Shown here: positions 1 to 64,000 of the stretch, one piece after another | Layout of the letters: every line of letters begins with the position of its first letter | Numbering within the stretch: position 1 is the first letter of the stretch | Assembly: GCA_030593885.1 (NCBI GenBank) | Contig: JAUVGH010000003.1 | Coordinates: 3,011-67,010, forward strand | Reading direction: 5' to 3' | Source: Methanomassiliicoccales archaeon | GTDB lineage: Archaea; Thermoplasmatota; Thermoplasmata; RBG-16-68-12; SOIM01 | Length of the DNA: 64,000 bases | Made by a program: the position numbers and the translations under genes | Notes under the pieces: model-generated | What the model was told of the DNA's origin: nothing | The model's input: the letters and a program-made list of their open reading frames with translations, nothing else | The model's database searches: none

Positions 1-492
1 AACGCCAAATCATTCGGCTGGGACCTGGAACGGTTCAAGGGCGAGAGCCTCTCGTTGGTTAAACTGGAGCCTGCTGACATGAAGAGCACTTTGACCAAGG
101 TGCGGAGCGAGTTACCGTCGTATATCAAGAAGTTCGGTGCGGAACGAATCGTGCTGGACTCTGTCTCCCTGCTCTCGATGATGTTCCCCGACGAAGGTGA
201 GAGGAGAACGCATCTGTTCGATCTCTGCCAGTTGATGAGGAATTCCGGAGCGACATCGCTGCTGACGGCCGAATCGAAGGACGAGAACCCGAGATCGTCC
301 AAGGACGGGCTGGTGGAATATGTCTCTGATGGTGTCATCTCCCTTCAGCTCCAGGACACCAAGGGGTCGTCGGATGTTCAGCTCGTGATCCAGGTAGTGA
401 AGATGAGGAGATTGGGCCATTCCAGGAGACTGAAGCCCTACACGATTACCAGCGATGGGATAGTCGTTCATACTGAAGCAGAGGTCTTCTGA
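1..492 (+). CDS. KaiC/RadA-like RecA-superfamily ATPase, C-terminal part (5' end outside the window)
   Basis: Frame 1 is open from base 1 (NAKSFGWDLERFKGESL...) and runs into listed ORF 55..492. Segments such as GAERIVLDSVSLL, ATSLLTAE and VKMRRLGHSRRLKPYTITSDGIVV look like the distal half of a KaiC-type ATPase domain. Confidence 0.6.
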   Translation, partial: NAKSFGWDLERFKGESLSLVKLEPADMKSTLTKVRSELPSYIKKFGAERIVLDSVSLLSMMFPDEGERRTHLFDLCQLMRNSGATSLLTAESKDENPRSSKDGLVEYVSDGVISLQLQDTKGSSDVQLVIQVVKMRRLGHSRRLKPYTITSDGIVVHTEAEVF

Positions 493-568
493 AACGAGAA
501 TCGAATCCGTCGGTCGTCGACGAGAACTTGACTATCCGGTGCTCACAATCGACACGGTGAAACCACAG

Positions 569-578
569 TTTTAATTAT
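569..578 (+). promoter_or_regulatory. Candidate archaeal TATA box (TTTTAATTAT) upstream of purC
   Basis: AT-rich octamer-like element about 30 bp upstream of the ATG at 606, in an otherwise GC-rich spacer. Confidence 0.4.
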
Positions 579-605
579 GTTCGCTACCATCATGGGACCG
601 AGAAC

Positions 606-1532
606 ATGAGGCTTCTGAAAAGGGGGAAGGTGAAGGATCTATTCGAAGTGAACGAGAACGAACTAGAGTTCCTTTTCACGGACAGGATCTCTGTCTTTGA
701 CAAGATCGTCCCGACGGATGTTCCCAAGAAGGGCGAGACCCTTTGCGGCGAGGCCTCCTTCTGGTTCGAAAAGAGCCAGGAGATAGGGATCAGGACACAT
801 TTCCTCAGCATGCCATCCGCCAACCGGATGAGGGTGAGGAGGGTGGACGTGATACCCGATTACAATAAGATAAACAGCGAGACCACGAACTACCTGATAC
901 CTGCAGAGTGGATATCCAGACACTATGTGGCGGGTTCCCTGTACGACAGGTTGAAGGCGGGCAAGATGGACCCGACCGACCTGGGTTTCTCTGCCGGTTA
1001 CGCGCCGAAGTACGGCGACGAGCTCCCTCAGCCCATCTTGGAACAGACCACCAAACTGGAGGATGTGGACAGGAAGATAGACAAATCGGAGCTCCTCAAG
1101 ATGACCGGGCTCACCGAGGACGAGTACGAAGAGGTTCTGGAGTTGAACCTGGAGCTGGATGAGAGGATCAGCAACGAGGTAGGACAACGGGGTCTCCTGC
1201 ACGTGGACGGCAAGAAGGAGTTCGCCTTCGACGAGAACCGGAAGCTCATGGTCATCGATTCCTTCGGCACATGCGACGAGGACAGGTTCTGGGACACCGA
1301 AGCTTACCAGAACGGAGAGTTCAAGGAGCTCAGCAAGGAGACGGTCAGGCAGTATTACCGTTCAACAAGTTACTTTGATCAATTGGAGGACGCCAGAAGC
1401 AAGGGCCTTGAGGAGCCGGATATCCCGCCTCTTCCCCCCGAAATCCTGGAAGAGACGAAGAGCATATACATGGAGATGTACGAGAGGATAACGGGTCGGC
1501 CTTTCAAATCAGGATCACAAGTTCAGGAGTAG
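606..1532 (+). CDS. purC: Phosphoribosylaminoimidazole-succinocarboxamide (SAICAR) synthase
   Basis: N-terminus LKRGKVKDLFEV...LEFLFTDRISVFDKIVP...KGETLC is the typical PurC signature. The 308-aa ORF is the long archaeal form. Confidence 0.88.
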   Translation: MRLLKRGKVKDLFEVNENELEFLFTDRISVFDKIVPTDVPKKGETLCGEASFWFEKSQEIGIRTHFLSMPSANRMRVRRVDVIPDYNKINSETTNYLIPAEWISRHYVAGSLYDRLKAGKMDPTDLGFSAGYAPKYGDELPQPILEQTTKLEDVDRKIDKSELLKMTGLTEDEYEEVLELNLELDERISNEVGQRGLLHVDGKKEFAFDENRKLMVIDSFGTCDEDRFWDTEAYQNGEFKELSKETVRQYYRSTSYFDQLEDARSKGLEEPDIPPLPPEILEETKSIYMEMYERITGRPFKSGSQVQE

Positions 1533-1537
1533 AGAAC

Positions 1538-2413
1538 ATGGGACTCACAATATATGTGAATGGCGAATATATGGATAGGGATACCCCGTGCATATCGATC
1601 TTCGACCACGGTCTATTGTACGGCGACGGTATATTCGAAGGCATAAGGGCTTACAACAAGAGAATCTTCAAGTTCGACGAGCACATGGATAGGCTCTACA
1701 ACTCGGCGAAAGCGATCGATTTGGTAATCCCGCTTGAAAAGGAGGAGTTCAAGAGGATTATCATTGACCTGTGCAGGAGGAACGAGATAGTCAACGGATA
1801 CATGAGACCCATCGTGACCAGGGGGAAAGGAGATCTCGGCCTTGATCCGAGAAGGTGCAAAGAAGCGACTGTCGCGGTCATCGCACAACCTTTCGACCCC
1901 CTTTACGGGGACGCGTACGAGAAGGGTCTGAAGGTAGTGACGACGAGCTGGAGAAGGAACCCCCCGATGTGCGTCAACCCCAACATCAAGTCACTGAACT
2001 ATCTGAACAATGTGCTTGCGAGAATCGAGGCTAACCAAGCTGACGCGGACGAGGCATTATTCCTGGACAGTGAAGGATACGTTTCAGAAGCATCCGCCGA
2101 CAACTTCTTCATAATCCTCAATGACGTTGTCACCAGCCCGCCTTCGGTGACCAATCTCAGAGGAATCACAAGGGACACGGCAATGGAGCTGGCGGAGCAG
2201 AAGGGATGGAAGACCAAAAAGAGGTTGTTCACCCTCTTCGATGTCTACTCGGCAGAGGAGTGCTTCATCACCGGAACCGCCGCCGAGATCGGCCCGGTCG
2301 TGGACGTGGATGGGAGGTCTATCAACGACGGGAAGCCGGGTCCGATGACGCTGGAACTAATGAAGGCTTACAAGGACCTGGTGAACAGCACGGGAACGCC
2401 CATATACGAATGA
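1538..2413 (+). CDS. ilvE: Branched-chain amino acid aminotransferase (class IV PLP enzyme)
   Basis: DHGLLYGDGIFEGIRAY, MRPIVTRG, NIKSLNYLNNVLA and ECFITGTAAEI are class IV aminotransferase motifs. Confidence 0.85.
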   Translation: MGLTIYVNGEYMDRDTPCISIFDHGLLYGDGIFEGIRAYNKRIFKFDEHMDRLYNSAKAIDLVIPLEKEEFKRIIIDLCRRNEIVNGYMRPIVTRGKGDLGLDPRRCKEATVAVIAQPFDPLYGDAYEKGLKVVTTSWRRNPPMCVNPNIKSLNYLNNVLARIEANQADADEALFLDSEGYVSEASADNFFIILNDVVTSPPSVTNLRGITRDTAMELAEQKGWKTKKRLFTLFDVYSAEECFITGTAAEIGPVVDVDGRSINDGKPGPMTLELMKAYKDLVNSTGTPIYE

Positions 2414-2423
2414 GAGTTCGGAC

Positions 2424-3527
2424 ATGAAACTCCTCGAGCACAAAGCCAAGGAAGTGCTGTCCAGATACGGAATACCGGTGCCGAGAGGTGTTGTTGCGAG
2501 CGATCCTGGGCTGGTGAAAGATTTTCCATTTCCGGCCGCCATAAAGGCACAGGTGCCCATCGGCGGAAGGGGGAAGGCAGGCGGTGTCAAGTTCGCAAAG
2601 GATTCAGAACAGGCAAAGGAGTTCTTCGACCAGATAATCGGGATGGATATCAAAGGGTATGAGGTCAAGCAGGTGCTGGTCGAGGAGATGGTGGAGTCCG
2701 AAAAGGAGCTCTACCTCAGTTTCATGATAGACAGGAGGGAAGGAACGACACTCCTGATGGTCAGCGGTGAGGGAGGAGTCGAGGTCGAGAGCGTTCCTGA
2801 TGAGAAGATAATCAAGGCGCACATATCGCCGCTCATCGGCATTCAATCGCTCGCACTGAAGGATATGACGACATCCCTGGGCCTCAGCGAAAAGGAAGCT
2901 GAAGACTTCACGGGCATCCTGAACATATGCTACCAGGCATACGAGAAGGAAGATGCGGAACTGATAGAGATCAACCCGCTGGTGGTCACCAAAGAGGGGA
3001 GATTCATCGCTGTTGACGCGAAGGTAACGATAGATGACAATGCTTTGGCCAGACATCCGGAATATCAAGACATGCCACAGGACATCTCCGAATTGGAGAA
3101 AGAGGCAAAGAAGAAGGGCATAGCATTTGTGCAGTTGGACGGGGACATCGGAGTCATAGCCAACGGAGCCGGCCTAACAATGGCCACCCTGGACGTTCTC
3201 AACGCAAAAGGCGGCAAGGGCGGGGTCTTCTTGGACCTCGGAGGAACGGACGACGCTGAGAGGGTGAAGGAAGCGTTCTACTTGATGCAGAAGGCCAAAC
3301 CCAGTGTCATATTGTTGAACATATTCGGCGGGATAACGAAGTGCGACACCGTAGCCCTGGGAGTCAAGGAAGCACTCGAGGAAAGGAACATCGACATCCC
3401 GGTGGTCGCGAGGATAAAAGGTCTGCACGAGAAGGAGGCGAAAGAGATCCTCAAGGACGCTGGCATGATCCCCACGGACACCATCTCCGAAGCTGCCGAA
3501 GAAGTGGTAAGGCTGGGTGGTTCCTGA
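2424..3527 (+). CDS. sucC: Succinyl-CoA synthetase beta subunit (ATP-grasp)
   Basis: [37 protein letters not shown] and [18 protein letters not shown]. Its stop overlaps the sucD start (TGATG). Confidence 0.9.
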
Positions 3528-4390
3528 TGGCGATACTTGTCGACGAGAGCACGAAGGTGATCATCCAGGGCATAACCGGACACCAAGGGTCGTTCCACGC
3601 GGGAGCAATGCTAGAGTACGGGACGAAGGTCGTTGGTGGGGTAACACCCGGCAAGGGCGGTGAGGAGGTCCATGGTCTTCCGGTGTTCGACAGCGTGAAA
3701 GAGGCTATGGAAGGGACCGGGGCGATAGCTTCCATGGTCCTTGTTCCGGCCAGATTCGCGATGGACGCCTGCTATGAAGCAATGGATGCCGGCATCGAAC
3801 TATTGGTACTGATCACAGAGAGGATTCCCTTCCACGACGCGATGAGAATAAAGGCATACGCGAAATCCAAGGATATCAAGGTCATAGGACCAAACACACC
3901 CGGGATAATCTCCCCCGGACTATGCAAGATAGGGATAATGCCGGGTCACATCTTCAACAAGGGGAAGGTAGGGGTCCTTTCCAGAAGCGGCACGCTTACC
4001 TACGAGATTGTGGACTGGATCACCCAGGGCGGCATGGGGCAGAGCACTTGCATGGGCATAGGCGGCGACCCGGTCATAGGCATCAATTTCATCGAGGGTA
4101 TGGAACTCTTCGAGAAGGACAGCGAGACAGAGAGTGTGGTCCTGGTGGGGGAGATCGGAGGGACAGCCGAGGAGGACGCGGCGGAGATCGTTCCGAGCAT
4201 GAGCAAGAAGGTGTTCGCGTACATCGCCGGACAGACCGCACCTGCGGAGAAGAGGATGGGGCATGCGGGCGCGATAATCTCAAGAGGCAGGGGAACGGCG
4301 GAGAGCAAGATCAAGGCCTTCGACAAAGTCGGGGTGCCGGTCGCAGCGCTTCCATCGGACATCTCCAAGCTTTTGATGGGTCAGATTTAG
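3527..4390 (+). CDS. sucD: Succinyl-CoA synthetase alpha subunit
   Basis: The internal ATG at 3527 gives [24 protein letters not shown], then SRSGTLTYE and GHAGAII. The track ORF 3341..4390 carries an Arg/His-rich 5' extension that overlaps sucC. Confidence 0.9.
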
Positions 4391-4445
4391 TGATCTTCGG
4401 TCGAGCCAGTCATTGGTTTTTCTTCTCAAGATTGTTTGGCAAACG

Positions 4446-4453
4446 ATTAAATA
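4446..4453 (+). promoter_or_regulatory. Candidate TATA box (ATTAAATA) upstream of topA
   Basis: About 30 bp upstream of the ATG at 4479, consistent with a leaderless or short-leader archaeal mRNA. Confidence 0.4.
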
Positions 4454-4478
4454 TGGTATCTACTACTGAACGGGAGCA

Positions 4479-6740
4479 ATGCGAAAACTAGTGATATGCG
4501 AGAAAAATATCTCGGCTTCCCGGATAGCTTTCATACTGTCCAACGGAGAAGCGAAGAAGAAATCCATAAACAAAATCCCTGTCTGGGAATTCGAAAGAGA
4601 TGGGGACGAGTATTCTGTAATAGGGCTCAGAGGACACATAGTCACATTGGACTACGGCGAGGAGTATCGCCAATGGAGAAAGGACAACTTGAAGAAGTTG
4701 GCCAGGGCCAAACCTGAAAAGAAGATCCTGGCACCAGCGATAGTTGCTGCGACCAAGAACATGCTGGATGGAGTGGATGAGATCATCGTTGCCACTGACT
4801 TCGACAGGGAAGGTGAGCTGATTGGTGTTGATGTCCTGGACCTTCTAGATGATTCAATCATAGACATTCCCAAGAGAAGGGCAAAATTCAGCGCGCTAAC
4901 AAAACACGAGATAGAGAGTGCCTTCAAGGAGCTGGTGGATATCGACTATCCCCTTGCATTGTCGGCAAAATCAAGACAGTTCATCGATCTTGCCTGGGGC
5001 GCAAGCCTGACCCGATTCATTTCATTGGCCACAGGGCAACGGGGCAAGGACTACCTCTCCGTGGGTCGTGTCCAAAGCCCAACCCTGGCCCTCATAGTCG
5101 ATAGGGAGAAGGAGATTCAAGCCTTCGTTCCAGAACCCTTCTGGGAGATTGTGGCACAATTCGAGAAGGACAGTGTCTTTCAAGCTAAACATACGAACGG
5201 ACGGTTCTGGAAGGAGCAAGAGGCAAAAGATGTTCTGAAGAAAGTCCAATCCGCGAAGTCGGGAAGAGTGGAGGAGTTCGAGGCGGGGAAGGAGTTGAAT
5301 AGGCCACCAGCACCCTTCGATACGACAACGTTCCTGTTGGAGGCGAACAGGCGAGGCTATACGGCATCCAGGGCGATGAAGATCGCAGAGGGCTTGTACA
5401 CCAGAGGTCTGATCAGCTATCCCAGAACTGACAACACCGTATACCCAAGAACACTAGGCTTGAGAAGAATTTTGGAGAAGCTGAAGGAATCGTCATTTTC
5501 TAAAGAGGCAAAGGAGATCCTCGCTCAGAAAGAGCTGAAGCCGTCCCGAGGTAGAAAGCTCTCTACAGATCACCCCCCCATACACCCGGTAGCTGGAGCA
5601 AAGAAGACGAAGCTGAAGGGCGATAACTGGAACATCTACGAGTTGGTCGTTAGGCGTTTCCTTGCGACTCTGGCCCCGGATATGGTTCTGAACGTCTCCA
5701 AGGCAACACTTGAGGTCGAAGGAGAGAAATTCGAGGCCGTGGGGGCTAAGATTCTGGACGAGGGTTGGCATAAGTACTATCCCTATATTGATATCAAAGA
5801 GGCGCACCTTCCCACGCTCCAGGTCGGCGAGGATGTTGAACTCAACGAAGTGAACATGGAGAACGGCGAGACGAAGCCTCCGTTCAGGTTCACGCAGGGT
5901 TATTTGCTGAGAGAAATGGAGAACTTGGGACTGGGGACGAAAAGCACACGTCATGAGATCATACAAAAACTCATTCGACGAGAATATGTAGAAGGGAAGT
6001 ACCTCAGACCAACCGACGCTGGCATCGCCCTTATCAACACATTGGAAGAGCACGCAAACCAGATTGCGAAGCCGGACATGACGAGAACACTGGAAGAGGA
6101 CATGCTTGGCATAGCGAAGGGTGAGAAGAGCCTGGAAGAGGTCGTTGAAGAATCACAAGAGATGTTGGTGGATACGCTTGAGGTTCTCGAGGCTCATGAG
6201 GAAGCCATCGGTGCTGAAATCAAAGGTGCGCTTCTGAATCAAAACTTGATAGGCAAATGCAAGGTGTGCGGAGGAGATCTTCGAATAGTGCGTTCTCGTA
6301 GAGGTAGCAAGTTCATTGGCTGTTCAGGATATCCCAATTGCAAAGCGACATACAACCTGCCCAGAGGAGCTAGGGGAACGGATGATGAGTGCGAGGTGTG
6401 CGGTGCTCCGAAGATATCTGTTCCTCACGGAAAAAGCAGAGATGAGATCTGTGTTGACCCCGGATGTTCCTCGAGACGCTTGGGGGAGTGTAAGATATGT
6501 GGTGGCAACATGATTGTGAAACACTCCAGAAAGGGGAGATTCCTGGGGTGCTCCAACTACCCTGAATGCACAAACACGGTTTGGGCAATACCCAGATACG
6601 GCCCGCTTCTCCCCACCGACAAGGACTGCGAGCACTGTGGTACGCTGATGGTCGATCACATAAGGTACAACAAAGGACCACAACTGATCTGCATCAACTC
6701 AGACTGTCCAGCAAAGAAGAAGAACAGCAAGAAGAAGTGA
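4479..6740 (+). CDS. topA: DNA topoisomerase I (type IA) with four C-terminal zinc ribbons
   Basis: Toprim start MRKLVICEKNISA...ATDFDREGE, then QSPTLALIVDRE and the catalytic-Tyr region SYPRTD. Four CxxC...C..C ribbons follow (CKVCGG, CEVCGA, CKICGG, CEHCG). Confidence 0.9.
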   Translation: MRKLVICEKNISASRIAFILSNGEAKKKSINKIPVWEFERDGDEYSVIGLRGHIVTLDYGEEYRQWRKDNLKKLARAKPEKKILAPAIVAATKNMLDGVDEIIVATDFDREGELIGVDVLDLLDDSIIDIPKRRAKFSALTKHEIESAFKELVDIDYPLALSAKSRQFIDLAWGASLTRFISLATGQRGKDYLSVGRVQSPTLALIVDREKEIQAFVPEPFWEIVAQFEKDSVFQAKHTNGRFWKEQEAKDVLKKVQSAKSGRVEEFEAGKELNRPPAPFDTTTFLLEANRRGYTASRAMKIAEGLYTRGLISYPRTDNTVYPRTLGLRRILEKLKESSFSKEAKEILAQKELKPSRGRKLSTDHPPIHPVAGAKKTKLKGDNWNIYELVVRRFLATLAPDMVLNVSKATLEVEGEKFEAVGAKILDEGWHKYYPYIDIKEAHLPTLQVGEDVELNEVNMENGETKPPFRFTQGYLLREMENLGLGTKSTRHEIIQKLIRREYVEGKYLRPTDAGIALINTLEEHANQIAKPDMTRTLEEDMLGIAKGEKSLEEVVEESQEMLVDTLEVLEAHEEAIGAEIKGALLNQNLIGKCKVCGGDLRIVRSRRGSKFIGCSGYPNCKATYNLPRGARGTDDECEVCGAPKISVPHGKSRDEICVDPGCSSRRLGECKICGGNMIVKHSRKGRFLGCSNYPECTNTVWAIPRYGPLLPTDKDCEHCGTLMVDHIRYNKGPQLICINSDCPAKKKNSKKK

Positions 6741-6748
6741 GTTTAAAT
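6741..6748 (+). promoter_or_regulatory. Candidate TATA box (TTTAAATA) for the L40e gene
   Basis: A consensus-like TATA box immediately after the topA stop and 28-35 bp before the ATG at 6776. Confidence 0.5.
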
Positions 6749-6775
6749 AGCCGGTTCTCAATCGGATGGTGTTGA

Positions 6776-6925
6776 TATGGCTCGATTCCCTGAGGCAGAG
6801 GCAAGGTTGCTCCACAAGAAGATCTGCATGAAATGCAGTGCCAGGAACTCCATGAGGGCCACACAGTGCAGGAAATGCGGGAGCAAGGAGCTCAGGCCCA
6901 AGGCCAAAGAGGCCAGAAGACAGTA
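6776..6925 (+). CDS. rpl40e: 50S ribosomal protein L40e
   Basis: Hand translation gives [49 protein letters not shown] (49 aa), with the CxxC...CxxC zinc ribbon typical of L40e. It falls below the 60-aa cutoff of the supplied ORF track. Confidence 0.85.
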
Positions 6926-7003
6926 GAGCCAGCGTTTTCTCCGTGATTACGAAAGATTTTTAATAGACCGAGGGGCTACCCTTTTCCACACCCATTAAAC
7001 AAT

Positions 7004-9745
7004 ATGAACGGGGGATATGAAGGAGGACTAACTTTGAAAGTGGGCGAAAGGTTTAGGAAGGAATTCGTTCTGGCGATCGTCTTTCTGTTCGCGCTCAGCG
7101 GCTTCTTTGGGTTGATCGGCACAGCTGATGATGTTGAGCCGCGAGGAGGATTGTTCGGCGGAGAACTGAGGGTCGCCTTGCAGAGCGATATCGAGGAAAA
7201 TCCCATGGCTGCAAGTGATGATGCCAGCGTGCTGGCGGTAAGCCTGATGTACGATTCTCTCGCCAAGATAGATGAGGTCACACTTCTGCCGGAGCCGTGG
7301 GTGGCCATCAACTGGACGCTCACGTCCAACGATACTGTTGATGTGAACCTCAGGACTGATGTCGAGTGGCACGACTCGACGGATGACGCCCCACATTACG
7401 TGACGGCCTCGGATATCTGCAACTCGTATGCCGCAATGAAGACCTCCGCACACTGGGCAGATCTGCTCCAGAACGTGGTCTGCACTGCGGGAACCGGCAA
7501 GGTCACCTTCGATCTAACAACCGCCGACCAAGCAAGGGGAGTGTTCTTCAGCAAGGTGCTCACCATACCAATAGTCGGCCCCTCGAATCTCGGGTCCGGC
7601 CCGTACCAGTTCGGAACGAGAGGATCCCACACATTCTCCATAATGGATGACGTGGTCGAGGACAATGCAACCACAGGCCAGAAGCTCGTTATCGCGGGAG
7701 CCCACTACCACTACCTCGATCCCGACCCGAATCTGCTGAGGAACGGCGCGTTGATGCTGGGTAACAGCTATTCGGTCAATCCGTCCAACGGAACGGTCAC
7801 TTTCATCGGCACGACGCTCACCGCTGGAGATGATGTCACGGCCAACTACAGTGGCACCATCCAGTACACCACTATGGTCGCTTTTGAAAGGCATTTCTTC
7901 CGACGTCCATACCTGGACACGATCAATTACACCTTCTTTGCGGACACGGATTCAGCCATCAAGGCCATGATAGACAATGTGGTCGACTTCATCGGATTCG
8001 AGATACCATCCGGAGCCCAGAACGCACTGAGATGGGAAGGAGGCTCTGACGAGGCCACTCTCGGCCTCACACCCACCGTAAGCGTCCAAACGACCAACCC
8101 CAAGCCCACACTGCTATTCCTGGGAATGAACACACCGGTGAACCCGCTGAACGACACCCAGTTCAGAGAGGGACTGTCCATGTCCATCAAGAGGGAACTT
8201 GCGATGAGCTTTGAGGCGAGTACGACCATCGCGGACACCATGATACATCCATCCAACACCTACTGGCACGATCCCACATGCCCCAAGTTCAGGGTTCCAA
8301 AGGACGAGAACAACGAACCGATACTCACGGACATAATCAATCACTTCCAGGACAGCGGGTACCTGGACCCGGATGAGGACGGATACCTGGAGGACCCAAC
8401 GGGAGCTGACTTCAAGCTCAGCATCCTGGTGCCTCCGACAACCGAGGACCCTGCGAAGGCGTCAATCGGAGGGCAGGCGATCGGAGAGGTGTTCAATGAC
8501 GTGGGAGTGGAGACCGAGACGGTCTACCTACCGAACAGTGAAATCAGGAACAGGGTTGTCCTGGACAATTTCTCGCTCTATCTCTCCACCATGGATGTCG
8601 AGGTGGATCCGATATTCCTGTATGATCTGTTCCACAAGGACGGTTCCAGGAACGATGTCAACCTGGACGATCCTTTCCTCAACGACCTTCTGGACAACGT
8701 GAGACTGCAGGTGGACCAAAGCATCAGACAGGGTTACGTGAAGGAAGCGCTGTGTTACATCGCCGAGACCGCACCTGTCGGTACGATCCTGCATTACAAG
8801 GTCCTTGAATCCTTTGAGAAGATCAACTACGAAGGTTGGGTCCAGATGACCGGCGGGGTGAACAACTTCTGGTCATTCATAGGTGTGCATTACCAGCAGC
8901 TCGGACCCATGAAGGCTCAGATCATTCTGCTCGTGGATTCGATACAGGCAGGTGAGCTGATGGATGTCGTAGTTTCGGCCACGAACCTCGTCGATTCTCC
9001 GCTCGAGGGTGCGTGGATCAAAGTGACCAACGATTATGACTCCGAGATCGTCATCGATTATGCCGATGCATCTGGCCAGATAGTGTTCAATTGGACCGGG
9101 CCGGATGTCTCGCTTTCGACCACTGTCACTTTCACGGCCACTGTCAGGATATCTCAGTATGATGAAATGATAGCTGAGAACGCGATTACTGTCCACCCAT
9201 TGATCCAGAAGATGCTTGTGTCCATAGCTGCCCAAGAAAAGGTCATGCAATCGGGCGATGAGACCGTCATAGTCGTGAAGGTCGTCGATGATCTGACTGG
9301 CATAGACCTTCCCGATGTGATCCTGGTCCTCACCTTGTCAGGCGGTGCTGGAGGAGAACTGGGTGCCTACAGTGGCGTAACAGATCCTACTGGCACGTTC
9401 TCAACAACTTTCACAGGCGACGTGACCGCTTCTGTGCAATATGCTATCGAGGTGACACCTTCCAAGGATGGATATGAGCCGTCCACTTCGTCCCAGCTGA
9501 TAGCCTCGGTGATTGTCAATCCAGAGCCCCAAGATGAGCAGGACATTACAATGCTCTTGTTGATCATAATCCTCCTTGTGATTCTGATAGTACTGATCCT
9601 TGCACTGGCCGCCAGAAGGATGCGGGCCGGCAGGGGAGAGGGAGAGGAGTTCGAAGAAGAGCTGGAGGAAGAAGAGGAGCCTGAGGAAGAGATTGAGGAG
9701 GAAGAGGAGTTCGAAGAAGAAACCGAGGTCCTCGTGGAAGAATAG
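7004..9745 (+). CDS. Extracellular solute-binding protein family 5-like (peptide/nickel SBP) with Ig-like C-terminal region, TM anchor and polyglutamate tail
   Basis: N-terminal signal/anchor KEFVLAIVFLFALSGFFGL is followed by LRVALQSDIEENPMAASDDAS...SLMYDSL, which is typical of SBP_bac_5. The C-terminus has TM segment MLLLIIILLVILIVLILALAARR and then an EEFEEELEEEEEPEEE tail. An alternative start is TTG 7034, preceded by GGAGGA. Confidence 0.6.
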   Translation: MNGGYEGGLTLKVGERFRKEFVLAIVFLFALSGFFGLIGTADDVEPRGGLFGGELRVALQSDIEENPMAASDDASVLAVSLMYDSLAKIDEVTLLPEPWVAINWTLTSNDTVDVNLRTDVEWHDSTDDAPHYVTASDICNSYAAMKTSAHWADLLQNVVCTAGTGKVTFDLTTADQARGVFFSKVLTIPIVGPSNLGSGPYQFGTRGSHTFSIMDDVVEDNATTGQKLVIAGAHYHYLDPDPNLLRNGALMLGNSYSVNPSNGTVTFIGTTLTAGDDVTANYSGTIQYTTMVAFERHFFRRPYLDTINYTFFADTDSAIKAMIDNVVDFIGFEIPSGAQNALRWEGGSDEATLGLTPTVSVQTTNPKPTLLFLGMNTPVNPLNDTQFREGLSMSIKRELAMSFEASTTIADTMIHPSNTYWHDPTCPKFRVPKDENNEPILTDIINHFQDSGYLDPDEDGYLEDPTGADFKLSILVPPTTEDPAKASIGGQAIGEVFNDVGVETETVYLPNSEIRNRVVLDNFSLYLSTMDVEVDPIFLYDLFHKDGSRNDVNLDDPFLNDLLDNVRLQVDQSIRQGYVKEALCYIAETAPVGTILHYKVLESFEKINYEGWVQMTGGVNNFWSFIGVHYQQLGPMKAQIILLVDSIQAGELMDVVVSATNLVDSPLEGAWIKVTNDYDSEIVIDYADASGQIVFNWTGPDVSLSTTVTFTATVRISQYDEMIAENAITVHPLIQKMLVSIAAQEKVMQSGDETVIVVKVVDDLTGIDLPDVILVLTLSGGAGGELGAYSGVTDPTGTFSTTFTGDVTASVQYAIEVTPSKDGYEPSTSSQLIASVIVNPEPQDEQDITMLLLIIILLVILIVLILALAARRMRAGRGEGEEFEEELEEEEEPEEEIEEEEEFEEETEVLVEE

Positions 9746-9793
9746 ACGCATTTTAGCCGACTCCGACCGAAAACCACATAATCAAGCCATATC

Positions 9794-11047
9794 ATGGATG
9801 GTGCAATGTCGAAAGACCTGTTGGACAAGGGCATCAAGCGCCTGGAATGGGCAAGAGAACACATGAGGGTTCTGGGCAACATCCGAAATGATCTCAAGAA
9901 GAGCAAGGTTCTCAGAGGGGTCAAGATAGGAATGGCCCTCCATGTGGAGGCAAAGACGGGCATACTCGCCCTGACCCTCAAGGAAGCCGGTGCTGATGTA
10001 AGACTGGCATCATGCAACCCCCTGTCCACTGATGATTCCATACCCACGGCTCTGAACAAGCGTTACGAACTGCCCACTTTTGCCAAGAAGGGTGAGACCA
10101 AGAAGGAGTACTATTCAAATCTGAACTCGGTCCTGGACCATGACCCGGAGATCCTGATAGACGACGGTGGCGATCTAATCGCCATGGTGCACACCAAACG
10201 TAAGGAGCTTCTGGACGTTGTGAAAGGAGCGAACGAGGAAACGACCACAGGGGTGGTCAGACTCAAGGCAATGGAGAAGGCCGGAGCTTTGAAGTTCCCG
10301 GTCATCAACGTCAACGACGCACGGATGAAACACTTCTTCGACAACCGTTACGGGACCGGCCAATCGACGGTGGACGGCATCATGTCGGCAACCAACCTCC
10401 TGATTGCGGGGAGGAAAGTGGTGGTAGCGGGATACGGATGGTGCGGAAGAGGCGTGGCGATGAGGATGGACGGAATGGGAGCGAACGTCTCGGTGACGGA
10501 GGTTGACCCAGTTAAAGCGATAGAAGCTAAGATGGACGGATTCTCGGTGGAGCCGATGTTGGAGGCGATAACGGATGCGGATTTCGTGGTTACCACAACG
10601 GGCTGCAAGGATGTAGTGACCGAGAAACATCTAAGAGCGGCAAAGGACGGTTGCGTCCTGTCCAACGCTGGCCATTTCGACAATGAAGTGTCCAAGGCAG
10701 CTCTCAAGAAGCTGTCAAAGGGGAAGAGAAAGGTGCGGGACTTCGTGGAAGAGTTCACATTCAAGAACGGGAAGAAGGTCTACCTGCTTGGGGACGGAAG
10801 GCTGATCAATCTGGTTGCTGGCCAAGGACACCCGGTGGAGATAATGGACATGAGCTTCAGTATCCAGGTCCTGTCCGCGGAATATCTTCTAAGGAACCAC
10901 GGGAAGTTGGTGAACAGGGTGTATGAGGTGCCCAGGCAGATCGACGAGAGGGTAGCCAGGATCGAGTTGAAACACATGGGAGTGAACATCGACAAGCTCA
11001 CCAAGGAACAGAAGGATTACATCTCGGGCTGGGGAGAAGGAACGTAG
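9794..11047 (+). CDS. ahcY: Adenosylhomocysteinase (SAH hydrolase)
   Basis: LEWAREHM, HVEAKT, ASCNPLSTDD, IDDGGDL, EETTTGV, INVNDARMKHFFDNRYGTGQS and GYGWCGRG are canonical AhcY motifs. Confidence 0.9.
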   Translation: MDGAMSKDLLDKGIKRLEWAREHMRVLGNIRNDLKKSKVLRGVKIGMALHVEAKTGILALTLKEAGADVRLASCNPLSTDDSIPTALNKRYELPTFAKKGETKKEYYSNLNSVLDHDPEILIDDGGDLIAMVHTKRKELLDVVKGANEETTTGVVRLKAMEKAGALKFPVINVNDARMKHFFDNRYGTGQSTVDGIMSATNLLIAGRKVVVAGYGWCGRGVAMRMDGMGANVSVTEVDPVKAIEAKMDGFSVEPMLEAITDADFVVTTTGCKDVVTEKHLRAAKDGCVLSNAGHFDNEVSKAALKKLSKGKRKVRDFVEEFTFKNGKKVYLLGDGRLINLVAGQGHPVEIMDMSFSIQVLSAEYLLRNHGKLVNRVYEVPRQIDERVARIELKHMGVNIDKLTKEQKDYISGWGEGT

Positions 11048-11064
11048 GGCGCTGGACCAGGGTT

Positions 11065-11718
11065 TTGACGATGGCATTTCCCGACGGTTTTGCATTCGCC
11101 ACCGACTTCGACGGAACGGTCACAGTGACTGATGTCGCGGCATTGCTTTTGGATGAATTCACTGATGATGGATGGAAGCAAATCGAAAAGGTATACAGGG
11201 AGGGGAAGATAACCTGCCGTGAGGCCTTGAGGACGCAGTTCGAGACGCTCAAGGGGACAAAAAAGGAGATGACCGATTTCATGGACGCGAATGCGAGGAT
11301 CGATCCGGACTTCAAACCCTTCCTTTCATACTGCAGGGAGAATGAGATCCCGGTCAGGATAGTCAGCGAGGGATTGGACTTCTACATAGAGCATCTACTT
11401 CGGGTGAACAACATCGATGTTCCTTTCTTCACCAACAAGGCCCACTTCGAGGACGGGAGAATAAGGATAAGCTTCCCGAATGCCTCACCAAAATGTGCGG
11501 ACTGCGGCACGTGCAAGTTGGAGGTCCTGAAGGACTGGAAGGACGAGGGAAAGAAGATAATATATGCAGGTGATGGCATGAACGACATCTGTCCAGCGAA
11601 ATCGTGCGATGTGGTGTTCGCCAAAGGGGACCTGCTTTCTCATTACAGGAGGGAGGGTCTGGAACACATCGAGATCGATGGATACGCGGACATCATGTCT
11701 GAGATCCAGAGGTGGTGA
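11065..11718 (+). CDS. HAD-IB phosphatase, MtnX-like
   Basis: HAD motif I is FATDFDGTVT and motif IV is GDGMNDICPA. The CADCGTCK cysteine cluster matches the one seen in MtnX-type phosphatases. Confidence 0.6.
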   Translation: MTMAFPDGFAFATDFDGTVTVTDVAALLLDEFTDDGWKQIEKVYREGKITCREALRTQFETLKGTKKEMTDFMDANARIDPDFKPFLSYCRENEIPVRIVSEGLDFYIEHLLRVNNIDVPFFTNKAHFEDGRIRISFPNASPKCADCGTCKLEVLKDWKDEGKKIIYAGDGMNDICPAKSCDVVFAKGDLLSHYRREGLEHIEIDGYADIMSEIQRW

Positions 11719-11721
11719 GAG

Positions 11722-12642
11722 ATGGAGGAGAACTTCCTGGGGGTGTTCGGCCATGTGGTCGTTGACAACATATTCAGCGTACCAAGACTGCCCAAGCCGA
11801 ATTCGTCCATGGCAACGTCCGGATCCGAGATAGTGTATGGAGGAACTGGGGCCAACATCGCAATGGTCGCCACAAAGCTGGGTGTTAAGACAGCTCTCGC
11901 CTCGTTCATCGGCGGAGATTTTCCCCAAGGATATAGAAGTGCTCTGAAGAAGGCGGGCATTGACATCCAAGACCTGCAAACGGTGGGTGGATACTCAACG
12001 CCACAGGCCTGGATATTCTCCGACCCGGACCAGAATCAGATGACCATCATAGACCAGGGTCCCATGAAAGAGGCCGCCGCCTTCGAGCTGCAAACACACA
12101 CCGTCGAGAGCTCTCAGATGATCCACATTGGAACCGGCAGACCGGAATACTATCAAAGAGTCGCCGATCTAGCATCGAGCCTGGGAAAGAAGATATCCTT
12201 CGACCCGGCCCAGGAGCTGTCCTACGTGTACACACCGGAATCGTTCAGAGGCATTGTCCAGAAGGCCGACTACTTCTTCGGGAACCAGACGGAGGTTCAG
12301 ACGGCGATGTCCTACCTCCACCTGAAGGAGGACACGGAGCTCCTGGATTACGTGGACGTCCTGATCGTGACCAAAGGCGGCAAGGGCAGCACCATAATCA
12401 CCCAAGACAAGAGGCTGTTCATCCCGTCCATCCAGCCGGACCGGGTTGAGGACGCGACCGGTGCGGGTGATGCGTACCGCGCAGGATTCTTCGCAGGCCT
12501 GCAAAAGGGCTCGGACCTGGAAAGATGCGGACTTATTGGCTCTGCCACCGCGAGCTACGTAGTGGAGAAGAAGGGCCCTCAGACGAACATACCTACATGG
12601 GAGCAGATAGAAGAGAGGATTGAGAGACTCCAGGACGGTTGA
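11722..12642 (+). CDS. PfkB-family carbohydrate/nucleoside kinase (adenosine-kinase-like)
   Basis: GGTGANIA near the N-terminus and the C-terminal DATGAGDAYRAGFFAGL signature of ribokinase/PfkB enzymes. Confidence 0.75.
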   Translation: MEENFLGVFGHVVVDNIFSVPRLPKPNSSMATSGSEIVYGGTGANIAMVATKLGVKTALASFIGGDFPQGYRSALKKAGIDIQDLQTVGGYSTPQAWIFSDPDQNQMTIIDQGPMKEAAAFELQTHTVESSQMIHIGTGRPEYYQRVADLASSLGKKISFDPAQELSYVYTPESFRGIVQKADYFFGNQTEVQTAMSYLHLKEDTELLDYVDVLIVTKGGKGSTIITQDKRLFIPSIQPDRVEDATGAGDAYRAGFFAGLQKGSDLERCGLIGSATASYVVEKKGPQTNIPTWEQIEERIERLQDG

Positions 12643-12718
12643 ACGGTTCACTGGACTTGTTCCCAAATATAGAAACATTTAACTACAGACAAAACTTCTC
12701 CATATCGGGTTGTTGGAT

Positions 12719-12952
12719 ATGGCTATTGGATTCGTTCTCATAAGCACGGCTCCGGCAAAGGAGCATGAGGTCTATGAGCAACTGCAGACCGTGCCAGAAA
12801 TCGTTGAGCTGCATCCCCTGTTCGGGGAGTATGACCTCATCGCAAAGATCGAGGCAGACGATTTCAACATCCTGGGACAGATCGTGGTCGACAAGGTCAG
12901 GACCATCCCGGGAGTAATCGACACCAAGACCCTGACAGGTATCAGGTTTTAG
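12719..12952 (+). CDS. Stand-alone Lrp/AsnC ligand-binding (RAM) domain protein
   Basis: MAIGFVLIS...EHEVYEQLQTVPEIVELHPLFGEYDLIAKIEADDF...VRTIPGVIDTKTL is the AsnC_trans_reg pattern. The track ORF starts at TTG 12710, so the start is uncertain. Confidence 0.6.
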   Translation: MAIGFVLISTAPAKEHEVYEQLQTVPEIVELHPLFGEYDLIAKIEADDFNILGQIVVDKVRTIPGVIDTKTLTGIRF

Positions 12953-12963
12953 GAGGTTGAACG

Positions 12964-13281
12964 ATGACGGACTTGAGTTTCTGGGAACCAATGAACTTCC
13001 TTACAGTTCTGCTATTGGTGTTTTCGCTCCTCCTATTCATAGCAGGAGTGTTTACCGCCTATTTCGGAAGTGGGAAGAGTAGAAAGATCGGTGCTGGACT
13101 GCTGGTGATCGGCCTTGTGATCGGTATTGTTGTGACGTTCGTTTTCAGCAACTACGGGCCACTCGATGAGGTTGTGCGGATAACTGAGGTCATTTCACAA
13201 TCGATTGCGGTCATACTGGCTGCGGTCATAGGCGCAGCAATTGCTGTTGGCCTGTTCCTGCTGGCCATAATGAAATCTTGA
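12964..13281 (+). CDS. Small integral membrane protein (three predicted TM helices)
   Basis: Hydrophobic stretches FLTVLLLVFSLLLFIAGVF, GAGLLVIGLVIGIVVTFVF and IAVILAAVIGAAIAVGLFLLAI. No recognisable family. Confidence 0.45.
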   Translation: MTDLSFWEPMNFLTVLLLVFSLLLFIAGVFTAYFGSGKSRKIGAGLLVIGLVIGIVVTFVFSNYGPLDEVVRITEVISQSIAVILAAVIGAAIAVGLFLLAIMKS

Positions 13282-13322
13282 TTCTGGAAAACATTATTTC
13301 CTAAGTCGTCTTTCTGAGGTTG

Positions 13323-13787
13323 ATGTCAGTCCTCATAATTCTGGGAAGCAAGAGCAATCTTGAGGTGGGGAAGAAGGCGAAGAACATCCTGGACCAGTTC
13401 AAAGTCAAGAACAAGATGGTCGTCGCTTCAGCACACAGGACCTCACAGCATCTGGTGGAGACGGTGGAGAAGAGCGAGGCCGATGTTTTCATAGCGGTCG
13501 CCGGACTCTCAGCGGCGCTTCCGGGGGCAGTGGCAGCCCATACCACCAAGCCCGTGATCGGCGTTCCGGTCAGCGGCAAGGTGAACCTGGATTCGATCCT
13601 CTCGATCGTTCAGATGCCTCCGGGGATACCCGTTGCGGCCGTTGGACTTGACAGGGGAGAGAACGCGGCGCTTCTGGCAGTGGAGATACTCGCACTTTCC
13701 AACAAGACGCTGGCGAAGAACCTGAAGAAACACAGACTCAAACTGCTGGAATGGACACTCGAAGATTCCAAGAACCTCGGTGATTGA
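13323..13787 (+). CDS. purE: N5-carboxyaminoimidazole ribonucleotide mutase / AIR carboxylase
   Basis: ILGSKSN, ASAHRT, FIAVAGLSAALPGAVAAHTTKPVIGVP and QMPPGIPVA. ATG 13323 was chosen over the adjacent TTG 13320. Confidence 0.85.
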   Translation: MSVLIILGSKSNLEVGKKAKNILDQFKVKNKMVVASAHRTSQHLVETVEKSEADVFIAVAGLSAALPGAVAAHTTKPVIGVPVSGKVNLDSILSIVQMPPGIPVAAVGLDRGENAALLAVEILALSNKTLAKNLKKHRLKLLEWTLEDSKNLGD

Positions 13788-14732
13788 TTGTTCGACGCTT
13801 CCGATTTTATTGACGAGGCCATTGAGAAGGTCAGGGAGGAGATAGACGGGAAGGCAGTGGTAGCGACCTCGGGGGGCGTGGACAGCGCGGTGGCGGCGGT
13901 CATCGTCAGCAGGGCCATCGGGGACAACCTGTTGAGCGTCTATGTTGACACCGGCCTCATGAGGAAGGGTGAGAAGAAGCAGGTCGCCAGCATGCTGGAG
14001 GACCTCGACGTCAACTACGAGATCGTGGATGCCAAGGACGAGTTCTTCGAGGCACTGAAAGGTGTTCTGGACCCAGAGGATAAGAGGATGGTCATCGGAG
14101 GCAAGTTCATAAAGATATTCGAGAGAAAGGCGAAGGAGATCGGCGCCGAGTATCTCGTTCAAGGAACGATAGCCCCTGACTGGATAGAGAGCGGCGGAGA
14201 CCTGAGGGACACTATAAAATCACATCATAACGTGGGGGCGCTGCCCGAAGGGATGGAACTGAAACTGGTGGAACCGTTGAGAGACCTGTACAAGGACGAG
14301 GTTCGGAAGGTGGGCAGAGAACTTGGAGTGACGGTATCCGAAAGACAGCCGTTCCCCGGTCCAGCTCTTGCGATACGCATACTCGGAGAGGTCACGCCGG
14401 AGGCCGCAGAAACAGCGAGGGACGCATGTGCCATCGTTGAAGAGGAGATAGAGAAATCCGCGGAGAACGGTGACATGGAATTGCCTTGGCAGTACTTTGC
14501 TGGCCTTCTTCCGATCAGGTCGGTGGGAGTGAGGGGGGACATCAGGGCGTACGGCTACACCATCTTCATCCGGGCGGTCCAATCAGTGGACGGGATGACA
14601 GCGTCGTATTCCAGAATTCCACATGAAGTTCTTGACGATATATCCATCAGGATCACCAATGAGCTTCCACAGGTCAACAGGGTGGTCTACGACATAACCA
14701 ACAAACCGCCTGGTACGATAGAGTGGGAATGA
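13788..14732 (+). CDS. guaA: GMP synthase subunit B (ATP pyrophosphatase)
   Basis: PP-loop ATSGGVDSAV, then KSHHNVG, EPLRDLYKDEVR and the C-terminal NKPPGTIEWE. The TTG start abuts the purE stop. Confidence 0.85.
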   Translation: MFDASDFIDEAIEKVREEIDGKAVVATSGGVDSAVAAVIVSRAIGDNLLSVYVDTGLMRKGEKKQVASMLEDLDVNYEIVDAKDEFFEALKGVLDPEDKRMVIGGKFIKIFERKAKEIGAEYLVQGTIAPDWIESGGDLRDTIKSHHNVGALPEGMELKLVEPLRDLYKDEVRKVGRELGVTVSERQPFPGPALAIRILGEVTPEAAETARDACAIVEEEIEKSAENGDMELPWQYFAGLLPIRSVGVRGDIRAYGYTIFIRAVQSVDGMTASYSRIPHEVLDDISIRITNELPQVNRVVYDITNKPPGTIEWE

Positions 14733-14772
14733 GTTCTGAAAACCTATAATACCGAACAATCAATGCCCCTAC

Positions 14773-15342
14773 GTGAAAGTATTCGTGGTGGACAACGGCG
14801 GACAATGGACCCACAGGGAATGGAGGGTCTTGAGATATCTGGATGTTGAGACGAAGATAGTTCCCAACACCACCCCACTGGAAGAACTTGAGGTGGACGG
14901 ACTCGTCCTTTCGGGTGGGGCCCCAAGGGTCGGACTGGACGCTGACATGATGGGTAATAACGGGGAATATCTCGAGAAGGCGGGATTCCCCATACTGGGC
15001 ATCTGCGCGGGTCACCAGTTCATGGCCATTCATTTCGGAGGAGAGGCCGGACCCTCAGGCATACCAGAGTTCGGCAGGACCCAGATCGAGGTGGACGAGG
15101 AGGACGAGCTCTTCGAGGGGCTGCCCAAGGCCTTTCAGGGTTGGGAGTCGCACAACGACGAGGTCACCGTCCTTCCAGAGGATTTTATAGGACTGGCCCA
15201 TTCCAACAACTGCAAGTGCCAAGCAATGAAGTATCTCAAGAGGCCGATCTACGGAGTACAGTTCCATCCCGAGGTCGAACATACGGAATACGGAAATGAC
15301 ATTTTCAAGAACTTCCTCAATGTGTGCGAGGAGAATAGATGA
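14773..15342 (+). CDS. guaA: GMP synthase subunit A (class I glutamine amidotransferase)
   Basis: GICAGHQ nucleophile elbow and the GVQFHPE histidine motif. This is the split archaeal guaA arrangement beside subunit B. Confidence 0.85.
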   Translation: MKVFVVDNGGQWTHREWRVLRYLDVETKIVPNTTPLEELEVDGLVLSGGAPRVGLDADMMGNNGEYLEKAGFPILGICAGHQFMAIHFGGEAGPSGIPEFGRTQIEVDEEDELFEGLPKAFQGWESHNDEVTVLPEDFIGLAHSNNCKCQAMKYLKRPIYGVQFHPEVEHTEYGNDIFKNFLNVCEENR

Positions 15343-15557
15343 ACGACAGAGAGAAGGCCGAGATAATCTGGGAAGCGCTGAGAGATCTGCATTCCAATGA
15401 AACCCTTGAGAGAGCGATAGGAAGATACGTGAGGAATCACAAGAAAGATTACGGGGAATATATCAAGTTGGTATCTGAGATTCGTCAACTTTCCCAGAAG
15501 AAGAAGCTGACCCTCCTCAAAGCGGCAGAGAGACTTGCCAAATCCTACGAGTCATAG
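15339..15557 (+). CDS. Hypothetical small helical protein
   Basis: 72-aa ORF translationally coupled to guaA-A (ATGA overlap). Its 3' end overlaps the convergent serA-like gene by 13 bp. No family recognised. Confidence 0.35.
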   Translation: MNDREKAEIIWEALRDLHSNETLERAIGRYVRNHKKDYGEYIKLVSEIRQLSQKKKLTLLKAAERLAKSYES

Positions 15558-16492
15558 ATCTGCCGGTTCACTATGAAATCCGGTCTCTCACCCGAAAGGA
15601 CCTTGTCAACCTGTTCCGCGGTAGTTGTCCCTGCTTTGATCTGCGCTTCTTTCGTGGAAGCGCCCAGATGAGGGGTGAAGACGACATTGGGTGCGATCAG
15701 AAGTGGGCTTTCTTCCGGAGGCTCTTTGTCGAAGACGTCGAGAGCCGCACCTCCTATCCTACCTTTCTCCAGGGCATCTACCAACGCGGCCTCCTCGATG
15801 ATGGGGCCTCTGGCACAGTTGATCACACATGTGCTGTCCTTCATCATCTCGAACTGTTCTTTCCCGATCATCCCTCGGGTCTCGTCCGAAAGAAGCGAAT
15901 GAATAGAAATGAAATCCGAGTTCTTCAACAGTTCATCCAGCTCGGTGAATGTGCACTGGATCTTATCCTGGACCTCTTTGGGCAGATATGGGTCGTAGGC
16001 AAGGACGTGCATTCCAAAGGCCACGGCCCGAGAGGCAACCTCGGCGCCAATTCTCCCGCAGCCAACGAGTCCGAGGGTCTTCCCATGGAGCTCAGTGCCC
16101 ATCAACTTCTTCTTCTCCCACAATCCGGCCTTCATGCTCTTGTCCGAGGCCGGAAGATGCCTGGCAAGGGATAACATATGACCAATCGTGAGTTCGGCGA
16201 CCGACATCGTGTTTGAGCGAGGCGCGTTGACGACCGCGATCCTCCTCTCGGTCGCGTAATCCATGTCTATATTGTCCACTCCTATCCCGGCCCTTCCGAT
16301 GGCTTTGAGATTCTCACCCTTCTCGATCACTTCTTTCGTTACTTTGGTCTTGCCCCGAACTATGATAGCGTCGAAGTTGGATATCACGTCCAGCAGCTCA
16401 TCCATCTCGTGGAACTTGGCGGTCACCTCGTACTTCGTCCTGAGCTTCTCGACGGCTTCTTCGGCTATTTGATCATTCACGAGCACTTTCAT
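15545..16492 (-). CDS. serA: D-isomer-specific 2-hydroxyacid dehydrogenase (3-phosphoglycerate dehydrogenase-like, no ACT domain)
   Basis: GRAGIGVDNID, the NAD fold GKTLGLVGCGRIGAEVA, CARGPII and TPHLGAST. Confidence 0.78.
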   Translation of the reverse strand: MKVLVNDQIAEEAVEKLRTKYEVTAKFHEMDELLDVISNFDAIIVRGKTKVTKEVIEKGENLKAIGRAGIGVDNIDMDYATERRIAVVNAPRSNTMSVAELTIGHMLSLARHLPASDKSMKAGLWEKKKLMGTELHGKTLGLVGCGRIGAEVASRAVAFGMHVLAYDPYLPKEVQDKIQCTFTELDELLKNSDFISIHSLLSDETRGMIGKEQFEMMKDSTCVINCARGPIIEEAALVDALEKGRIGGAALDVFDKEPPEESPLLIAPNVVFTPHLGASTKEAQIKAGTTTAEQVDKVLSGERPDFIVNRQIYDS

Positions 16493-16533
16493 GGTATTCC
16501 CCCGCCTGAAAAGGACAATGTTCTATTAAACTA

Positions 16534-16974
16534 TCACGGAAAAGTGGAGTTGAAAACGAAATAGAGGAAGATCGAGACCAGTACCGCTGTGATAACGACA
16601 ATGCCTATGATGATCGTGTAGAGCGTCGTCTTCGCATCCGAGCCCCACACAATGGGTATAGGACCCAAGAACACGACCCCGCCCGTCTTTGGTCTCCCGA
16701 CGGGAGCTCCTCCCTGTCCTCCGGACGGCGACCGAGAGGCGCCTGGCGTCTCTTGAACCGGCGCTGGGGCGTATCGTTTGAACATGTAGATCAGACCGAC
16801 CACGATCCCAAGGAATATCAGGAGCCCTCCGCCTAGAGCGTACGGGCCAGTCCCCCTGTAGACAGGGATGAACAACAGGATCATCAACTCCCCGTCACCG
16901 TTGGCCGCACCAACGGCAAGGACGGCTATTCCAAGAGCAATCAGTCCAAATGCGGTCATCTTCAACTTGTTCAT
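16534..16974 (-). CDS. Integral membrane protein (archaeal DUF131-like)
   Basis: Four hydrophobic helices and a central Gly/Pro-rich loop (PGASRSPSGGQGGAPVGRPKTGG). A TATA-like TGTATAAAAG lies about 30 bp upstream on the minus strand. Confidence 0.45.
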   Translation of the reverse strand: MNKLKMTAFGLIALGIAVLAVGAANGDGELMILLFIPVYRGTGPYALGGGLLIFLGIVVGLIYMFKRYAPAPVQETPGASRSPSGGQGGAPVGRPKTGGVVFLGPIPIVWGSDAKTTLYTIIIGIVVITAVLVSIFLYFVFNSTFP

Positions 16975-17106
16975 TCGAGGATTTCTAGGTGGTTCTTTTA
17001 TACATATCTTTCGGGGTTGTCATGCTCTCAATCCAACGGAAGAACCAGGAGCCAGCAAGACAGTAGACAATATCCTTAAGTCTTTCACGGGCATTACCGG
17101 AGGGAG

Positions 17107-17964
17107 ATGATTAGACAGCTCATTGCGAAGCTTCTACGGTCAACCGGATGTTCGGTGTCATTGGAGGGGGATGTTCTTACGGCATCGAGAGGTGACGCGA
17201 GGTTGACCTTCGGTTTCCCTTCCGAGGACAATCTGCAGGATGTCATCGATCAGATTGCCGGAAAAGGGGGGCAGGGAGTGCTGGTGCCCCTGTTCAACAA
17301 GTCCGTAGAAGCGCCTGGGATCATAGTCCTTGACCGAGAGGATTTGGAGAACGACGTGATGCAGGTCCTTCTTGGAAAGAAGAAGACGAGAGAGACCGTC
17401 CTAGGAGATCTGGTAACCGACTGTCTGGGAGAAATGGACAAGATCCCCGAGGCGATGGTGAGACCGACGCTTGAGAAGGAAGACGTTGTGGAGATCGGCA
17501 ACAAGATGGTTGACGGGTTCAACTACATACTGGACCTGGTCCCATATTTCGTTTTCGAGTACACTTCCTTGGTCGAGTATGATGGAAAGGTCCACGAGTC
17601 CAAGGGAACGATCGGGGTCAATGCACTGACCGAATCCCCGGAGATATGGGAACATGACACGGAGAAAATGGACGGAATCGAGTACTTCGACAGGAAGCGG
17701 GAGCCCAAGACAGATGAAGTGGAGGCCTTCCAGATTGCCCAGCGGAAAGCGATAGAACTTGGGACCGTGGTCAAGGAGAGCGTCAAGGAGAGAGAGGACG
17801 CGACCATTGAGCAGAAGAAGAGCGTCAAACCCAAGAAGGAGGATGTCCAGTTGGAGGGATTGGGACTGGTGTACCTTCCCATCTGGTGCGTGGAGGGTTC
17901 GAAGGGCAGCATAATCATCAATGCCAGTACGGGCAAGATCCTGAAGGAGGATCTGTATTCATAG
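17107..17964 (+). CDS. Hypothetical protein
   Basis: 285-aa ORF preceded by GGAGGGAG. No confident family assignment from the sequence. Confidence 0.4.
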   Translation: MIRQLIAKLLRSTGCSVSLEGDVLTASRGDARLTFGFPSEDNLQDVIDQIAGKGGQGVLVPLFNKSVEAPGIIVLDREDLENDVMQVLLGKKKTRETVLGDLVTDCLGEMDKIPEAMVRPTLEKEDVVEIGNKMVDGFNYILDLVPYFVFEYTSLVEYDGKVHESKGTIGVNALTESPEIWEHDTEKMDGIEYFDRKREPKTDEVEAFQIAQRKAIELGTVVKESVKEREDATIEQKKSVKPKKEDVQLEGLGLVYLPIWCVEGSKGSIIINASTGKILKEDLYS

Positions 17965-18093
17965 AGATCGATGGCCTCTATTGGTGCAACCTGAACCGAT
18001 GTGGAGTACCCTATCACTTTTCCCCTTCTCGCTGATGATTTCTCAATGAAAAGTTATTTATTTCCCAGGATGTTCTGAAGTTCGGGTACTTAG

Positions 18094-18300
18094 ATGGCAG
18101 CCTCCCTTTCTCACAAAGAAAAGTCGCAGCCAGAGCAAATGGGCGTTGGCCTGATGCTGGGTGGAGCGATAGGTCTTGTGATAGGTGGGGTTGCAGGTGG
18201 CGCCATCGGGGCTACCATAGGCGGGGTCCTTGGAGCAATGGTCGGACAGTTCGTTGAACATTTCGAAATGACCAGAAAGGACCGCGAGGGAGGTTGGTGA
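18094..18300 (+). CDS. Small glycine-zipper membrane protein
   Basis: GVGLMLGGAIGLVIGGVAGGAIGATIGGVLGAMVG is a GxxxG-repeat (glycine zipper) helix. The gene ends 1 bp before the next ORF. Confidence 0.4.
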   Translation: MAASLSHKEKSQPEQMGVGLMLGGAIGLVIGGVAGGAIGATIGGVLGAMVGQFVEHFEMTRKDREGGW

Positions 18301-18301
18301 G

Positions 18302-18742
18302 ATGAGCGAAAAGAGCCATCTCGAGCTTGCGTTCATAGGTCGAACGTACATGATCCTCCTTTATGTCATCGCGACCATCTTCCTTCTGCTGATACTCGGC
18401 GAGATACTCAACAACGTAACCGGGAATCCTAACAGCACGTACAGCCTGTACTTCGCACTGTCGATATGGATAACCTTCATCGCCGGGGGAATCGTGTACG
18501 AATGGCACAGACTGGCCTTCAAGAGGCTGGGCATGGAGAAGAGGTCTGTGAAGATCATATTGCCGCTGGTCTTCCTTTTGATAGCCGGCGTGGTCGTCAT
18601 CCTCATTTCGGTAAGCCCCTACCATCCGGCGATACGGTTCGTCATCTCTGTGATAGCCGTGATATCCATCTGGATCATCAGAAGATCTCTGACGATGGCA
18701 ATCAAGGACAGGTTGAGATCGGTCAGGGAAAGAGAGTTCTAG
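18302..18742 (+). CDS. Integral membrane protein (four TM helices)
   Basis: Hydrophobic segments and tight coupling to the upstream small ORF. Confidence 0.45.
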   Translation: MSEKSHLELAFIGRTYMILLYVIATIFLLLILGEILNNVTGNPNSTYSLYFALSIWITFIAGGIVYEWHRLAFKRLGMEKRSVKIILPLVFLLIAGVVVILISVSPYHPAIRFVISVIAVISIWIIRRSLTMAIKDRLRSVREREF

Positions 18743-18749
18743 AGGCGCA

Positions 18750-19199
18750 TCAGGACGTGTCCAACTCTTCAATCGTTTTGGCGATCTTTTCCCAATGGCT
18801 GCCCTGCCAGTAGTACTTGTCACATTCTGAACAGAACCAGAAATCCTCTTGTCGGTCGAAGACCCCTTCGGGAACCTTGCCTTCCACAGAGGACTTGTCG
18901 ACCCTATCGACAAGAGAATTGCATACGGAGCACCGGGACATTGGATCGGTGACCTTCAGGTCGAGCTCGGATAGGACGAACTTCAGCTGTTCTTCAAGAA
19001 CGTCGCTCTCGATGTAGAGTGTTCGTACTTTGGTGGTGCTGGCGAGCTCCTTGTCTCGGGTGATGACCATCCTGTCCTCTTGAGCGGCGGCATCCCTAAT
19101 CTCGCTGTCCGCGACCGGCCCTGGATAGATGACGTCGAACCCCAGAAGCCTCAACCATTTGGCAAGAGTTCCAAGCATGTGGTCGCACACGAACTTCAA
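18750..19199 (-). CDS. Mut7-C RNase domain protein (PIN-like + zinc ribbon, DUF82)
   Basis: The N-terminus MKFVCDHMLGTLAKWLRLLGFDV is the hallmark of the family. The C-terminus has RCSVCN...FWFCSECDKYYWQGSHW. Confidence 0.7.
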   Translation of the reverse strand: MKFVCDHMLGTLAKWLRLLGFDVIYPGPVADSEIRDAAAQEDRMVITRDKELASTTKVRTLYIESDVLEEQLKFVLSELDLKVTDPMSRCSVCNSLVDRVDKSSVEGKVPEGVFDRQEDFWFCSECDKYYWQGSHWEKIAKTIEELDTS

Positions 19200-19837
19200 C
19201 GCTTCACCTCATACTCGAGGAGAATCCCATCCCCAAGCTGCGTCGATCGGGTCAGAGCAAGCGAAATGATATCCTCGAACGAGGCCGCACCCTCACCGCC
19301 TGCCATGGTGGGAGAACCAGTGCCCCCGATGATCATGCTTCCAACGAATACCTTGAGCTCATCGGCGAGCCCTTCTTTCAAGAACGACCAGATCACCGTT
19401 TCCCCGCCTTCCACAAGCAGTTTCCGTATGCGCCTTTCGTACAAGAACTCCACCGCGGCAGAAAGGTCCACCTTCTCATCCCCGAACCTTGCGACCTCGG
19501 CCTCGCCGAATGTTGATTTAGAAGATCGGGTGGTAAGTATCAAGGTGGGTGCGTCATCACTCAGGACCTCGGAGTCCATCGGTGTCCTACCCTTCGAATC
19601 CAGCACGACACGCAGGGGATTCCTGACCTCATCCACGTGCTTCTTCTTCACGGTGAGCTTGGGATCATCCGATAGAATGGTGCCGATGCCGACGAGGATC
19701 GCGTCGCACTCATTCCTGAGTCTGTGGACTCTCGCCATGTCCTCTTCGTTCGATATCCTCGTCTGCTTTCGGGAGGGCAGAGCGATCTTGCCGTCTGCTG
19801 ACAATGCACAGTTGATAATGGTATGTGGACGCAACAC
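19196..19837 (-). CDS. ribD: 2,5-diamino-6-ribosylamino-4(3H)-pyrimidinone 5'-phosphate reductase (RibD C-terminal-type, archaeal riboflavin pathway)
   Basis: INCALSADGKIA, DAILVGIGTILSDDPKLTV, LLVEGGETV and VGSMIIGG. Confidence 0.78.
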   Translation of the reverse strand: MLRPHTIINCALSADGKIALPSRKQTRISNEEDMARVHRLRNECDAILVGIGTILSDDPKLTVKKKHVDEVRNPLRVVLDSKGRTPMDSEVLSDDAPTLILTTRSSKSTFGEAEVARFGDEKVDLSAAVEFLYERRIRKLLVEGGETVIWSFLKEGLADELKVFVGSMIIGGTGSPTMAGGEGAASFEDIISLALTRSTQLGDGILLEYEVKR

Positions 19838-19887
19838 CCAGGGTATTCACGCTCCTCATAATAATTGTTGGTAATCTAATCAAGAGG

Positions 19888-19895
19888 TTTAAGTA
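19888..19895 (+). promoter_or_regulatory. Candidate TATA box (TTTAAGTA) for the PAC2 gene
   Basis: 31 bp upstream of ATG 19919, which implies a leaderless transcript. Confidence 0.4.
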
Positions 19896-19918
19896 GGGAT
19901 AGTGAATTTGCCTTCTTA

Positions 19919-20698
19919 ATGGCTCCACAGGGTGATGTCCACATATACGAATTGAAGAGGATGGACCTTAAGGGGGCGACCGTTATCGACGGCTTTCCGA
20001 GCGTCGGTCTGGTCAGTTCCATAGTGGCGAACTATCTCATTAACGCCCTCTCACTCGAACAGATAGGCATGATGGACTCTGTCTACTTCCCAACGGTTTC
20101 CCTCATCAGAGAGGGTGAGCCGATGAACCCGGTGAGGATCTATGCCGGGAAGGAGCCCTCGGGTAAGCCCCATGACAAGATAGTGGTGTTCATCTCCGAG
20201 TTCCAGCCACCTCCGAACCTCATAAAGGTGATTGCATCGACAGTACTGGACTGGGCACAGGAACAGAAATGCAAAATGATGGTGTGCCCCGAGGGACTGA
20301 TAGTCGATAAGGACAAGGACATGGCGGTCGACGAGAACATCATGGTGTACGGAATAGGCAGTACGAAAGAGGGTTCGGAACTACTGAAGAACCATGACGT
20401 GACCATCTTCGAGGAAGGTGTGATCACCGGTGTCGCGGGAGTTCTCCTGAACGAGGGCAAGAAGAGGGATTTCAACGTCCTCAGCCTTCTATCCGAGGCG
20501 CATCCAGATTATCCGGACGCAAGGGCAGCTGCCAGAGTCATAGAGACGATAGACAAACTGCTTCTGCACACCGAACTTGACGCACAGCCGTTGTACGAAG
20601 AGGCGGAGCGGATCGAAGACCAGCTGAAGACGATACACGCACAGACGCAGGTGGCAAAGAAGGCCCCTGTTCCAACGCGGCCTTCCATGTACGGCTAG
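19919..20698 (+). CDS. PAC2-family proteasome assembly chaperone-like protein
   Basis: ATVIDGFPSVGLVSSIVANYLI and the later GVITGVAGVLL are typical of archaeal PAC2 (PF09754) proteins. Confidence 0.68.
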   Translation: MAPQGDVHIYELKRMDLKGATVIDGFPSVGLVSSIVANYLINALSLEQIGMMDSVYFPTVSLIREGEPMNPVRIYAGKEPSGKPHDKIVVFISEFQPPPNLIKVIASTVLDWAQEQKCKMMVCPEGLIVDKDKDMAVDENIMVYGIGSTKEGSELLKNHDVTIFEEGVITGVAGVLLNEGKKRDFNVLSLLSEAHPDYPDARAAARVIETIDKLLLHTELDAQPLYEEAERIEDQLKTIHAQTQVAKKAPVPTRPSMYG

Positions 20699-20699
20699 A

Positions 20700-21731
20700 T
20701 CATCCGGGCCTTACGCTGATCTTGTGCAGATTTCCAACCGCGGTCTTTTTGAATTCCACATCGAAGAACTGTTCAATGAGCCACATGTTGGTCTTGATGT
20801 GATTCGTCAGTTCCCTTGCGAGAAAGGATGATTCCCCTTCGGCCATAGCCATGTAGGGCAGTATCTGGTCAGAAAGGTGGATGTCCAGCGTTGCACCGCT
20901 CTTGATCTCCTTCCAAAGCTCTTTTGATGCAATCTCACCCACGGTCTCGGCCTTGACACCTCTTTCGGCAGTTGCGTTCCCTCCCAGCACAGTGTCTTCA
21001 TTCTCCGCCCAGAGAGCGATCGCCCCGCCTTGACCAAACGCCTCATCGCCGCCGTATACCCTGGAGACGATGTCCGGTCTCCCCAGCCTAATGAGGTCTT
21101 TCTTTGCAGATTTCGTCATCCGTTCAGGGATGTGGTCAGGCAGATTGCTAACGTGTGAGATACCTTTGATCATCAGCTGTCCCTTCAGTTCATCCAGTTG
21201 CAGGGGTGAAAGCGTTTCTTTGGGTTCGATGTGAAGTACGACCTTTCCTCCGCCTTTGGGATAATAGCCCCTCTTGACGCTCTCCACCTTTGCGAAGACA
21301 CCCATCTTCCCGACCATTGGCAGGAACACGTTCTGGAAGTAGTCCATAGGAGGAGCCCAGCGTACATCTGTACCTCCGGTGACTGTCAGAACGCTCTTCG
21401 TGGGTGCGTGAAGTGCGGGTATGAAGCACGCCTGGAAGACAAGTGTGATGCTGCCTGCAGTCCCGATATCGAACCGGAACTTCCCGCCTCTCAATTCTCC
21501 CGGATGAAACTCGACCGCCTGGGACCCCATGTTCAAACCTTCCACTTGGGCATTGCAAATTTCTCCAACTGACCTGATCGCGGTCAGGTGCTGTGCGGCC
21601 AGACCAGGTTTCTTTCTTCCTGCCCTGATATTCACAATCTTGACATCCTTGCCTGTGACCGCCGACAGAGCGACTGACGTCCTGAGGATCTGTCCGCCTC
21701 CCTCTCCATATGAGCCGTCTATCTCGATCAT
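20700..21731 (-). CDS. rtcA: RNA 3'-terminal phosphate cyclase
   Basis: [28 protein letters not shown]...[16 protein letters not shown] and the [11 protein letters not shown] region (active-site His). Confidence 0.9.
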
Positions 21732-21790
21732 TCCCGCACCTTACTGATAACGCAACTCATTCCTGTATCTAATGGTTTCTTGCCACCGAT

Positions 21791-22069
21791 TCACTCCAAC
21801 CAGGAATATCCCGAACTCCGATGGAAAATCCTCACAACGAGAATCTCACTCTCTTTGATGGTATACACCACTCGATAATCCCCGACGCGCAATCGGAAGT
21901 AATCCCTCCTGGGACCCTTGAGTGGGCTGATATCAGCCTTCGGTCGAGAACGGGTCGGATCATCACCTATCTCAATGAGAGCTTTCTTGACACATTCCCT
22001 GGTCCCCTCTTCCAGAATGCGCAGTTGCTTTCTGGCGGTCTGGGAGACCAGCACTTCATACTTCGTCAA
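21791..22069 (-). CDS. relE: RelE/ParE-family type II toxin
   Basis: 92 aa ending FRLRVGDYRVVYTIKESEILVVRIFHRS, the RelE core pattern. It overlaps the upstream small gene by 14 bp. Confidence 0.75.
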   Translation of the reverse strand: MTKYEVLVSQTARKQLRILEEGTRECVKKALIEIGDDPTRSRPKADISPLKGPRRDYFRLRVGDYRVVYTIKESEILVVRIFHRSSGYSWLE

Positions 22070-22244
22070 GGGGAACGAACTCCTCCTTGTCCACTATCCT
22101 ATCCAGATCCGCGTAGAATTCGATTTCCCTGGCAGCCTTCATCAACCGTCTGACGAGCTTGTCGTATGTCTCACCCTTGTGCCCTATCTCCCGGAGCCTA
22201 TCCCGGGTATCCTTCTGAATTTGTATCGTAGTAACCTGGCTCAT
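22056..22244 (-). CDS. Putative antitoxin partner of RelE
   Basis: 62-aa ORF directly upstream of and overlapping relE. The N-terminal beta-strand/helix (TTIQIQKDTRDRLREI) is consistent with an RHH/AbrB-like DNA binder. Confidence 0.55.
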   Translation of the reverse strand: MSQVTTIQIQKDTRDRLREIGHKGETYDKLVRRLMKAAREIEFYADLDRIVDKEEFVPLDEV

Positions 22245-22265
22245 GACAACACCCTTATGGACTTC

Positions 22266-22285
22266 TATATGTTATTATATGTTAT
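22266..22285. repeat. Tandem 10-mer TATATGTTAT x2 in the divergent promoter spacer
   Basis: A perfect direct duplication followed by ATATAG. It lies 22-41 bp upstream of the antitoxin start (22244, minus strand). Confidence 0.6.
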
Positions 22286-22388
22286 ATATAGTTTTCTTGA
22301 TACCAGGCCCTGCACGGTTCTCAGGCCCGATTTTGTCGGGATGAGGACAAAGAGTTTATTTACCGCATACATTGTGAGTAAGAATTCC

Positions 22389-22928
22389 ATGGCACCCACA
22401 ATACACCCCACAGCACATGTGTCCGAGGACGCCCAAATCGGAGAAGGGACCCAGGTCTGGCACGAGGTCCAGATCAGGGAAGGAGCGAAAGTGGGCAAGG
22501 ACTGCAAACTGGGCAAGTGCGTCTACATAGGCGTGGACGTGGAGATCGGCGATAACTGCAAGATCCAGAACAGGGCCACAATCTACCAGGGGGTCAAAGT
22601 GGGCAGTGATGTTTTCATAGGCCCTCACGTGGTGTTCACCAACGACCTCTATCCAAGAGCGGCAACTGTCGACTGGAAGGTCGTTCCAACGATCGTCAAG
22701 GACGGAAGCTCCATAGGAGCCAATTCGACCATACTCTGCGGCATAACCATCGGGGAATACGCCATGATCGGAGCGGGTTCGGTGGTGACAAGGGATGTGG
22801 AGCCCCATGAGCTCATAATTGGCAACCCGGCCAAGAGAGTGGGGTACGTCTGTCACTGCGGCAGGAAACTGATGAACAACTACTGCGAGCACTGCAACAA
22901 GAAAGCGAACGTGGGAGCTTTCGAATGA
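22389..22928 (+). CDS. Left-handed beta-helix N-acetyltransferase (WbpD-like, acting on a 3-amino sugar nucleotide)
   Basis: The internal ATG gives MAPTIHPTAHVSEDAQIGEGTQVWH, followed by hexapeptide repeats and GNPAKRVGYVCHCG. The track ORF 21918..22928 has an implausible 5' extension across the TA genes. Confidence 0.78.
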   Translation: MAPTIHPTAHVSEDAQIGEGTQVWHEVQIREGAKVGKDCKLGKCVYIGVDVEIGDNCKIQNRATIYQGVKVGSDVFIGPHVVFTNDLYPRAATVDWKVVPTIVKDGSSIGANSTILCGITIGEYAMIGAGSVVTRDVEPHELIIGNPAKRVGYVCHCGRKLMNNYCEHCNKKANVGAFE

Positions 22929-24022
22929 TACCCATCGCCAAGCCCAATATCGGGAAGGAGGAAGAAGAAGCCGTTCTGGAGGTTCTCAGGTCCGGAATGC
23001 TGGCCAGGGGCCCCAAGACCAGGGAGTTCGAAGCTTCTTTCGCAGAGTATATCGGAACCGAACACGCCATAAGCACCAGCTCCGGGACGACGGCACTTCA
23101 CATCGCACTCCTTGCGAACGGGATAGGAAAGGACGATGAGGTCCTGATACCACCAGTGACCTTCTTCGCAACTGCATCTACGGTCCTGTTCTGCGGGGCC
23201 AAACCCGTTTTTGTCGACATCGATCCGGACACCTTCAACATGGACGTTGGTAAGGTGGAAGAAGCAATCACTCCCAATACCAAGGCAGTTGTGCCGGTTC
23301 ACATGTACGGACAGCCAGTGGACATGAAACCTCTGATGGAGATAGCGGAGAATCATGACCTGAAAATCATCGAGGACGCCTGCCAGTCCCACGGGGCAGA
23401 GTATGATGGTAAGAAAGTGGGCACCTTTGGTGATGCTTCTTGTTTCAGCTTCTACCCGACCAAGAACATGGTCGCTGGCGAGGGCGGAATGATAACCACT
23501 GATGACGCTGACCTCAAGACCGAGTGCATGCTCCTGAGGGAACACGGGGAGATCACCCATTATGAACACATTGTTCTGGGGTACAACTTCAGGATGACAG
23601 AGATAGGGGCGGCCATCGGAGTGGAACAGCTCAAGAAGCTGCCTGGGTTCATCGAGAAGAGACAGACGAACGCGAAGAGACTGAACGAGGGATTCGGCGA
23701 CCTGAAAGGCATCCAGACCCCGAAGGTCATTGATAATGCATCACACGTTTACTATCAGTACATCATCAAGGTTGACGATTTCCCGTTGAACAGGGACGAA
23801 TTGGTCGAGTTCTTGAAGAGCAAGGAAATTGGGGCCAGAGCAAGCTATCCAAAACCTCTCAGCGAGCAGGCGATACTCAGAACATTGGGTGCGAGTGCGG
23901 ATTGTCCGGTAGCAAGGGAAGTGCTACCAAAGATGATGGAACTCCCGGTGCATCCACTAGTATCGGATGAAGATATCACTTACATTATCGACACGGTCAA
24001 GGTCATGGGGGGGACTTGGTAA
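22925..24022 (+). CDS. DegT/DnrJ/EryC1/StrS-family PLP aminotransferase (WbpE-like)
   Basis: MIPIAKPNIGKEEEEAVLEVLRSGML, EDACQSHGA and SFYPTKNM (PLP lysine). ATGA overlap with the acetyltransferase gene. Confidence 0.85.
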   Translation: MIPIAKPNIGKEEEEAVLEVLRSGMLARGPKTREFEASFAEYIGTEHAISTSSGTTALHIALLANGIGKDDEVLIPPVTFFATASTVLFCGAKPVFVDIDPDTFNMDVGKVEEAITPNTKAVVPVHMYGQPVDMKPLMEIAENHDLKIIEDACQSHGAEYDGKKVGTFGDASCFSFYPTKNMVAGEGGMITTDDADLKTECMLLREHGEITHYEHIVLGYNFRMTEIGAAIGVEQLKKLPGFIEKRQTNAKRLNEGFGDLKGIQTPKVIDNASHVYYQYIIKVDDFPLNRDELVEFLKSKEIGARASYPKPLSEQAILRTLGASADCPVAREVLPKMMELPVHPLVSDEDITYIIDTVKVMGGTW

Positions 24023-25000
24023 ATGCTGAACACAGGCGTCATTGGTGTAGGATCCATGGGCAAGAACCACGCGAGGGTTCTCTCAGAGATATCCAACCTG
24101 GTTGGGATCGCGGACCCGGACAAGAGCGCTGGACAATCGGTGGCCAGCAAGACCGGAGCCCAGTACTTCGAAGACTATCACGACATGCTCGATGAGGACA
24201 TCCAGGCCGTCTGCATCGCGACCCCGACCGAGATGCATTTCGGCATCGCCCAGGACGCGATATCCAAGGGCATCCACTTCCTGGTGGAGAAGCCCATGTG
24301 CTCGACGCTGGAGGACTCGGAGAAACTGGTCGGTCTGGCGAAGGACGCAGGACTCACCATGGCAGTTGGACACATCGAGAGGCATAACCCTGTAGTTGGA
24401 TTCACCAAGAAAGCTCTCGAAGACGGCGCCTACGGAGATGCGATCGCCCTAGCAGCCAGGCGGGTGAGCTCTTTCCCTGAGAGGATAAAGGACGTTGGGG
24501 TGATAATGGACCTCGGGATACACGATATTGACGTGATGAGATACCTCCTGGGAAGCGAGGTGGAGAGCGTCTTCACACAGGGAAGAAGGCGGAAGCATGA
24601 GGTCTTCGAGGACCATGCAAACATACTCCTTGACTTCGAAAACGGGACCACTGGATTCGTTGAGATAAACTGGTTGACGCCCATGAAGGTCAGGAAACTT
24701 TCACTGACATGTTCCAAGAACTTCGTGGAGCTGGATTACGTCAAGCAGTCGCTGGTGATCTCCTCCTCAACGTTGGGCGAGTTCGATCCGTTCAACCTGT
24801 ACCAGATACATCTGGAATACGACATCAGAAGGGTCTCCCTGCAGAAAGAGGAGCCTCTCAAGAACGAGCTCAATGATCTTCTGGATGCGGTGAACGAGAA
24901 GCGGGACCCACTGGTCAGCGGTGAGGATGGCTTGCAGACAATGAGAGTGGTGATGGCTGCCGCGGAATCCAGTAAGATCAAGAAAAAGGTAGAGCTCTAG
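24023..25000 (+). CDS. Gfo/Idh/MocA-family NAD oxidoreductase (WbpB-like)
   Basis: GVIGVGSMGKNHARV Rossmann start, VEKPM, and the GHIERHNP region. It starts directly after the aminotransferase stop. Confidence 0.8.
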   Translation: MLNTGVIGVGSMGKNHARVLSEISNLVGIADPDKSAGQSVASKTGAQYFEDYHDMLDEDIQAVCIATPTEMHFGIAQDAISKGIHFLVEKPMCSTLEDSEKLVGLAKDAGLTMAVGHIERHNPVVGFTKKALEDGAYGDAIALAARRVSSFPERIKDVGVIMDLGIHDIDVMRYLLGSEVESVFTQGRRRKHEVFEDHANILLDFENGTTGFVEINWLTPMKVRKLSLTCSKNFVELDYVKQSLVISSSTLGEFDPFNLYQIHLEYDIRRVSLQKEEPLKNELNDLLDAVNEKRDPLVSGEDGLQTMRVVMAAAESSKIKKKVEL

Positions 25001-26295
25001 TGCTTCTTGCCGATGCCTTTGTAGACGAATCCCTCTTTGATGCATTTCTTCCTTTCGAAGAGGTCCCTTCCATCGATGATTATCGAGTTCCTCATCTTCT
25101 GCACCAGATTCTTCAGCTTCAAGTTCTTGTAGCGAGAGTGAGCGGTCACGAAGATCGCACAGTCTGCTCCGACCAGTGCCTTGTTTAGGTCGCCAGTCAT
25201 CTCCAATCCATCCACGGCTTTGACGTACGGGTCGTGAACGATGACCTCTGAACCGATATCCATGAAGTGTTTGATCACAGGGGCGGCCGGCGTGTCCCTT
25301 GTGTCATCCGAATCCTCGATGAACGCGTAACCCATGACAGCTATCTTCGCTTTCTTTGGATTCACCTTGGACTCCTTCATTGCCTCCTCGGCCAGCTCTA
25401 TCATGTGAAAAGGCATGGAATCGTTGATCTCCCTCGCAGCGGGTATCAACTTGGGTTTGAAGGTCTTCCCAGAACCGTGCAATAAAAGCCAGGGATCCTT
25501 GGGCAGACAATGACCGCCGACACCAGAACCGGGGAAGTGCATGGCCCTGGAAGGGGAGGTGTTGACCAGCTTCCTCAATTCGAAAACGTCTATTCCCAGT
25601 TCTTCAGAAAGATAAGCCAGTTCGTTTGCGAAAGCGATCTGCGTGTCCCTGTACGCGTTCTCGGTGGTCTTGGTGACCTCGGCCGTGAGCGAGTCGGTGA
25701 CGTACATCTTGGCCTTGATGATCTTCTTGTACAGCTCCTTGGCCTTCTTTGAACTTGCTTCGTTAATGCCGCCTATGATCTTGTTATAGTTGGTGATGGC
25801 CTCCAGAAGCACGCCCGCCCTCAACCTCTCTGGGCAGTGTGCGAGATAGAAGTCCTCTCCCGCTTCCAGGCCGGATTCCTTTTCCAGGATGGGTTTGACC
25901 AGATCGGTCGTGGTCCTGGGAGCGATCGTTGATTCGATGGACACCAGCGTGTCCTTGCTGAGGTTCTTGCCGACCGAAGTGAGAGCGGACCTGAGAGCTT
26001 TGTATCTGGGAACGTTCTTGTCATCCACTGGGGTCTCGACCATGATCAAAATGGCGTAGGCGCGTTTGCATTCGGAGTAATCGTCAGTTGCTTTCAGCTT
26101 GCCTGCCTTGTGGACCTTCTTGAGAAGTTCGTCCAGTCCTGGCTCCTTGCCCTTGATGGGGGATTCGCCCCTGTTGATCATATCGATCTTTGACTGGACA
26201 ATGTCGATCCCGACGACTTTGAATCCGGCATTCGCGAAGCAGCAGGCAACGGGAGTGCCGACGTACCCCAGCCCGACTATCACTACTTTCTTCAT
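24997..26295 (-). CDS. UDP-N-acetyl-hexosamine 6-dehydrogenase (UDP-glucose/GDP-mannose dehydrogenase family; WbpA/WecC-like)
   Basis: The start at the internal ATG gives MKKVVIVGLGYVGTPVACCFA, and the catalytic Cys context is GSGVGGHCLPKDP. The 21-codon extension in the track ORF overlaps corA. Confidence 0.85.
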   Translation of the reverse strand: MKKVVIVGLGYVGTPVACCFANAGFKVVGIDIVQSKIDMINRGESPIKGKEPGLDELLKKVHKAGKLKATDDYSECKRAYAILIMVETPVDDKNVPRYKALRSALTSVGKNLSKDTLVSIESTIAPRTTTDLVKPILEKESGLEAGEDFYLAHCPERLRAGVLLEAITNYNKIIGGINEASSKKAKELYKKIIKAKMYVTDSLTAEVTKTTENAYRDTQIAFANELAYLSEELGIDVFELRKLVNTSPSRAMHFPGSGVGGHCLPKDPWLLLHGSGKTFKPKLIPAAREINDSMPFHMIELAEEAMKESKVNPKKAKIAVMGYAFIEDSDDTRDTPAAPVIKHFMDIGSEVIVHDPYVKAVDGLEMTGDLNKALVGADCAIFVTAHSRYKNLKLKNLVQKMRNSIIIDGRDLFERKKCIKEGFVYKGIGKKH

Positions 26296-26344
26296 GGCGA
26301 CATCACAAGAACAACATGACCATATTAACCTTATTGCTGAGGGG

Positions 26345-27331
26345 CTACAGCCAGTCAAGTCGCCTGAAGATATACAAAAGGAGCACGGCCCAACCTGCTG
26401 AAATGGTGGCTATTATCCAGAATGCAAAAGGGTTGTTCTCGAGCGGAAGACCCACGTTCATCCCGTAGAGGGACGCGATGAGTGTGGGCAGCATCAGGAT
26501 CAGGGATATGGATGCCAGTATCTTCAGAACAAGATTCAGATTGTTGGATATTGATGACTGATAGGCGTCAAGCGTACTGGAAAGGAGCTCTCGGTACATG
26601 GATACGGTCTCATGCTGCTGTCGGGTGTCGATCTCGATGTCCTCCAGCCTCTCCATTAGTTCCTCGGGGTACTCCTTCTTCCTGTGCCTGAGCATCTGCC
26701 CAAGAGCGTTCAGGTTCCCGAAAATGGATGCATCCAGGAAGATCAGGTCATTGCTGAGCTGGTAGGCCTCCTGCACGGCCTCCTCCTTCAAGGATCTCAC
26801 GACGGTCGAACTGAACTCGGTGAGCTTCTGCTGGACGTACCTTGTGATAACGTTCACCCTTCTTATCTTGGTGCCGAGGATTGCGACGAGTATCTCCCTG
26901 GGCGTCTCAACGACCCTCTGCCGTTTCCTCTGCTGGAAATACGAGACCACATCGACGCTACTGGTATGAACGGTGACCAACTTGTCCTCTCTGATGAAGA
27001 AACCCACTGGTGCGGTAAGATACACGCCCATCCTCTGACCATGAGGAACCGGAACTCTGTACATCAAAAGGTAGTAATCCTCCTCGTCCTCGAACCTGGG
27101 CCTCTCATCCGGGTCCAGGGAATCGATGATGTCGTCGAGGGGTATGTTCAGCCCGTCTGCGACCTGGCGGATCTCATCACCGGAAGGATCGATGACATCG
27201 ACCCACAGCGCCTTCTCTAGGTCCACGGGTGCGATGGGTTGGATGTCCCTCCCTGCCGAAACATAGGTCCTGATCATCTGGAACGCCAATGGTTTGGTGT
27301 TATTTATATGGTTCTCGGAGGGAATGGACAC
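26345..27331 (-). CDS. corA: CorA-family magnesium/cobalt transporter
   Basis: Two C-terminal TM helices with the LYGMNV (GMN) signature. An alternative start is Met18 (27280). Confidence 0.85.
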   Translation of the reverse strand: MSIPSENHINNTKPLAFQMIRTYVSAGRDIQPIAPVDLEKALWVDVIDPSGDEIRQVADGLNIPLDDIIDSLDPDERPRFEDEEDYYLLMYRVPVPHGQRMGVYLTAPVGFFIREDKLVTVHTSSVDVVSYFQQRKRQRVVETPREILVAILGTKIRRVNVITRYVQQKLTEFSSTVVRSLKEEAVQEAYQLSNDLIFLDASIFGNLNALGQMLRHRKKEYPEELMERLEDIEIDTRQQHETVSMYRELLSSTLDAYQSSISNNLNLVLKILASISLILMLPTLIASLYGMNVGLPLENNPFAFWIIATISAGWAVLLLYIFRRLDWL

Positions 27332-27370
27332 AGAAAAGATTTAACTGCGTACAACTTTCGAGAGCCGTTC

Positions 27371-28435
27371 ATGAAGGTCATTTCGATAGTTGGCGCAAGA
27401 CCCCAGTTCATCAAGGCGGCACAGGTCTCCAGAGAAATCAGGAAGAGTCACCAAGAGATTATAGTTCACACCGGACAGCATTACGATCCCCCAATGAGCG
27501 GCAACTTCTTTGACGAACTCAAGATACCTAAGCCGGATTTCAATCTTGGAGTGGGTTCAGGTACACACGCAGAGCAGACGGGGAAGATGGTTGTGGGCGT
27601 CGAGAAGATACTGATGGATGAGGAACCCGACCTGGTCCTGGTCTACGGAGATACGAACTCCACTCTTGCAGGCGGATTGGCCGCCGTGAAGGTCCATGTA
27701 CCAGTAGCTCACGTGGAGGCTGGTCTTAGAAGTTTCAACAACAAGATGCCTGAGGAGATAAACCGGATCCTGGTCGACCGTATGTCGCAACTGTTATTCT
27801 GTCCAACGACGACCGCGGTGGAAAACCTGAAAAAGGAAGGGATCACCAAAGGAGTTCATCTGGTCGGGGACGTGATGTACGACGCCGTACTGCACAACAG
27901 AGAACTTGCCATGAAGAGCCAGATACTCGAGAAGCTGAAATTGAGGAAGAAGGAATACCTATTGGTCACGGTTCACAGGCCTTCGAACACTGATAAGAGA
28001 GAGAACCTGGAGGCAATTGTGGATGCTTTGATATCGTCCGGTGAGACCATCGTCCTTCCGGTCCATCCGAGGACCCTCAAATCCCTTAAGAAAGCCAAAC
28101 TCCACGCCAAGCTGGACGAGGCGATCAAGCTCATCGAACCAGCTGGATATCTGGATTTCACCTGTCTGGCCATGAACGCCAAGAAGATCCTCACTGACAG
28201 CGGAGGGGTGCAGAAGGAGGCCTACTTCCACGGCGTGCCATGCATTACATTGAGGGAAGAGACCGAGTGGGTGGAGACCGTGAAGGACGGGTGGAACGTT
28301 CTGGTGGGAGCTGATAAGGATAGGATCCTGGATGCTGTAAGGACCTTCGAACCGGATGGGGAGAGGGGAGAGAGTTACGGGGATGGAAAAGCGGGTGAGA
28401 AGATCTCCAGAATAATCGGTGAAGAACTGACCTGA
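27371..28435 (+). CDS. wecB: UDP-N-acetylglucosamine 2-epimerase (non-hydrolysing; WecB/WbpI-like)
   Basis: MKVISIVGARPQFIKAAQVS, HTGQHYD, YGDTNSTLAG, HVEAGLRS, PEEINR and DSGGVQKEA. Confidence 0.9.
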   Translation: MKVISIVGARPQFIKAAQVSREIRKSHQEIIVHTGQHYDPPMSGNFFDELKIPKPDFNLGVGSGTHAEQTGKMVVGVEKILMDEEPDLVLVYGDTNSTLAGGLAAVKVHVPVAHVEAGLRSFNNKMPEEINRILVDRMSQLLFCPTTTAVENLKKEGITKGVHLVGDVMYDAVLHNRELAMKSQILEKLKLRKKEYLLVTVHRPSNTDKRENLEAIVDALISSGETIVLPVHPRTLKSLKKAKLHAKLDEAIKLIEPAGYLDFTCLAMNAKKILTDSGGVQKEAYFHGVPCITLREETEWVETVKDGWNVLVGADKDRILDAVRTFEPDGERGESYGDGKAGEKISRIIGEELT

Positions 28436-28439
28436 TCTC

Positions 28440-31181
28440 CTAGGTGGGCGCGGACCTTCTCCGGTAACGCCAGGTTTTGAACGATTCCATGATTATGAGA
28501 ACCGAAGAGGCTGTCAGTATCATCCAGAACCAGTCTATCAGCTCTAACGGGGATGTGGAGAAGGCCGTCTGGAGAGGTGGGACATAGATGATCATCAGCT
28601 GCAGGAGAATGGACACCGCGACCGCTAATATCAGCTTCTTGTTCCCCAGGAATCCGAGCTTATGCAGTGGGATGTAAGGCGACCTAGCAGAGAACACGAA
28701 GAACATCTGGAACAGCACCAAGGTAGAGAAGGCCATTGTCCTCGCCCTGTCAACACCGACTCCTGCACTGAACTCCAGGTGGAAGATCAGAAGCGTGCCG
28801 AAAGCCATGATGAGGCCGACTGCGATCATGATGGCGATCATGTCCCTTGTAATGGGCGGCTCGTTCGGGTCCCTGGGTTTCCTTTCCATTACATTCGGGT
28901 CTGCGGGGTCGACCCCCAACGCAAGGGCCGGGAGCCCGTCAGTGACGAGGTTCATCCACAATATCTGGACTGGCAGGAAGAACGGCAGTATCCTAGGATC
29001 GACGAAGATCAAGGTAGCGATGAACATGGTGGCAACTTCGCCAGTGTTGCAGGACAGAAGATAGAGAACGAACTTCCTGATGTTGTCGTAGATAGACCGA
29101 CCCTCTTCCACCGCGTGAACGATGGAAGAGAAGTTGTCATCGGTCAGGATCATGTCTGCGGACTCCTTAGAAACGTCAGTGCCGGTGATTCCCATAGCGA
29201 CCCCGATGTCCGCCTTCTTCAGTGCGGGTGCATCATTCACGCCATCGCCGGTCATGGCAACGATGTGACCCTTCTCCTTCCAGGCATCGATGATCCTCAA
29301 CTTGTCGGCTGGGGAGACGCGCGCGTAGACGGGTGTGTGCTCAACACGATCGTCCAGCTCCTGATCGGACATCTTGGACAGCTCACTACCGGTGACGGCG
29401 TGGTCGATGTGTTCCTCGATGAGCCCCATTTCCTTGGCCACCGCCGTCGCCGTTAACTTGTGGTCCCCAGTGATCATCACTACGTGTATCCCAGCCTTCT
29501 TGCACTCCTCGATGGCTTTTATGGCATCGGACCTAGGTGAATCGATCATGCCGACGTGTCCAAGGAAAATGAGGTCCTTCTCCACGACCTCCTCGGAGAA
29601 ATCAGTGAGATCGTCAGGAAGGGGCCGATAGGCAAGTGCCAAGGTCCTCAGACCCTTCATCGCCATGGCTTCTGTAGCGCGGTTGATGGAGTCCTTCTTC
29701 TCCTGATGCAGTGGGACAACTTGTCCGTCCTCCAGTATCCTGTCGCTGATCTCCAGAAGGCTCTCTGTGGCCCCTTTCGAGTAGGCGATCTTCGAAGGAT
29801 TGGCCTGATGGATGGTGGTCATCCTCTTCCTGTCCGAGCTGAACCCGATCTCGCCTATCCGCTCCTCCTTGTAGCAGTCATCGAAGTCCATCTTGGCCCT
29901 CCTGGCCGCGACCAGAAGAGTGCCCTCGGTAGTGTCGCCGTCAATGCTCCACTGGTTATCCTTCTTCACGAGGTCGGAATCGTTGCAGAGTATGCCTGCC
30001 TTCAGAAGCAGCTTGAGTGTCTCGTTCTTCAACGGGTCTATCTCTTCCTCCCCGCGGTAGAACTTCCCCTCTGGTGTGAACCCGTCGCCGTCGACCTTGA
30101 AGATGGCGTCGTCCGTCTGAATCGTCCGAATGTTCATCTCGCCTTTGGTGAGGGTCCCTGTCTTGTCGGAGCAGATCACCGTGGCGCTCCCTAAGGTCTC
30201 AACGGCTGGAAGCCTGCGAATCAGCGCATGCCTCCGGACCATCCTCTGGACACCCAGTGCGAGACTGATCGTCACAACGGCAGGGAGACCTTCAGGTATT
30301 GCCGCTACCGCAAGGCTAACGGCGGTGAGGAACATCTTCACTGTGTCTATTCCTCGGAAGGCCCCAACCGCGAAAACGATCACGACCGCGACCACTACGA
30401 TTATCCCGATCTGCTTTGCCATCCTGTTTATTCTTGCTTTCAGGGGAGGTTCTTCCTCCAGTTCCTGAACCATGCCAGCTATCTTGCCGAGCTCTGTGTT
30501 CATGCCCGTACAGGCGATGACAGCCTTACCTCTCCCCGATTCGATGGCGGTGCCCGAATACACCATGTTCCTTCTGTCGCCGAGGAAGATGTCCCCTTTC
30601 AGGCTGTGAGTGAGCTTGCCCACGGAAGCTGATTCGCCGGTAAGGGAGGCCTCATCTACGTTGAGATTCACCGCTTCGATGAGACGACCGTCTGCAGGTA
30701 CGCGATCGCCAGTGGCCAGGGCAATGACATCACCGGGAACCAGTTCCCTGGCAGGAACCTGGATGGCCTCCCCGTCCCTGTAGGCCCTTGCCGTGGGTGC
30801 GGCCATCGCCTTAAGGGCCTGTATCGCCTGCTCCGCCTTGTACTCCTGAACGAAACCGAACACCGCGTTGAGTATGACGATGATCAAGATCACGATGGTA
30901 TCGAATATCTCGTCCGTTATCCCCTTGCCTTCGTAGAACATGTGGTAGAAACCTATTGAGGCAGATATGATCGCGGCAATGATCAGAATGATGACCATGA
31001 GATCGGCGAACTGCCGGAGAAACATTTTGAGCGGAGAGATTCTCTGAGTTTCCACTAGTTCGTTCGGCCCGTAGGTCTCGAGCCTCCTTGCCGCATCCTT
31101 GTCATCAAGACCTATCGGGCTAGAGTCCAGCTTCTTCAAAACCTCATCGGATTCGAGATTGTGCCAACCCGAATTTCCCAT
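28440..31181 (-). CDS. P-type cation-transporting ATPase (P2/Ca2+-ATPase-like)
   Basis: TGES, the [10 protein letters not shown] phosphorylation site, MITGDH and [22 protein letters not shown]. About 10 TM segments; 913 aa. Confidence 0.9.
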
Positions 31182-31205
31182 CTACAACAGCTAATGTTCC
31201 GGGAC

Positions 31206-31218
31206 TATTTAACTAAAT
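31206..31218 (-). promoter_or_regulatory. Candidate TATA box (minus strand ATTTAGTTAAATA) for the P-type ATPase
   Basis: About 28 bp upstream of the ATG at 31181 on the minus strand. Confidence 0.35.
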
Positions 31219-31417
31219 GGTGAGCAATAGTTTTTAGTAGGGAGTTTGCTATTCAGATGACGGGATGGGAATGCACGGGATTACACTCTACAGACATTCT
31301 CAGAGAGCTTTGGTCATCTCAATTGAGATTTCACCAACGATAGACGCATTGCACTAGGCACTCCTCCGCAGACAACTCTAGTTCCCTTCCCCCTCAATCG
31401 AGCGGGAAGACATTTCC

Positions 31418-33187
31418 ATGTTAGATACAGGGTACCTCATCTTCGAAATGGGCATCATAATGCTCGTCGCATTCATCGGCGCTGGACTCGCCGCCAGACT
31501 TGGTCAGAGCGTCATCATCGGGTACATACTTGCAGGCATCGTCATCGGGCCGTACATGATCGTGAACATATTTGGCCTGAGCTACAGCGGTATAATCAAG
31601 GACATCGAGTTCATAGAACAGTTGGCCCATATCGGACTTATCCTCCTCCTCTTTTTTGTGGGGTTGGAGTTCTCCGTTGAGAAGTTGAAGAAGACCAAAA
31701 AACCGGCCGTCATCCTTGCGGTGATGAACCTGTCGATAAACATGTTCGCGGGTTTCTGTCTCGGCATGTTCCTCGGATGGCCATTGCTTGACACATTCTT
31801 CCTTGCGGGTGTAGTTGCCTTAAGCAGCGCCGCTGTGACGGCGAAGGTGCTCATTGAATTGAAGAAACTGGGGAAGACCGAGACCGAGTATCTCATCGGG
31901 ATGATCATAATCGAGGATTTCCTGGCGATCCTCCTCCTCACCGTTGCCGGTGGAATGCTGGCTCAGAACAGGGCGAGCCCGATCAGCATCCTTTTCCTGT
32001 TAGGCGGGATTCTGGTGTTCATTCTCTTCTTTGCTTTTCTTGCATTGTTCGTCATACCCAGGGTCGCCAAGCACTTCGAAAAGATCGAGAACGAGGAGCT
32101 GTTCGTGCTGTTTGCGCTCGGCATGGTCTTCCTGGCATCCGCGATGGCAGAGGCATTTGCCATCCCTGCTATAATTGGGGCCTTCTTCATAGGGATGGTG
32201 TTCGCCGACACGAGCATATCAGAGAAATTAGAGAAGAAACTGCTCTCCATAAGGGATGCTTTCGTTGCAATCTTCTTCATCTCCTTCGGCATGATGATAA
32301 ACCCGGCGATGTTCCCCTTCATAATCGACATCGTCATAATCGCTGTCCCGCTGATAATCCTGAACGACATCCTCATCACCGGGGCACTCGCCTACTTGAT
32401 AGGGTTTTCCGCAAGGGCCTCCACGTCCATCGGGACCTCGCTCATAGGGAGAGGGGCGGAGTCCGTTCTCTACGCCAGCGTCGGGAGCAACGTTTCGGGT
32501 GCCACAAAAGGAGCGTATCTGTACCCGTTCGCTGGGGCGTTCTGTTTCATCATGAGTGCGTTAGCGCCCATATTCATGAAGAAATCCGATCAGGTATGCC
32601 AATGGTTGAAGAACAGGCTCTCGGAACCTCTGATGTACGGCGGAAAACTGGTTTCCAGCATAATCAAGTCCATGGTCATGCCGCACGAGTATCCGATCTA
32701 CCGTCGTAACAGGAAGCTGGTTGTCGTTCTGTCCATCTTCACATTCGCAAGCATGATGATGATCGTGACCTCCGGCTCGCTTCACATTCTGGCTTTCGTC
32801 ATCTCGGTCTGGACACTGTACTTCTTCTGGTTCACCATGTCTGAGCTCATGGGACATCCGACGAGAAAGGCGAACTTCCCTCACAAGGCTCTGAATTCAT
32901 CGGAAAAGAGCAAGGGCGCTTCGTTCGTCACCAACATGATAACGGGTGCGCTGGTGAGCATTGCACTAGTGGCCTTCGTCTGGCCTTACTTATGGTGGAT
33001 GAGCATCGTCGTTCTTCTCGGCTATTTGGTGTACACGATCCAAAGCATGAAGGCCATACATCGACATCTTGTTCTGAAGAAGGGCAAGAAGAGGCTGGCG
33101 CTCAAGATAGACGCACATCCAAAGGCGCTCAAGGACCCGTGGAAGCACAGGTCGAGGATGTACGACAGGAAGAATGGTGGGATGTAG
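31418..33187 (+). CDS. Cation:proton antiporter (CPA2/Kef-type Na+/H+ exchanger family) with extra C-terminal membrane region
   Basis: GQSVIIGYILAGIVIGP, LFFVGLEFS and many TM helices. The C-terminal ~190 aa add further helices and a basic tail instead of an RCK domain. Confidence 0.72.
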   Translation: MLDTGYLIFEMGIIMLVAFIGAGLAARLGQSVIIGYILAGIVIGPYMIVNIFGLSYSGIIKDIEFIEQLAHIGLILLLFFVGLEFSVEKLKKTKKPAVILAVMNLSINMFAGFCLGMFLGWPLLDTFFLAGVVALSSAAVTAKVLIELKKLGKTETEYLIGMIIIEDFLAILLLTVAGGMLAQNRASPISILFLLGGILVFILFFAFLALFVIPRVAKHFEKIENEELFVLFALGMVFLASAMAEAFAIPAIIGAFFIGMVFADTSISEKLEKKLLSIRDAFVAIFFISFGMMINPAMFPFIIDIVIIAVPLIILNDILITGALAYLIGFSARASTSIGTSLIGRGAESVLYASVGSNVSGATKGAYLYPFAGAFCFIMSALAPIFMKKSDQVCQWLKNRLSEPLMYGGKLVSSIIKSMVMPHEYPIYRRNRKLVVVLSIFTFASMMMIVTSGSLHILAFVISVWTLYFFWFTMSELMGHPTRKANFPHKALNSSEKSKGASFVTNMITGALVSIALVAFVWPYLWWMSIVVLLGYLVYTIQSMKAIHRHLVLKKGKKRLALKIDAHPKALKDPWKHRSRMYDRKNGGM

Positions 33188-33196
33188 CCATTCGGA

Positions 33197-33270
33197 TGCG
33201 GCCGCCGGGATTTGAACCCGAGCAATGAGGTTGGGAACCTCAGATCCTAACCAGGCTAGATCACGACCGC
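33197..33270 (-). tRNA. tRNA-Gly (anticodon CCC)
   Basis: The minus strand reads GCGGTCG-TG-ATCT-AGCCTGGTTA-GGAT-C-TGAGG-TTCCCAA-CCTCA-TTGC-TCGGG-TTCAAAT-CCCGG-CGGCCGC-A. Folded by hand it has a 7-bp acceptor stem (one GU), D and anticodon stems, and a TTCAAAT T-loop. CCA is not encoded. Confidence 0.88.
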
Positions 33271-33292
33271 ATGCCTCAGGCTCTTGAAAACA

Positions 33293-33547
33293 TCATTTTA
33301 CAGTTTCGAGCTGGCTGATGATGTTCCATATCAACGTCCTGCCGTGGAGCGGGATATTGGGATCATTCGCCAACTCGTCCATCATAAATATCGCACTTGC
33401 GACCCTTACATCCAAAGCATCCTCCTTCTTGAGGAGAAGGTCCTTGGCCTCGCTCGCACCCCTCCTAATGTTCCTGGGTACAGAAGTGTCCTCGGCCAAT
33501 TGGTCGAGGACGTCCATGACTTGTCTAAGCTTCTCATCTGATGCCAT
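33293..33547 (-). CDS. UPF0147-family conserved archaeal protein
   Basis: The 84-aa sequence ...DTSVPRNIRRGA...DPNIPLHGRTLIWNIISQLE matches the UPF0147 pattern. Confidence 0.65.
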   Translation of the reverse strand: MASDEKLRQVMDVLDQLAEDTSVPRNIRRGASEAKDLLLKKEDALDVRVASAIFMMDELANDPNIPLHGRTLIWNIISQLETVK

Positions 33548-33589
33548 CTTTTCACCATCCTTTTAACCTCTCTCACCAGCAGGATATAC

Positions 33590-33910
33590 CTACTCCAACA
33601 CCCTGGTCACACCCCTCTCCTTGTAGGTCGTGACCACCATCAGCGTCTTTGTGTCCTTGATCCCCTTTATGGGCGCCAAGGACTTCAGCACGAACTCCTT
33701 GAGTCCTACATAGTTCTCGAACCTAGCCTTAACTATGATATCAGTGTCACCAGTAACAAGGAAGACGTCCTCGATCAAATCGAACTTGGCGATCTTAACA
33801 GCTATGTTCTCAGCCTCTTTGGTATCGGCCTTCACAGTGATGATGGCCGCAACCTGATCCTCCCCATAGTAGTTGGCCATGACCTTGTCCAAATCCGAGC
33901 CTTCGCCCAC
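33590..33910 (-). CDS. Stand-alone Lrp/AsnC RAM-domain protein
   Basis: AAIITVKADTKEAENIAVKIAKFDLIEDVFLVTGDTDIIVKARFENY...IKGIKDTKTLMV. The listed start is GTG; an alternative is ATG 33880. Confidence 0.55.
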   Translation of the reverse strand: MGEGSDLDKVMANYYGEDQVAAIITVKADTKEAENIAVKIAKFDLIEDVFLVTGDTDIIVKARFENYVGLKEFVLKSLAPIKGIKDTKTLMVVTTYKERGVTRVLE

Positions 33911-34020
33911 ACAATCACCACGTCATAATAGCACGGACTTCTATTAAGATTTCCTTTTGACCCTAGTGTAATGTTTTTATATCCTCCAGACATTCAAAAC
34001 AAGGGCTTGGAGTTGGTTCC

Positions 34021-34302
34021 TTGAACGAGAAAGAGGGCAAAAAGGTCATAATGGAGACGATCGCGGAGGGCAGGAAGATGGAGGCCTACGCCGAGCACCG
34101 CACAAAGGACATGCACGCCTGCTGGACGTGCGGGGTCATCTCCTACAAGAAGAAGCCCATGAAAGAGATCGGGAAGAAGTGGTTCTGCATAGATTGCTTG
34201 AGGCAGTTGAAAGAGGTAATGGACACGTTCGATCAGTGGGAAGAGGAACTGATCTTGGAAAGGGATGCAAGAAAGCAGTTGGACGATGGGATGAACCTCT
34301 AG
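34021..34302 (+). CDS. Hypothetical zinc-ribbon protein
   Basis: CWTCG...FCIDC four-Cys motif. TTG start, with an upstream GTTTTTATATCC TATA-like element. Confidence 0.4.
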   Translation: MNEKEGKKVIMETIAEGRKMEAYAEHRTKDMHACWTCGVISYKKKPMKEIGKKWFCIDCLRQLKEVMDTFDQWEEELILERDARKQLDDGMNL

Positions 34303-35150
34303 CTGGGTAGCTCTGAGCCGCAGCCCCGACAGAACTTGTCTTCAATGTCGGCGACCTTCCCGCATTTCTCACATTCTGCCACTTTTGGTATCTTTGCCCC
34401 GCATTTCCTGCAGAAGCCGTCGCCCTCGACCAGGAACTCGCCGCACCCGGTGCATCTGAACTTCAGTTGTTCTTCGGTGATCTCGATCACTTCTTCATCA
34501 TCAGGAGGTATGGTCTTGAGGCCTCCACCCTCGGTTGCAAGCAGGTTCTTGCACCTGACCGCGAGCTTGAGGGCGGTCGTGTAATCTTTCTCCTCAAAGG
34601 CCTTTTCGGCATCCTGCAGGACCAACGCCGCGGCCTCGGTGTCGATCGCTCCTTGCTTGCACTTCTCGATGTGGTCCTTGGCCAGATTAAGAGAGAACTT
34701 GGCCTGAATGAAGTTCTCCGGCATCTCTTTGGCTATGATCTCCTTGGTGAGCATCTCTTCGTCACCGGGCGGTGGGGGTGATGCTTCAAGCTTCTCGAGG
34801 TCCCCCCTCTTCTCAGCGGCCAGCTTGGCGGTCTTCATGGAATCCTTGGACCTGTCCACGATATCGATGCACGCCCTGAAATCACCCCTGTCGAAAGCCA
34901 TCTTGGCCTCTTCCAGCTGGTTCATCGTCGCTTCCATGGGCGCCCCGCCCCTCTCGAGCGTCCTGACGATTGCCCTGCCGGTAATGAGCGCGTTATGAGC
35001 GTCGTCACGCAGGGATTTCTTCTTAACGCGTCCGCCGGAGCTCGTGCCCTTCTTCAGACGCCTGTTGCGAAGCCAGACAAGTTCTCCAATGACGATCACT
35101 ATGAAGGTCAGCGCAATGACCACCACAAGAACCAGTGTTTGGTCTGCCAC
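34299..35150 (-). CDS. Membrane-anchored protein with helical repeats and C-terminal double zinc ribbon
   Basis: N-terminal TM LVLVVVIALTFIVIVIGELVW and two related helical modules (EEAKMAFDRGDFRACIDIV and QDAEKAFEEKDYTTALKLAV). The C-terminus is CTGCG...CRKCG...CEKCG...CRGCG. Confidence 0.5.
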   Translation of the reverse strand: MADQTLVLVVVIALTFIVIVIGELVWLRNRRLKKGTSSGGRVKKKSLRDDAHNALITGRAIVRTLERGGAPMEATMNQLEEAKMAFDRGDFRACIDIVDRSKDSMKTAKLAAEKRGDLEKLEASPPPPGDEEMLTKEIIAKEMPENFIQAKFSLNLAKDHIEKCKQGAIDTEAAALVLQDAEKAFEEKDYTTALKLAVRCKNLLATEGGGLKTIPPDDEEVIEITEEQLKFRCTGCGEFLVEGDGFCRKCGAKIPKVAECEKCGKVADIEDKFCRGCGSELPS

Positions 35151-35169
35151 GAACTATTCAATGGAAAGC

Positions 35170-35844
35170 TCACTTATAAGTTTTCTGCGATTGGTTGTAG
35201 CTGACGAGAATGTTGCTGGCCACCGTCCAGACCTTGAGGGTATGCGGAGATATGGAAACGATCCGGTCGGAGAGTTCCTTGGCGGGGCTGGAATAATCGC
35301 CTTCCGGGAAACCGCCGATGATGCAGGCTATTGGCCCCTTGAGATCTTCAAAGAGAGAAACGGTCTCGACCAGCTCTCCATCCGGTGCGAAGCAGATCGT
35401 TGTTTCCGACTTCACCTTCTTGAGCACACCTTCCAGAGTTGTGTTCTTGGTGATCCTCATCAGCGGCTTCTTGTCCGGCACCTGGCCCTTGTCAAAGAGC
35501 TCTTCCATCAATCCCACAAATCGGTTGTGGCTTCTTGGCATCCTAAGGTCAGGGGAGACTTCGATGAGCTCGTTGTTCCGGGTATGGACCATGGTTGTTA
35601 GCTTCCCTTCGGCGTTGGGGATCGAGTCCAGGCACAGTGACAGAAAGAACTGGACGATGTCCGGTCGGCCGCGTCTCAGGGCTTCGGCCTTGTCCTTGAA
35701 AGCAGAACGATGAAGTGATGAATCCAACAGCAGCTTCGAGGGGGTCTTCCTCCTCCTCTTGGCATTCTTGATCACGGACGGATGGTCCTGGAGCTCCTTG
35801 GGGACAAGTTCAAGTTCGGCATCAGCGAGAATCATTTTGAGCAA
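35170..35844 (-). CDS. nep1: Ribosomal RNA small subunit methyltransferase Nep1 (Emg1)
   Basis: ILADAELELVP, RRRKTPSKLLLDSSLH, GRPDIVQ and IACIIGGFPEGD are SPOUT/Nep1 features. Confidence 0.85.
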   Translation of the reverse strand: MLKMILADAELELVPKELQDHPSVIKNAKRRRKTPSKLLLDSSLHRSAFKDKAEALRRGRPDIVQFFLSLCLDSIPNAEGKLTTMVHTRNNELIEVSPDLRMPRSHNRFVGLMEELFDKGQVPDKKPLMRITKNTTLEGVLKKVKSETTICFAPDGELVETVSLFEDLKGPIACIIGGFPEGDYSSPAKELSDRIVSISPHTLKVWTVASNILVSYNQSQKTYK

Positions 35845-35852
35845 AGCAACAC

Positions 35853-36920
35853 CTAGCTGAGGACTTCCATCAGGAGGTTCTTCTCCTTGGCGATTCTCAG
35901 TTCCCTGGCAATTCTCCTTCCGGTGGACATGTTCTCGTCCATGAGGTCGGCGTACGGGGAGCCGGAAACGAAAAGATTGGTGCCAGCGACTATGCGGGCG
36001 GATATCTCGAACACCTTGAACTCCAGCTCATCCGTGACGATGGTCTCCAGACTGAACGGCCCGATCATCCCGCCGAAGAGCTCCAGTGAACGTTCCACGG
36101 TCTGCTCCCCCATGGCGAATGCCTTTGGAAGAAGCGATTCCCGAAGGACCATTGAAGAGTTGCCAGTGACCACGAACGTGGGGTCGAGACCCATCTTCCT
36201 GAGCTCGTCCTGGTTGCCCATTCTGTACAGACCGTCCACGTTGGACTCGTCCCTCCTGTCGATGCTGAGGAACTCCAGACTGCCCTTGCTGAGCCTGTAG
36301 CCTCCGTCTGAAATAGGTGAATAGAAGTAGTGCATGTAGTACCTGGTGCCCACGATGTATTCCTGAATTGAGACCTCCTCGTTGGGATCTCTCTTGGCTT
36401 TGAAATCCTCGTAATCCTTCGCTATGAAGAATCCTCTGCCGCCCTTTGCACCGTGGTATTTGACAAGGACTGGCACATTGATGTCCTGTGGGTTCGTTAT
36501 CTCTCTGGGCATTGAAAGACCGGCCGATGTCAGCCATTCCCTCTCCTTGTTCCGGTCAGATTCCCATTCAAGGACCTTTCTGTTTCCGAATGTTGGGAGA
36601 TCCAAATCCGTGAAACGCTGGGCACCAAGATATTCTACAAAGGACCCGTGAGGAATGACCACGGCATTCTTCTCGGCCAGTTCGCTCGATCTCTCCAGAA
36701 TTTGGGAGTAGTTATCCACGATGAGGAATTCATCCGGTTTGCCTTTGGGGAAAGCATCGTAGTACTTGGGCGGCTTCTCAATAGCAATGCCGATGGTCTT
36801 GAAGCCTTCCTTCCTGGCGCCGTCAAAGATCTGCAGACTGGAATGTGAGCATACGGTGGCCACGGTGAGGTCTTCTCCGTAACCTCCGAGGATTTCTGCG
36901 ATTCTCTCTTTGGATATCAC
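35853..36920 (-). CDS. purP: 5-formaminoimidazole-4-carboxamide ribonucleotide (FAICAR) synthetase
   Basis: VATVCSHSSLQIFDGARKEGFKTIGI and the ATP-grasp body are typical of archaeal PurP. Confidence 0.9.
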   Translation of the reverse strand: MISKERIAEILGGYGEDLTVATVCSHSSLQIFDGARKEGFKTIGIAIEKPPKYYDAFPKGKPDEFLIVDNYSQILERSSELAEKNAVVIPHGSFVEYLGAQRFTDLDLPTFGNRKVLEWESDRNKEREWLTSAGLSMPREITNPQDINVPVLVKYHGAKGGRGFFIAKDYEDFKAKRDPNEEVSIQEYIVGTRYYMHYFYSPISDGGYRLSKGSLEFLSIDRRDESNVDGLYRMGNQDELRKMGLDPTFVVTGNSSMVLRESLLPKAFAMGEQTVERSLELFGGMIGPFSLETIVTDELEFKVFEISARIVAGTNLFVSGSPYADLMDENMSTGRRIARELRIAKEKNLLMEVLS

Positions 36921-36993
36921 GGGTGGCTCAATTCAACTAATGGGTTAAAATGTTTCTGTGATTCAGAGGCGAAAACGTCGCTATGGATGAATC

Positions 36994-38790
36994 TCAGAGG
37001 TCATATTGGAAATAAGTACTACACATACTTTGGTCTATCAAGCCATCAAGGTTGCAGTCTTCGTTAATGTCGAGTTCACGGATATTGATTGGAATTGTGA
37101 CGTGGCCATTAATCTCGAAGCTACCGTGAATGCTGAAGTAGCTTTCCCAAATGAAAGGAATCGGATTCCAGTAATGGCCCATTGCGTACTTGGAGGTACT
37201 CTCGACAATGAAGTCACCCCCACTGCCAGACGTGTCAGGACAGAATATGTAATTCAATACATCAGACGTATCCCCATCTCCGTTGCCATCTGCCTTGCCA
37301 CCGATGAGCTGGACTCCGGCGTATCCGAGGTAATGCTCTCTTGCTGATATCTGGATGCATTCTCCACCATGAATCGCCTGGGGCTGACCATATCCAATCT
37401 CGTACGCTGGAAGAGCTGTCCCGCGATCACCATCCTCGTCTCCGATATTGAAAAAGTCAGTCTTATAGGATCCTTGGGAGAAACCGACATATCGTTCCAA
37501 GGCTCCACCGGTCTTGAGCGGGAGCGTGTCGTACGAATTATCGTAAGTGAAGACCCCCCACCAGCCAAAACCGAATTTCTGATGAGCTATCAGCAATGAG
37601 TTGTAGGTATAAGACCGATAAATCTTGCCTTTCAGAGCCCAGGTGGTATTGATGTCGTGATAGAGATGTAAGGTGTTAGGAACTTCATTGCCGTTCCAGT
37701 CTCTGCCATCCTCCATCTCTGATGTATAACTAGGGATTAGGATGTATCCGGAGTTTCGTGGATGTTTTCCCTGAACGGCGCCATTCACACCTATTCGGCA
37801 ATTCCCATTGTTAGGATTGATTGCGTAGTAGGCCGAGATGTAGTCCCTTGTGTCCCCATCACCGTTCCAATCGTGGCTGTCGTAAGATTCGATTAGATTG
37901 TAGCTAGTAACCACCCAGCCATCGTCACGGAGGAATGTGGAATCGAGAACCGACCGCTGACCGGCTGAGCATGCACTGTTTGAGGGGGGCTTGTCAGGAA
38001 ATCTCCGTGCGTCTATGCTGCCGAGGTACAAATCGTTCTGGTCGTTATCCATTTCAGGATTCGCGTTGACTCCATTTAGAGCTTCACGAGCATAATATGA
38101 AATGAACTCCCCGGCAATGTCAGGGTACAGCATTACCCCCCTCACATTGTAAGCATGCCAAGGTGGTGACACGAACGTCCTGTAGATTTCGATCCCTCCT
38201 TCCTCACCAGAGAAGTAGTCAGTGTTTATCAGCAACGTGCCATCGGTTCCTCCAATTCTGGGCCAAATCCCGGTCTCGTAGATGACCATGGCATCAGGAA
38301 TTGGGCCACATGCCCCTCCTCCGGGTTCATCAACGCATCCATCCCCATCATTGTCCAGGCCATCACTCATCCATGGAATGTAGAAGTAGAACACGACGGC
38401 CTCAAGTTTCCCATTCCCGTTTTGATCACCAAGACTTCCTTCGTGACCAGTACCCACCAAAAAGTCTCCACCACCATCACTCACCCAGAGGTTGGATCCT
38501 GAGAAGATATTGAGGCAGACTACCAGCGAAACGCAGTACTCATAAAGAAGAGGAGAATCACCTGGAGACCCCCCATTTGGAGAACCATCATCAAGAATCT
38601 TTGGATAGGGACCATGGAGAAGCGAGAGCTCCTCTGGATCGCCACCAGCAAAACCCGACGAGAGTGCCTTGGATGCATCCACATCATCTCTGAACTGTAG
38701 CCACTTCTCTAGGGCATTCAGTTCAGTCCCTTGATTAACTGAAAGTTCTGTTGATCCAACGCCAGCAAAAGCATATGCTACAAGTATCAC
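36994..38790 (-). CDS. Secreted protein with about seven DxDGDG-type calcium-binding loops (FG-GAP/integrin-alpha-like propeller candidate)
   Basis: Loops GDQNGNGKLE, DNDGDGCVDE, DWNGDGDTRDY, EDGRDWNGNE, GDEDGDRGT, DGNGDGDTSD and NEDCNLDGLID. The GTG start leaves only a short hydrophobic N-terminus (see the frameshift finding). Confidence 0.55.
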   Translation of the reverse strand: MILVAYAFAGVGSTELSVNQGTELNALEKWLQFRDDVDASKALSSGFAGGDPEELSLLHGPYPKILDDGSPNGGSPGDSPLLYEYCVSLVVCLNIFSGSNLWVSDGGGDFLVGTGHEGSLGDQNGNGKLEAVVFYFYIPWMSDGLDNDGDGCVDEPGGGACGPIPDAMVIYETGIWPRIGGTDGTLLINTDYFSGEEGGIEIYRTFVSPPWHAYNVRGVMLYPDIAGEFISYYAREALNGVNANPEMDNDQNDLYLGSIDARRFPDKPPSNSACSAGQRSVLDSTFLRDDGWVVTSYNLIESYDSHDWNGDGDTRDYISAYYAINPNNGNCRIGVNGAVQGKHPRNSGYILIPSYTSEMEDGRDWNGNEVPNTLHLYHDINTTWALKGKIYRSYTYNSLLIAHQKFGFGWWGVFTYDNSYDTLPLKTGGALERYVGFSQGSYKTDFFNIGDEDGDRGTALPAYEIGYGQPQAIHGGECIQISAREHYLGYAGVQLIGGKADGNGDGDTSDVLNYIFCPDTSGSGGDFIVESTSKYAMGHYWNPIPFIWESYFSIHGSFEINGHVTIPINIRELDINEDCNLDGLIDQSMCSTYFQYDL

Positions 38791-38931
38791 CAGGATACAA
38801 ACGATAACCCCCTTCGTCCTCGTCTCTTACCCTCCGATCGTTGCTCTGTGACATAATATCAGCGAGTCGGTGCTATATATTTGTTCTGACCTGCCCCGTT
38901 ACTGAGTTATCCATCTCTTGAAGAAACTAGC

Positions 38932-40221
38932 CTAATCATCGTCCAGAAGCTTCCCTGAGATGATGGAATCCGCCATCTTCACCGCCCTGACGCTTTCTCC
39001 GACATCATGCACTCTTACGATGTTCGCGCCGTTTAACACACTGGAAACAAGAGCTGCCAAACTACCCTCCAACCTGTCAGCCATTTCCGAATCCAATATC
39101 TTCCCGATGAAGGACTTCCTTGATGCACCCACCAATATAGGAAGCCCCAGACTCCTCATCTCTCCCAGCCTTCGTATTATCTCCAGATTGTGTTCGACCG
39201 TCTTCCCGAATCCTATGCCGGGGTCAACGATAATGTTCTCCCTTTGAACGCCTCCCGCCACAGCGCTGTCGATCTGATTCCTGAGATAACGCATGATCTC
39301 CCCCATGACATCCTTGTACTCCGGTTTCTCCTGCATGGTCTTCGGTGTTCCCAGCATGTGCATGACGACAACTGGAACGTTCAAATCGGCAACCGTTGAG
39401 ACCATCTCCGGGTCCCTTAGGCCGCTGACGTCGTTCACCATCTGGGCGCCCAACTCGATGATTTCCTTTGCGACGATCGGGCGTCTAGTGTCAATAGAAA
39501 TCGGAATGTCAACCTTCTGCAACAGCCCCTCGACCACTGGCCTTACCCTCTTGAGCTCTTCCTCGGGTGAAACTGGTTCAGAGAAGGGCCTGGTGGATTC
39601 TCCACCGATGTCAATGATATCCGCACCCTGTCTGGCCATCTCCACTCCGTGGTTGATAGCTGTGTCAGCATCGAAGAACTTGCCACCATCTGAGAATGAG
39701 TCGGGTGTGACGTTCAGAATGCCAATAACCAAGGTCCGGTCCAATGCAATCTCCTTCTTGGGGAACTTCAGCACAAAGCCTCTCTTGTCAAAGTTCTCCA
39801 GAACCTCCTCGATCTCGGCAGCGATATCCTTGCACGTGAACGGCTGGATCTTCAGCTTATGAATCAGCTTCTCGTACTGGTGGATCGTCCCCAACAGGAT
39901 CAGGTCGGATTCCTCCACGGAGTGGTCCAGAGTGCCTTTGTGGGTCACCGCATCCCCACCGGCCGACAGCATCTCCTGCTTGATGATGTTCGCTTCCTTG
40001 GTTCCGACATTCTCCAATCTAATTAGCCGTTGGTCCGCCTTCCTTGACATTATCTTGACGCCGGCAGAAGTGCTCCCGACCTTCCTCATCTCCCCCTTGA
40101 TTTCGTCCCGGTTACGAAGGTCCAGGACCCTTGCGTTGAACATCATAAAGAGGATTGGGAATTCTTGACTTATAGTTTGGGGAAACATCCCCTCGGAGAC
40201 CAGTATATCACTTTCGGACAT
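38932..40221 (-). CDS. folP: Dihydropteroate synthase with ~160-aa N-terminal extension
   Basis: The pterin-binding core is LVIGILNVTPDSFSDGGKF, DIIDIGGESTRP, SIDT and LVGASRKSFIG. Confidence 0.85.
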   Translation of the reverse strand: MSESDILVSEGMFPQTISQEFPILFMMFNARVLDLRNRDEIKGEMRKVGSTSAGVKIMSRKADQRLIRLENVGTKEANIIKQEMLSAGGDAVTHKGTLDHSVEESDLILLGTIHQYEKLIHKLKIQPFTCKDIAAEIEEVLENFDKRGFVLKFPKKEIALDRTLVIGILNVTPDSFSDGGKFFDADTAINHGVEMARQGADIIDIGGESTRPFSEPVSPEEELKRVRPVVEGLLQKVDIPISIDTRRPIVAKEIIELGAQMVNDVSGLRDPEMVSTVADLNVPVVVMHMLGTPKTMQEKPEYKDVMGEIMRYLRNQIDSAVAGGVQRENIIVDPGIGFGKTVEHNLEIIRRLGEMRSLGLPILVGASRKSFIGKILDSEMADRLEGSLAALVSSVLNGANIVRVHDVGESVRAVKMADSIISGKLLDDD

Positions 40222-40254
40222 CTCCCCTCAATACCCTTAATAAGAGCTTTGTAG

Positions 40255-40896
40255 ATGGGGATTATGTCCAAAGGAAAGGTTGACATGGAGATCGATTTCA
40301 AAGATAAGACGATATCATTCACAAGGGAGCTGAGCAAACTGGATGAACTCGCCCTGCATTTTTCCGAGCGACTATCTTCTACGGGTATCAAGCACGTATT
40401 CCTCTCTGGGTACATAGCAATCCTCTTCGGCAGGAACAGGATGAGCGAGGACATCGATGTGGTTTGCGAGGTGGTTCCCTTTGAGACATTCGATGCATTC
40501 TGGAAGGACATTCACAAGACACTTGATTGCATCATCACCTCAGACGCAAGGAAGGCCTATGATGACTACCTGAACAAGGGATTGGCCGTTCGATTCGCCC
40601 ACAAAGGTGAGTTCATACCGAATGTGGAGATGAAGTTCAAGTCTACACAGATGCATAATGAAGCTCTCTCCCTCGCGCTGGACGTTGTCGTGAACGAGCA
40701 GCACATACCAATATCCCCCCTGGAGCAGCAGATAGCGTACAAACTTTTCATGGCGTCGGAGAAGGACATTGAGGATGCCAGGTTCCTGTTCAAGTTGTTC
40801 CAGGAGAACTTGGAGATGGGCAAACTCAGTTCGTACCTGGACTCACTCGAAGTTCCATTAGAAGAGGCAAGGAAGCATTTGGGGTGGTCGGAGTGA
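40255..40896 (+). CDS. Putative nucleotidyltransferase-fold protein
   Basis: FLSGYIAILFGRNRMSEDIDVV resembles the G[GS]-x9-13-DxD NTase motif. The later ISPLEQQIAYKLFMASEKDIEDARFL resembles the helical half of AbiEii/DUF6036-type NTases. Confidence 0.45.
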   Translation: MGIMSKGKVDMEIDFKDKTISFTRELSKLDELALHFSERLSSTGIKHVFLSGYIAILFGRNRMSEDIDVVCEVVPFETFDAFWKDIHKTLDCIITSDARKAYDDYLNKGLAVRFAHKGEFIPNVEMKFKSTQMHNEALSLALDVVVNEQHIPISPLEQQIAYKLFMASEKDIEDARFLFKLFQENLEMGKLSSYLDSLEVPLEEARKHLGWSE

Positions 40897-41063
40897 AGCT
40901 TGATCTGAAAGACCTAAAGGCAGACAAGAAACGCAACTTCGAGGAGCGCTTGGCATTCATTGACCTCTACGTGGAATGGTTGAAGAAGACTCCCAACAAG
41001 GTTTGGAGCAGGCAACACAAGGATTTCATTGACACGATTGCTGTAAGCGGACAGAAAGAGTGA
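40893..41063 (+). CDS. Hypothetical 56-aa protein coupled to the NTase-like gene
   Basis: The GTG start overlaps the upstream stop (GTGA). Hand translation gives VKLDLKDLKADKKRNFEERLAFIDLYVEWLKKTPNKVWSRQHKDFIDTIAVSGQKE*. Not in the ORF track (<60 aa). Confidence 0.3.
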   Translation: MKLDLKDLKADKKRNFEERLAFIDLYVEWLKKTPNKVWSRQHKDFIDTIAVSGQKE

Positions 41064-41132
41064 GCGTTGGGCATCTGAGCAGGCTCTTCAGGAAGGATTG
41101 TTTTTATATCATTATCGGGTTTTGCAGACGAT

Positions 41133-42974
41133 ATGAAGCTTCTCTTCATCCACGCAGACTACATGGAGTACGAGGCCAGGGAGCCGACCAAATTCGCAGA
41201 ATCGATTCTCGACGAGGTCAAAAAGGGGAGGATGGAAGAGGTCCTCGTGGCGTTCACGGCGATCGAGAAACAGGATGAGAAGAATCCATTAGGTTCGGCT
41301 GAGGCCGCTGCTAAAGAGATCGCCGAAGTTGCCGGAAAAGTCCAGACCAAAAACATCATGCTCTACGCATATGCCCATTTGAGTTCGTCACTGGCCAACC
41401 CGGACAAGGCGCTGGAGATCTTCAGGGAGATCGAGATCAAGCTCAAGGAACACGAGTTAAACGTCCACAGATCACCGTTCGGATGGTACAAGTCGTTCAA
41501 CATCGCCTGCAAGGGCCACCCTCTTTCCGAGCTGTCCAGAAGCATCGAAGTGGAAGAGAAAGCGGTCACGCGGGAAGAGGTCGTCGAGAAGATCGAGAGC
41601 GAGTATTACGTCCTGACGCCGGAAGGGGAAGAACACAAGTTCGAACCCGATGAAGTTGAGAAGCTGGATGTGCTGGACAAATATCCAACACTGCAGAAGT
41701 TCATTCTCGCAGAGGAAGTGAAAGGTCAACCGAAAGGGGAGCCGCCGAGCATCAAGGCGATGAGGAGGCTGGAGCTGGTCGATTATGAAGAAGCAACGGA
41801 CTCAGGCCACTTCAAGTTCTTTCCCAAGGGTGCATTGATATTCAACCTGCTGCGGGAATGGGCCACATACGTCGCCACCGAGAAGATAGGCGCCATACAG
41901 ATAGAGACCCCGATAATGTACGACTGGTCATTGCCGGACATCAGGGGACAGACGGCGTCGTTCCATGAGAGGCACTACACGATCGAAACAGACGACGGTA
42001 GAGAGTTCGTCCTGAGATTCGCCGGGGACTTCGGACTGTTCAGGATAATGAAGAACGCCACCATGAGCTACAAGCAGCTTCCGGTGAGGATCTACGAGTT
42101 CTCAAAGAGCTTCAGGTACGAGCAGAGAGGCGAGCTTTCGGGTCTGAAGAGGCTCAGAGGGTTCCACATGCCGGACATACACTGCTTCGCGAAGGACCTG
42201 GAGCAGGGATGGGACGAGTTCCAGTGGATACACAGGAATTACAGCGACCATGCCGACGGGACTGGGGTGGAGTGGGCTCTGGGATTCAGGATAGTCAAGG
42301 AGTTCTACGAGAAGAACAAGGATAAGATAATCGAGATGCTGAAGTACTCCAAGAGGCCGGCTTTGATCGAGACGCTCTCGGAAGCAAAGCACTACTGGGT
42401 TGTGAAGAACGAACTGCAGGCAATTGACTCGGTGGGTGGGAACTGCCAATTGGGAACAGTGCAACTGGACGTGGAGGACGCGGAGAGGTACGGCATCACA
42501 TATTACGATGAGAAGGGAGAGGCGAAAGGGTGCATCATCAATCATTCTTCGATCGGTTCGATAGAGAGATGGATCTACGCGATACTGGAAGAGGCCTTGA
42601 AGAAGGAGAAACCAGAGCTTCCTCTTTGGCTGGCGCCCACTCAGATTAGGTTCGTACCAGTGAGTCAGGAGTTCGTCGAGGACTGCGCCGAGTTGGCCTC
42701 GTCTCTCAAAGCTAGGGTGGACGTGGACGACAGGAACGACAGCGTTGGCAGGAAGATCAGAGAGGCCGAGAGGGAATGGGTCAACATGATCATAGTGTAC
42801 GGCCAGAAGGAGAAGGACGGGGATACTCTGCCTGTCAGGCTCAGGAGTGGAGAAGTGAAGGACCTACCCTTGAACGAGATCCAACTGATCGTGGAAAAAG
42901 AACTCAAGGATAGACCGTACGAAGGACTGCCTCTGCCCATGCTTCTCAGCAAGAGGATAGTTTTCAGAGGTTGA
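41133..42974 (+). CDS. thrS: Threonyl-tRNA synthetase, archaeal type with N-terminal D-aminoacyl-tRNA-deacylase-like editing domain
   Basis: MKLLFIHADYMEYEAREPTKFAE is the archaeal editing-domain start. Class II core motifs include FRYEQRGELSGLKRLRGFHMPD, and an anticodon-binding C-terminus follows. Confidence 0.9.
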   Translation: MKLLFIHADYMEYEAREPTKFAESILDEVKKGRMEEVLVAFTAIEKQDEKNPLGSAEAAAKEIAEVAGKVQTKNIMLYAYAHLSSSLANPDKALEIFREIEIKLKEHELNVHRSPFGWYKSFNIACKGHPLSELSRSIEVEEKAVTREEVVEKIESEYYVLTPEGEEHKFEPDEVEKLDVLDKYPTLQKFILAEEVKGQPKGEPPSIKAMRRLELVDYEEATDSGHFKFFPKGALIFNLLREWATYVATEKIGAIQIETPIMYDWSLPDIRGQTASFHERHYTIETDDGREFVLRFAGDFGLFRIMKNATMSYKQLPVRIYEFSKSFRYEQRGELSGLKRLRGFHMPDIHCFAKDLEQGWDEFQWIHRNYSDHADGTGVEWALGFRIVKEFYEKNKDKIIEMLKYSKRPALIETLSEAKHYWVVKNELQAIDSVGGNCQLGTVQLDVEDAERYGITYYDEKGEAKGCIINHSSIGSIERWIYAILEEALKKEKPELPLWLAPTQIRFVPVSQEFVEDCAELASSLKARVDVDDRNDSVGRKIREAEREWVNMIIVYGQKEKDGDTLPVRLRSGEVKDLPLNEIQLIVEKELKDRPYEGLPLPMLLSKRIVFRG

Positions 42975-42976
42975 GC

Positions 42977-45900
42977 TCAACCTATTACGATAGTCTCGGA
43001 TGCTGTCCCGACCCCGCCGTCATCGTCTGTGACAGTCACTGTGACAACGTATGTTCCACTGCCAGAGAATGCGTGGAATATCTCGTCCAATATGAGAACC
43101 GGGAACAAGCCGCCTGGATTTGGATAGTAAGCAGTGGCATTGGTACCATCGCCGAAGTCCCAGAAGACGGTGATGTCGTCAGAGCCTGGATCGGTAATGG
43201 TCGCCTCGAACTTGAGACCGTGTGAAAGAAGCGTTGCGGTAAGGTCCACATCCCAAACCCATCTGTCCGGATGGTTCACGTTGAAGTTGTGGTGAATTCT
43301 TACTTCTTCTCCGTCCTCGAACGTCAGTATTATCCAGACCGGGTTGGCGCCCAGCCACTGACCGTTGATCGGATCGTCGAATGGCGTGTATCTTACGATG
43401 GCCCCATATGTCTTGGCAATGTCGATCTGGAATGTACCAAGATGCAGCATCTGCTGGTTCGGGCTTCCGGGATACCTGATCACGTTGCCTTCTGCAACGA
43501 GAACCCCGTCCTCGTACAGTTCAACGACAACATCATGCCACTTCTCGCCGGCTACCCTCAGGGACACGTTCACGCTCGAGGGTATTATCTCGAGCTCCAC
43601 GGTTGGCGGGACATTGGATATCACAAGCTGGTGGGCGGTCGTACCGACCCCTCCGTCATCGTCCGTAGCTCTAACTGCGACGTTCCCAGAGAAGTCATCT
43701 CCCCAAGTGTTCAGAACTGTCTGGCCGGTAGCATCCACGTCAAAGGTGGAACCATCGTAATCGAAGTCCCATTCCAAGGTGTGGGTGTCGTATATGCCAG
43801 GGTCCGTGACACTTGCCGTGAACTGTACCGTTGATCCTTCTGGGTAAGGTCCGCCGATTATCGACCCATCGCTGCTCTCGCTCGTCCAGTCAGGTGTGGG
43901 TGCGACGTTGTAGATCATGACTATGGACACATCGGTGTCGCTCAGCGGGGCCTCAGGAGGTTCTTCCAGCAACTGGTTTATCCTGAAAGCGAGGTCGAAC
44001 CAGCCGCTGCTCTCGGTGGTGTCCCAGCCGACTCCCTGCCTCCACATCCAGTGCTTGCCTCCTGGGAAATCAGAACCGGTGCCGCAGATCTCGTATTCTC
44101 CTATCGGGCTTGCCAGGGGGGCATCCACCTGCAGGTAGTAGGTCTGACCGGGTGTGACCTGTATGTCTGGGAAGTCGAAATCCTCGTAAAGCGCAGGATT
44201 GTTGAAGCAGCTCTTTGGAAGCTCGTAGAATGCCTTGGTCGCTTCGGTGAGTACGGGGCCGTCCAGGGTCTCCCTTATGGTGACATGTATGTCGTCCTCG
44301 GAGCTCTTCCGGCCGTTGGCCACGACGAGTGACACAAAGGCAAGTCCAGATTCGGTCGGAACGAAGGACTGTGCATGGCTGATGTTCTGGTTGATGAAGG
44401 AAGAGAACTGTATCTCTTCATCGTGTTCTATGACCTGCCCCGTCTTGTACTCCCTGGCCTCCACCGCTACCTCGCCGATGAAATCGTCGAAATAGGTGTA
44501 GTTGACCATTGGATAGGTTGACCATGCAGTTTCCCAGGTTCCGTCATTGTTGAAATCCCATCTGTATTCCAGCTGATCCCCATCGGGGTCGAATGATGAA
44601 CTGGCATCGAACAGGACCGGTGAGCCTTCGTAGCCGATGTAAGGACCATTTGCGTCCGCAACTGGCGGTTGATTGCTCTTGACCTCTATGCTTTCGGTGG
44701 CGGTGTCCTGTATCGCCCATTCTCCGGTAGATGATGCCGTAACGGTCACGATGTCGGTATCGCCCTTGGTTCCCGGTGGAATGACGACAGAGACTATGAT
44801 CTCGTAACTGCTGTTCTGGGGCATTGAAGGTGAGCTCGAGACCTCTGGCTCTCCGCCATCCAAGATCCCGTCCCCGTCAGTGTCCTCGTAGACCTTGGTG
44901 GTCCAGCCCACGTTTGACCGTGCCCTCAAATCGAAGACGTCCGTCTGACCAATGTTGACCAGAGTATGAGCGAAGAACAGTGTAGTATCGGGATCGGTCA
45001 CCAACGAATGATCGGGGAACAGTATGGGCGGCGGACTAACAGGCAGAGGCGGTTCAGGCCCGGAGAACATCTCATAGTCAGCAGCCAGGAAGTAGGTGTT
45101 GTGAGCGTCCAGACCTATGATCTCGTAGTTCCAAAGACCTGCTGAAAGCACATAACCCACTTGGACGTCCGCTGAGGCCAAATCTGAGACTATGAAGAGC
45201 TCCCACTCGAGGTTTGCGGAAGGGTCATAGTTGGCGTACACGTTGCTGTCCGGGTCCGTCAAGCGGAAGTAGACTGCAGGGGGCACATGGCAGCACTTGC
45301 CGTTCCCACCTGAGCCGTCAGGTGGTGAGCCGAGGCGGGCTCCTTCAGAAAGGGCGGGTCCTGGACCGTCGGGGTCTCCCACAGGAGTGTTCGGATCGTC
45401 CGTATCGGCATAATAGTCCACGTCACCATCCCTGAACGTGATGGAGCTCCTGTCCGTTGGGACGTAGAAGTACAGGTCCCAGAAGCCACCGTATGAATTG
45501 GCGCCGGGGTCGTTGGTCTCGCCCGGATTGGGGTCACCTGAACCGACCCAAGGATCGCCCGGGTTCTGCGGTCCACCTATGAATGTCACCGACTGGCCGT
45601 CCCTCACGCTGAGCTGTCCGTCCGTCCTGACCTTGAACTCGTCGAGCACGCCGGAAGGTATGCCGCTCTTCCATCCGACCTCCAGACGATAGAAGTAGTT
45701 CCCGCTTGGTGCCTGTGCGCCACTGTCGGTCGAGAAGAACTGTGTGGTCCAGTCATCGTTCGCCAGACCGGTGCTGGTCCAGCTTGAGAGTAATGTAGAA
45801 CCTCCTGACTTGAGAGGGTCCTTGTACAGCCAGTAGCCCATCAGGGCACTGTTAAGGTCCCAATCACCTCCGACGTCTCCGTCAAAGATGCCCAGTTCGA

Positions 45901-46162
45901 AGCTGGTCCTGCCGGCAGGAACACCGATGAACAGCTCTATATCCTGTCCACCCAGCGTGTTCAGGCCTGACCCTGCCACCGCCAGGAACCTTCCGTCATC
46001 GGGATCGTTGCTTGGCATTGCCGAATAGACCTTCATCGGAACCCCTCCGTCCCCGAACGGATTCTGCAGGACAGAATACGGGACCGAGGTGACAACGAAC
46101 ATTAGAACAGTCATCACAGAAAGGCTCTGCTTAGTCAATAGAAATAGCTCCCCGCTCCTCAT
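42977..46162 (-). CDS. Large secreted PKD-domain protein
   Basis: N-terminal hydrophobic signal. At least three PKD-like units are present (PVADANGPYIGYEGSPVLFDASSSFDPDGDQLEYRWDFNNDGTWE; EWDFDYDGSTFD...VAVRATDDDGG; FWDFGDGTNA...VTVTDDDGG). Confidence 0.75.
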   Translation of the reverse strand: MRSGELFLLTKQSLSVMTVLMFVVTSVPYSVLQNPFGDGGVPMKVYSAMPSNDPDDGRFLAVAGSGLNTLGGQDIELFIGVPAGRTSFELGIFDGDVGGDWDLNSALMGYWLYKDPLKSGGSTLLSSWTSTGLANDDWTTQFFSTDSGAQAPSGNYFYRLEVGWKSGIPSGVLDEFKVRTDGQLSVRDGQSVTFIGGPQNPGDPWVGSGDPNPGETNDPGANSYGGFWDLYFYVPTDRSSITFRDGDVDYYADTDDPNTPVGDPDGPGPALSEGARLGSPPDGSGGNGKCCHVPPAVYFRLTDPDSNVYANYDPSANLEWELFIVSDLASADVQVGYVLSAGLWNYEIIGLDAHNTYFLAADYEMFSGPEPPLPVSPPPILFPDHSLVTDPDTTLFFAHTLVNIGQTDVFDLRARSNVGWTTKVYEDTDGDGILDGGEPEVSSSPSMPQNSSYEIIVSVVIPPGTKGDTDIVTVTASSTGEWAIQDTATESIEVKSNQPPVADANGPYIGYEGSPVLFDASSSFDPDGDQLEYRWDFNNDGTWETAWSTYPMVNYTYFDDFIGEVAVEAREYKTGQVIEHDEEIQFSSFINQNISHAQSFVPTESGLAFVSLVVANGRKSSEDDIHVTIRETLDGPVLTEATKAFYELPKSCFNNPALYEDFDFPDIQVTPGQTYYLQVDAPLASPIGEYEICGTGSDFPGGKHWMWRQGVGWDTTESSGWFDLAFRINQLLEEPPEAPLSDTDVSIVMIYNVAPTPDWTSESSDGSIIGGPYPEGSTVQFTASVTDPGIYDTHTLEWDFDYDGSTFDVDATGQTVLNTWGDDFSGNVAVRATDDDGGVGTTAHQLVISNVPPTVELEIIPSSVNVSLRVAGEKWHDVVVELYEDGVLVAEGNVIRYPGSPNQQMLHLGTFQIDIAKTYGAIVRYTPFDDPINGQWLGANPVWIILTFEDGEEVRIHHNFNVNHPDRWVWDVDLTATLLSHGLKFEATITDPGSDDITVFWDFGDGTNATAYYPNPGGLFPVLILDEIFHAFSGSGTYVVTVTVTDDDGGVGTASETIVIG

Positions 46163-46279
46163 GTTTATACTCCCCGTTCATCAGGCGAGATGACTGAGCC
46201 CACGACAGCTCCCGCCCTCTATGTTATGGTAGATGAGTTTACTTAAGTATAATCTTTGTGCATATCCAGTATCGTTTTC

Positions 46280-46408
46280 AAAAAAAAAGAGGGGGGAGGA
46301 GGTAATCGTCACTTGCGATCTCCCGTTCCCAAAAAAAAAGGGGGGGAGGAGGTAATTGTGACCTGTGAGTTCCTCTTTCAAAAAAAAGAGGAGGGGTTAA
46401 TCGTCATC
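46280..46408. repeat. Three imperfect ~33-bp direct repeats (A8-9 + G-rich GGAGGAGG + TAATCGTCAC) with 49-51-bp periodicity
   Basis: The units start at 46280, 46331 and 46380: AAAAAAAAAGAGGGGGGAGGAGGTAATCGTCAC, AAAAAAAAAGGGGGGGAGGAGGTAATTGTGAC and AAAAAAAAGAGGAGGGGTTAATCGTCATC. The third unit contains the ftsZ stop codon. Confidence 0.85.
46380..46387 (-). terminator. Oligo-T (T8 on the transcribed minus strand) candidate archaeal terminator just after ftsZ
   Basis: The T8 run begins 16 nt downstream of the ftsZ stop. Two further T9 runs (46331-46339 and 46280-46288) follow in the repeat copies. Confidence 0.5.
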
Positions 46409-47510
46409 TGACTATCGGTATTCCCATCATTTCCTCGTGTACCTCGTAGTCCACCAGCCCCACGGTCGGGCTGAGGAGGTTAGGCGACTTGACGCCGGTG
46501 ATTATGGTCATCACCTTGATCACGCCCTCGTACTCCTTGTCCACCCTGGCGCCGAATATCACGTTGGCGTTCTCGCCCAGGCAGTCGGTTATCCCCCGGA
46601 TCACCTCGTGCGCCGTTCTAAGGCTGAGGCCCGGTCCTGAAGTGAGATGTATCAGTGCTCCGTTGGCACCTGTAAAGTCAATGTCCAGCAGGGGGTTGTT
46701 CATGGCCTCCATCACCACCATGTCCGGATCGTCCGCCGCATTCTCTGCATACAGCATGGTCGATGTTCCGCCCGTGCACATTATCGCCCTCATGTCCGCG
46801 AAGTCCAGGTTTATCAGTGAGGGCATGGTAATCGTCTCCGTGAGGCCCTTGACGACCTCTGACACCAACTGGTCCATCACGCCGAAAGCCTGATTGACCG
46901 GAAGATTGGGTACGATCTCAAGGAGCTTGTTGTTGTCCAGCACGATAACGCTGTCCGCGCTGTGCCTGAGCTTCTCAAGTCCATGGTTAGCCCTTGCGAT
47001 CCTTGATCGTTCCACTGTGAAGGGGGTGCTTGCGATAGCCACGACCACGGCTCTGGACCTCCTGGCCAGCTGGGCCACATAGGGCGCCAGACCGGTTCCG
47101 GTCCCACCGCCCATTCCGACGGTGATGAACACCAGGTCTGCGCCGGAGATCATCTTCTTCAACTCGTCCTCGGACTGTTCGGCGCATTTCAGTCCAACAT
47201 CCGGCATCCCGCCGCATCCCAGACCTCTGGTGATCGATCCACCTATCAGCAACTTGTTGTCGACTCGGATCCTGTCCAGATGCGCCTTGTCAGTGTTGAT
47301 GGCGTATGTCTCCGCTCCGTGAACTCCCATCTTGGAGAGACGGTTCACACTGTTGCTACCAGCTCCGCCGCATCCCACCACGATGATCCTGGGAGAGCGA
47401 TAGCCGAACGACTCGTCATCGTTGAATTCCTTCGTTTCATGGAGCAAGTGTTCAAATCCCATATTCCATCCCTCGAAACGTGCCAGGTCGGTGCTCGGGC
47501 ACCGCTCCAT
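46404..47510 (-). CDS. ftsZ: Cell division protein FtsZ (tubulin homologue)
   Basis: [32 protein letters not shown] and NLDFADM. An alternative start is ATG 47462, preceded by GAGGGA. Confidence 0.9.
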
Positions 47511-47564
47511 GCGTGCATCCCATAGGATTGATCTCTCAATCCCCCTTCGAGGCCAACTTCCCTT

Positions 47565-47879
47565 TTATTCGAGATTCTCCATCGCCTTTGAGAGCCGTCT
47601 CCGGACGTATTCTCGCACTGCGTTGCGTATGGCGTCTTCCACCGAGACCGAATCTCCCTTCTGAACCAGTTCCTGGAGATCCACCACGTTGCCCTTCGGA
47701 AGCTCGATCGTCATCTTCTTGATGTATTCGGGTGCGAACTGAGCATCGATGAAAGTATCAATCGCGGCTCGGACAGCATCGGATAGTGTAGAGTATTCAC
47801 CGTTCTTGACTAGATGCTGGAGTGCGTCGACTGTTTCAATTGGTATTCTGACTGTAACACGCTCTGTGTCCGATGCCAT
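47565..47879 (-). CDS. cdrS: CopG/RHH-family protein with two tandem ribbon-helix-helix modules (CdrS-like, upstream of ftsZ)
   Basis: Module 1 is RVTVRIPIETVDALQHLVKNGEYSTLSDAVRAAIDTFI and module 2 is KMTIELPKGNVVDLQELVQKGDSVSVEDAIRNAVREYV. The gene is co-oriented with and immediately upstream of ftsZ. Confidence 0.7.
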   Translation of the reverse strand: MASDTERVTVRIPIETVDALQHLVKNGEYSTLSDAVRAAIDTFIDAQFAPEYIKKMTIELPKGNVVDLQELVQKGDSVSVEDAIRNAVREYVRRRLSKAMENLE

Positions 47880-47899
47880 CTCTTTCCCAGCATTGACTA

Positions 47900-47962
47900 T
47901 GTCGGACAGTTCTTTTGGTTTTGTCCGACAAATGTCGGTATAGCGTCTGACATATTTAAAGG
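47900..47962 (-). promoter_or_regulatory. cdrS promoter: TATA (minus CCTTTAAATATG, 47951-47962) plus palindromic TGTC[G/C]GACA sites
   Basis: TGTCGGACA (47900-47908) and its reverse complement TGTCCGACA (47922-47930) have centres 22 bp apart. The overlapping perfect palindrome CCGACA-AA-TGTCGG (47925-47938) lies at about the expected TSS. Confidence 0.45.
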
Positions 47963-48123
47963 TTTTGGAATGCTAGTCAGAGGTTTGAATCGCTTAGATT
48001 GATACATTGAACCATGGCAAAACTTAACAGTATTGTCCCTGATACTGGTACCGTCATCCTTAAGTGTTTCTGACCAGGATGACGGGCAGTTCTGGCATCG
48101 GACTGACGAAGGAGAGAGCTGGA

Positions 48124-51100
48124 ATGAGAAGGGCTAGCAGCAAAGCAATGAAGAGAATCGTTTCCTTGGGGGTGTCCTCCTGTCTTCTTTTCTCGACTCT
48201 TATGATCCTGGTCTCTTTTCATTCAGATCATGTCAAAGCATTGTCGCCCACTTGGGGAGATGCAATGGAAATGGGTCCTGGAGAGTGGAATAACTATTCC
48301 AACGGTGCGGGGACGGAGTGGCAGTTGGGAACGCCGGAGAACGTAGGGCCTAATTCAACCCATTCAGGAGTGAACGCATGGGGGACGAACATCGCCGAGA
48401 ACTACTCGACGGAAGCTCTGGCATATTTGGAATCACCCACATTCGATCTGGTTTTATCGACGAACACAGAACTCGTCTTCTGGCATTATTTGGAAACAGA
48501 GGACAATGTCACTAACACTTGGGACGGAGGGATCCTAGAGGTCTCGACCGACACCGGCATCACCTGGATTCAAATCGATGATCCTGTTGCGCCGAACCCA
48601 AATCCCTACTATGACGCTAACCTGGACAACGTGAGGAACAACCCATTGGGAGGGAAGAAGGCGTACTGTTACGACCGCTCCGGATGGGAGGAGGTTTCTG
48701 TCAATCTATCGCAGTTTGACGGTTCTTCTAATTTCATATTCAGGTTCGCCTTCGGAAGCGACACGACCGGTGGTTCTCCGGGATGGTATATCGATGACGT
48801 GCTCATCTCAGCGGATGCGAAGGAAGGAGTGATTGTTGAGCCGGATTACTCAAGGATCGACCTGGCTGGAACGGCTCACAAATTCAACCTGACGGTCAGA
48901 AATCTGCAGAAGATATCTGACGTGATCGACATAGTCCTCGAAGACGCCTACGGATGGCCAATGGAGCTCTACATGTGGGACGGGGTCTCGCCCCTTGCGG
49001 ATACGGGTGGTGCGCCTGGCATTCCGGACACTGGCTCCTTGTTCAAAGGGGCATCTAGAGATATAGTTCTTGAGGTCACGATACCTCCTGGGACTCCATA
49101 CGGCGTGAACAACCTGATACAAGTGAAAGGGGTGCCGTACTCGGGTCCAGCGGTCATTGATGCAGCATATGTTCATCTGTCAACGCCAACGCCTGACGTT
49201 TCCATCGTTGAATTCTCGGTTCCTGGTGTTCAGGTCTCTGGTGAAGAGGCGAATGTCACGGCTTCGATCAGGAACAACGGACGCTACAATCGGTCGTTCG
49301 ATGTAAGTCTGAAGATAAGCGGACCTGGGGAGTTGCAGTACGATCCCGTGAGAAGTATTGAGAACCTGAGTGCCGATGAGACGACAAGCGTTTACTGGAC
49401 TTTCATTCCGACGATTACGGGAGATTACGCAATAGAGGCAATGACTCTGTTGGACATAGATGTGGTTCCCGGGAACAACGTATCCTCCAGGCAGATGACG
49501 GTGATGACAAAGCTCTTTGAGGATACGATGGAGAACGGAGGCCCGGCATCCCAGGGAAAGTGGACGGCAGGGAGCCAGCCCCAGACCGCTTGGGAATTGG
49601 GAGTTCCATCCAACGTCGGACCGAGTTCGTGTCATTCAACGACCAAATGCTGGGGGACGAACCTCGACTCGGCCTACAGGAAGGCTGCGGACATCAGGTT
49701 GGAAACACCGAACATAGACCTTTCGGGATCGGACAGGGCAATCCTGAGATTCTCACATTTCTACCAGATCATGGGACCATGGATGGATGACGGTGGATTC
49801 GTTGAGGTAAGTAGTGATGGGGGTTCATCCTGGAGTTACATAGAACCAACTGGCGGTTATTCTGGGGGTGTTGATCTGAGCGCCCCCACGCCTCCTGGGC
49901 CAGGTGCTGATGCATATGCGGGCTCAAGTTCCGACTGGATGGTAGCCGAATTCGACCTCAACCCGTATTCCGGCGAGCAGATAATCATCGGTTTCCACCT
50001 CTGGACGGATCCATCCAACTACCAATCTGGATGGGCTGGATGGTACATAGACGATGTTCAAGTACTGCACATTCCAAAGGGGCCTGTTCTGATATTCACC
50101 GAGATCCAGGACAGCGGTCAGGAACTGATTGAGGTCTACAACAGCGGAAAGGTCCCGGACCACCTGACACATTACTCTATATCAACTGACGGAGGCATCA
50201 CGAACATAGGTGGTTCTTGGAGCACCGACCGGATAGACCCAGGCAAGTACGCTTTCTTCACTGCTTCGGGAGATGAGCTGAATGATGATGGCGAGATGCT
50301 CTACCTCCTGAACACTTCCTCCATCGAGATGAAGGATCAGATCGGCTATGGACAGAGAGGCCCGGTCCCCGACCCCATTTCAGAAGAGTCTTCCAGCAGA
50401 TTCTGGAACGGTAACGAATACGAGGAATACTGGACCAGATCGGCGAACACATCGTTCGGAGCACGCAATGACGTTCGACCAAGGAACGCTCAAACAGAGG
50501 TCGTGCTCAACGAGGTCCTCTTCAACCCGTCAACGCCTGGCGATGAGTTCGTAGAGATATTCTATTCCGGAAGCGGTTCGGTGAACCTGAAGAACTACAC
50601 TTTGGTCTGCGACAGCGCCCATACCATAGGTTCAGATGTCATCCTGGATGCCGCACACGATCATTACATAATGCTTCCCACGGACTACCCAGGCCTGTTC
50701 GCGGAAATGGATTCCGGGGGGGAGAATCTCTACTTGTACGATGCCACCGGTTCCTTCTTGGACATGGTGGGCTGGAGCTCCGGGAACGAAGTGGGCAAGT
50801 CGATGGCGCGAGTGCCTGAGGGTCTTGGATCCCGGGACGGGTATGATGACATCAGCTCCCAACAGGGAGGGTGGCGGTTCGGATCCGATCCCACAATGGC
50901 TCTCATCGGGCTAAGGCCAGACCAGTCGGGATACGGGGATCTGGGCGATGTCGTGAGCTATTCTCTTACGATTATGAACCAGCCAATAGATGACCTTATC
51001 ACTCTTACATACGTGACCGGACGCCCGTGGCAGATAGGTCTGTACACCGAGAACTGGTCCCCCCTTCCGGATACGAACTCCGATGGTCTACCAGATACCG

Positions 51101-53376
51101 GTCAGCTCCCTGCGTCATCATCCTACAACTTCAACGTGAAAGTGACCATACCGGCACAACCTCCGATTGGGAACGAGATGATGGCGGAGATCTACGCAAG
51201 CTCCACGGTCAACAAGGCAAGGGATTTCGCGAGCATAGTGACAAAGACAAGACCTCATCTGGAACCCATGAAGACGGCCGATCCGGAAGAGATATACCTC
51301 GAAGGGGTGGGAACCAATGAGTTCACTGAGATCACCCTGGAAGTGTTCGGGGGAGGTTACATGCTCACCGAAAGGCAGCCCCAGGACACCATCTTCGTGA
51401 TGGACAGTTCGGGAAGCATGCAAGACAGCGACCCCCTCAACCTGAGACTGGATGCATCCAAGATGTATGTTGACAACATGAGCATTCCTGACAGGGGAGC
51501 AGTGGTCGATTTCGATCATGTCGCCAATCTGGCTCCGATCGGCAATGGGGACCATCTGAGCAGTGATTATACCAGAATCAAACAGAACATAGACACAATC
51601 GATTCCAACGGGGCCACGGATGTTGGCCTTGGATTGAAGGTCGCCAATGAGGAACTCATCGCCAACGGGGATCCCACTCATCTTTGGATCGAGATCCTAA
51701 TGTCTGACGCGAACCAGCCGGACACTTACTACCCTGAGACTGCATTACAGATACAGAACGCAACTGATGCTGGCATCATCATCTTTGCAGTAGGACTAGG
51801 GGAATGGGTGAACGAGCCTTTGCTCAGAGAGATCGCGGAGCGCACGGGGGGAGAGTACTATCACGCCGAGGACCCGACGGCCCTTCAAGTGATATTCAGC
51901 CAGATAGAGATGATCATATTCGACATAGCTGGACGAGATGGAGACCTGAGCGATTCTGACCGCATGATAAGGGACGTGATACCGCCGTACATCCATCTGG
52001 AGTGGGGTTCTTTCTCGATCTATCCCGATGTCATTTACAGTACAATGGAAGGGACCTGCCTTGAATGGGAGGTCGCCAGGATCAAGGTGGGTGAGAACTG
52101 GAAGGTCTCCTACAAGGTCAGCAGTTCCCAACTGGGTTGGGTGCCGGTTGGTGTCTATCCGGATGCGAGGGTCAGCTACATCAAGTGGAACAATCATTAC
52201 GTGACCCACCCGTTCCCTGAGGTCTTGGTCCACGTCATCCTTCCGCCAACCGACCCGACTGTTATAGGGCCTCCAAAGGACCTTAGAACTTCGGTCACGG
52301 GAAACACGGACATTCGCCTGGACTGGACCCCTCCAGATGATCCTATGGTCAGCCACTACCTGATATATCGTTCGGAGGGGCAGAGGGGCTTCGATTTCAC
52401 AAACCCGATTCATGATACTTCAAACGATGTTGATCCAAGACGAACCGATTGGCTGGACGCCGGAGCAGCAGACGTCGGAGCCAAGAGGGAGTACTACTAC
52501 ACTGTAAGGGCTGTGGATAATGGGGGTTCTGTGAGCAACACCAGCAACACGGCAGGCAAGTGGACGAAAACATTCGAAGAGGGTCTGAACACCTTCTCTC
52601 TTCCACTGGAACCGTACCGCCCCCTGAATGTGAGTGAACTGGGGAACCAGATACCCAACGCCGAGTTCATCAGGAGTGTCGGGAAGGACGGGGGCTGGAA
52701 CACTCATATCGTGGGCACAAAGGGTGTGGTAACTGATGAGGAAGCACTTATCGGAAAGGGCTATGAGATATCGGTGTCCGCCCAGACCACGTACACGTTC
52801 GTGGGATTCCCGGGATCGATGATACGTTTCCATGAGGGGTTTGGGGATACCATAGCATTCAGAAGAAGCCTGGTGGCAAATGTGGAGAATTCGGACATAA
52901 GAGTCATCTGGCAGCCTCTCCCCAGTGTGTCTAAATATCATGTATACAGGTCCGCGAGCAGAGACGGCTTGTTTGAAGAGACGCTCCAACCCTTAGCCAT
53001 AGTTTCAACTTCTCTCAGTTATTATGTAGATATTGGAGTTGTCTCATCCGGAACTGAGCATTATTACTGGGTCGTCCCGGTCGATTCGGCGGGAAATGAG
53101 GGGAGCAGTACTTACAGTATCGGAGTGTGGATCGGGATCTATCAGAAAGGCTCTGACACCATCTCATCTCCATTGAAGTTGAGGGTGCAGATTTGGATCG
53201 ACGGTCTTTGCGAATTGAATGAGGATGTGGTCGGGATGGCTTACTTGATAAAGGGCGTTTGGAAGTTCCACTCAAGGGAGATGCCAGCTTCGGTCTACAA
53301 CACAGCTTTCGAGCAAGCATTGGGGTACCAAATATCGAACGAGAATGCAGTGCAATTGATCTTCATAGGTTACTAG
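48124..53376 (+). CDS. Giant secreted multidomain protein (2x MAM/beta-sandwich-like modules, 2x lamin-tail domains, vWA with MIDAS, FN3-like domains)
   Basis: ATG 48124 is preceded by AGGAGAG, and the signal/anchor is MKRIVSLGVSSCLLFSTLMILV. LTD motifs are LIFTEIQDSGQELIEVYNSG and VLNEVLFNPSTPGDEFVEIFYSG, and the vWA MIDAS is IFVMDSSGSM...GATDVG. FN3-like regions include DIRLDWTPPDDPMVSHYLIYRS. Confidence 0.75.
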   Translation: MRRASSKAMKRIVSLGVSSCLLFSTLMILVSFHSDHVKALSPTWGDAMEMGPGEWNNYSNGAGTEWQLGTPENVGPNSTHSGVNAWGTNIAENYSTEALAYLESPTFDLVLSTNTELVFWHYLETEDNVTNTWDGGILEVSTDTGITWIQIDDPVAPNPNPYYDANLDNVRNNPLGGKKAYCYDRSGWEEVSVNLSQFDGSSNFIFRFAFGSDTTGGSPGWYIDDVLISADAKEGVIVEPDYSRIDLAGTAHKFNLTVRNLQKISDVIDIVLEDAYGWPMELYMWDGVSPLADTGGAPGIPDTGSLFKGASRDIVLEVTIPPGTPYGVNNLIQVKGVPYSGPAVIDAAYVHLSTPTPDVSIVEFSVPGVQVSGEEANVTASIRNNGRYNRSFDVSLKISGPGELQYDPVRSIENLSADETTSVYWTFIPTITGDYAIEAMTLLDIDVVPGNNVSSRQMTVMTKLFEDTMENGGPASQGKWTAGSQPQTAWELGVPSNVGPSSCHSTTKCWGTNLDSAYRKAADIRLETPNIDLSGSDRAILRFSHFYQIMGPWMDDGGFVEVSSDGGSSWSYIEPTGGYSGGVDLSAPTPPGPGADAYAGSSSDWMVAEFDLNPYSGEQIIIGFHLWTDPSNYQSGWAGWYIDDVQVLHIPKGPVLIFTEIQDSGQELIEVYNSGKVPDHLTHYSISTDGGITNIGGSWSTDRIDPGKYAFFTASGDELNDDGEMLYLLNTSSIEMKDQIGYGQRGPVPDPISEESSSRFWNGNEYEEYWTRSANTSFGARNDVRPRNAQTEVVLNEVLFNPSTPGDEFVEIFYSGSGSVNLKNYTLVCDSAHTIGSDVILDAAHDHYIMLPTDYPGLFAEMDSGGENLYLYDATGSFLDMVGWSSGNEVGKSMARVPEGLGSRDGYDDISSQQGGWRFGSDPTMALIGLRPDQSGYGDLGDVVSYSLTIMNQPIDDLITLTYVTGRPWQIGLYTENWSPLPDTNSDGLPDTGQLPASSSYNFNVKVTIPAQPPIGNEMMAEIYASSTVNKARDFASIVTKTRPHLEPMKTADPEEIYLEGVGTNEFTEITLEVFGGGYMLTERQPQDTIFVMDSSGSMQDSDPLNLRLDASKMYVDNMSIPDRGAVVDFDHVANLAPIGNGDHLSSDYTRIKQNIDTIDSNGATDVGLGLKVANEELIANGDPTHLWIEILMSDANQPDTYYPETALQIQNATDAGIIIFAVGLGEWVNEPLLREIAERTGGEYYHAEDPTALQVIFSQIEMIIFDIAGRDGDLSDSDRMIRDVIPPYIHLEWGSFSIYPDVIYSTMEGTCLEWEVARIKVGENWKVSYKVSSSQLGWVPVGVYPDARVSYIKWNNHYVTHPFPEVLVHVILPPTDPTVIGPPKDLRTSVTGNTDIRLDWTPPDDPMVSHYLIYRSEGQRGFDFTNPIHDTSNDVDPRRTDWLDAGAADVGAKREYYYTVRAVDNGGSVSNTSNTAGKWTKTFEEGLNTFSLPLEPYRPLNVSELGNQIPNAEFIRSVGKDGGWNTHIVGTKGVVTDEEALIGKGYEISVSAQTTYTFVGFPGSMIRFHEGFGDTIAFRRSLVANVENSDIRVIWQPLPSVSKYHVYRSASRDGLFEETLQPLAIVSTSLSYYVDIGVVSSGTEHYYWVVPVDSAGNEGSSTYSIGVWIGIYQKGSDTISSPLKLRVQIWIDGLCELNEDVVGMAYLIKGVWKFHSREMPASVYNTAFEQALGYQISNENAVQLIFIGY

Positions 53377-53394
53377 CTGGATGCCAGGCTCCTA

Positions 53395-54342
53395 TCACAG
53401 TTCAAGACAATACGTTATCCCTTCCTGCTCCGTCTCAAAGCCGACCGACTTGTAGAGGTTCAACGCCTTGGGGTTCTTCACAGCAACGCACAGGTAGAGA
53501 GTGTCCATGCCTTGGGCCTGGAGCCACTTCATCCCGTTCACCAAGAGGGCCTTTCCGATACCTCTTCTCCTATACTCTTTCAGAACGCCAAAGGCCCCTA
53601 TCCAACCGGTGTTGACATTATGTTCATTGTTATACTCCAGCTCTATCGTGGATAAGCACTCACCTGCAACCTCCCCGTCCAGTTTGGCCAAGGTTATCCT
53701 TTCCATGTCCATTGTAGAATCTTTCCACTTCTCGAGAGACTTCATCGTCCTGGGTGTGAACAACTCGTCCTCTGAGAAAGCGCTGTTGAGGGCGTACATG
53801 TATTCGGTCAACTGCTGATCGGTGGAATCCTCTAGCAGGAAGTGCTCGAATTCGAGATATTCAGAATGTTCCGGTGATTGGATGTCCGGGACCTTGTTGA
53901 CCATGATGTATTCGTGCCAGATCTCTTTGAACCCTAATTCCTCTATTATGGAGATCCTCCACTCGGTCCCCCTAAGGTCCCATACCTTCGCCCTTTCAAC
54001 TCCCCGCCCTCGGAGGTAGCCGACCGACCTTCTCAACAACTCTTGTTGGATCCCTTCCTCCCTGTAGTCCTGCAGGACCCAGAGTCCTATCCATCCCTCA
54101 TTGCGACCGTGTGCGAGCTGCCTCTTGGAGATCCTTGCGCCTCCGTAACCGATCGAGTTTCCTTCGTGAAGCACGAGCCAATGACCTTCGGCCTTCCAGT
54201 CGTCATCCTCGAAGGTGCTCTTCCTGAACACTTCTGGGTTCTGGATGTCCCACATTGGGTCGTCCCTGTTGGATGTGTTGATGAGGTTGACTATATCCTC
54301 TATGTCTTCAGGGGTCGGATGGAGGTATTCGAGGTTCGCCAT
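53395..54342 (-). CDS. Tandem GNAT-family N-acetyltransferase (two acetyltransferase domains)
   Basis: Two acetyl-CoA-binding-like segments: WVLQDYREEGIQQELL and GVLKEYRRRGIGKALL. Confidence 0.72.
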   Translation of the reverse strand: MANLEYLHPTPEDIEDIVNLINTSNRDDPMWDIQNPEVFRKSTFEDDDWKAEGHWLVLHEGNSIGYGGARISKRQLAHGRNEGWIGLWVLQDYREEGIQQELLRRSVGYLRGRGVERAKVWDLRGTEWRISIIEELGFKEIWHEYIMVNKVPDIQSPEHSEYLEFEHFLLEDSTDQQLTEYMYALNSAFSEDELFTPRTMKSLEKWKDSTMDMERITLAKLDGEVAGECLSTIELEYNNEHNVNTGWIGAFGVLKEYRRRGIGKALLVNGMKWLQAQGMDTLYLCVAVKNPKALNLYKSVGFETEQEGITYCLEL

Positions 54343-54390
54343 GCCAGTACAATCTAATTGCTTTAGATAAGTCTTTGGCAGAGCATCTTC

Positions 54391-55383
54391 TTAGATCGGC
54401 TTCCCTGATTGACCTGGCCCGGTTTCGGTCCCGAGGATCTCCTCATACATTAACCGAAAGACGTCCTCGTTCACAACGCTCAGGTCGTATCGCAGAAGCA
54501 TATTGGAGGCCTCCCGCAGCAGGAGATTCAGATCATCGATCGCACCATTGGCCACCCAAGAGTAGTTCTCATCAATCTCAACGATTCTGACACCGGCTTC
54601 CACAAGAGGCTTGCCCACAGCGAAATCCTCTGGACGGTTCTTCATCTCCTCGACAAAACGGCTGTCGCCCAATACGAAGAACTGGGCAATCATCTTGGCT
54701 ATGATAACATAGTAAGCATAACGGAAGTGCAGTTCCTTTGCCCCTACTTCAACGGACTCCATGCCCATTCCTCTGCAAAGTTCGTCAAAATTCGGATACA
54801 CATTACGGTACTCTGTGGTCCACGCCTCAAACTGGGATTCGAAATCCTCTGAGGATTCAGCGATTGATCGAAGTAGCATATAGCATATGCGATAGATGGG
54901 TGATCCCTTCCTGAAAACCTCCACCAAGTCGGCCGGAATCACTGACTTCGGCTCTCCGGGACGCATAGGGGGGACGCTTTCGAGAATCCTCTCACTGAGC
55001 TCTTGATCTGTCCAATTCCTTCCTGTCTGAAAGTTGTGGTACTCTGTGACTCCATCACTGCTGGTTAGGAAGAACCTCCACAGAACGCCGTCGGTTGCCA
55101 CACCGATATTGATGTTGTTCTTGCCTTTGGTGTGTGCTTCAATCTGGGTCCTGGCATCGTCCAATTCGCCCCTGAGTGAAATCCTGGACTCGATTACTAA
55201 GGGCTCTTCGAGCACAGTGCCAGCTCTCGCCCATCCCTCACGCAACTGGAGCTCCGTCGCCTTCCCGGGTTGAAGCTCAAGGCCGAACAAATCGTCAAAG
55301 AGGTCTATGAGCCATGCGTTTATGTCGACAAGCTGAGGGTCTTCTGAGCGGATATCGAAAATGCGCTTAACGAACTCGGCCAC
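54391..55383 (-). CDS. Restriction-enzyme N-terminal-like module (HSDR_N / type IIG-like nuclease-derived domain + helical linker) lacking any methyltransferase domain
   Basis: PLVIESR...NINIGVATDGVLWRFF resembles the (E-x-K)...TNG..W.ly core of type I/IIG N-termini. The C-terminal DVFRLMYEEILG resembles the motif that normally precedes the MTase domain, but the ORF stops 12 codons later. GTG start. Confidence 0.35.
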   Translation of the reverse strand: MAEFVKRIFDIRSEDPQLVDINAWLIDLFDDLFGLELQPGKATELQLREGWARAGTVLEEPLVIESRISLRGELDDARTQIEAHTKGKNNINIGVATDGVLWRFFLTSSDGVTEYHNFQTGRNWTDQELSERILESVPPMRPGEPKSVIPADLVEVFRKGSPIYRICYMLLRSIAESSEDFESQFEAWTTEYRNVYPNFDELCRGMGMESVEVGAKELHFRYAYYVIIAKMIAQFFVLGDSRFVEEMKNRPEDFAVGKPLVEAGVRIVEIDENYSWVANGAIDDLNLLLREASNMLLRYDLSVVNEDVFRLMYEEILGTETGPGQSGKPI

Positions 55384-55510
55384 AGGCCAGCATTCGACCG
55401 CATGATAATAAGTTTTGCTTTGTGCTCAACCGGAACAGTCAGGAGTTCACAGAAATCATTAAAGTACTACATCGATATTGATGCACTGCTTGGAGGGGCA
55501 TGGTGAACCA

Positions 55511-56395
55511 ATGGCTGTGAAGAAGAAGATAGTTCTTCTCGGTGATAGTGCCGTCGGGAAGACCAGTTTGATGCGCCGCTATGTGTTCGACCAGTTTGAG
55601 GGATCCTACGTCACGACAATCGGGAGCAAAGTGACGAGAAAGGAGATGACGATTATGAAAGATGACAGGGAGGTTGAGCTCAATCTCATTATCCACGACA
55701 TACTCGGAAGAGTGGGATACATGGCGCTACATGCGAGGACCTTTGCAGGTGCGCAGGGCGCCATTCTTGTCTCTGACCTGACTCGAAGGGAGACACTCAA
55801 AACACTGGAACTATATTGGATTCCATTGCTCTTCCAGGTGGTTGAGAATGTTCCGTTGGTTTTCACCTGTAATAAGTCAGACCTCACCGATGAGATATCG
55901 TTCAAACAAAAGGATATCAAGGACATAGCCTCAAGGTACAACGTTGGGATAGAGAATTCATTGAGCAATGGCCTCAAACCAAGTTACATGACAAGCGCCA
56001 AAACTGGCAAGAACGTGGAGAAAGCGTTTGAGAGTCTGGGCCATCTGATGATGTCGGAGAAAGCTCCAAGGGATCCCATAAAGGAACTGCACGAGAAGCT
56101 CATAGCTGAGGGCATTTACCGGCAATCCGATAGAAAGACTTTGATCGGTGCGGCGGATGCCTTGATCGTGGATTTCTGCGAGGGTCTGGATGATGATAGA
56201 GTGGCCCTCCTCTTACTCCGTCAGGAATTTACCAGGGCGGGCGTGGACGTGAGAAGCCCTTCGAAGGAAGGACTGTTGAAGGCTGTGGAGTATCTGGCAG
56301 AGGCTGAGTCCGAGTTCAAAGATGAGGGTCAGGTGCTGAAGGACAAAGAGAGAAGATTTCAGTTGGTAAAGAAAGCGAGAACGATCACTAGATGA
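55511..56395 (+). CDS. Rab/Ras-like small GTPase with ~114-aa C-terminal extension
   Basis: G1 is GDSAVGKT, switch I YVTTIG, G3 DILG, G4 NKSD and G5 TSAKTGKNVEKAF. ATG 55511 was chosen; the track ORF begins at TTG 55478. Confidence 0.8.
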   Translation: MAVKKKIVLLGDSAVGKTSLMRRYVFDQFEGSYVTTIGSKVTRKEMTIMKDDREVELNLIIHDILGRVGYMALHARTFAGAQGAILVSDLTRRETLKTLELYWIPLLFQVVENVPLVFTCNKSDLTDEISFKQKDIKDIASRYNVGIENSLSNGLKPSYMTSAKTGKNVEKAFESLGHLMMSEKAPRDPIKELHEKLIAEGIYRQSDRKTLIGAADALIVDFCEGLDDDRVALLLLRQEFTRAGVDVRSPSKEGLLKAVEYLAEAESEFKDEGQVLKDKERRFQLVKKARTITR

Positions 56396-56413
56396 TGGGG
56401 GAGTGAGGGACAA

Positions 56414-59400
56414 ATGGCAGAACTGGAATTCCAACCAGAGCTCATTGGACGAGAGAGCGAATTGGAGGTGCTGGAAGGACATCTGGTGAGAGCATCTGAA
56501 GGGAAGGGAGCAACTGTCTTCATTTCTGGAGAGGCTGGAATCGGCAAGACGCGATTGATGAATGAGCTGAAGCAAATCGCAGAGACCAAGGGTTTCCGTG
56601 TGCTGTCAGGTCACAGCTTGTATGAATCCATGACACCTTACATGCCATTCCGAGAGGCTTTGATGTCGGGGGGATTAGAATACCTTTTTGCAGATAAGTC
56701 CCCGAGGGTCGAGGCAGTCTATTTGGTGACTGATGTTGGATTGCTGGTAAAAGAGGTTGTAAGGAAAGGTACTCATTTGGACGCAGACATATTCTCGTCC
56801 ACCTTGACCACTGTGGCCGACTTCGTCAAAGAATCTCTATCGGTTTTCAGGGGAGATGAGGCGCGCGATAGTCTGAACAGAATCGGGTACGGCGATTACG
56901 TCATTCTCATCGAAAGTGAAGGAGGCAAGAACCTGGTAGTTATTCTCACAGGCAGAGAGAACGAATTCCTGATAGATGATATGAGGGGAGTGCTCAAGGA
57001 AGTCGAGAGCAAGTACGGAGATGTGCTCAAAGATTGGGATGGTGATGAGGGGGGAGTGGAGAGCATAGACGATCTGCTGAAGACGCTCATGACCTCGGGG
57101 AAGTACGACGGAACATATTATGGAGAGGCGAATCCGGAGGCGAGAAGGAATCTGTTGATGGAAAACGTCACCCTGGGCCTGAGCAGACTATCCCATACGG
57201 TGCCGACGCTCTTGTGCATAGATGATCTTCAGTGGGCGGACCCCTCAACGCTTGCCTTGATGCATTATCTTGCAAGGAACACAGTGACATCTGGAGTATT
57301 CGTCCTGGGAGCATATCGACCTGAGGACCTGGTGACTAAAGGGGGGGAGGGACATCCTCTCAATGACAGGATTCGGTTGATGAGCCGAGAGGGACTGCAT
57401 GAAGGAATGGAACTGGGAAGATTGCCTTGGGAAACCATCTCCTCCTTCCTTCCGTCTCTGCTGGGCGATGTCGATTTCGATGAGGAATTTGAGCGAAGAA
57501 TTCACAAGGAAACAGAAGGAAACCCTTTGTTCATCATTGAACTGGCAAGACTGATGGTTGAAGAAGGGATCATAGCAAAGGACAACGGAACGTGGAAACT
57601 TGGGACGAGTATGGACGAGGTAAACGTGCCATCCAAGATACATGACGTAATCCTAAGGAAATTGGACAGATTGGGCACAGAGAAGAGAAGGATTCTGGAC
57701 TACGCCTCGGTCATAGGAGAAGTATTCAGGTCCGAGATACTTGCAGCATCTCTGGAACTAGAGAGAATCAGATTGCTGGAGCTATTGCGCAATCTGGAAC
57801 AGACTCACAAACTGGTTCATTCCCAGAATGAGGGATACAGATTCGACCACTCAAAGGTCAAAGAAGTGCTATATGGCAAGATTCCTGCAGAACTCAAAAG
57901 AGAATATCATTCCGTGATAGCTGACTCCATCAAATCGCTGAACAGAGATAGCCTGGATGAAGTTGTAGAGGACTTGGCATTCCATTACTACCGTGGTAGG
58001 AACAAGGAAGAGGCACTTCGTTATCTTATCAAAGCGGCAGACAAATGCAAGAAAGAGTACTCAAACGAAGAGGCGACACGATTCTACAATGAGGCTCTGG
58101 AACTGGAAGAGGATGCGCAGAAGAGATTGGAAGTATTCGAGGGTTTGGGAGACATTTACAGATTAATCGGAGACTATGAGAAGAGCGTAGAGTCCTACGA
58201 GAGCGCATTGGAATTGATCGAAGAGAAGAGAAAGAAGGCTGAGGTCAAGACCAGGATTGGGGCCGTCTACACGAGAAAGGGTGAGTATGGCAACGCAATA
58301 AAGGTCTGCACCGAGGCATGGAACTCAGTTGAAGGTGAGGATTGCGAGGAGGAGGCCTTTGCCCTCAACTACATCGGCGTCGTGCATTACGAAAGAGGAG
58401 AATACGACAGAGCCCTCAAGTCCTACGAGAAGAGCCTTGAGATAAGGGAGAAGAGGGGGGACCAGAAGGGCATTGCAGGATCCTTCAACAACATCGGCAA
58501 TGTGCATTGGAGAATGGGAGAATACGACAGGGCCCTCAAGTCCTACGAGAGGAGCCTTGAGTTGAGTGAGAAGACCGGCGACCAGGAGTTTACCGCAATT
58601 CACCTCGGGAACATTGGCGTTGTGCATTTCGATAGAGGGGAATACGATAGGGCCCTCGAGTACTACGAGAGGAGCCTTGAGATAAGGGAGGAGATCGGCG
58701 ACCAGGAGGGGATTGCACTCACCCTCAACAGCTTCGGCAATGTGCATACTGAGAGAGGAGAATACGATAGGGCCCTCGAGTACTACGAGAGGAGTCTGGG
58801 GATATCGGAGAAGATCGGCGACCAGCACAGGATTGCAAGACCCCTCAACAACGTCGGCAGTGTGCATTGGAGCATGGGAGAATACGACAGGGCCCTCGAG
58901 TACTACGAGAGGAGTCTGGAGATTAATGAGAAGATTGGCGACCAGGACGGGATTGCAACCAACCTCAACGGCATCGGCAATGTGCATTGGAGCATGGGAG
59001 AATACGACAGGGCCCTCGGGTACCACGAGAGGAGTCTGGGGATATCGGAGAAGATTGGCGACAGGGAAGGAGCCACTGAGTCATACTGTCGCATTGCAGA
59101 AGTCTATTTTGAAAAGAGAAATCTGAGAAGAGCACTGGATTTCTGCAATAGAGCATTTGACCTGTCCAGAGAGGTTGGTTTGAAGGAGAGCGAGGCAGCA
59201 TCAAGGAGAATCTTCGGAAAGATCCATAGAGAGCGAGAAAAGTGGAAGGAATCGATTGAAGAATTCGAGGAGAGCATCAGGATATTCGAGGAGATTGGAA
59301 TGAAGAAGGGGTTAGGAGACTCCCACTACGAGTTCGGTCTCATGTATAAGGACAAAGGTGATACGGGCAAAGCAAAGGAGTATCTGGACAAGGCAGCTGC

Positions 59401-59470
59401 GATATTCGAAGGGATGCACTTGGATCTGCAGTTGGATGAGGTGAGGAAAGCCCTAGATGGACTGACCTGA
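56414..59470 (+). CDS. STAND (AAA_16-type) ATPase with internal Roadblock/LC7-like insertion and C-terminal TPR array
   Basis: The N-terminus GRESELEVLEGHL, Walker A GEAGIGKT and Walker B LLCIDDLQWAD follow the AAA_16 pattern. The EGNPLFIIEL helical arm follows, then at least 9 TPR units, six of them nearly identical (GEYDRAL..Y.RSL.I.EKIGDQ). The gene starts 18 bp after the GTPase stop. Confidence 0.8.
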   Translation: MAELEFQPELIGRESELEVLEGHLVRASEGKGATVFISGEAGIGKTRLMNELKQIAETKGFRVLSGHSLYESMTPYMPFREALMSGGLEYLFADKSPRVEAVYLVTDVGLLVKEVVRKGTHLDADIFSSTLTTVADFVKESLSVFRGDEARDSLNRIGYGDYVILIESEGGKNLVVILTGRENEFLIDDMRGVLKEVESKYGDVLKDWDGDEGGVESIDDLLKTLMTSGKYDGTYYGEANPEARRNLLMENVTLGLSRLSHTVPTLLCIDDLQWADPSTLALMHYLARNTVTSGVFVLGAYRPEDLVTKGGEGHPLNDRIRLMSREGLHEGMELGRLPWETISSFLPSLLGDVDFDEEFERRIHKETEGNPLFIIELARLMVEEGIIAKDNGTWKLGTSMDEVNVPSKIHDVILRKLDRLGTEKRRILDYASVIGEVFRSEILAASLELERIRLLELLRNLEQTHKLVHSQNEGYRFDHSKVKEVLYGKIPAELKREYHSVIADSIKSLNRDSLDEVVEDLAFHYYRGRNKEEALRYLIKAADKCKKEYSNEEATRFYNEALELEEDAQKRLEVFEGLGDIYRLIGDYEKSVESYESALELIEEKRKKAEVKTRIGAVYTRKGEYGNAIKVCTEAWNSVEGEDCEEEAFALNYIGVVHYERGEYDRALKSYEKSLEIREKRGDQKGIAGSFNNIGNVHWRMGEYDRALKSYERSLELSEKTGDQEFTAIHLGNIGVVHFDRGEYDRALEYYERSLEIREEIGDQEGIALTLNSFGNVHTERGEYDRALEYYERSLGISEKIGDQHRIARPLNNVGSVHWSMGEYDRALEYYERSLEINEKIGDQDGIATNLNGIGNVHWSMGEYDRALGYHERSLGISEKIGDREGATESYCRIAEVYFEKRNLRRALDFCNRAFDLSREVGLKESEAASRRIFGKIHREREKWKESIEEFEESIRIFEEIGMKKGLGDSHYEFGLMYKDKGDTGKAKEYLDKAAAIFEGMHLDLQLDEVRKALDGLT
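58397..59116 (+). repeat. Intragenic tandem repeat, six units of exactly 120 bp (40-aa TPR units)
   Basis: GGAGAATACGACAG(G/A)GCCCTC recurs, with minor variants, at 58397, 58517, 58637, 58757, 58877 and 58997, with long stretches of nucleotide identity. Confidence 0.85.
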
Positions 59471-59552
59471 GTGACGAGGTCAAAACGATTCTAACATCCG
59501 GAAGCAGTGAGTAAGCACTGAAGTATACTCCCCAGAACATATCATGAGTTCT

Positions 59553-60323
59553 TCATTCGAAGCCAAGAAGACAAGCCATATCATAACCTGACTGCGTCAG
59601 GTTCACCTTCCTCCGCCTGCCCAACTTCTCAATCTCAACGTATCCCACATCCACCAGTGGTTTCAAAATGGTCTTGGTGAGTTTGACCGTCAACCTTGTC
59701 TTCTCCGCCCGAAGTGTCATCTTTGTCACTTTGGTGTCGAACCCTGGGACTCCATTCCTTCTCAGTACGTCGAAGAGCTCCTGATAGGATTGGGACTTCT
59801 GTGGTGATGATGCAAGACTCCCAAGAACGCTGGTTCCCGCCTCGGAAGGTAACGAGAGCCCGAAACTGGGAACCATGATCGGATTCCCGAGCATTCCCCT
59901 GCTCAGACCATGCTTCTTCAGACCTTTCTCGGTTCTCATGTGCTCCTCGGGTCTGACATAGTATGCGTATCCCCGATCTCTCAAGTGTGCCATGGACGCA
60001 AGCATCCCTGCAACCGCGGCCAATTTTCCAGCAGAGGAGATGTTAACGTAGACCCGGTTCCCCTTCTTGACTTCCTCTTCGACCAATCTGGTCGTTTCCC
60101 GCATGAGACCTTTGAGATCGCTCTCGGAGTCAACTTTGGTGTGGACGACTTCGACCCCTTCACCCTTCAGTTCTTCTGACACGCGATGGAAGAAATGTCG
60201 TTGCATATCATGAGCATCGGGATTGCAGAGGAGATGCGCCCTGTGGGCCTTCATAGCCCGCACTGGAAGGACAGCCCTGTCCAACTCCCAGCCGAGTGGA
60301 ATGACGTGGACTAAGCGTTCCAT
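59553..60323 (-). CDS. Csa3/CARF-like Rossmann domain + C-terminal winged-helix regulator (DUF6293/HFX_2341-like)
   Basis: HVIPLGWELDRAVLPV, RAHLLCNP and VYVNISSAGKLAAVAGMLA mirror the CARF/Csa3 N-domain strand-helix pattern. The C-terminal ILKPLVDVGYVEIEKLGRRRKVNLTQSG looks like a wHTH. Confidence 0.45.
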   Translation of the reverse strand: MERLVHVIPLGWELDRAVLPVRAMKAHRAHLLCNPDAHDMQRHFFHRVSEELKGEGVEVVHTKVDSESDLKGLMRETTRLVEEEVKKGNRVYVNISSAGKLAAVAGMLASMAHLRDRGYAYYVRPEEHMRTEKGLKKHGLSRGMLGNPIMVPSFGLSLPSEAGTSVLGSLASSPQKSQSYQELFDVLRRNGVPGFDTKVTKMTLRAEKTRLTVKLTKTILKPLVDVGYVEIEKLGRRRKVNLTQSGYDMACLLGFE

Positions 60324-60447
60324 GCAGGGTAGAATGACGCAGGATGATTAAGATGTTTTCTATGTTTACTATCATGTTTTAGCATTAGACCAGTTTCTGG
60401 TGAAGCTCCAAATAACCTCGGCTGGACTTCAATATCGGGTTGATACC

Positions 60448-61464
60448 ATGAAATTGTGGAAAGTATTCCTCAGTTTGGTTACCGTGAGCCTGCTTTTGAC
60501 TGTCTCCTTGAGCATTCCCATGAATGCCTTGGTAGTGGGTGCGGCGCCACCGGACAAGTGCGATCCCTGGCCCGAGTGCAAAGATGGCGGGGGTGGCGAG
60601 GAGCCTTCAGCAGACCCAGCTATTGCATTCACAAGGAAAAAAGGTCTCATTTCAATACTCACGGTGATGAACGCTGATGGCACAAATCGGGTCGATTTAG
60701 ATTCCGAGCGTTATCTTCGAAACCCAACGTGGTCGCCAGATGGGTCTTCTATCGCCTATCTAAAAGGCGTGCCGCACAGTCTCTACCGTATCGATGTAGC
60801 GGTGGTCAATGGTACAGTGCAGGGAAGCGAGCCAACGCTTCTGTATGAAGACATCCAAATGGACCCCGCATGGTCACCTTTGGGCGATAAGATTGCATTC
60901 ATACAGAAGACCTACGACCCCTCTTTGGGTTATGACCGTCCAAGACTAGTCCAGACGATTTCACTTGGCGACGGTTCTGTTGAAACCTTGTATACGGCAG
61001 ATGAAGGACATTTTTTGCTGGACCCGACATGGAGCCCGGACGCCACTAGGATCGCGTTTGTAGGCTGGGCACGGATACTGGATGTCGGAAGATCGTATAT
61101 CGATATCCTAACAATTGGATCGGGAGAGCCTCCTGAGAGAGTCTATGAGTATGGATCGGTTGGCATAAGGGATTTGGATTGGTCGCGTACGCCGGACAAG
61201 CTGGCGTTTCAGTTATGGCCTTCCCTCGATGGATCCGAAGACAGTGCGATCTATACTCTTGACATAACGCAGAGCGATCCGACACCGCAGTTCGTTTCCG
61301 GAGAGAATTGCCGTTATCCTTCTTGGTCGCCCGACGATACTCAGTTGGTGTTTGACCGACCCGTCAGTCAAGTAAAGATCTTTACATATGACTTTGCGAC
61401 AGGGGAGACCACGGAGCTCGGGAAAGGTCGGGACCCAGACTGGAGCAGGCACGTAAGCAGTTAG
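60448..61464 (+). CDS. Secreted TolB-like beta-propeller protein (PD40/WD40-like repeats)
   Basis: Signal MKLWKVFLSLVTVSLLLTVSLS. The repeats are PTWSPDGSSIAY, PAWSPLGDKIAF, PTWSPDATRIAF, LDWSRTPDKLAF and PSWSPDDTQLVF. Confidence 0.7.
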   Translation: MKLWKVFLSLVTVSLLLTVSLSIPMNALVVGAAPPDKCDPWPECKDGGGGEEPSADPAIAFTRKKGLISILTVMNADGTNRVDLDSERYLRNPTWSPDGSSIAYLKGVPHSLYRIDVAVVNGTVQGSEPTLLYEDIQMDPAWSPLGDKIAFIQKTYDPSLGYDRPRLVQTISLGDGSVETLYTADEGHFLLDPTWSPDATRIAFVGWARILDVGRSYIDILTIGSGEPPERVYEYGSVGIRDLDWSRTPDKLAFQLWPSLDGSEDSAIYTLDITQSDPTPQFVSGENCRYPSWSPDDTQLVFDRPVSQVKIFTYDFATGETTELGKGRDPDWSRHVSS

Positions 61465-61622
61465 ACCCAATATGGCTCATGGCCTCCTAATGACAGCTGT
61501 GAGCCCTTTTGAACTTTCTTCTCATTCAGCCGAAGTTGAATCCCAACAAAATCTAAATATCCCCGCTCCCTTCTTACACAAGCTGAGAATTCCAGCACTA
61601 TGACAAAAGAAGAGGGGTAACA

Positions 61623-62444
61623 ATGGATTGGGGAATGCAGAACCGTTTGTCAAGGATAATCAAGCCGAGGACCGGCCACACGGTCATGCTTGCCGTGGAC
61701 CATGGATATTTCTTGGGACCGACCAGGAAGCTGGAGAGCCCCAGGGAGACCATCAAGCCGTTGCTTCCGCACGCGGATGCGCTCATGCTCACAAGGGGAG
61801 TTCTAAGATCTTCAGTGGACCCGGGCGCGAACACACCGGTCGTCCTGAGGGTCTCGGGAGGAACGAGCATAATCGGGGAGAACCTCGCCAATGAAGGCAT
61901 CACGACCTCGATGGAAGAGGCGTTGAGATTGAACGTCTCGGCAGTGGCTCTGTCCATCTTCGTTGGAACGCCTTACGAGAAGCAGACGTTGATGAACCTT
62001 TCAGAACTGGTCAACCAGGGGGAGGAGCACGGGATACCGGTGTTGGCGGTCACGGCCGTTGGCAAGGAGCTCGGGAAAAGGGACGCAAGGTATCTCGGTC
62101 TCTGCTGCAGGATCGCATCCGAGCTGGGAGCACATATCGTGAAGACCTACTACTGCGATGGTTTCGACAAGATCGTCGAGAGCACCCCGTCACCGATAGT
62201 CATCGCCGGCGGACCAAAACTGAAGACCGAACTGGACGCCTTCAAGATGACGTACGACGCCATCCAGGCGGGAGCCGTGGGCGTGGACATGGGCAGGAAC
62301 ATCTGGCAGCACGATTACCCGATAGCCATGATCAAGGGCGTCAGGTCCGTCGTTCACAAGAAGCACACTCCCAAGGAAGCTCACGATGTCTTCAAGAAGG
62401 AGAAGGCAAAGGTCGATAAGAGGAAACCCAAGAAGAAGAAATGA
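61623..62444 (+). CDS. DhnA-type class I aldolase family protein (FbaB / ADH-synthase / LsrF family) with Lys-rich tail
   Basis: GHTVMLAVDHGYFLGP, IVKTYY (Schiff-base Lys context), IAGGPK and VDMGRNIWQ. The C-terminal tail is KKEKAKVDKRKPKKKK. Confidence 0.72.
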   Translation: MDWGMQNRLSRIIKPRTGHTVMLAVDHGYFLGPTRKLESPRETIKPLLPHADALMLTRGVLRSSVDPGANTPVVLRVSGGTSIIGENLANEGITTSMEEALRLNVSAVALSIFVGTPYEKQTLMNLSELVNQGEEHGIPVLAVTAVGKELGKRDARYLGLCCRIASELGAHIVKTYYCDGFDKIVESTPSPIVIAGGPKLKTELDAFKMTYDAIQAGAVGVDMGRNIWQHDYPIAMIKGVRSVVHKKHTPKEAHDVFKKEKAKVDKRKPKKKK

Positions 62445-62492
62445 GCATCTCGATTCTAGCACGGATCTCTTCAACATCAGGAAGCCAAGGCT

Positions 62493-63518
62493 ATGCGCGT
62501 GGCGATGTACTATGAGAACAGCGACATCAGGCTAGAGGAGATGCCGAAGCCGGAGATCGGACCTGGTGAACTACTGGTGAAGGTTGTTGCCAGCGGTATC
62601 TGCGGCAGCGACGTGATGGAGTGGTACAGGATCAAGAAGGCGCCACTTGTTCTGGGTCATGAGATCGCTGGGGATGTTGTTGAGGTTGGAGATGGGTTCG
62701 CTGATTACAAAGAAGGGGACAGGGTCTTCGTCTCGCATCATGTTCCCTGCGGGGAATGCAAGTACTGCCAGGATGACCACGAATCCTGTTGCGATACATT
62801 GCGTACGACGAACTTCGATCCGGGTGGCTTCTCTGAATACGTGAGGATACCGGAGATCAATGTGCATCACGGGACCTATCTTCTGCCGGAGGAAATCTCA
62901 TACGAGGATGGCGTTTTCATAGAACCGCTGGCTTGTGTTGTCAGGGGGCAGAGATTCGCGGAGATGGAAGCGGGGAAATCGGTCTTGGTTCTTGGAAGCG
63001 GAATAGTTGGCCTTCTTCACATCAAACTGGCGAGGGCGAAAAGCGCGAGAAGAATCATCGCAACCGACGTGACGACCTTCCGTATGGAAGCTGCCAGGAA
63101 AGCGGGTGCTGACGAAGCCATAAGCGGAAAGGCGGACGTCCCTGCAAAGGTCAGGGAACTGAACGATGGAAGACTGGCCGACATCGTGATCGTTTGCACC
63201 GGATCCGTTCCAGCGATAAGACAGTCTATGCGTTCGGTCGATAGTGGTGGGACAATACTGTTCTTCGCCCCCACCGACCCGGGAGTGGAGATTCCGATAC
63301 CCTTCAACGACCTGTGGAGGGAGGAGATAACGATGGTCTCATCCTACGCGGGCTGCCCCGAGGACATCCGGGAGGCCATAGAGCTTCTCAGATCTGGAAA
63401 GGTGAATGTGGACGATCAGATTACCCACAGATTGGGTCTGGCAGACACTCAGAGAGGTTTCCAACTGGTTGCAGAGGCCGTGGACTCGATCAAGGTGATC
63501 ATTGAGCCAGGGAAATAG
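62493..63518 (+). CDS. Zinc-dependent medium-chain alcohol/polyol dehydrogenase (threonine/sorbitol dehydrogenase-like)
   Basis: GICGSDV, GHEIAGDVVEVG, the structural zinc CGECKYCQ...C and the NAD fold VLGSGIVGL. Confidence 0.85.
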   Translation: MRVAMYYENSDIRLEEMPKPEIGPGELLVKVVASGICGSDVMEWYRIKKAPLVLGHEIAGDVVEVGDGFADYKEGDRVFVSHHVPCGECKYCQDDHESCCDTLRTTNFDPGGFSEYVRIPEINVHHGTYLLPEEISYEDGVFIEPLACVVRGQRFAEMEAGKSVLVLGSGIVGLLHIKLARAKSARRIIATDVTTFRMEAARKAGADEAISGKADVPAKVRELNDGRLADIVIVCTGSVPAIRQSMRSVDSGGTILFFAPTDPGVEIPIPFNDLWREEITMVSSYAGCPEDIREAIELLRSGKVNVDDQITHRLGLADTQRGFQLVAEAVDSIKVIIEPGK

Positions 63519-63554
63519 CCAGGTCTTTCGTACGATCGAGGCAAAAGACATCGG

Positions 63555-63568
63555 TTTTATATATTAAA
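63555..63568 (+). promoter_or_regulatory. Strong TATA-like element TTTTATATATTAAA
   Basis: Lies about 30-45 bp upstream of the point where the downstream reading frame opens (63600). Confidence 0.45.
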
Positions 63569-63599
63569 CCCTAGTTTTCTATAGGAAACGGTGGTTTAG

Positions 63600-64000
63600 C
63601 TGAGGAAACTATTCGAGAAATACGTCGACTGGAAGGTATTGGAACACTTCCTGAAGAACCCGACGACACCGTTCTACATCAAGGAGCTTTCAAGGATGCT
63701 TGAGATAAGCCCCAGGAGCGCCCTTGAGGCGATGAAGATGTTCGGTTCAGAGAACATACTGATCAAAGAAGAGATCGGTCTCGCCCACTTGTATAGACTG
63801 AACAACGAGCTCCCATTGGTCAAATCGTTGAAGAGAATGCATATCCTGTTCCTCCTGCATGAGAATGAGTTCGTTGAAAAGGCCACGACAGTAGATGAGA
63901 ACATGATCTCTCTCGTCCTCTATGGGAGCTATTCATCCGGCGACCATGACGAAAGGAGTGACTTGGATCTCATCATAATCACGCAAACGGATAAAAGCGC
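63600..64000 (+). CDS. wHTH + minimal nucleotidyltransferase (MNT-like) protein, 3' end outside the window, start codon unresolved
   Basis: The frame is open from 63600 to the window end: LRKLFEKYVDWKVLEHFLKNPTTPFYIKELSRMLEISPRS (wHTH), then LVLYGSYSSGDHDERSDLDLIIIT (NTase GS...DxD). Start candidates are CTG 63600, TTG 63639 and ATG 63696. Confidence 0.6.
   Translation, partial: MRKLFEKYVDWKVLEHFLKNPTTPFYIKELSRMLEISPRSALEAMKMFGSENILIKEEIGLAHLYRLNNELPLVKSLKRMHILFLLHENEFVEKATTVDENMISLVLYGSYSSGDHDERSDLDLIIITQTDKS

Follow-up and report, generated by a model that had tools for sequence, protein, structure and literature searches.

Directly behind the ftsZ gene of a Methanomassiliicoccales archaeon, the minus strand carries three tandem copies of what appears to be an old, class-wide 3′-end signal that ends CdrS-family and ftsZ transcripts. 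Each copy couples a pyrimidine-rich box to an oligo-T tract. The U-tracts are covered by known biology; the box is the new part. What was observed directly is the sequence of the box, how rare it is, how deeply it is conserved, that its orientation is fixed and that a terminator follows it immediately; the array so described would be more than a simple fail-safe terminator. The explanation that we favor, and to which we would give an even chance of being right, is that of a tandemly amplified module acting at the RNA level at transcript 3′ ends, in which oligo-U terminators are combined with a sequence-specific box read by a factor.

The array lies within the window, the 64,000-nucleotide stretch of contig C87 analyzed here, which belongs to a 2.14-Mb metagenome-assembled genome of 52% GC (G000). 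Its three units run from 46406 to 46280 on the minus strand (Table 1), where a preliminary description had placed a triple repeat, and the first unit includes the ftsZ stop codon, as that description also stated (TGA at 46406-46404). Two of its details did not survive. The unit starts, given as 49–51 bp apart, are separated by 45 and 50 bp, with the T-run starts 48 and 51 bp apart; and the spacers, described as unrelated, are both purine tracts (GAAAGAGGAAC and GGGAACGGGAG) that pair with the pyrimidine tract preceding them. Over 46277-46396, Tandem Repeats Finder detected 2.4 copies of a 50-bp period (76% matches), so the “spacers” belong to the repeat. The core of the box reads (T)CACG(A/C)T-N2-CCTCC(TCC)CCCC, followed by the terminator. 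Lying in sense orientation just past a gene, the T8, T9 and T9 tracts exceed the minimum of five non-template T expected of an archaeal oligo-U terminator. The TATA-like element described as lying just past the array is indeed there, and both genera of family f1 retain CACAAAGATTATA.

Table 1. Features of the RHH2–ftsZ region, the array and the downstream gene, in window positions
Feature	Position	Strand	Sequence or remark
RHH2, double ribbon-helix-helix gene, CdrS family, 104 aa	47565..47879	-	Pfam RHH_1 x2
Conserved block between RHH2 and ftsZ	47513..47521	-	GGGAUGCAC, then hairpin
ftsZ	46404..47462	-	Pfam Tubulin + FtsZ_C; NCBIfam ftsZ 359.6 bits
Unit A	46406-46380	-	TGACGATTAACCCCTCCTC-T8
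Unit A box	46388..46406	-	TGACGATTAACCCCTCCTC; contains ftsZ TGA
Unit A T8 tract	46380..46387	-	First oligo-U terminator candidate; loop of unit A hairpin
Purine tract R1	46369..46379	-	GAAAGAGGAAC; 9-bp hairpin with unit A pyrimidine tract
Unit B	46361-46331	-	TCACAATTACCTCCTCCCCCCC-T9
Unit B box	46340..46361	-	TCACAATTACCTCCTCCCCCCC
Unit B T9 tract	46331..46339	-	
Purine tract R2	46320..46330	-	GGGAACGGGAG; pairs with unit B C-tract
Unit C	46311-46280	-	TGACGATTACCTCCTCCCCCCTC-T9
Unit C box	46289..46311	-	TGACGATTACCTCCTCCCCCCTC; terminal unit, predicted unstructured
Unit C T9 tract	46280..46288	-	Last terminator candidate
TATA-like element	46245..46257	-	AAAGATTATACTT; putative promoter element of downstream PKD gene
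PKD-domain surface protein gene, 1061 aa	42977..46162	-	Pfam PKD_4/PKD

The triple repeat is real, non-random and beyond chance. Runs of eight or more T/A number 13 in the whole genome, three of them inside this 127-bp array, and runs of nine or more number five, two of them inside it. The 17-mer box, with at most three mismatches allowed, was found twice in the window against 0.24 expected. An independent Logan assembly (SRR18936880) contains the identical array down to the homopolymer lengths, so the array is no artefact of the metagenome assembly. Whole-genome scans with regular expressions and fuzzy matching, each with reversed-genome controls, located five boxes at three loci (three on C87, one on C43 and one on C37) and none in the reversed genome. 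The possibility, raised in the preliminary description, that the unit is a widely dispersed repeat is thus settled in the negative, and a dispersed element or MITE was rejected on these counts and because every locus keeps its position in relatives. The pattern CGATN1-4CCCTCCTC was also discarded as too common (5–16 matches per genome, enriched in coding sequence). A metagenome scan with the genus-specific ftsZ 3′ end gave no match, and one with the bare 18-mer box gave 20 mostly unrelated coding contexts devoid of T-runs; the box is therefore meaningful only together with its terminator and context. Rfam 15 covariance models returned sub-threshold chance matches only for the array, the C43 3′ UTR and the C78 RNA described below. 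Origin-recognition boxes, dif sites and C/D or H/ACA RNAs were rejected, as the motifs that define them are absent.

The genome encodes six FtsZ/tubulin paralogues, among them the ftsZ that precedes the array. The start of this ftsZ is the ATG at 47462 rather than the listed reading-frame start at 47510, as indicated by the conserved N-terminus MG[FLM].. at orthologous loci. On the same strand, 102 nt upstream, lies RHH2, and the two genes are probably co-transcribed; an RHH gene upstream of ftsZ is the arrangement of a cdrS-ftsZ2-type operon, and this synteny is retained in families f1 to f6. The best NCBIfam match of RHH2 is CdrS (E 3e-15), below the equivalog cutoff. CdrS is likewise the best match of the 78-aa product of a single-RHH gene on contig C43, and the two proteins score 56 and 51 bits against a cutoff of 100 bits for NF058555, a halo-specific equivalog. 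The block GGGAUGCAC between RHH2 and ftsZ recurs class-wide after the stop of the single-RHH CdrS-like gene. TGTC(G/C)GACA palindromes occur at the RHH2 promoter, separate from the box. Downstream of the array, the PKD gene is found in family f1 only, and other genes take its place in f2 and f3.

Comparison of the ftsZ downstream regions in relatives, a check that the preliminary description had proposed, showed zero to three units depending on the lineage. Three units are confined to genus g1 (three genomes, 97% protein identity). Two are present in f1g2, f2, f5 and one f4g5 genome (G022), and at least one in a second f4g5 genome (G008), where the locus lies at a contig end. One unit is present in f3, and none in f4g9 and f6, where the box has been lost. 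Only unit C looks like a recent copy, for which duplication of unit B and its spacer within the genus is the best account. The lengths of the C- and T-runs vary between close relatives (C6–C8, T8–T11), as slippage would predict. The ftsZ stop varies among orthologues between TGA, TAA and TAG, in G008 it falls within the box (CGA-TAA-CCTCC), and the stop together with CGAT.A.CCYCCTC is conserved in f1, f2, f3 and f5. Stop-codon read-through was considered and rejected: the frame is open across all three units in G000, but relatives have an in-frame TGA or TAA two codons later and their stops differ. In f2 and f3 the gene downstream of ftsZ is a different, convergent one and the array is still present, which assigns it to the upstream transcript and not to the PKD promoter. 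Congruent with this, a stand-alone double-RHH gene of f7, with no ftsZ behind it, ends with box and terminator. Insulation of the PKD gene, as first suggested, hence cannot have been the original purpose of the array, and the view of units 2 and 3 as mere copies of the ftsZ 3′ end also falls, since across the class the same box closes the CdrS-like gene too, which here sits on another contig.

At that second locus (C43:60498, minus strand), the box GGTCACGATTACCTCCCCCCC-T9 is situated 58 nt past the stop of the single-RHH gene. One orthologue of this gene is present in 30 of 31 relatives, and the box was found in the 3′ flank of all 29 loci that could be extracted, which had been picked by protein homology alone and represent seven families. 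The pattern [TC]CACG[AC]T-N2-4-CCTCCCCCC is always in sense orientation at these loci, never antisense. When each genus is represented once, pairwise identity is 75% in the 21-nt core, against 28% and 31% in the adjoining 21-nt windows, and TCACG(A/C)T is 80–90% conserved across families whose FtsZ proteins share 56–63% identity. The terminator begins 0–3 nt past the box in all cases, either as a T-run directly (T7–T9 in f1, f2 and f7) or as a GC hairpin plus T-run (f3 to f6). The distance from stop to box behind the CdrS-like gene is 54–69 nt in f1 to f6 and 1–9 nt in f7; taken over all loci it spans 1 to ~160 nt, and the distance from box to next promoter varies as well. At the level of the class, the strict pattern produced 82 matches in 75 of 301 genomes, usually one per genome, against five in the reversed control. 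All 12 loci sampled in f15, f23, f26, f27 and f33 adjoin the 3′ end of a CdrS-like gene, five sampled in f21 are tandem boxes, and two other sampled matches are chance occurrences in coding sequence. Ten families of the class have no strict match and still possess the C-tract plus T-run. In f8, f18, f22, f28 and f29 the TCACGAT half is degenerate, and the base before CCUCC is A, U or C according to family.

A third context is found at C37:46106 on the minus strand, where TCACGATTACTCCCCC-TTTTATTTTTT lies in non-coding DNA immediately ahead of the promoter for a KaiC-like ATPase gene. The element is kept upstream of the same gene in f1, f2 and f3, and probably in f4g5 too. Conservation covers a region with a TATA and the box plus TTTTATTTTTT, but not the ~60 nt that separate the two. 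From this pattern the stretch looks like a short non-coding transcript constrained only at its box; the TATA may instead belong to the divergent gene. A fourth context is a small RNA candidate on C78, with a TATA box of its own and a T8 terminator; compensatory changes occur in its stem, and it carries a box-like 5′ motif, AUCACGAUGNCCCCUCCUC, and a tail, CCUCACCCCCC-U8. A loose form of this motif has 55 matches in the genome against 11 in the control, so the fourth context can be taken as suggestive at most.

Folded as RNA, the array reaches −35.3 kcal/mol (z = −3.0 relative to shuffled sequences). Per-sequence folds of all orthologues with at least two units predict a pyrimidine/purine hairpin of 6–12 bp in the proximal unit, with the U-run as its loop, and an unstructured terminal unit. 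The array thus departs from a bacterial-type intrinsic terminator: the U-run forms the hairpin loop in A and B, and C has no hairpin. A classical GC hairpin plus U-run does follow the box at the CdrS-like loci of f3 to f6. Hairpin stability is similar for the sense and antisense strands, so folding cannot tell RNA from DNA. The CdrS-like 3′ UTR shows no unusual stability (z = +0.4). In it, RNAalifold pairs the block GGGAUGGG with the C-tract, exclusively through invariant G:C columns; this was the sole consensus pairing, and covariation supporting a defined fold of the box was not found. In the KaiC-upstream units, folding predicts a paired box in f1 but an unpaired one in f2 and f3.

Across these loci the constant features are the box sequence, its sense orientation, its place just before a terminator, and its restriction to about three transcription units; the variable ones are how far the box lies from the stop and from the next promoter, and which gene comes next and in what orientation. 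Because this division fits an action on the transcript 3′ end, the array is read as a module of box plus oligo-U terminator. From comparative sequence analysis we infer that transcripts end at the array, that it works at the level of RNA, and that the box is read by a factor. Each copy would contribute a G-free pyrimidine stretch within the box (U)CACGAU-NN-CCUCC(UCC)CCCC, and then 8–9 U. Transcription of the RHH2 (CdrS-like)–ftsZ unit would stop at the U-tracts by the archaeal oligo-U route, whether intrinsic or assisted by aCPSF1/FttA, and polymerases passing the first tract would reach the second and the third. Such successive stops would generate 3′-UTR isoforms with one to three boxes, in which the proximal units may form pyrimidine/purine hairpins whose loop is the U-run, and the last unit may stay single-stranded. 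The box itself would be the recognition element for a trans-acting factor at RNA 3′ ends, serving termination, processing or stability. It would be common to the CdrS-like mRNA, the RHH2(-ftsZ) mRNA and probably the short non-coding transcript upstream of the KaiC-like gene.

Conceivably, the box owes its sequence to the ribosome instead. The preliminary description remarked on a likeness to the 3′ tail of 16S rRNA, and this is borne out: the 16S of G004, a same-family genome used as reference since the assembly itself contains no 16S, ends in GGAUCACCUCCU, and the units read GAU(U/G)ACCUCCU. The match covers 10–11 of 12 positions and extends beyond CCUCC, though it is a resemblance only; it is highest (11/12) in unit 2 of G004 and G005, GGAUGACCUCCU. 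One might then propose an anti-SD-like seed or decoy that mimics the 16S tail: liberated 3′-UTR pieces or entire mRNAs, along with the small RNA or RNAs bearing the box, would pair with G-rich SD regions of target mRNAs or titrate a 16S-tail-binding protein, for instance Nob1 or a Dim2/Pno1-type KH protein, with three copies making the ftsZ 3′ UTR multivalent. We regard this as possible but doubtful. The genome does use GGAGG SD sites (170 ORF starts versus six in the control), archaeal Nob1 cleaves D-site RNA in vitro (PMC3326319), conservation of the box alone in the KaiC-upstream unit is the usual signature of a seed, and the constant 54–69 nt from stop to box plus the block near the stop would fit a processed, 3′-UTR-derived RNA. 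However, the initiation regions of the box-bearing genes and their neighbor show no special complementarity: pairing of the box with those of ftsZ, RHH2, RHH1 and PKD falls between the 15th and 85th percentile of 1,552 genes, and for its own genes between the 15th and 75th. Nor did a search for targets in trans yield a coherent set, the best-pairing initiation regions lying mostly within coding sequence and sharing no theme, and a start class defined by a G-rich SD plus GUGA[CU] has 4–11 members only. A 10/12 match to the 16S tail is by calculation expected ~160 times per genome by chance, and 21 matches with at most one mismatch exist in the genome. The base before CCUCC, moreover, changes with family, and any decoy would be vastly outnumbered by ribosomes.

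Another account would be a plain fail-safe intrinsic terminator, as the preliminary description proposed, in which the C-tract has a purely physical role and TCACGAT is kept by ancestry only. Physically, the C-tract would supply G-free, unstructured RNA and a strong rC:dG region before a full-length rU:dA hybrid, and T8–T9 is indeed the length of the RNA–DNA hybrid in an elongation complex. The C-tract plus T-run is universal across the class, including the five families with a degenerate TCACGAT half. Furthermore, PMC13675443, in a passage citing Santangelo and Reeve 2006, reports that remote upstream sequences influence archaeal oligo-T termination. Against a plain terminator stands the conservation pattern: the flanks are randomized (28–31%) yet TCACG(A/C)T is 80–90% conserved, so shared ancestry alone is insufficient. 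Hundreds of genes need terminators, yet the design is found at just three loci per genome, and f3 to f6 keep the box although a separate GC hairpin and T-run does the terminating. We therefore consider a purely physical terminator unlikely.

A third possibility is that the box works as DNA, as a site for a CdrS-family RHH or another DNA-binding protein, be it an operator, a roadblock or an upstream activating site. The promoters served would be those of the PKD gene, of a gene for a small membrane protein that follows the CdrS-like gene, and of the KaiC-like gene. Two of the three box-bearing loci do encode CdrS-family DNA-binding proteins, and the direct-repeat period of 50 bp corresponds to about five helical turns. 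The boxes of G000 lie ~45–190 nt upstream of the inferred downstream starts, and ChIP-seq of Haloferax CdrS identified a symmetric motif 41–110 nt upstream of transcription starts (PMC8406309). The box lacks dyad symmetry, in contrast to that motif, of which symmetry was the property compared, as its letters are given in a figure only (PMC8406309). It is also kept where no promoter follows, in front of convergent genes behind ftsZ in f2 and f3 and behind RHH2 in f7. Persistence without a promoter and lack of symmetry both weaken the operator reading. In addition, it is adjacency to the terminator that is conserved, not the distance to the downstream TATA, and as candidate operators the palindromes at the RHH2 promoter are more convincing. 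A DNA site is thus very unlikely.

Function on the plus strand is the least credible alternative, to be given almost no weight, whether as three SD sites driving small ORFs or as a template-strand G-quadruplex blocking RNA polymerase: GGAGGAGGTAAT is the excellent SD match that the preliminary description announced, with a GTG 4 nt downstream in unit B and in the C43 copy, but a conserved start codon or ORF does not accompany it (units A and C have GTC there, and g2 and f2 have none), the small ORFs, varying in frame and length, were rejected, and the strand runs antisense into ftsZ; and the G6 and G7 runs on the ftsZ template strand, which with a G4 run are spaced ~45–50 nt apart, are the only two of at least six G, 50 nt from each other, with one run in single-unit lineages.

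For the favored module of box and oligo-U terminator, the closest precedents are archaeal. Archaeal polymerases terminate at oligo-T (PMC8716108, PMC13675443), consecutive termination sites occur in more than 50% of transcription units, and several U-tracts in series raise aCPSF1 binding and termination efficiency (PMC8716108). The proposal in the preliminary description that oligo-T tracts at the gene end, on the transcribed strand, act as serial terminators fits this known signal. With the aCPSF1/FttA-assisted terminators of Methanococcus maripaludis and Thermococcus kodakarensis (PMC8716108, PMC7515710, PMC11616081) the array shares T-runs of at least five and serial U-tracts, and, as in archaeal oligo-U terminators, no hairpin is needed before the U-run. 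The known archaeal terminators, however, lack any conserved, sequence-specific element ahead of the U-tract, whereas here an ~18-nt class-conserved box precedes it; that box is confined to about three transcription units per genome, and the U-runs, at 8–11, are among the longest in the genome. The haloarchaeal cdrS-ftsZ2/cdrL operon (PMC7439475, PMC8406309) also has a small RHH gene directly upstream of an ftsZ paralogue, and haloarchaeal cdrS-ftsZ2 appears to be under post-transcriptional regulation (PMC8303175). Unlike in that operon, the upstream gene here encodes a covalent double RHH, a second, single-RHH CdrS-like gene resides at another locus, and both RHH proteins fall below the cutoff for the CdrS equivalog; a 3′-end box has not been described for the haloarchaeal operon.

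More distant parallels exist outside archaea. One is provided by bacterial 3′-UTR-derived and C-rich-seed small RNAs of the RsaE/RoxS type. They resemble the present element in having a short conserved C-rich motif, complementary to G-rich SD regions, before a shared terminator and a variable body, but they belong to a different domain of life with a different termination mechanism. Another is provided by the histone mRNA stem-loop and the snRNA 3′ box, dedicated eukaryotic 3′-end signals through which a small set of related genes likewise has its own 3′-end element. This is pure analogy, as neither sequence nor structure is alike.

Archaeal termination signals are commonly viewed as little beyond U-tracts, and we know of no gene-set-specific 3′-end element in archaea. 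The element described here, an ~18-nt class-conserved box before very long U-tracts, marks a few transcripts, two of which encode CdrS-family regulators, with the linked FtsZ. If the box does no more than boost termination, archaeal oligo-U termination would have its first defined sequence-specific enhancer, one that could become a useful part for archaeal genetic tools. If a factor reads it, the box would offer an entry to the post-transcriptional control of archaeal cell division, so far hinted at in haloarchaea, and the lineages with 0, 1, 2 and 3 copies would form a natural series for dose effects. A bolder extension, which we think improbable but worth spelling out, is a post-transcriptional regulon of Thermoplasmata that mimics the 16S tail and would comprise the CdrS-like mRNA, the RHH2–ftsZ mRNA and one or two small RNAs. 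It might be read by Nob1, a Dim2-type KH protein, aCPSF1 or an Sm-like protein and couple division to ribosome or translation status, with one to three boxes tuning the dose by lineage. Should such a regulon exist, it would be an archaeal counterpart of the dedicated 3′ end of histone mRNAs.

The box is the conserved pyrimidine element that precedes the U-run behind ftsZ. In some FtsZ genes of f4g5 it encloses the stop codon itself, reading …CGA TAA CCTCCTCCCCC (loci L045, a paralogue in G022, and L046 in G008); in other families a second in-frame stop is often supplied by CGAT(G/A)A immediately after the first, as in TGA CGA TGA or TAA CGA TAA.

The box or box-like sequences also occur in other settings. 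The short unit upstream of the KaiC-like ATPase gene, found in families f1, f2 and f3, contains a TATA region (TTCAAAAATGACTATAAACC) and the box followed by TTTTATTTTTT, both of them conserved, and in between a body of ~60 nt that varies. Four AT-rich genomes of family f21 (G133, G074, G203 and G237; loci L169-L173) carry two box-like units in tandem, CACGATATTCACCCTCCCTCCC-TATTTTTTT...TAGGGAGG...CACGATAACCTCCCCCC-TTCCCTCCC, at loci lacking an obvious upstream gene, two of which lie in G133. A resemblance to the box is further seen in the 5′ single-stranded part of a candidate small RNA retained in f1, f2 and f5, which had no Rfam match and in which compensatory changes are seen in the closing stem GAGGAAG/CUUCCUC and in an inner stem (4 of 12 pairs).

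Coordinates of the features discussed here
Feature	Location	Loci	Strand	Own signals
Non-coding unit upstream of KaiC-like gene	G000:C37:46176-46080	L234-L246	minus
Small membrane protein gene (MLRRILMFGTVLVLLALVLLTP...)	G000:C43:60430-59915		minus	TATA box
Block GGGAUGCAC (longer form GUCAGAAGGGAUGGGAUGCAC[UCUAAC])	window 47513-47521; G000:C43 about 60540-60520; relatives		minus
Candidate small RNA, ~110 nt	G000:C78:10950-11067	L227-L233	minus	TATA box, T8 terminator

Genomes of this order, G000 and its relatives, encode about six FtsZ/tubulin-family paralogues each, only one of which is linked to the double-RHH gene of the CdrS family. ORF calling placed the start of this ftsZ at ATG 47510 on the minus strand of the window. 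Because its orthologues share an N-terminus MG[FLM].., with GAGGGATGG or GGTGAGAAG just before it, comparison of the sequences indicates that the real start is ATG 47462 on the same strand, for a protein of 352 aa, and the spacer separating the two genes would therefore be 102 nt.

Besides the box, the block GGGAUGCAC is conserved as well; it lies after the stop codons of the two CdrS-family genes and may act as a site of processing or of binding. Behind the single-RHH CdrS-like gene it is present class-wide; between the double-RHH gene and ftsZ it is accompanied by a hairpin in f1, f2, f3, f4g5 and f5. Downstream of the single-RHH gene, a small membrane protein gene without a Pfam family is syntenic in f1 and f7.

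Distinct from the 3′ box are sites ahead of both genes. Half-sites of the TGTC(G/C)GACA type occupy the stretch that separates the double-RHH gene's start from its TATA box (window 47900-47930), and similar strings, GTCAGACA, GGACATACA and GGACGTACA, precede the single-RHH gene (G000:C43 about 60850-60810); both sets are plausible RHH operators.

Follow-up and report, generated by a model that had tools for sequence, protein, structure and literature searches.

A Ras-like small GTPase and a STAND ATPase, encoded 18 bp apart in the window (the whole 64,000-nucleotide stretch of Methanomassiliicoccales DNA analysed here), belong to a gene pair found repeatedly, in both gene orders, in metagenome-assembled genomes of the Thermoplasmata and Methanomassiliicoccales. 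The ATP-binding domain of the STAND protein contains an insert that, judged from its model, belongs to the Roadblock/longin fold class, and this insert is homologous to domains that accompany Ras-like GTPases in bacteria. We lean slightly towards the view that the two proteins are a cognate signalling pair, in which the STAND protein would present the GTPase with its cognate regulator domain.

The GTPase

Both open reading frames lie where the original prediction had placed them. The GTPase gene and the spacer that follows it have these features:

55511..56395, + strand: Ras-superfamily small GTPase gene, 294 aa; G domain at about residues 1-180, then a C-terminal helical domain
55541..55564, + strand: G1/P-loop GDSAVGKT, residues 11-18 (family alignment)
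55697..55711, + strand: G3 DILGR, residues 63-67, with Arg67 at the catalytic-Gln position of Ras and Rab
55871..55882, + strand: G4 NKSD, residues 121-124 (family alignment)
55994..56002, + strand: G5 SAK, residues 162-164 (family alignment)
56063..56392, + strand: family-specific C-terminal domain, about residues 185-294, conserved across the family and all-alpha
56396..56413, + strand: intergenic spacer, 18 bp, Shine-Dalgarno-like GGGGGAGTGAGGG

The gene runs from the ATG at 55511, downstream of a Shine-Dalgarno-like GGAGGGG, to the stop at 56395, and its homologues share the same start Met. Its best Pfam match is Ras (7.4e-27), followed by Roc (4.4e-20); the top PDB sequence matches are a Thorarchaeota Rab and Rab7, and a homologue search returned more than 6,000 matches, the majority of them 290-aa proteins of the Thermoplasmata. 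The G motifs had been described as Rab-like. All five are present (G2 being T36), but G3 is not Rab-like, with Arg67 aligned opposite the Gln of Thor-Rab and Rab7 and an Arg in 121 of 121 family members (WDxxGR). Because this Arg is invariant, the GTPase should be unable to use the usual catalytic Gln, and so it probably depends on a partner for GTP hydrolysis or for its read-out. A bacterial GTPase of the Rup type is 39% identical to the window protein and scores 113 bits by BLASTP, against 72 bits for the best PDB Rab by phmmer, the two scores coming from different programs. We take the window GTPase to be a Ras-like switch of the prokaryotic Rup type.

The C-terminal domain is modelled by AF2 as six helices (pLDDT 81) with no fold match in the PDB (best E 1.1), and neither Pfam nor PDB sequence searches matched it; no sensor domain is recognisable in the GTPase. 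The C-terminal domain occurs only in GTPases retrieved along with STAND partners, and GTPases of 33-42% identity from the metagenome search lack it, their alignments covering the G domain only.

The two genes share one reading frame, with no additional stop in the spacer, and the short spacer with its Shine-Dalgarno-like site would be consistent with co-transcription.

The STAND ATPase and its insert

The downstream gene had been read as an AAA_16/STAND ATPase with a P-loop, a Walker B motif, a helical arm and a long TPR array, and the profile matches and motifs bear this out:

56414..59470, + strand: STAND gene (AAA_16, MalT-type ATPase), 1018 aa; AAA_16 1.8e-21, TPR_12 3.6e-88
56528..56551, + strand: Walker A GEAGIGKT, residues 39-46 (homologue alignment)
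56663..57151, + strand: insert, residues 84-246, separating Walker A from Walker B; 163 aa long, where insert-less relatives have 60-70 aa
56705-57031, + strand: Roadblock/longin-like core of the insert, about residues 98-206, then two short helices
57209..57241, + strand: Walker B region LLCIDDLQWAD, residues 266-276; D271, W274 and D276 invariant
57308..57328, + strand: GAYRPED, residues 299-305, a sensor-1-like Arg302 motif; Y301, R302, P303 and E304 invariant
57404..58093, + strand: helical arm, residues 331-560, matching TIGR03903 and LuxR-type AAA_16 arms; conserved in the alignment
57515-57532, + strand: EGNPLF (GxP-type) motif inside the helical arm
58094..59467, + strand: TPR array, residues 561-1018, with eight Pfam TPR_12 matches

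A protein in the public collection (P0250) is identical to the window STAND protein. The AAA_16 match is split in the whole protein, covering residues 9-101 and a second stretch, and becomes a single stretch (residues 9-291, profile positions 1-160) when residues 1-329 are scanned alone. The helical arm presumably includes a winged-helix region. The NTPase domain begins at residue 9, and we found no effector domain at either end of the protein. The TPR array, which contains a 120-bp tandem repeat in 5.8 copies (58362-59062, TRF), is the most divergent part, at 26-47% identity to homologues against 44-69% for the N-terminal parts (insert 44-59%, ATPase core 47-69%); the helical arm is 36-58% identical. 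The insert is conserved to the same degree as the ATPase core, and it is under purifying selection.

The insert follows strand 2 and precedes the Walker B strand, and makes the NTPase domain about 95-100 aa longer than in the closest insert-less relatives. Its AF2 model is of moderate confidence (pLDDT 73 overall, 80-90 in the core) and has the topology beta-beta-alpha-beta-beta-beta-alpha. When this model was compared with the PDB by Foldseek, the top 50 matches were all longin-domain, longin-like or Roadblock structures (probability 1.00, E about 1e-4 to 1e-3), the former including SNARE longins, AP sigma and mu subunits, zeta-COP and a TRAPP subunit, and the latter LAMTOR, LC7 and the bacterial Roadblock protein 3kye. 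At the sequence level, the window insert itself has no Pfam match and the insert profile has no PDB sequence match; Robl_LC7 is the commonest weak Pfam match among homologues (8 of 36, below the Pfam threshold), and two truncated homologues are annotated by JGI as Roadblock/LC7/MglB. The original prediction of a Roadblock/LC7-like segment between the Walker motifs therefore holds for the fold class, but the modelled topology resembles that of longin domains no less than that of Roadblock domains.

Clustering at 50% identity gives 5,503 clusters of the inserted domain, which is mobile. Roadblock and longin domains serve as dimerisation modules, and the tandem copies of this domain seen in non-STAND proteins (two in P0282, three in P0241) agree with its acting as a dimer. 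No Arg, Gln or Asn that might act in catalysis in trans is conserved between the domain in archaea and its bacterial counterpart.

Linkage of the two genes

The co-conservation that had been predicted for the pair is evident from both sides. A GTPase of the family adjoins the STAND gene at 13 of 23 loci (GTDB representatives with sufficient flanking sequence), and a STAND gene adjoins the GTPase at about 10 of the 15-17 metagenome loci retrieved with the GTPase. The genes occur as GTPase-STAND, STAND-GTPase and divergently, and the linkage has therefore outlived rearrangement. Distance matrices of the paired proteins are correlated (Mantel r 0.82 overall and 0.46 within the close clade, p <= 6e-4), which may partly mirror species phylogeny. 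Three insert-less relatives were without a GTPase neighbour. Adjacency is frequent, not obligatory: some 40-45% of the STAND genes with an insert have no GTPase gene beside them, and roughly a third of the GTPases are without a neighbouring STAND gene.

Bacterial loci provide independent support for the partnership, as there the domain lies next to Gln-less GTPases in proteins that have no STAND or TPR parts. With the insert profile, hhalign finds a bacterial membrane protein that is the partner of a Ras-like GTPase (probability 99, E 9e-18). At five of the ten short-GTPase loci with sufficient upstream DNA, the gene immediately upstream of a Gln-less Ras-like GTPase, in one case the 39%-identical protein mentioned above, encodes an insert-domain protein (the match at L095 being weak, E 2e-4). 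Downstream of the pair are output genes, a histidine kinase at L088 and a sigma-54 AAA+ activator at L090. These loci fit the Group 1 Rup neighbourhood described by Wuichet and Sogaard-Andersen in 2015, who left the partner domain as one of "unknown function" and took histidine kinase and sigma-54-type proteins as the outputs (PMC4316618). We assign that partner domain to the Roadblock/longin class.

Possible roles of the pair

We only infer the contact between GTPase and STAND protein, the direction of signalling, the dimerisation, and the sensed ligand and output. In the reading we favour, the divergent TPR array would bind a ligand and the STAND protein would oligomerise ATP-dependently, bringing together the Roadblock/longin-like domains, one per protomer, of adjacent subunits. 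The joined domains would form the dimeric platform typical of this fold, and the platform would bind the GTPase and shift its nucleotide state as a GAP or GEF. The family-specific C-terminal domain of the GTPase may be an additional docking or output element.

The same linkage and fold evidence would also suit signalling in the opposite direction, with the GTP-bound GTPase docking on the insert to license or block ATP-dependent STAND assembly. Since the STAND protein lacks a separate effector domain, its TPR array could then be the output scaffold, and in the bacterial loci the GTPase-domain pair does lie upstream of the output genes. We consider this direction rather unlikely, however, as the TPR array diverges fastest and has recently amplified repeats, a pattern more typical of a ligand sensor in STAND proteins, and as the GTPase has no sensor of its own that we can recognise, its C-terminal fold matching nothing in the PDB.

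An antiviral system of the Avs/NLR type appears improbable. In such a system a viral protein would be recognised by the TPR array, oligomerisation of the STAND protein would follow, and the toxic or abortive effector would be the GTPase or its C-terminal domain. The STAND-plus-TPR architecture, the divergent and repeat-expanded array and the several paralogues per genome would suit it, as would the CARF-wHTH gene 3' of the unit within the window, the toxin-antitoxin genes adjoining one homologous locus (L002) and the composition of the locus, which is AT3-richer as predicted, if mildly (GC3 0.60-0.61 against a window mean of 0.668 +/- 0.063). The "defence-flavoured" context itself proved weak, however: apart from a marginal SngB match (E 0.005) at the P-loop region, PADLOC matches are confined to the TPR repeats, no relatives were found on viral contigs, and no neighbour other than the GTPase or STAND partner is conserved across homologous loci, where housekeeping genes are in the majority. 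The absence of an effector domain, the signalling outputs that accompany the homologous bacterial modules, and a 2026 survey of about 90 defence-associated STAND families without mention of any GTPase also count against it, and a defence role is not supported.

Least probable, in our estimation, is that the insert serves this STAND clade only for self-association or as a structural element and makes no contact with the GTPase, the linkage being due to another contact (e.g. between the C-terminal domain and the TPR array) or to co-regulation; the dimerising habit of the fold, the restriction of the C-terminal domain to GTPases retrieved with STAND partners and the many unaccompanied insert-bearing STAND genes would allow it, but three insert-less relatives lack the GTPase neighbour, and domain and GTPase recur together in all contexts, including bacterial proteins with no STAND or TPR parts.

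Comparison with known systems

The closest likeness is to Group 1 Rup, a comparison drawn from the published description of these systems. In both, the G3 motif of the Ras-like GTPase lacks the catalytic Gln and the GTPase gene adjoins one for an insert-domain protein; our bacterial loci encode, as published, a coiled-coil protein, the protein with the domain and an output, for example a histidine kinase. The archaeal partner domain, however, is inside the ATP-binding domain of a STAND protein with a TPR array, whereas that of Rup is in a membrane protein; the archaeal unit lacks the coiled-coil protein and any histidine kinase or diguanylate cyclase output, and its GTPase has the extra C-terminal helical domain and the invariant G3 Arg.

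As in MglA-MglB, Ragulator-Rag, Mon1-Ccz1, TRAPP and FLCN-FNIP, a Roadblock/longin-fold domain is coupled, here genomically, to a Ras-like GTPase. In MglA-MglB and other Roadblock platforms the domain is a free dimeric protein, whereas the archaeal one occurs once, within an ATPase; the archaeal GTPase is also not MglA-like, and the insert falls below the Pfam Robl_LC7 threshold. The STAND protein resembles those of the MalT/AfsR type in its above-threshold AAA_16 match, Walker A, Walker B, sensor-like Arg, GNPLF motif, helical arm and C-terminal TPR array, but has no DNA-binding or enzymatic output domain, carries the insert of about 100 aa and is linked to a small-GTPase gene. Avs and bacterial NLR-like proteins are likewise STAND NTPases whose repeat sensor is divergent, but the archaeal protein has no effector domain, convincing PADLOC NTPase match, defence-island context or viral copies. 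Roco proteins (Roc-COR, e.g. LRRK2) likewise join a Ras-like G domain to regulatory partners rich in repeats, Roc is the second-best Pfam match of our GTPase, and the Roc domain of LRRK2 has an Arg at the position of Ras Gln61; the archaeal GTPase, however, has no COR domain and its G domain is a separate polypeptide. The two-NTPase architecture had not been recognised as a described one, and we likewise found no paper on a GTPase paired with a STAND protein bearing a Roadblock/longin insert. The pair thus looks like an undescribed, putative wiring of an ATP switch to a GTP switch.

The GTPase

Two adjacent, co-oriented genes of the window are considered here, and both were found exactly where the original prediction had placed them.

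55511-56395, + strand: GTPase gene (ATG to stop), ORF of 294 aa
56414-59470, + strand: STAND ATPase gene, ORF of 1018 aa, 18 bp after the GTPase gene

Neither product has a name in public annotation; homologues of the STAND protein are listed there as 'AAA family ATPase', 'tetratricopeptide repeat protein' or 'BREX/DUF2791 P-loop protein'. The assigned GTPase start is supported by homologues, which share an initial Met-x-Val-Lys-Lys-Lys, and by an upstream GGAGGGG site.

The first protein is a Ras-superfamily small GTPase, with a Pfam Ras match (7.4e-27, 94.3 bits against a cut-off of 21.6), a further match to Roc (4.4e-20) and all five G motifs: GDSAVGKT (G1), T36 (G2), DxxG (G3), NKSD (G4) and SAK (G5). 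In overall sequence similarity to solved structures, a Thorarchaeota Rab and Rab7 are best, the top PDB Rab scoring 72 bits in phmmer. The G motifs had been described as Rab-like, which does not hold for G3. In this family the motif reads WDxxGRxGY (DILGR in the window), with arginine at the position of the Ras/Rab catalytic glutamine in 121 of 121 members, and the eukaryotic-type WDTAGQE is absent. The prenylatable C-terminal cysteine that follows a hypervariable tail in Rabs is absent as well, the terminus being ...KKARTITR, and a conserved helical domain of about 110 aa replaces the tail.

This C-terminal domain is predicted to be all-helical (pLDDT 81 in an AlphaFold2 model), with no fold match (best Foldseek E 1.1), no Pfam match and no PDB sequence match. 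The more distant GTPases of the metagenome scan lack it, and their alignment covers the G domain only. A profile search of the database with the domain returned only 25 short proteins. Both of the two that were checked lie at contig ends, so these two are truncated GTPases and offer no evidence of a free-standing version.

The STAND ATPase and its insert

The second protein matches AAA_16 (1.8e-21, 77.8 bits against a cut-off of 32.6), split between residues 9-101 and a second stretch; a scan restricted to residues 1-329 gives a single match that covers residues 9-291 and profile positions 1-160. Walker A (GEAGIGKT, 39-46), Walker B (LLCIDDLQWAD, 266-276), GAYRPED and EGNPLF are conserved or invariant among the aligned relatives. 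With its P-loop, Walker A, hhhhDD-type Walker B and sensor-like arginine, the protein belongs to the AAA_16/MalT clade of STAND NTPases. The arm, in which EGNPLF is the GxP motif, matches TIGR03903 and is followed by the repeats, eight TPR_12 matches (3.6e-88) and a TPR_MalT match; the arm presumably includes a winged helix. The earlier reading of this gene as an AAA_16 P-loop followed by a helical arm and a TPR array is thus supported.

A 120-bp tandem repeat at 58362-59062 (5.8 copies, 78% matches) corresponds to near-identical 40-aa TPR units (GEYDRALEYYERSL...). The repeat accounts for the protein's excess of about 100 aa over most homologues and suggests a recent expansion of the sensor array. 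The 18-bp spacer between the genes contains a Shine-Dalgarno-like GGGGGAGTGAGGG. Across 56393-56416, the STAND start is in frame with the TGA stop of the GTPase gene, no further stop intervenes, and read-through of the TGA would yield a fused GTPase-STAND protein. This is probably chance, since the spacing is not kept in homologous loci, where the gaps are 72-131 nt.

In an alignment with 13 relatives, residues 84-246, between the Walker motifs, make up 163 residues where the closest insert-less relatives (alpha/beta-hydrolase fusions and one TPR protein) have 60-70, a net insertion of about 95-100 aa. Pfam gave no relevant match to the window's own insert at E <= 10, Roadblock/LC7/MglB (PF03259) included, and against PDB sequences both phmmer and a profile hmmsearch gave chance-level matches only. 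Among 36 homologous inserts, Robl_LC7 is the commonest weak Pfam match (8 of 36, best E 0.0083, below threshold), with one weak match each to Fuz_longin_1 and Sybindin. Two truncated homologues carry the JGI label 'Roadblock/LC7/MglB family'.

The fold assignment comes from AlphaFold2 modelling with the 36-sequence alignment as input (mean pLDDT 73, core 80-90). The elements of the model run beta-beta-alpha-beta-beta-beta-alpha and then two short helices, the order of the Roadblock/longin alpha-beta-alpha sandwich with its five-stranded antiparallel sheet and flanking helices. Foldseek returned 40 PDB matches at E <= 0.001, and every one of the best 50 matches is a longin or longin-like domain or a Roadblock protein, with target-normalised TM of 0.42-0.74 for most. 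The longin-type matches include Sec22b, VAMP7, Ykt6, AP sigma and mu, zeta-COP and a TRAPP subunit; LAMTOR/MP1-p14, dynein LC7 and Streptomyces 3kye are of the Roadblock type. The topology is slightly more longin-like, because the N-terminal helix is absent and C-terminal helices are present. Judged by this model, the insert belongs to the Roadblock/longin class, and the suggestion of a Roadblock-like segment, which had been framed so that it could fail, passed at the level of fold. Within the STAND protein, identity is 44-59% in the insert, 47-69% in the catalytic core and 26-47% in the TPR array. In the Thermoplasmata, then, a domain of this class is embedded in a STAND ATPase and is as conserved as the catalytic core.

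Linkage of the two genes

Both protein families are large and come mostly from Thermoplasmata and Methanomassiliicoccales MAGs, with a few records labelled Asgard. We scanned one genome per GTDB species with a narrow alignment of the insert and obtained 26 loci; apart from a 1.2-kb contig binned as Planctomycetota, they all come from Thermoplasmata-type MAGs. In 13 of the 23 loci with enough flank (the scan loci and L002, a related locus), the STAND gene has a GTPase of this family beside it; in the other 10 the neighbours are unrelated and variable. The converse metagenome scan with the GTPase alignment gave 70 loci, and the STAND gene adjoins about 10 of the 15-17 C-terminal-domain GTPases with enough flank, these adjacency counts resting on pattern-limited scans and short contigs. 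The 27 pairs collected show three arrangements: STAND first (the majority), GTPase first (as in the window) and divergent. Between the paired proteins, distance matrices are correlated (Mantel r 0.82 overall and 0.46 in the close clade, p <= 6e-4), with a contribution from species history. None of the other window neighbours is conserved in any related locus, and no GTPase lies next to the insert-less relatives in a small control sample (0 of 3). The predicted co-conservation of the two genes is therefore upheld.

There are several copies per genome, with three of the proteins on one 4.2-Mb contig. Thermoplasmata MAG contig CP070751.1 has two loci, one of which (L013, 2404-9436) is arranged as follows.

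L013, start of the array: ORF of 106 aa
2934-5747: STAND gene
5749-8559: second STAND gene, in tandem
8561-9436: GTPase gene

Both STAND genes of this array carry the insert, and gaps of only 1-2 nt separate neighbours among the last three genes. The 106-aa ORF matches only the GTPase C-terminal domain, and may be a remnant or a free-standing copy of it. Elsewhere, JAOAJK010000008.1 (locus L017) has three clustered AAA_16 STAND paralogues, at least one with the insert and one without it (the alignment skips query residues 83-239). In locus L029 a single STAND gene is followed by two consecutive family GTPase genes; counted from the N-terminal STAND match, these match 1,054 and 2,073 nt downstream. 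Some homologues of both proteins (P0012, P0070, P0073, P0074 and P0235) bear NCBI labels of Hermodarchaeota, Hodarchaeales or Heimdallarchaeota, yet share 56-62% identity with the Thermoplasmata-type proteins of the window. They could be genuine Asgard copies, the result of horizontal transfer or mis-binned; no locus found among GTDB representatives bears an Asgard label.

The insert domain in other proteins

A profile search with the insert against 1.84 billion cluster representatives (50% identity) returned 5,503 proteins at E <= 0.001, 3,644 of them at E <= 1e-10. It is a mobile domain of a large family with at least four architectures. Besides the STAND proteins, these include a membrane protein with two tandem copies (P0282), which has no GTPase gene within its 6.4-kb contig, and giant CARDB...DUF5915 proteins, in which two or three copies occur. 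Examples of the latter (P0241, P0301, P0251, P0265, P0272 and P0245) are 1,100-2,400 aa long and end in DUF5915, most have a weak CARDB match, and they have no obvious STAND or GTPase link. Some insert-bearing STANDs have extra N-terminal beta-helix, fn3 or Ig-like domains. The examples P0256 (1897 aa) and P0247 (1285 aa), taken jointly, have NosD/beta-helix plus fn3 or Ig/cadherin-like domains ahead of the insert-bearing AAA_16-TPR region, and are either membrane-spanning receptor-like STANDs or gene-call fusions.

In bacterial metagenome loci, the gene for a protein bearing the domain lies directly upstream of one for a short Ras-like GTPase, again without the G3 glutamine (DLAGS, DIEGA). 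This is the case in 5 of the 10 short-GTPase loci with enough upstream DNA, with a weak match in one of them (L095, E 2e-4). Comparison of the insert profile with the bacterial partner protein by hhalign gave a probability of 99 and E 9e-18. The GTPase of bacterial locus L089 shares 39% identity with the window GTPase and scores 113 bits in BLASTP, a different program from the phmmer used for the 72-bit PDB Rab score. A coiled-coil protein and an output protein are further products of the bacterial loci; the output is a histidine kinase in L088, and in L090 it is a sigma-54 AAA+ activator with an OmpA-type protein after it. The L090 operon (3689-8312) reads, in order:

coiled-coil protein
domain-bearing protein
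Ras-like GTPase without the G3 glutamine
sigma-54-dependent AAA+ activator
OmpA-type protein

By published description, these loci correspond to the neighbourhood of Group 1 Rup, a prokaryotic Ras-superfamily GTPase group, in which a GTPase without the G3 glutamine is found with a 'domain of unknown function', a coiled-coil protein and a histidine kinase or diguanylate cyclase as output (PMC4316618, Wuichet and Sogaard-Andersen). The combination of a Gln-less Ras-like GTPase with a domain of the Roadblock/longin class is thus seen repeatedly, across two domains of life and in two protein contexts that are unrelated to each other.

How the two switches may be coupled

We infer that the GTPase would dock on the insert and be regulated there. 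The Roadblock/longin fold normally works as a dimer, and the tandem copies in other architectures, with the gene linkage, give indirect support to a dimeric, GTPase-binding platform. Since the STAND protein has one copy and other architectures have tandem copies, ATP-driven oligomerisation could assemble the platform. A ligand bound by the TPR array would then drive STAND oligomerisation with ATP, the platform would be assembled, and the GTPase would be gated. We identified no conserved catalytic residue that could act in trans, so GAP and GEF roles cannot be told apart. It is also possible that the direction is reversed and the GTPase licenses STAND assembly. Returning to a platform that gates the GTPase, we tentatively propose, while holding it somewhat doubtful as a whole, that the inserts form a large, so far unannotated Roadblock/longin-like family, with thousands of clusters in bacteria and archaea, of long-sought cognate regulators of Gln-less Rup-type GTPases, and that the Thermoplasmata STAND protein is an ATP-driven, ligand-gated oligomeric GAP/GEF platform.

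A role of the pair in defence, as in Avs and other antiviral STAND systems, had been considered from the setting of the genes, which includes the following.

48064-53376, + strand: predicted secreted or surface protein of 1770 aa, GC3 0.62
54391-55383, - strand: ORF of 330 aa, divergent from the GTPase gene, no Pfam, NCBIfam or PADLOC match
59553-60323, - strand: HFX_2341-like CARF and winged-helix protein (PADLOC CARF3 1.3e-56), just downstream of the STAND gene
60400-61464: PD40 beta-propeller protein, GC3 0.54

The only defence-like hints are the CARF-wHTH gene and toxin-antitoxin genes beside one homologous locus (L002), and we consider this explanation weak, as no domain besides AAA_16, insert, arm and TPR array was found in the STAND protein, and no effector domain (nuclease, protease, Sir2, TIR or similar), and PADLOC matched only its TPR repeats, plus a marginal SngB match at the P-loop (E 0.005). 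The neighbours change between loci and are mostly housekeeping genes, with no defence-island context, and no GTPase relatives were found on viral contigs. The GC3 of the pair is no more than about one standard deviation under the mean of the window. Of the context originally described, the AT3 enrichment is real but mild, and the defence flavour is weak.

The 1770-aa and PD40 proteins mark a region, between about 48 and 61.5 kb, in which GC3 is lower. The CARF-wHTH protein is possibly a cyclic-oligoadenylate-responsive regulator; the ORFs inspected, those between 48 kb and the end of the window, include no cas genes. Candidates for a third component (the 330-aa divergent gene, a GNAT gene and the CARF-wHTH gene) were set aside, being absent from all related loci; the 330-aa ORF occurs elsewhere only in the identical Logan contig L001.

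Comparison with known systems

If the proposed platform is real, it would be the first NOD-like switch directly controlling a small-GTPase switch. The pairing itself would bring the uncharacterised Rup branch under the rule that small GTPases have Roadblock/longin domains as partners. It would also give a fold to the 'domain of unknown function' of the published Rup neighbourhoods, as matched by description. A GTPase-partner domain inside the ATP-binding domain of a STAND protein is an undescribed coupling of two nucleotide switches. The original prediction had not recognised the architecture as described, and we likewise found neither a STAND protein with a Roadblock/longin insert nor its GTPase pairing in the literature on Asgard GTPase and Roadblock proteins, the Rup survey, work on archaeal Rabs, the 2026 STAND defence survey or the Asgard structural catalogue. 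The pair would offer a model for the control of a GTPase without a catalytic glutamine. Both proteins are soluble and of a size that allows in vitro reconstitution.

We rate the pair as a combination of known kinds, Roadblock/longin-GTPase pairs and STAND switches, and not as a new category. Like Group 1 Rup, the window GTPase has a G3 without the catalytic glutamine. Unlike the Group 1 neighbourhoods, the window and the other archaeal loci have no coiled-coil protein and no histidine kinase or diguanylate cyclase output; the partner-type domain, compared by published description, is present but embedded in a STAND ATPase. The bacterial L090 operon offers a parallel to this archaeal coupling, in that a Rup-type module there adjoins an AAA+ enhancer-binding protein.

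Follow-up and report, generated by a model that had tools for sequence, protein, structure and literature searches.

Which domain separates the two halves of the nucleotide-binding site in a signalling ATPase encoded by a Methanomassiliicoccales archaeon, and could it connect this ATPase to the small GTPase gene that lies beside it? The locus is part of a 64,000-nucleotide stretch of contig JAUVGH010000003.1 (the window, whose positions are used throughout), and the features needed to answer the question outside the inserted segment itself are as follows.

55478..56395, forward strand: Rab-like small GTPase gene, longest open reading frame 305 aa (Pfam, NCBIfam, motif alignment)
56414..59470, forward strand: STAND-class (AAA_16) ATPase with a presumed TPR sensor array, 1018 aa (open reading frame list, Pfam)
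56528..56551, forward strand: Walker A/P-loop, GEAGIGKT, aa 39-46, read from the sequence
57209..57226, forward strand: Walker B, LLCIDD, aa 266-271, with a QWAD motif directly after it
57317..57319, forward strand: codon of Arg302, a conserved residue at the end of strand E295-301 (AlphaFold2)
57341..58045, forward strand: helical/winged-helix arm, STAND module, aa ~310-544 (AlphaFold2, alignment, NCBIfam)
58046..59443, forward strand: TPR repeat array, aa ~545-1010, with matches to TPR_12 (8 stretches), TPR_1, TPR_2 and TPR_MalT (Pfam)

The open reading frame at 56414-59470 encodes a MalT/AfsR-like STAND ATPase, made up of a P-loop core, a helical arm and a TPR sensor. Using Pfam, we observe an AAA_16 score of 82.5 bits (cut-off 32.6) as well as a TPR_12 match of 3.6e-88. 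Alignment with relatives that lack the insert demonstrated that G39, E40, G42, G44 and K45 of Walker A are invariant, as are D271 and W274 at and just after Walker B, where AlphaFold2 places the Walker B strand (E265-270). R302, which we infer to be the sensor-1-like arginine of AAA_16, shows no variation in an alignment of 20 sequences that includes insert-less relatives, and the invariance of Walker A, Walker B and R302 supports ATPase competence. The STAND arm, modelled up to aa 420 as helices and a two-strand hairpin, is kept in relatives with and without the insert and is aligned by NCBIfam to the STAND region of TOMM kinase/cyclase proteins, and the TPR array is presumed to be a sensor or interaction domain. 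With a profile match above the cut-off, intact Walker A and Walker B motifs, a helical arm and a repeat sensor all present, the protein belongs with the AAA_16/STAND proteins carrying TPRs; it shares its AAA_16 core, helical arm and C-terminal TPR array with MalT, AfsR and PH0952-type STANDs, and it matches the TPR_MalT, AfsR and TOMM kinase/cyclase models, with a weak match to PH0952 (6MFV).

In MalT, AfsR and PH0952-type proteins the nucleotide-binding domain is unbroken and the two Walker motifs are ~112 residues apart. The window protein has 225 aa between the Walker A lysine and the Walker B aspartate, and lacks the contiguous domain, with its spacing of ~110 aa, that is typical of AAA_16. 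This distance has a median of 225 in insert-bearing homologues (n = 30) and of 112 in AAA_16 relatives without the insert that the same search recovered (n = 62). The insert also splits the AAA_16 profile, such that aa 9-292 correspond to profile positions 1-161 of 167 (Pfam), and in the full protein the better of two AAA_16 stretches stops at aa 101, profile position 92. When aligned with the insert-less relatives, the extra residues form a clean block of ~110-120 residues; the nucleotide-binding domain is broken by a domain of ~113 residues, located between the helix that follows strand 2 and the helix that precedes the Walker B strand. This block is 28-59% identical among homologues, and its conservation, together with the thousands of sequences that its profile recovers, argues against a chance extension. 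The original prediction, which had placed an inserted domain at 56702-57034, gave correct coordinates for this segment and for both Walker motifs and quoted the right residues, all four of its peptides falling within aa 97-207; the long spacing that it noted is now measured, and the alignment with AAA_16 relatives that it proposed yields the block described above. An insertion inside a P-loop core, which it called unusual, is not without precedent. RuvBL1/RuvBL2 (Rvb1/2), for example, carry an entire extra domain, domain II, in the interval from Walker A to Walker B, and these proteins are the best whole-chain Foldseek matches of our model (E about 1e-9, TM-scores of only ~0.37). They are the only proteins among the best 50 PDB matches of the whole aa 1-420 model, a result that reflects the AAA+ core alone; the inserted fold of RuvBL1/2 is the OB-like domain II, and the proteins belong to another ATPase clade with another biology.

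The inserted module was delineated as follows.

56690..57034, forward strand: putative Roadblock-type alpha/beta insert, aa 93-207 (AlphaFold2, alignment, profile matches)
56705-56731 and 56744-56761, forward strand: predicted insert strands 1 and 2, E98-106 and E111-116 (AlphaFold2)
56783-56845, forward strand: predicted first helix of the insert, H124-144 (AlphaFold2)
56876-56890, 56897-56920 and 56927-56950, forward strand: predicted insert strands 3-5, E155-159, E162-169 and E172-179 (AlphaFold2)
56963-57031, forward strand: predicted last helix of the insert, H184-206 (AlphaFold2)
57035..57133, forward strand: W-D-G-D motif and short linker helices leading back to the ATPase core, part of the inserted module

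These elements come from an AlphaFold2 model of aa 1-420 built with a 29-sequence alignment (mean pLDDT 81, pTM 0.76), a model built from the single sequence (pLDDT 35) having been discarded. The five strands are predicted at pLDDT ~80-87, and the lengths of the elements resemble those of MglB. Downstream of the last helix, the W-D-G-D motif occupies aa 208-211 and an SGKYDG motif aa 228-233, within the linker helices (212-215, 218-227 and 236-239); W208 is near-invariant in the family, R117, E184 and D189 are conserved too, and this tryptophan and the glycine are the top conserved positions across all architectures in which the module occurs.

Our searches with the window insert itself did not assign it directly to Roadblock/LC7 (PF03259, COG2018): it has no Pfam match, with Robl_LC7 absent at E<=1, no significant match to any solved Roadblock chain among PDB sequences, and nothing significant for the window sequence itself when the insert and its 22- and 44-member profiles were compared with Pfam, NCBIfam and PDB sequences. 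A homologue, P0170, provides the link. Its aa 37-171 are 45% identical to the window insert and fall in the same profile family (E 1.3e-38), and this protein matches Robl_LC7 at E 6.6e-6 with 26.2 bits, above the curated Pfam cut-off of 23, in a match that begins at profile position 10 and leaves the Roadblock N-terminal helix unmatched. Homology to a profile-matching sequence thus places the window insert in Roadblock/LC7 transitively. In the three sets of family members that we scanned, Robl_LC7 matches, mostly weak, were found in 2 of 22, 3 of 44 and 6 of 57 sequences, and this model ranked first among Pfam matches in one set, was tied with CTD8 in another and stood behind CTD8 in the third. 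In addition, IMG labels three fragments (P0011, P0029 and P0031) as “Roadblock/LC7/MglB family” (COG2018), and a profile search of the PDB found a dynein roadblock chain at E 0.7. An hhalign comparison with Myxococcus xanthus MglB (sequence checked against PDB 6H5B), akin to the HHpred search that had been proposed, aligned the insert colinearly over 109 columns at E 0.012, covering MglB strands 1-2, helix 2, strands 3-5 and the C-terminal helix. The local comparison gave E 0.0022 over 32 columns, vs 0.64 for a reversed control; this profile-profile test was underpowered, since the search for MglB homologues returned only sequences at least 76% identical. Sequences of human DYNLRB1 and LAMTOR2/3 were used only in this exploratory local comparison. 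Transitively through P0170, and independently through the IMG names, the sequence evidence supports the Roadblock reading of the original prediction and identification of the insert as a divergent Roadblock/LC7-type domain.

The start codon of the ATPase open reading frame lies 18 nt past the stop codon of the GTPase gene, on the same strand, a neighbour that the original prediction did not mention. This gene probably spans 55511-56395 and encodes 294 aa, since a 100% identical database protein, P0380, begins at Met12 of the longest frame. It encodes a G domain followed by a conserved helical C-terminal extension of ~110 aa, and it matches Ras (8.3e-27) and Roc (4.8e-20) in Pfam and small_GTP in NCBIfam; its nearest solved structure is the Thorarchaeota Rab 7EZB (E 4.7e-19), with Rab7 next. 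The motifs GDSAVGKT (G1), DILG-R (G3), NKSD and SAK were identified by aligning the protein with H-Ras and four homologues; it has Arg at the position of Ras Q61 and Ser at that of G12. None of the seven GTPases compared retains the G3 glutamine (Arg in six, Ser in one), and a GTPase that lacks this catalytic residue probably needs a partner for GTP hydrolysis. Homologues of this GTPase adjoin an insert-bearing ATPase at 6 of ~14 loci with usable flanks, i.e., at this locus and at L010, L012, L016 (two copies), L029 and L031; at these five other loci the gene order is opposite to that in the window, and the GTPases match at E 1e-94 to 1e-132 and share the C-terminal extension. By our own estimate, adjacency at this frequency and in two gene orders greatly exceeds what chance would give for a family with a few copies per genome. 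This recurrence lends support to the GTPase-binding platform that the original prediction had proposed, in which the insert would sit next to the ATP site.

The presence of an embedded Roadblock-type domain and of an adjoining GTPase gene, here and at the five related loci, suggests an undescribed ATP/GTP double switch. Reasoning by analogy with known Roadblock systems, we consider it rather likely that the embedded domain docks the adjoining GTPase and couples ATP-driven STAND assembly to the state of the GTPase. Roadblock domains work as obligate dimers (MglB, LC7 and LAMTOR). The insert would serve as the docking platform, as in MglB, the actinobacterial conservon and Ragulator, and by analogy with domain II of RuvBL it would stick out on the outer side of the ATPase ring. 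Ligand binding to the TPR array would trigger ATP-driven oligomerisation of the STAND protein and bring the Roadblock inserts together, and the gathered inserts would switch on GTPase binding or a GAP-like activity; alternatively, a GTP-bound GTPase on the insert may license assembly of the ATPase. In either direction, the STAND protein and the GTPase would form a coupled ATP/GTP switch.

Comparison with known systems shows where this arrangement would be new. We know of no MalT, AfsR or PH0952-type STAND with an embedded Roadblock domain or a dedicated GTPase partner. As with MglA/MglB of Myxococcus and Thermus, a protein with a Roadblock-type domain is genetically paired with a small Ras-superfamily GTPase; MglB, however, is a stand-alone protein of ~160 aa, whereas the insert sits within a 1018-aa ATPase, and its neighbour is not an MglA-type GTPase but a Rab-like one whose G3 motif reads D-x-x-G and which carries the arginine noted above. 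With a Rab-like GTPase and an embedded domain, the insert does not class as an MglB, the GAP of MglA, and in the survey of Wuichet and Sogaard-Andersen none of 121 Rup-type GTPases was coupled to MglB (PMC4316618). The actinobacterial conservon consists of the CvnA sensor kinase, the CvnB Roadblock protein, CvnC and the CvnD GTPase, and likewise encodes a sensor, a Roadblock protein and a small GTPase as one signalling unit (PMC4316618, PMC13343842). Here, by contrast, the sensor is a STAND ATPase with TPRs that contains the putative Roadblock domain within its own chain, two genes take the place of four, a histidine kinase is lacking, and the hosts are archaea. Roadblock or longin platforms also dock GTPases in Ragulator/LAMTOR-Rag and in the Asgard archaea, where GTPases are fused to Roadblock or longin domains (PMC10933270); in those systems the Roadblock domain is stand-alone or fused to the GTPase, whereas here it lies in a P-loop ATPase and the GTPase has a separate gene.

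It is also conceivable, if unlikely, that the insert is of the Roadblock type and mainly dimerises or scaffolds the STAND protein, or binds a different partner, for instance the large surface proteins in which this domain is also found, with the GTPase an occasional passenger. The obligate dimerisation of Roadblock domains fits this explanation, and no GTPase adjoins the ATPase at roughly half of the loci whose flanks could be used (L001, L002, L006/7, L014, L024, L026 and L027/28); the GTPase family also stands alone, at L033 and L035. In addition, the domain occurs outside ATPases, in tandem pairs and in giant CARDB/DUF5915 proteins, with no obvious GTPase, and at L029 a giant protein with one copy of the domain is encoded directly upstream of the GTPase-STAND pair. 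Against a passenger role, it is a single GTPase family that recurs beside the insert-bearing ATPases in both gene orders, and every known Roadblock system has an NTPase partner (PMC4316618).

Less probable again is an assignment of the insert to the longin-like or other profilin-like alpha/beta domains; it would then have a similar function (a GTPase platform or GEF-like module) and belong to another family. The order strand-strand-helix-strand-strand-strand-helix, which the original prediction had read as a Roadblock signature, is reproduced over aa 98-206 by the alignment-based AlphaFold2 model, but the order alone does not separate Roadblock from longin: it fits the longin domain as well as the Roadblock core, and without an N-terminal helix, which is not clearly inside the insert, it is the longin order. 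Sub-threshold matches of the same kind were seen to AP-4 sigma (E 0.19) and AP-1 sigma (E 0.22-0.65) among PDB sequences and to Sybindin (0.1) and Fuz_longin_1 (0.0096-0.19) in Pfam. The sole match above a curated threshold, however, is that of P0170 to Robl_LC7, and matches to this model are stronger and commoner than longin ones in all three sets; the helix at aa 77-92, directly before the insert, could act as Roadblock helix 1, and the COG2018 assignment by IMG points the same way.

That the protein is an anti-virus STAND sensor related to Avs or BREX, in which the insert would be an effector or sensor module peculiar to the lineage and with no part in GTPase signalling, is very improbable. 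Weak Pfam matches to BrxC_BrxD, NCBI names such as “BREX system ATP-binding domain-containing protein”, a CARF-wHTH gene next door and the many paralogues per genome all fit a role in defence. The BrxC_BrxD match, however, spans the P-loop alone (aa 11-63), and PADLOC matches essentially the TPR region only, with a negligible SngB match in the core (E 0.0051, aa 11-64) and none in the insert or the GTPase; no further defence genes were found in the neighbourhoods inspected, and we rejected an Avs or BREX BrxC-BrxD identity. The all-helical lid that the original prediction had set against its own reading, i.e., an extended subdomain of AAA_16 with no separate domain, is scarcely credible, since although insert-less relatives have a variable helical stretch here and P0045 and P0046 are intermediate in length, it is rejected by the five predicted strands, by the mobility of the block, which also occurs outside ATPases, and by the Roadblock match of P0170.

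Returning to the embedded Roadblock domain as a GTPase platform, such platforms, of the Roadblock or longin type, are ancient partners of small GTPases, with MglB in bacteria and Ragulator, TRAPP and longin GEFs and GAPs in eukaryotes, and one question, sharpest for the archaeal lineages close to the root of eukaryotes, is how they came to be connected to sensors upstream. In the protein described here, such a platform appears to form part of a STAND ATPase that senses signals, and the gene of a dedicated Rab-like GTPase lies beside it. Domains inserted between the two Walker motifs are known already, and a literature search, to which subscription papers were largely closed, found no description of a Roadblock domain inside a STAND or AAA_16 protein. 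If the coupling is real, this pair would be a compact, experimentally tractable case in which an ATP switch governs a GTP switch or is governed by it, and Roadblock coupling would reach the Rab-like (Rup) branch, where the 2014 survey had none (PMC4316618). More tentatively, the pair may represent an archaeal two-gene switch, present in Thermoplasmatota and Asgard archaea, in which a Rab-like GTPase lacking the glutamine either controls a STAND protein or is controlled by it, via the Roadblock domain built into the nucleotide-binding domain of the STAND protein, with ATP-driven oligomerisation and the GTPase cycle mechanically coupled, and with the inserted module belonging to a subfamily of more than 5000 representatives that is also carried on giant surface-associated proteins. 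If true, this would hint at a wider GTPase-linked cell-surface or polarity network in archaea related to the eukaryotic ancestor.

The insert profile identified 5186 cluster representatives at E<=1e-3; at the stricter threshold of E<=1e-10 it identified 3104. This large Roadblock-like subfamily carries no Pfam annotation and is missed by current domain libraries, so that thousands of proteins are named only “AAA family ATPase” or “BREX ATP-binding domain protein”. The insert-bearing family is present in Thermoplasmatota and in Asgard archaea, including Heimdall-, Hermod- and Hodarchaeales, and a scan of genome contigs with the single insert found three distant Asgard loci only. Weak matches to CTD8, the C-terminal domain of Lamassu LmuA, were also observed in members of the insert family, and in two of the three sets scanned they were at least as frequent as those to Robl_LC7.

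The ORF under study encodes an AAA_16/STAND ATPase, in which we located the following features.

56414..59470, + strand, STAND ATPase gene, 1018 aa, with an N-terminal Pfam AAA_16 domain and a long TPR array (TPR_12, E 3.6e-88)
56528-56551, + strand, Walker A, GEAGIGKT, aa 39-46
56702-57034, aa 97-207, segment for which a Roadblock/LC7 (MglB-like) fold had been proposed
57209-57226, + strand, Walker B, LLCIDD, aa 266-271

Both Walker motifs lie where the original prediction had placed them, and all the peptides that it quoted are found within aa 97-207. The only ORF on the opposite strand over the insert region (64 aa, 56896-57090, - strand) is without supporting evidence. In a scan restricted to aa 1-300, the AAA_16 match spans aa 9-292 and corresponds to profile positions 1-161 of 167; in the full-length protein it appears as two stretches, the best-scoring of which pairs aa 9-101 with profile positions 1-92. 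We measured the Lys (Walker A) to Asp (Walker B) spacing for every homologue-search match with both motifs identifiable: it is 225 aa in the window ATPase and has a median of 225 (range 206-288) in 30 insert-bearing proteins vs a median of 112 in 62 AAA_16 relatives lacking the insert, bearing out the claim of abnormally long spacing. Our 20-sequence alignment with insert-less relatives, whose flanks are 30-43% identical, demonstrated a clean extra block of ~110-120 residues, bounded at ~aa 86 and 235, and residues G39, E40, G42, G44, K45, D271, W274 and R302 are invariant in this alignment. Since the catalytic residues are invariant despite the extra block, the ATPase core looks, from its sequence, to be functional and simply interrupted.

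An insertion into a P-loop core had been considered unusual; the insertion itself is confirmed, but its site has precedents. For example, RuvBL1/2, which are AAA+ ATPases, carry a domain between Walker A and Walker B, as does the window ATPase. A Foldseek search of the PDB with the whole model returned RuvBL1/2 chains only among the best 50 matches listed (E ~1e-9, TM ~0.37). These proteins offer a helpful parallel for where the insertion sits and are uninformative on the fold of the insert.

The model used here is an AlphaFold2 prediction from a 29-sequence alignment (pLDDT 81, pTM 0.76); prediction from the single sequence gave a pLDDT of 35, too low for use. Before the insert, it contains a core strand (33-38), the P-loop helix (45-58), a strand (62-67) and helices at 77-85 and 89-92; the insert is predicted to form strands 98-106 and 111-116, helix 124-144, strands 155-159, 162-169 and 172-179, and helix 184-206; the stretch to 262 then holds short helices, and residues 265-270 form the Walker B strand. 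Block pLDDT is ~78-87 for the insert strands and last helix, and model confidence is low at the end of the first insert helix (aa 133-153). The model thus matches the strand-strand-helix-strand-strand-strand-helix order read earlier from the sequence, with element lengths that resemble those of MglB. A Roadblock domain runs helix-strand-strand-helix-strand-strand-strand, to which a C-terminal helix is often added, and a longin domain runs strand-strand-helix-strand-strand-strand-helix-helix; the modelled order by itself does not discriminate between them.

The window insert alone has no match in Pfam, NCBIfam or PDB sequences. The family around it is large: with a 22-sequence insert profile we recovered 5186 cluster representatives at E<=1e-3, of which 3104 remain at the stricter E<=1e-10. 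Scanning insert-family members singly against Pfam, we identified matches to the Roadblock family Robl_LC7 in 2 of 22 members of alignment A2 (best E 0.083), 3 of 44 in A4 (best E 6.6e-6) and 6 of 57 in A7 (best E 1.1e-3). Robl_LC7 is the commonest Pfam match in A4, ties with CTD8 in A7 and comes behind CTD8 in A2. The best A4 match is a database protein, P0170, whose aa 37-171 share 45% identity with the window insert and which scores 26.2 bits against Robl_LC7, vs a curated cut-off of 23, over profile positions 10-83 of 91. In addition, hhalign of the insert profile against Myxococcus xanthus MglB (sequence identical to PDB 6H5B) gave an E of 0.012 over 109 colinear columns, in the order strands 1-2, helix, strands 3-5 and C-terminal helix. 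In a local hhalign run, 201 segments of the family matched a small alignment of Roadblock sequences, human DYNLRB1 and LAMTOR2/3 among them, at an E of 0.0022, with a reversed control at 0.64. IMG names the fragmentary homologues P0011, P0029 and P0031 'predicted regulator of Ras-like GTPase activity (Roadblock/LC7/MglB family)', an automatic COG label which shows that the pipeline had already picked up the Roadblock similarity.

Weak matches also occur to dynein roadblock chain (E 0.7), AP-1 sigma (0.22-0.65) and AP-4 sigma (0.19) in PDB profile searches, and to the longin-type Pfam families Fuz_longin_1 (down to 0.0096) and Sybindin (0.1) in family members; taken together, they point to the same structural neighbourhood. 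The longin-type matches and the element order would suit a longin-like insert, which we regard as less likely than a Roadblock domain, the latter being supported transitively by P0170 above the Robl_LC7 cut-off, the hhalign match to MglB and the IMG names. A mere helical lid is contradicted by the AlphaFold2 strands, the insert-family profile search and the P0170 score. We conclude from this transitive evidence that the insert probably belongs to the Roadblock superfamily as a divergent member, as first proposed, and consider it very likely that a Roadblock-type domain has been inserted in the ATPase core. As a separate observation, CTD8, a C-terminal domain of Lamassu/ABC-3C LmuA effectors, matches 3 of 22 members of A2 and 6 of 57 of A7 (best E 2.3e-4), and is about as common as Robl_LC7 in these two sets.

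A gene that the original prediction did not mention ends 18 nt upstream of the ATPase start, on the same strand.

55478..56395 (probably 55511-56395), + strand, small GTPase gene (Pfam Ras 8.3e-27, Roc 4.8e-20)

Translation probably begins at Met12 (55511), since P0380, a database protein of 294 aa, is 100% identical. The closest solved relatives are a Thorarchaeota Rab (7EZB, E 4.7e-19) and Rab7, and we therefore class this protein, by sequence relationship, as Rab-like ('Rup'-type) and not MglA-type. It retains intact G1 (GDSAVGKT), switch I Thr, NKSD and SAK motifs, with Ser at the Ras Gly12 position and Arg at the catalytic Gln61 position, and the G domain is followed by a conserved helical extension of ~110 residues without a Pfam match. 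There is also an 11-residue insertion before G5.

Homologous loci were gathered from exact-protein look-ups and from a single metagenome scan, and every reading frame in them was then searched, using the window GTPase and the insert profile as queries. Full-length GTPase homologues (E 1e-94 to 1e-132, C-terminal extension included) are immediate same-strand neighbours of an insert-bearing STAND gene in L010, L012, L016, L029 (next to P0017, gap 60 nt) and L031 (next to P0015, gap 24 nt); the GTPase is downstream in all five and upstream in the window. The Gln after D-x-x-G is absent in 7 of 7 GTPases (Arg in 6, Ser in 1). No GTPase was found at L001, L002, L006/7, L014, L024, L026 or L027/28, all with adequate flanks, nor beside the closest sampled insert-less relative (L036, n = 1), and GTPase paralogues also occur alone (L033 and L035). 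The pairing, present in 6 of ~14 usable loci and in two gene orders, is recurrent but facultative, and by our own estimate far exceeds chance for a family with few copies per genome.

These analyses show that an intact STAND ATPase is interrupted, after strand 2 and before the Walker B strand, by a module that is probably of Roadblock type, and that an adjacent gene encodes a dedicated Rab-like GTPase lacking the catalytic Gln. By analogy with MglB-MglA, conservon CvnB-CvnD and Ragulator-Rag, the embedded Roadblock may be a docking platform for the neighbouring GTPase. Since Roadblock domains act as dimers, and ATP binding drives STAND ATPases into oligomers once ligand engages the repeat sensor, assembly would pair the inserts, and could make or abolish a surface competent for GTPase binding or GAP-like action. 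In reverse, GTP-bound GTPase on the insert might license ATPase assembly. By likeness to RuvBL domain II, the insert would project from the ring periphery. We lean slightly towards the insert working through the neighbouring GTPase; the main rival, that it serves dimerisation or another partner, is favoured by the loci with no GTPase and disfavoured by the recurrent pairing. A second rival, that the ATPase is a defence STAND, finds no support in PADLOC for the core, the insert or the GTPase. Roadblock-GTPase pairs and STAND-TPR ATPases are each already well known. In the part of the literature covered, we found no description of an AAA_16/STAND core that contains a Roadblock domain and has a Rab-like partner, and a 2014 survey found Rup-type GTPases coupled to MglB in 0 of 121 (PMC4316618).

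The remaining neighbourhood contains the following genes.

46404-47510, - strand, FtsZ
48064-53376, + strand, LTD/CARDB/MAM/VWA protein, 1770 aa
between the 1770-aa protein and the 330-aa gene, GNAT acetyltransferase
54391-55383, - strand, 330-aa ORF, divergent from the GTPase gene
59553-60323, - strand, CARF-like/HFX_2341_N and winged-helix regulator (PADLOC CARF3 1.3e-56; Pfam HFX_2341_N 2.5e-30)
60400-61464, + strand, PD40/TolB-like beta-propeller with an N-terminal hydrophobic segment, downstream of the ATPase

The 330-aa ORF has no match in Pfam, NCBIfam or PADLOC, and the matching Logan contig (L032) has it annotated as a gene. The CARF regulator lies immediately downstream of the ATPase on the opposite strand, and L006/L007 likewise have a PD40-type gene (4668-5618), directly before the homologous ATPase. 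Window positions 46404-53376 show partial synteny with 813-8017 of L002, from a Methanomassiliicoccales genome: both have FtsZ, a giant surface protein with an LTD domain and the insert-bearing ATPase near one another, and in L002, where the giant is LTD/PKD, the three stand in a row.

The insert domain is a mobile module not covered by Pfam, and conservation in it is highest at a W-x-G(D) motif that follows the last helix. Proteins of ~570 aa without a Pfam match contain it in tandem pairs, proteins of 1300-2400 aa have two to three copies (the two that were scanned, P0121 and P0161, also contain CARDB and DUF5915), and Asgard proteins of ~745 aa have one copy at the C terminus (other-architecture examples are P0143, P0162, P0169, P0177, P0181 and P0235, with P0121 and P0161, and L003-L005 around 6084-8429). 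By homologue source names, the hosts are Thermoplasmata, Methanomassiliicoccales and Asgard Heimdall-, Hermod- and Hodarchaeales. In L029 (3-4805, 4947-7969), a DUF7948/SBBP/Fn3 protein of >1865 aa with one copy of the domain at aa 1183-1305 lies directly upstream of the STAND-GTPase pair, giving three consecutive genes linked to the family. Local duplications are seen as two tandem GTPase paralogues after the insert-bearing ATPase in L016 (3307-5216) and as tandem insert-bearing ATPase paralogues in L006 (5899-9599) and L024 (4616-10883), and the complete Thermoplasmata genome CP070672.1 contains at least three paralogues (P0002, P0003 and P0006).
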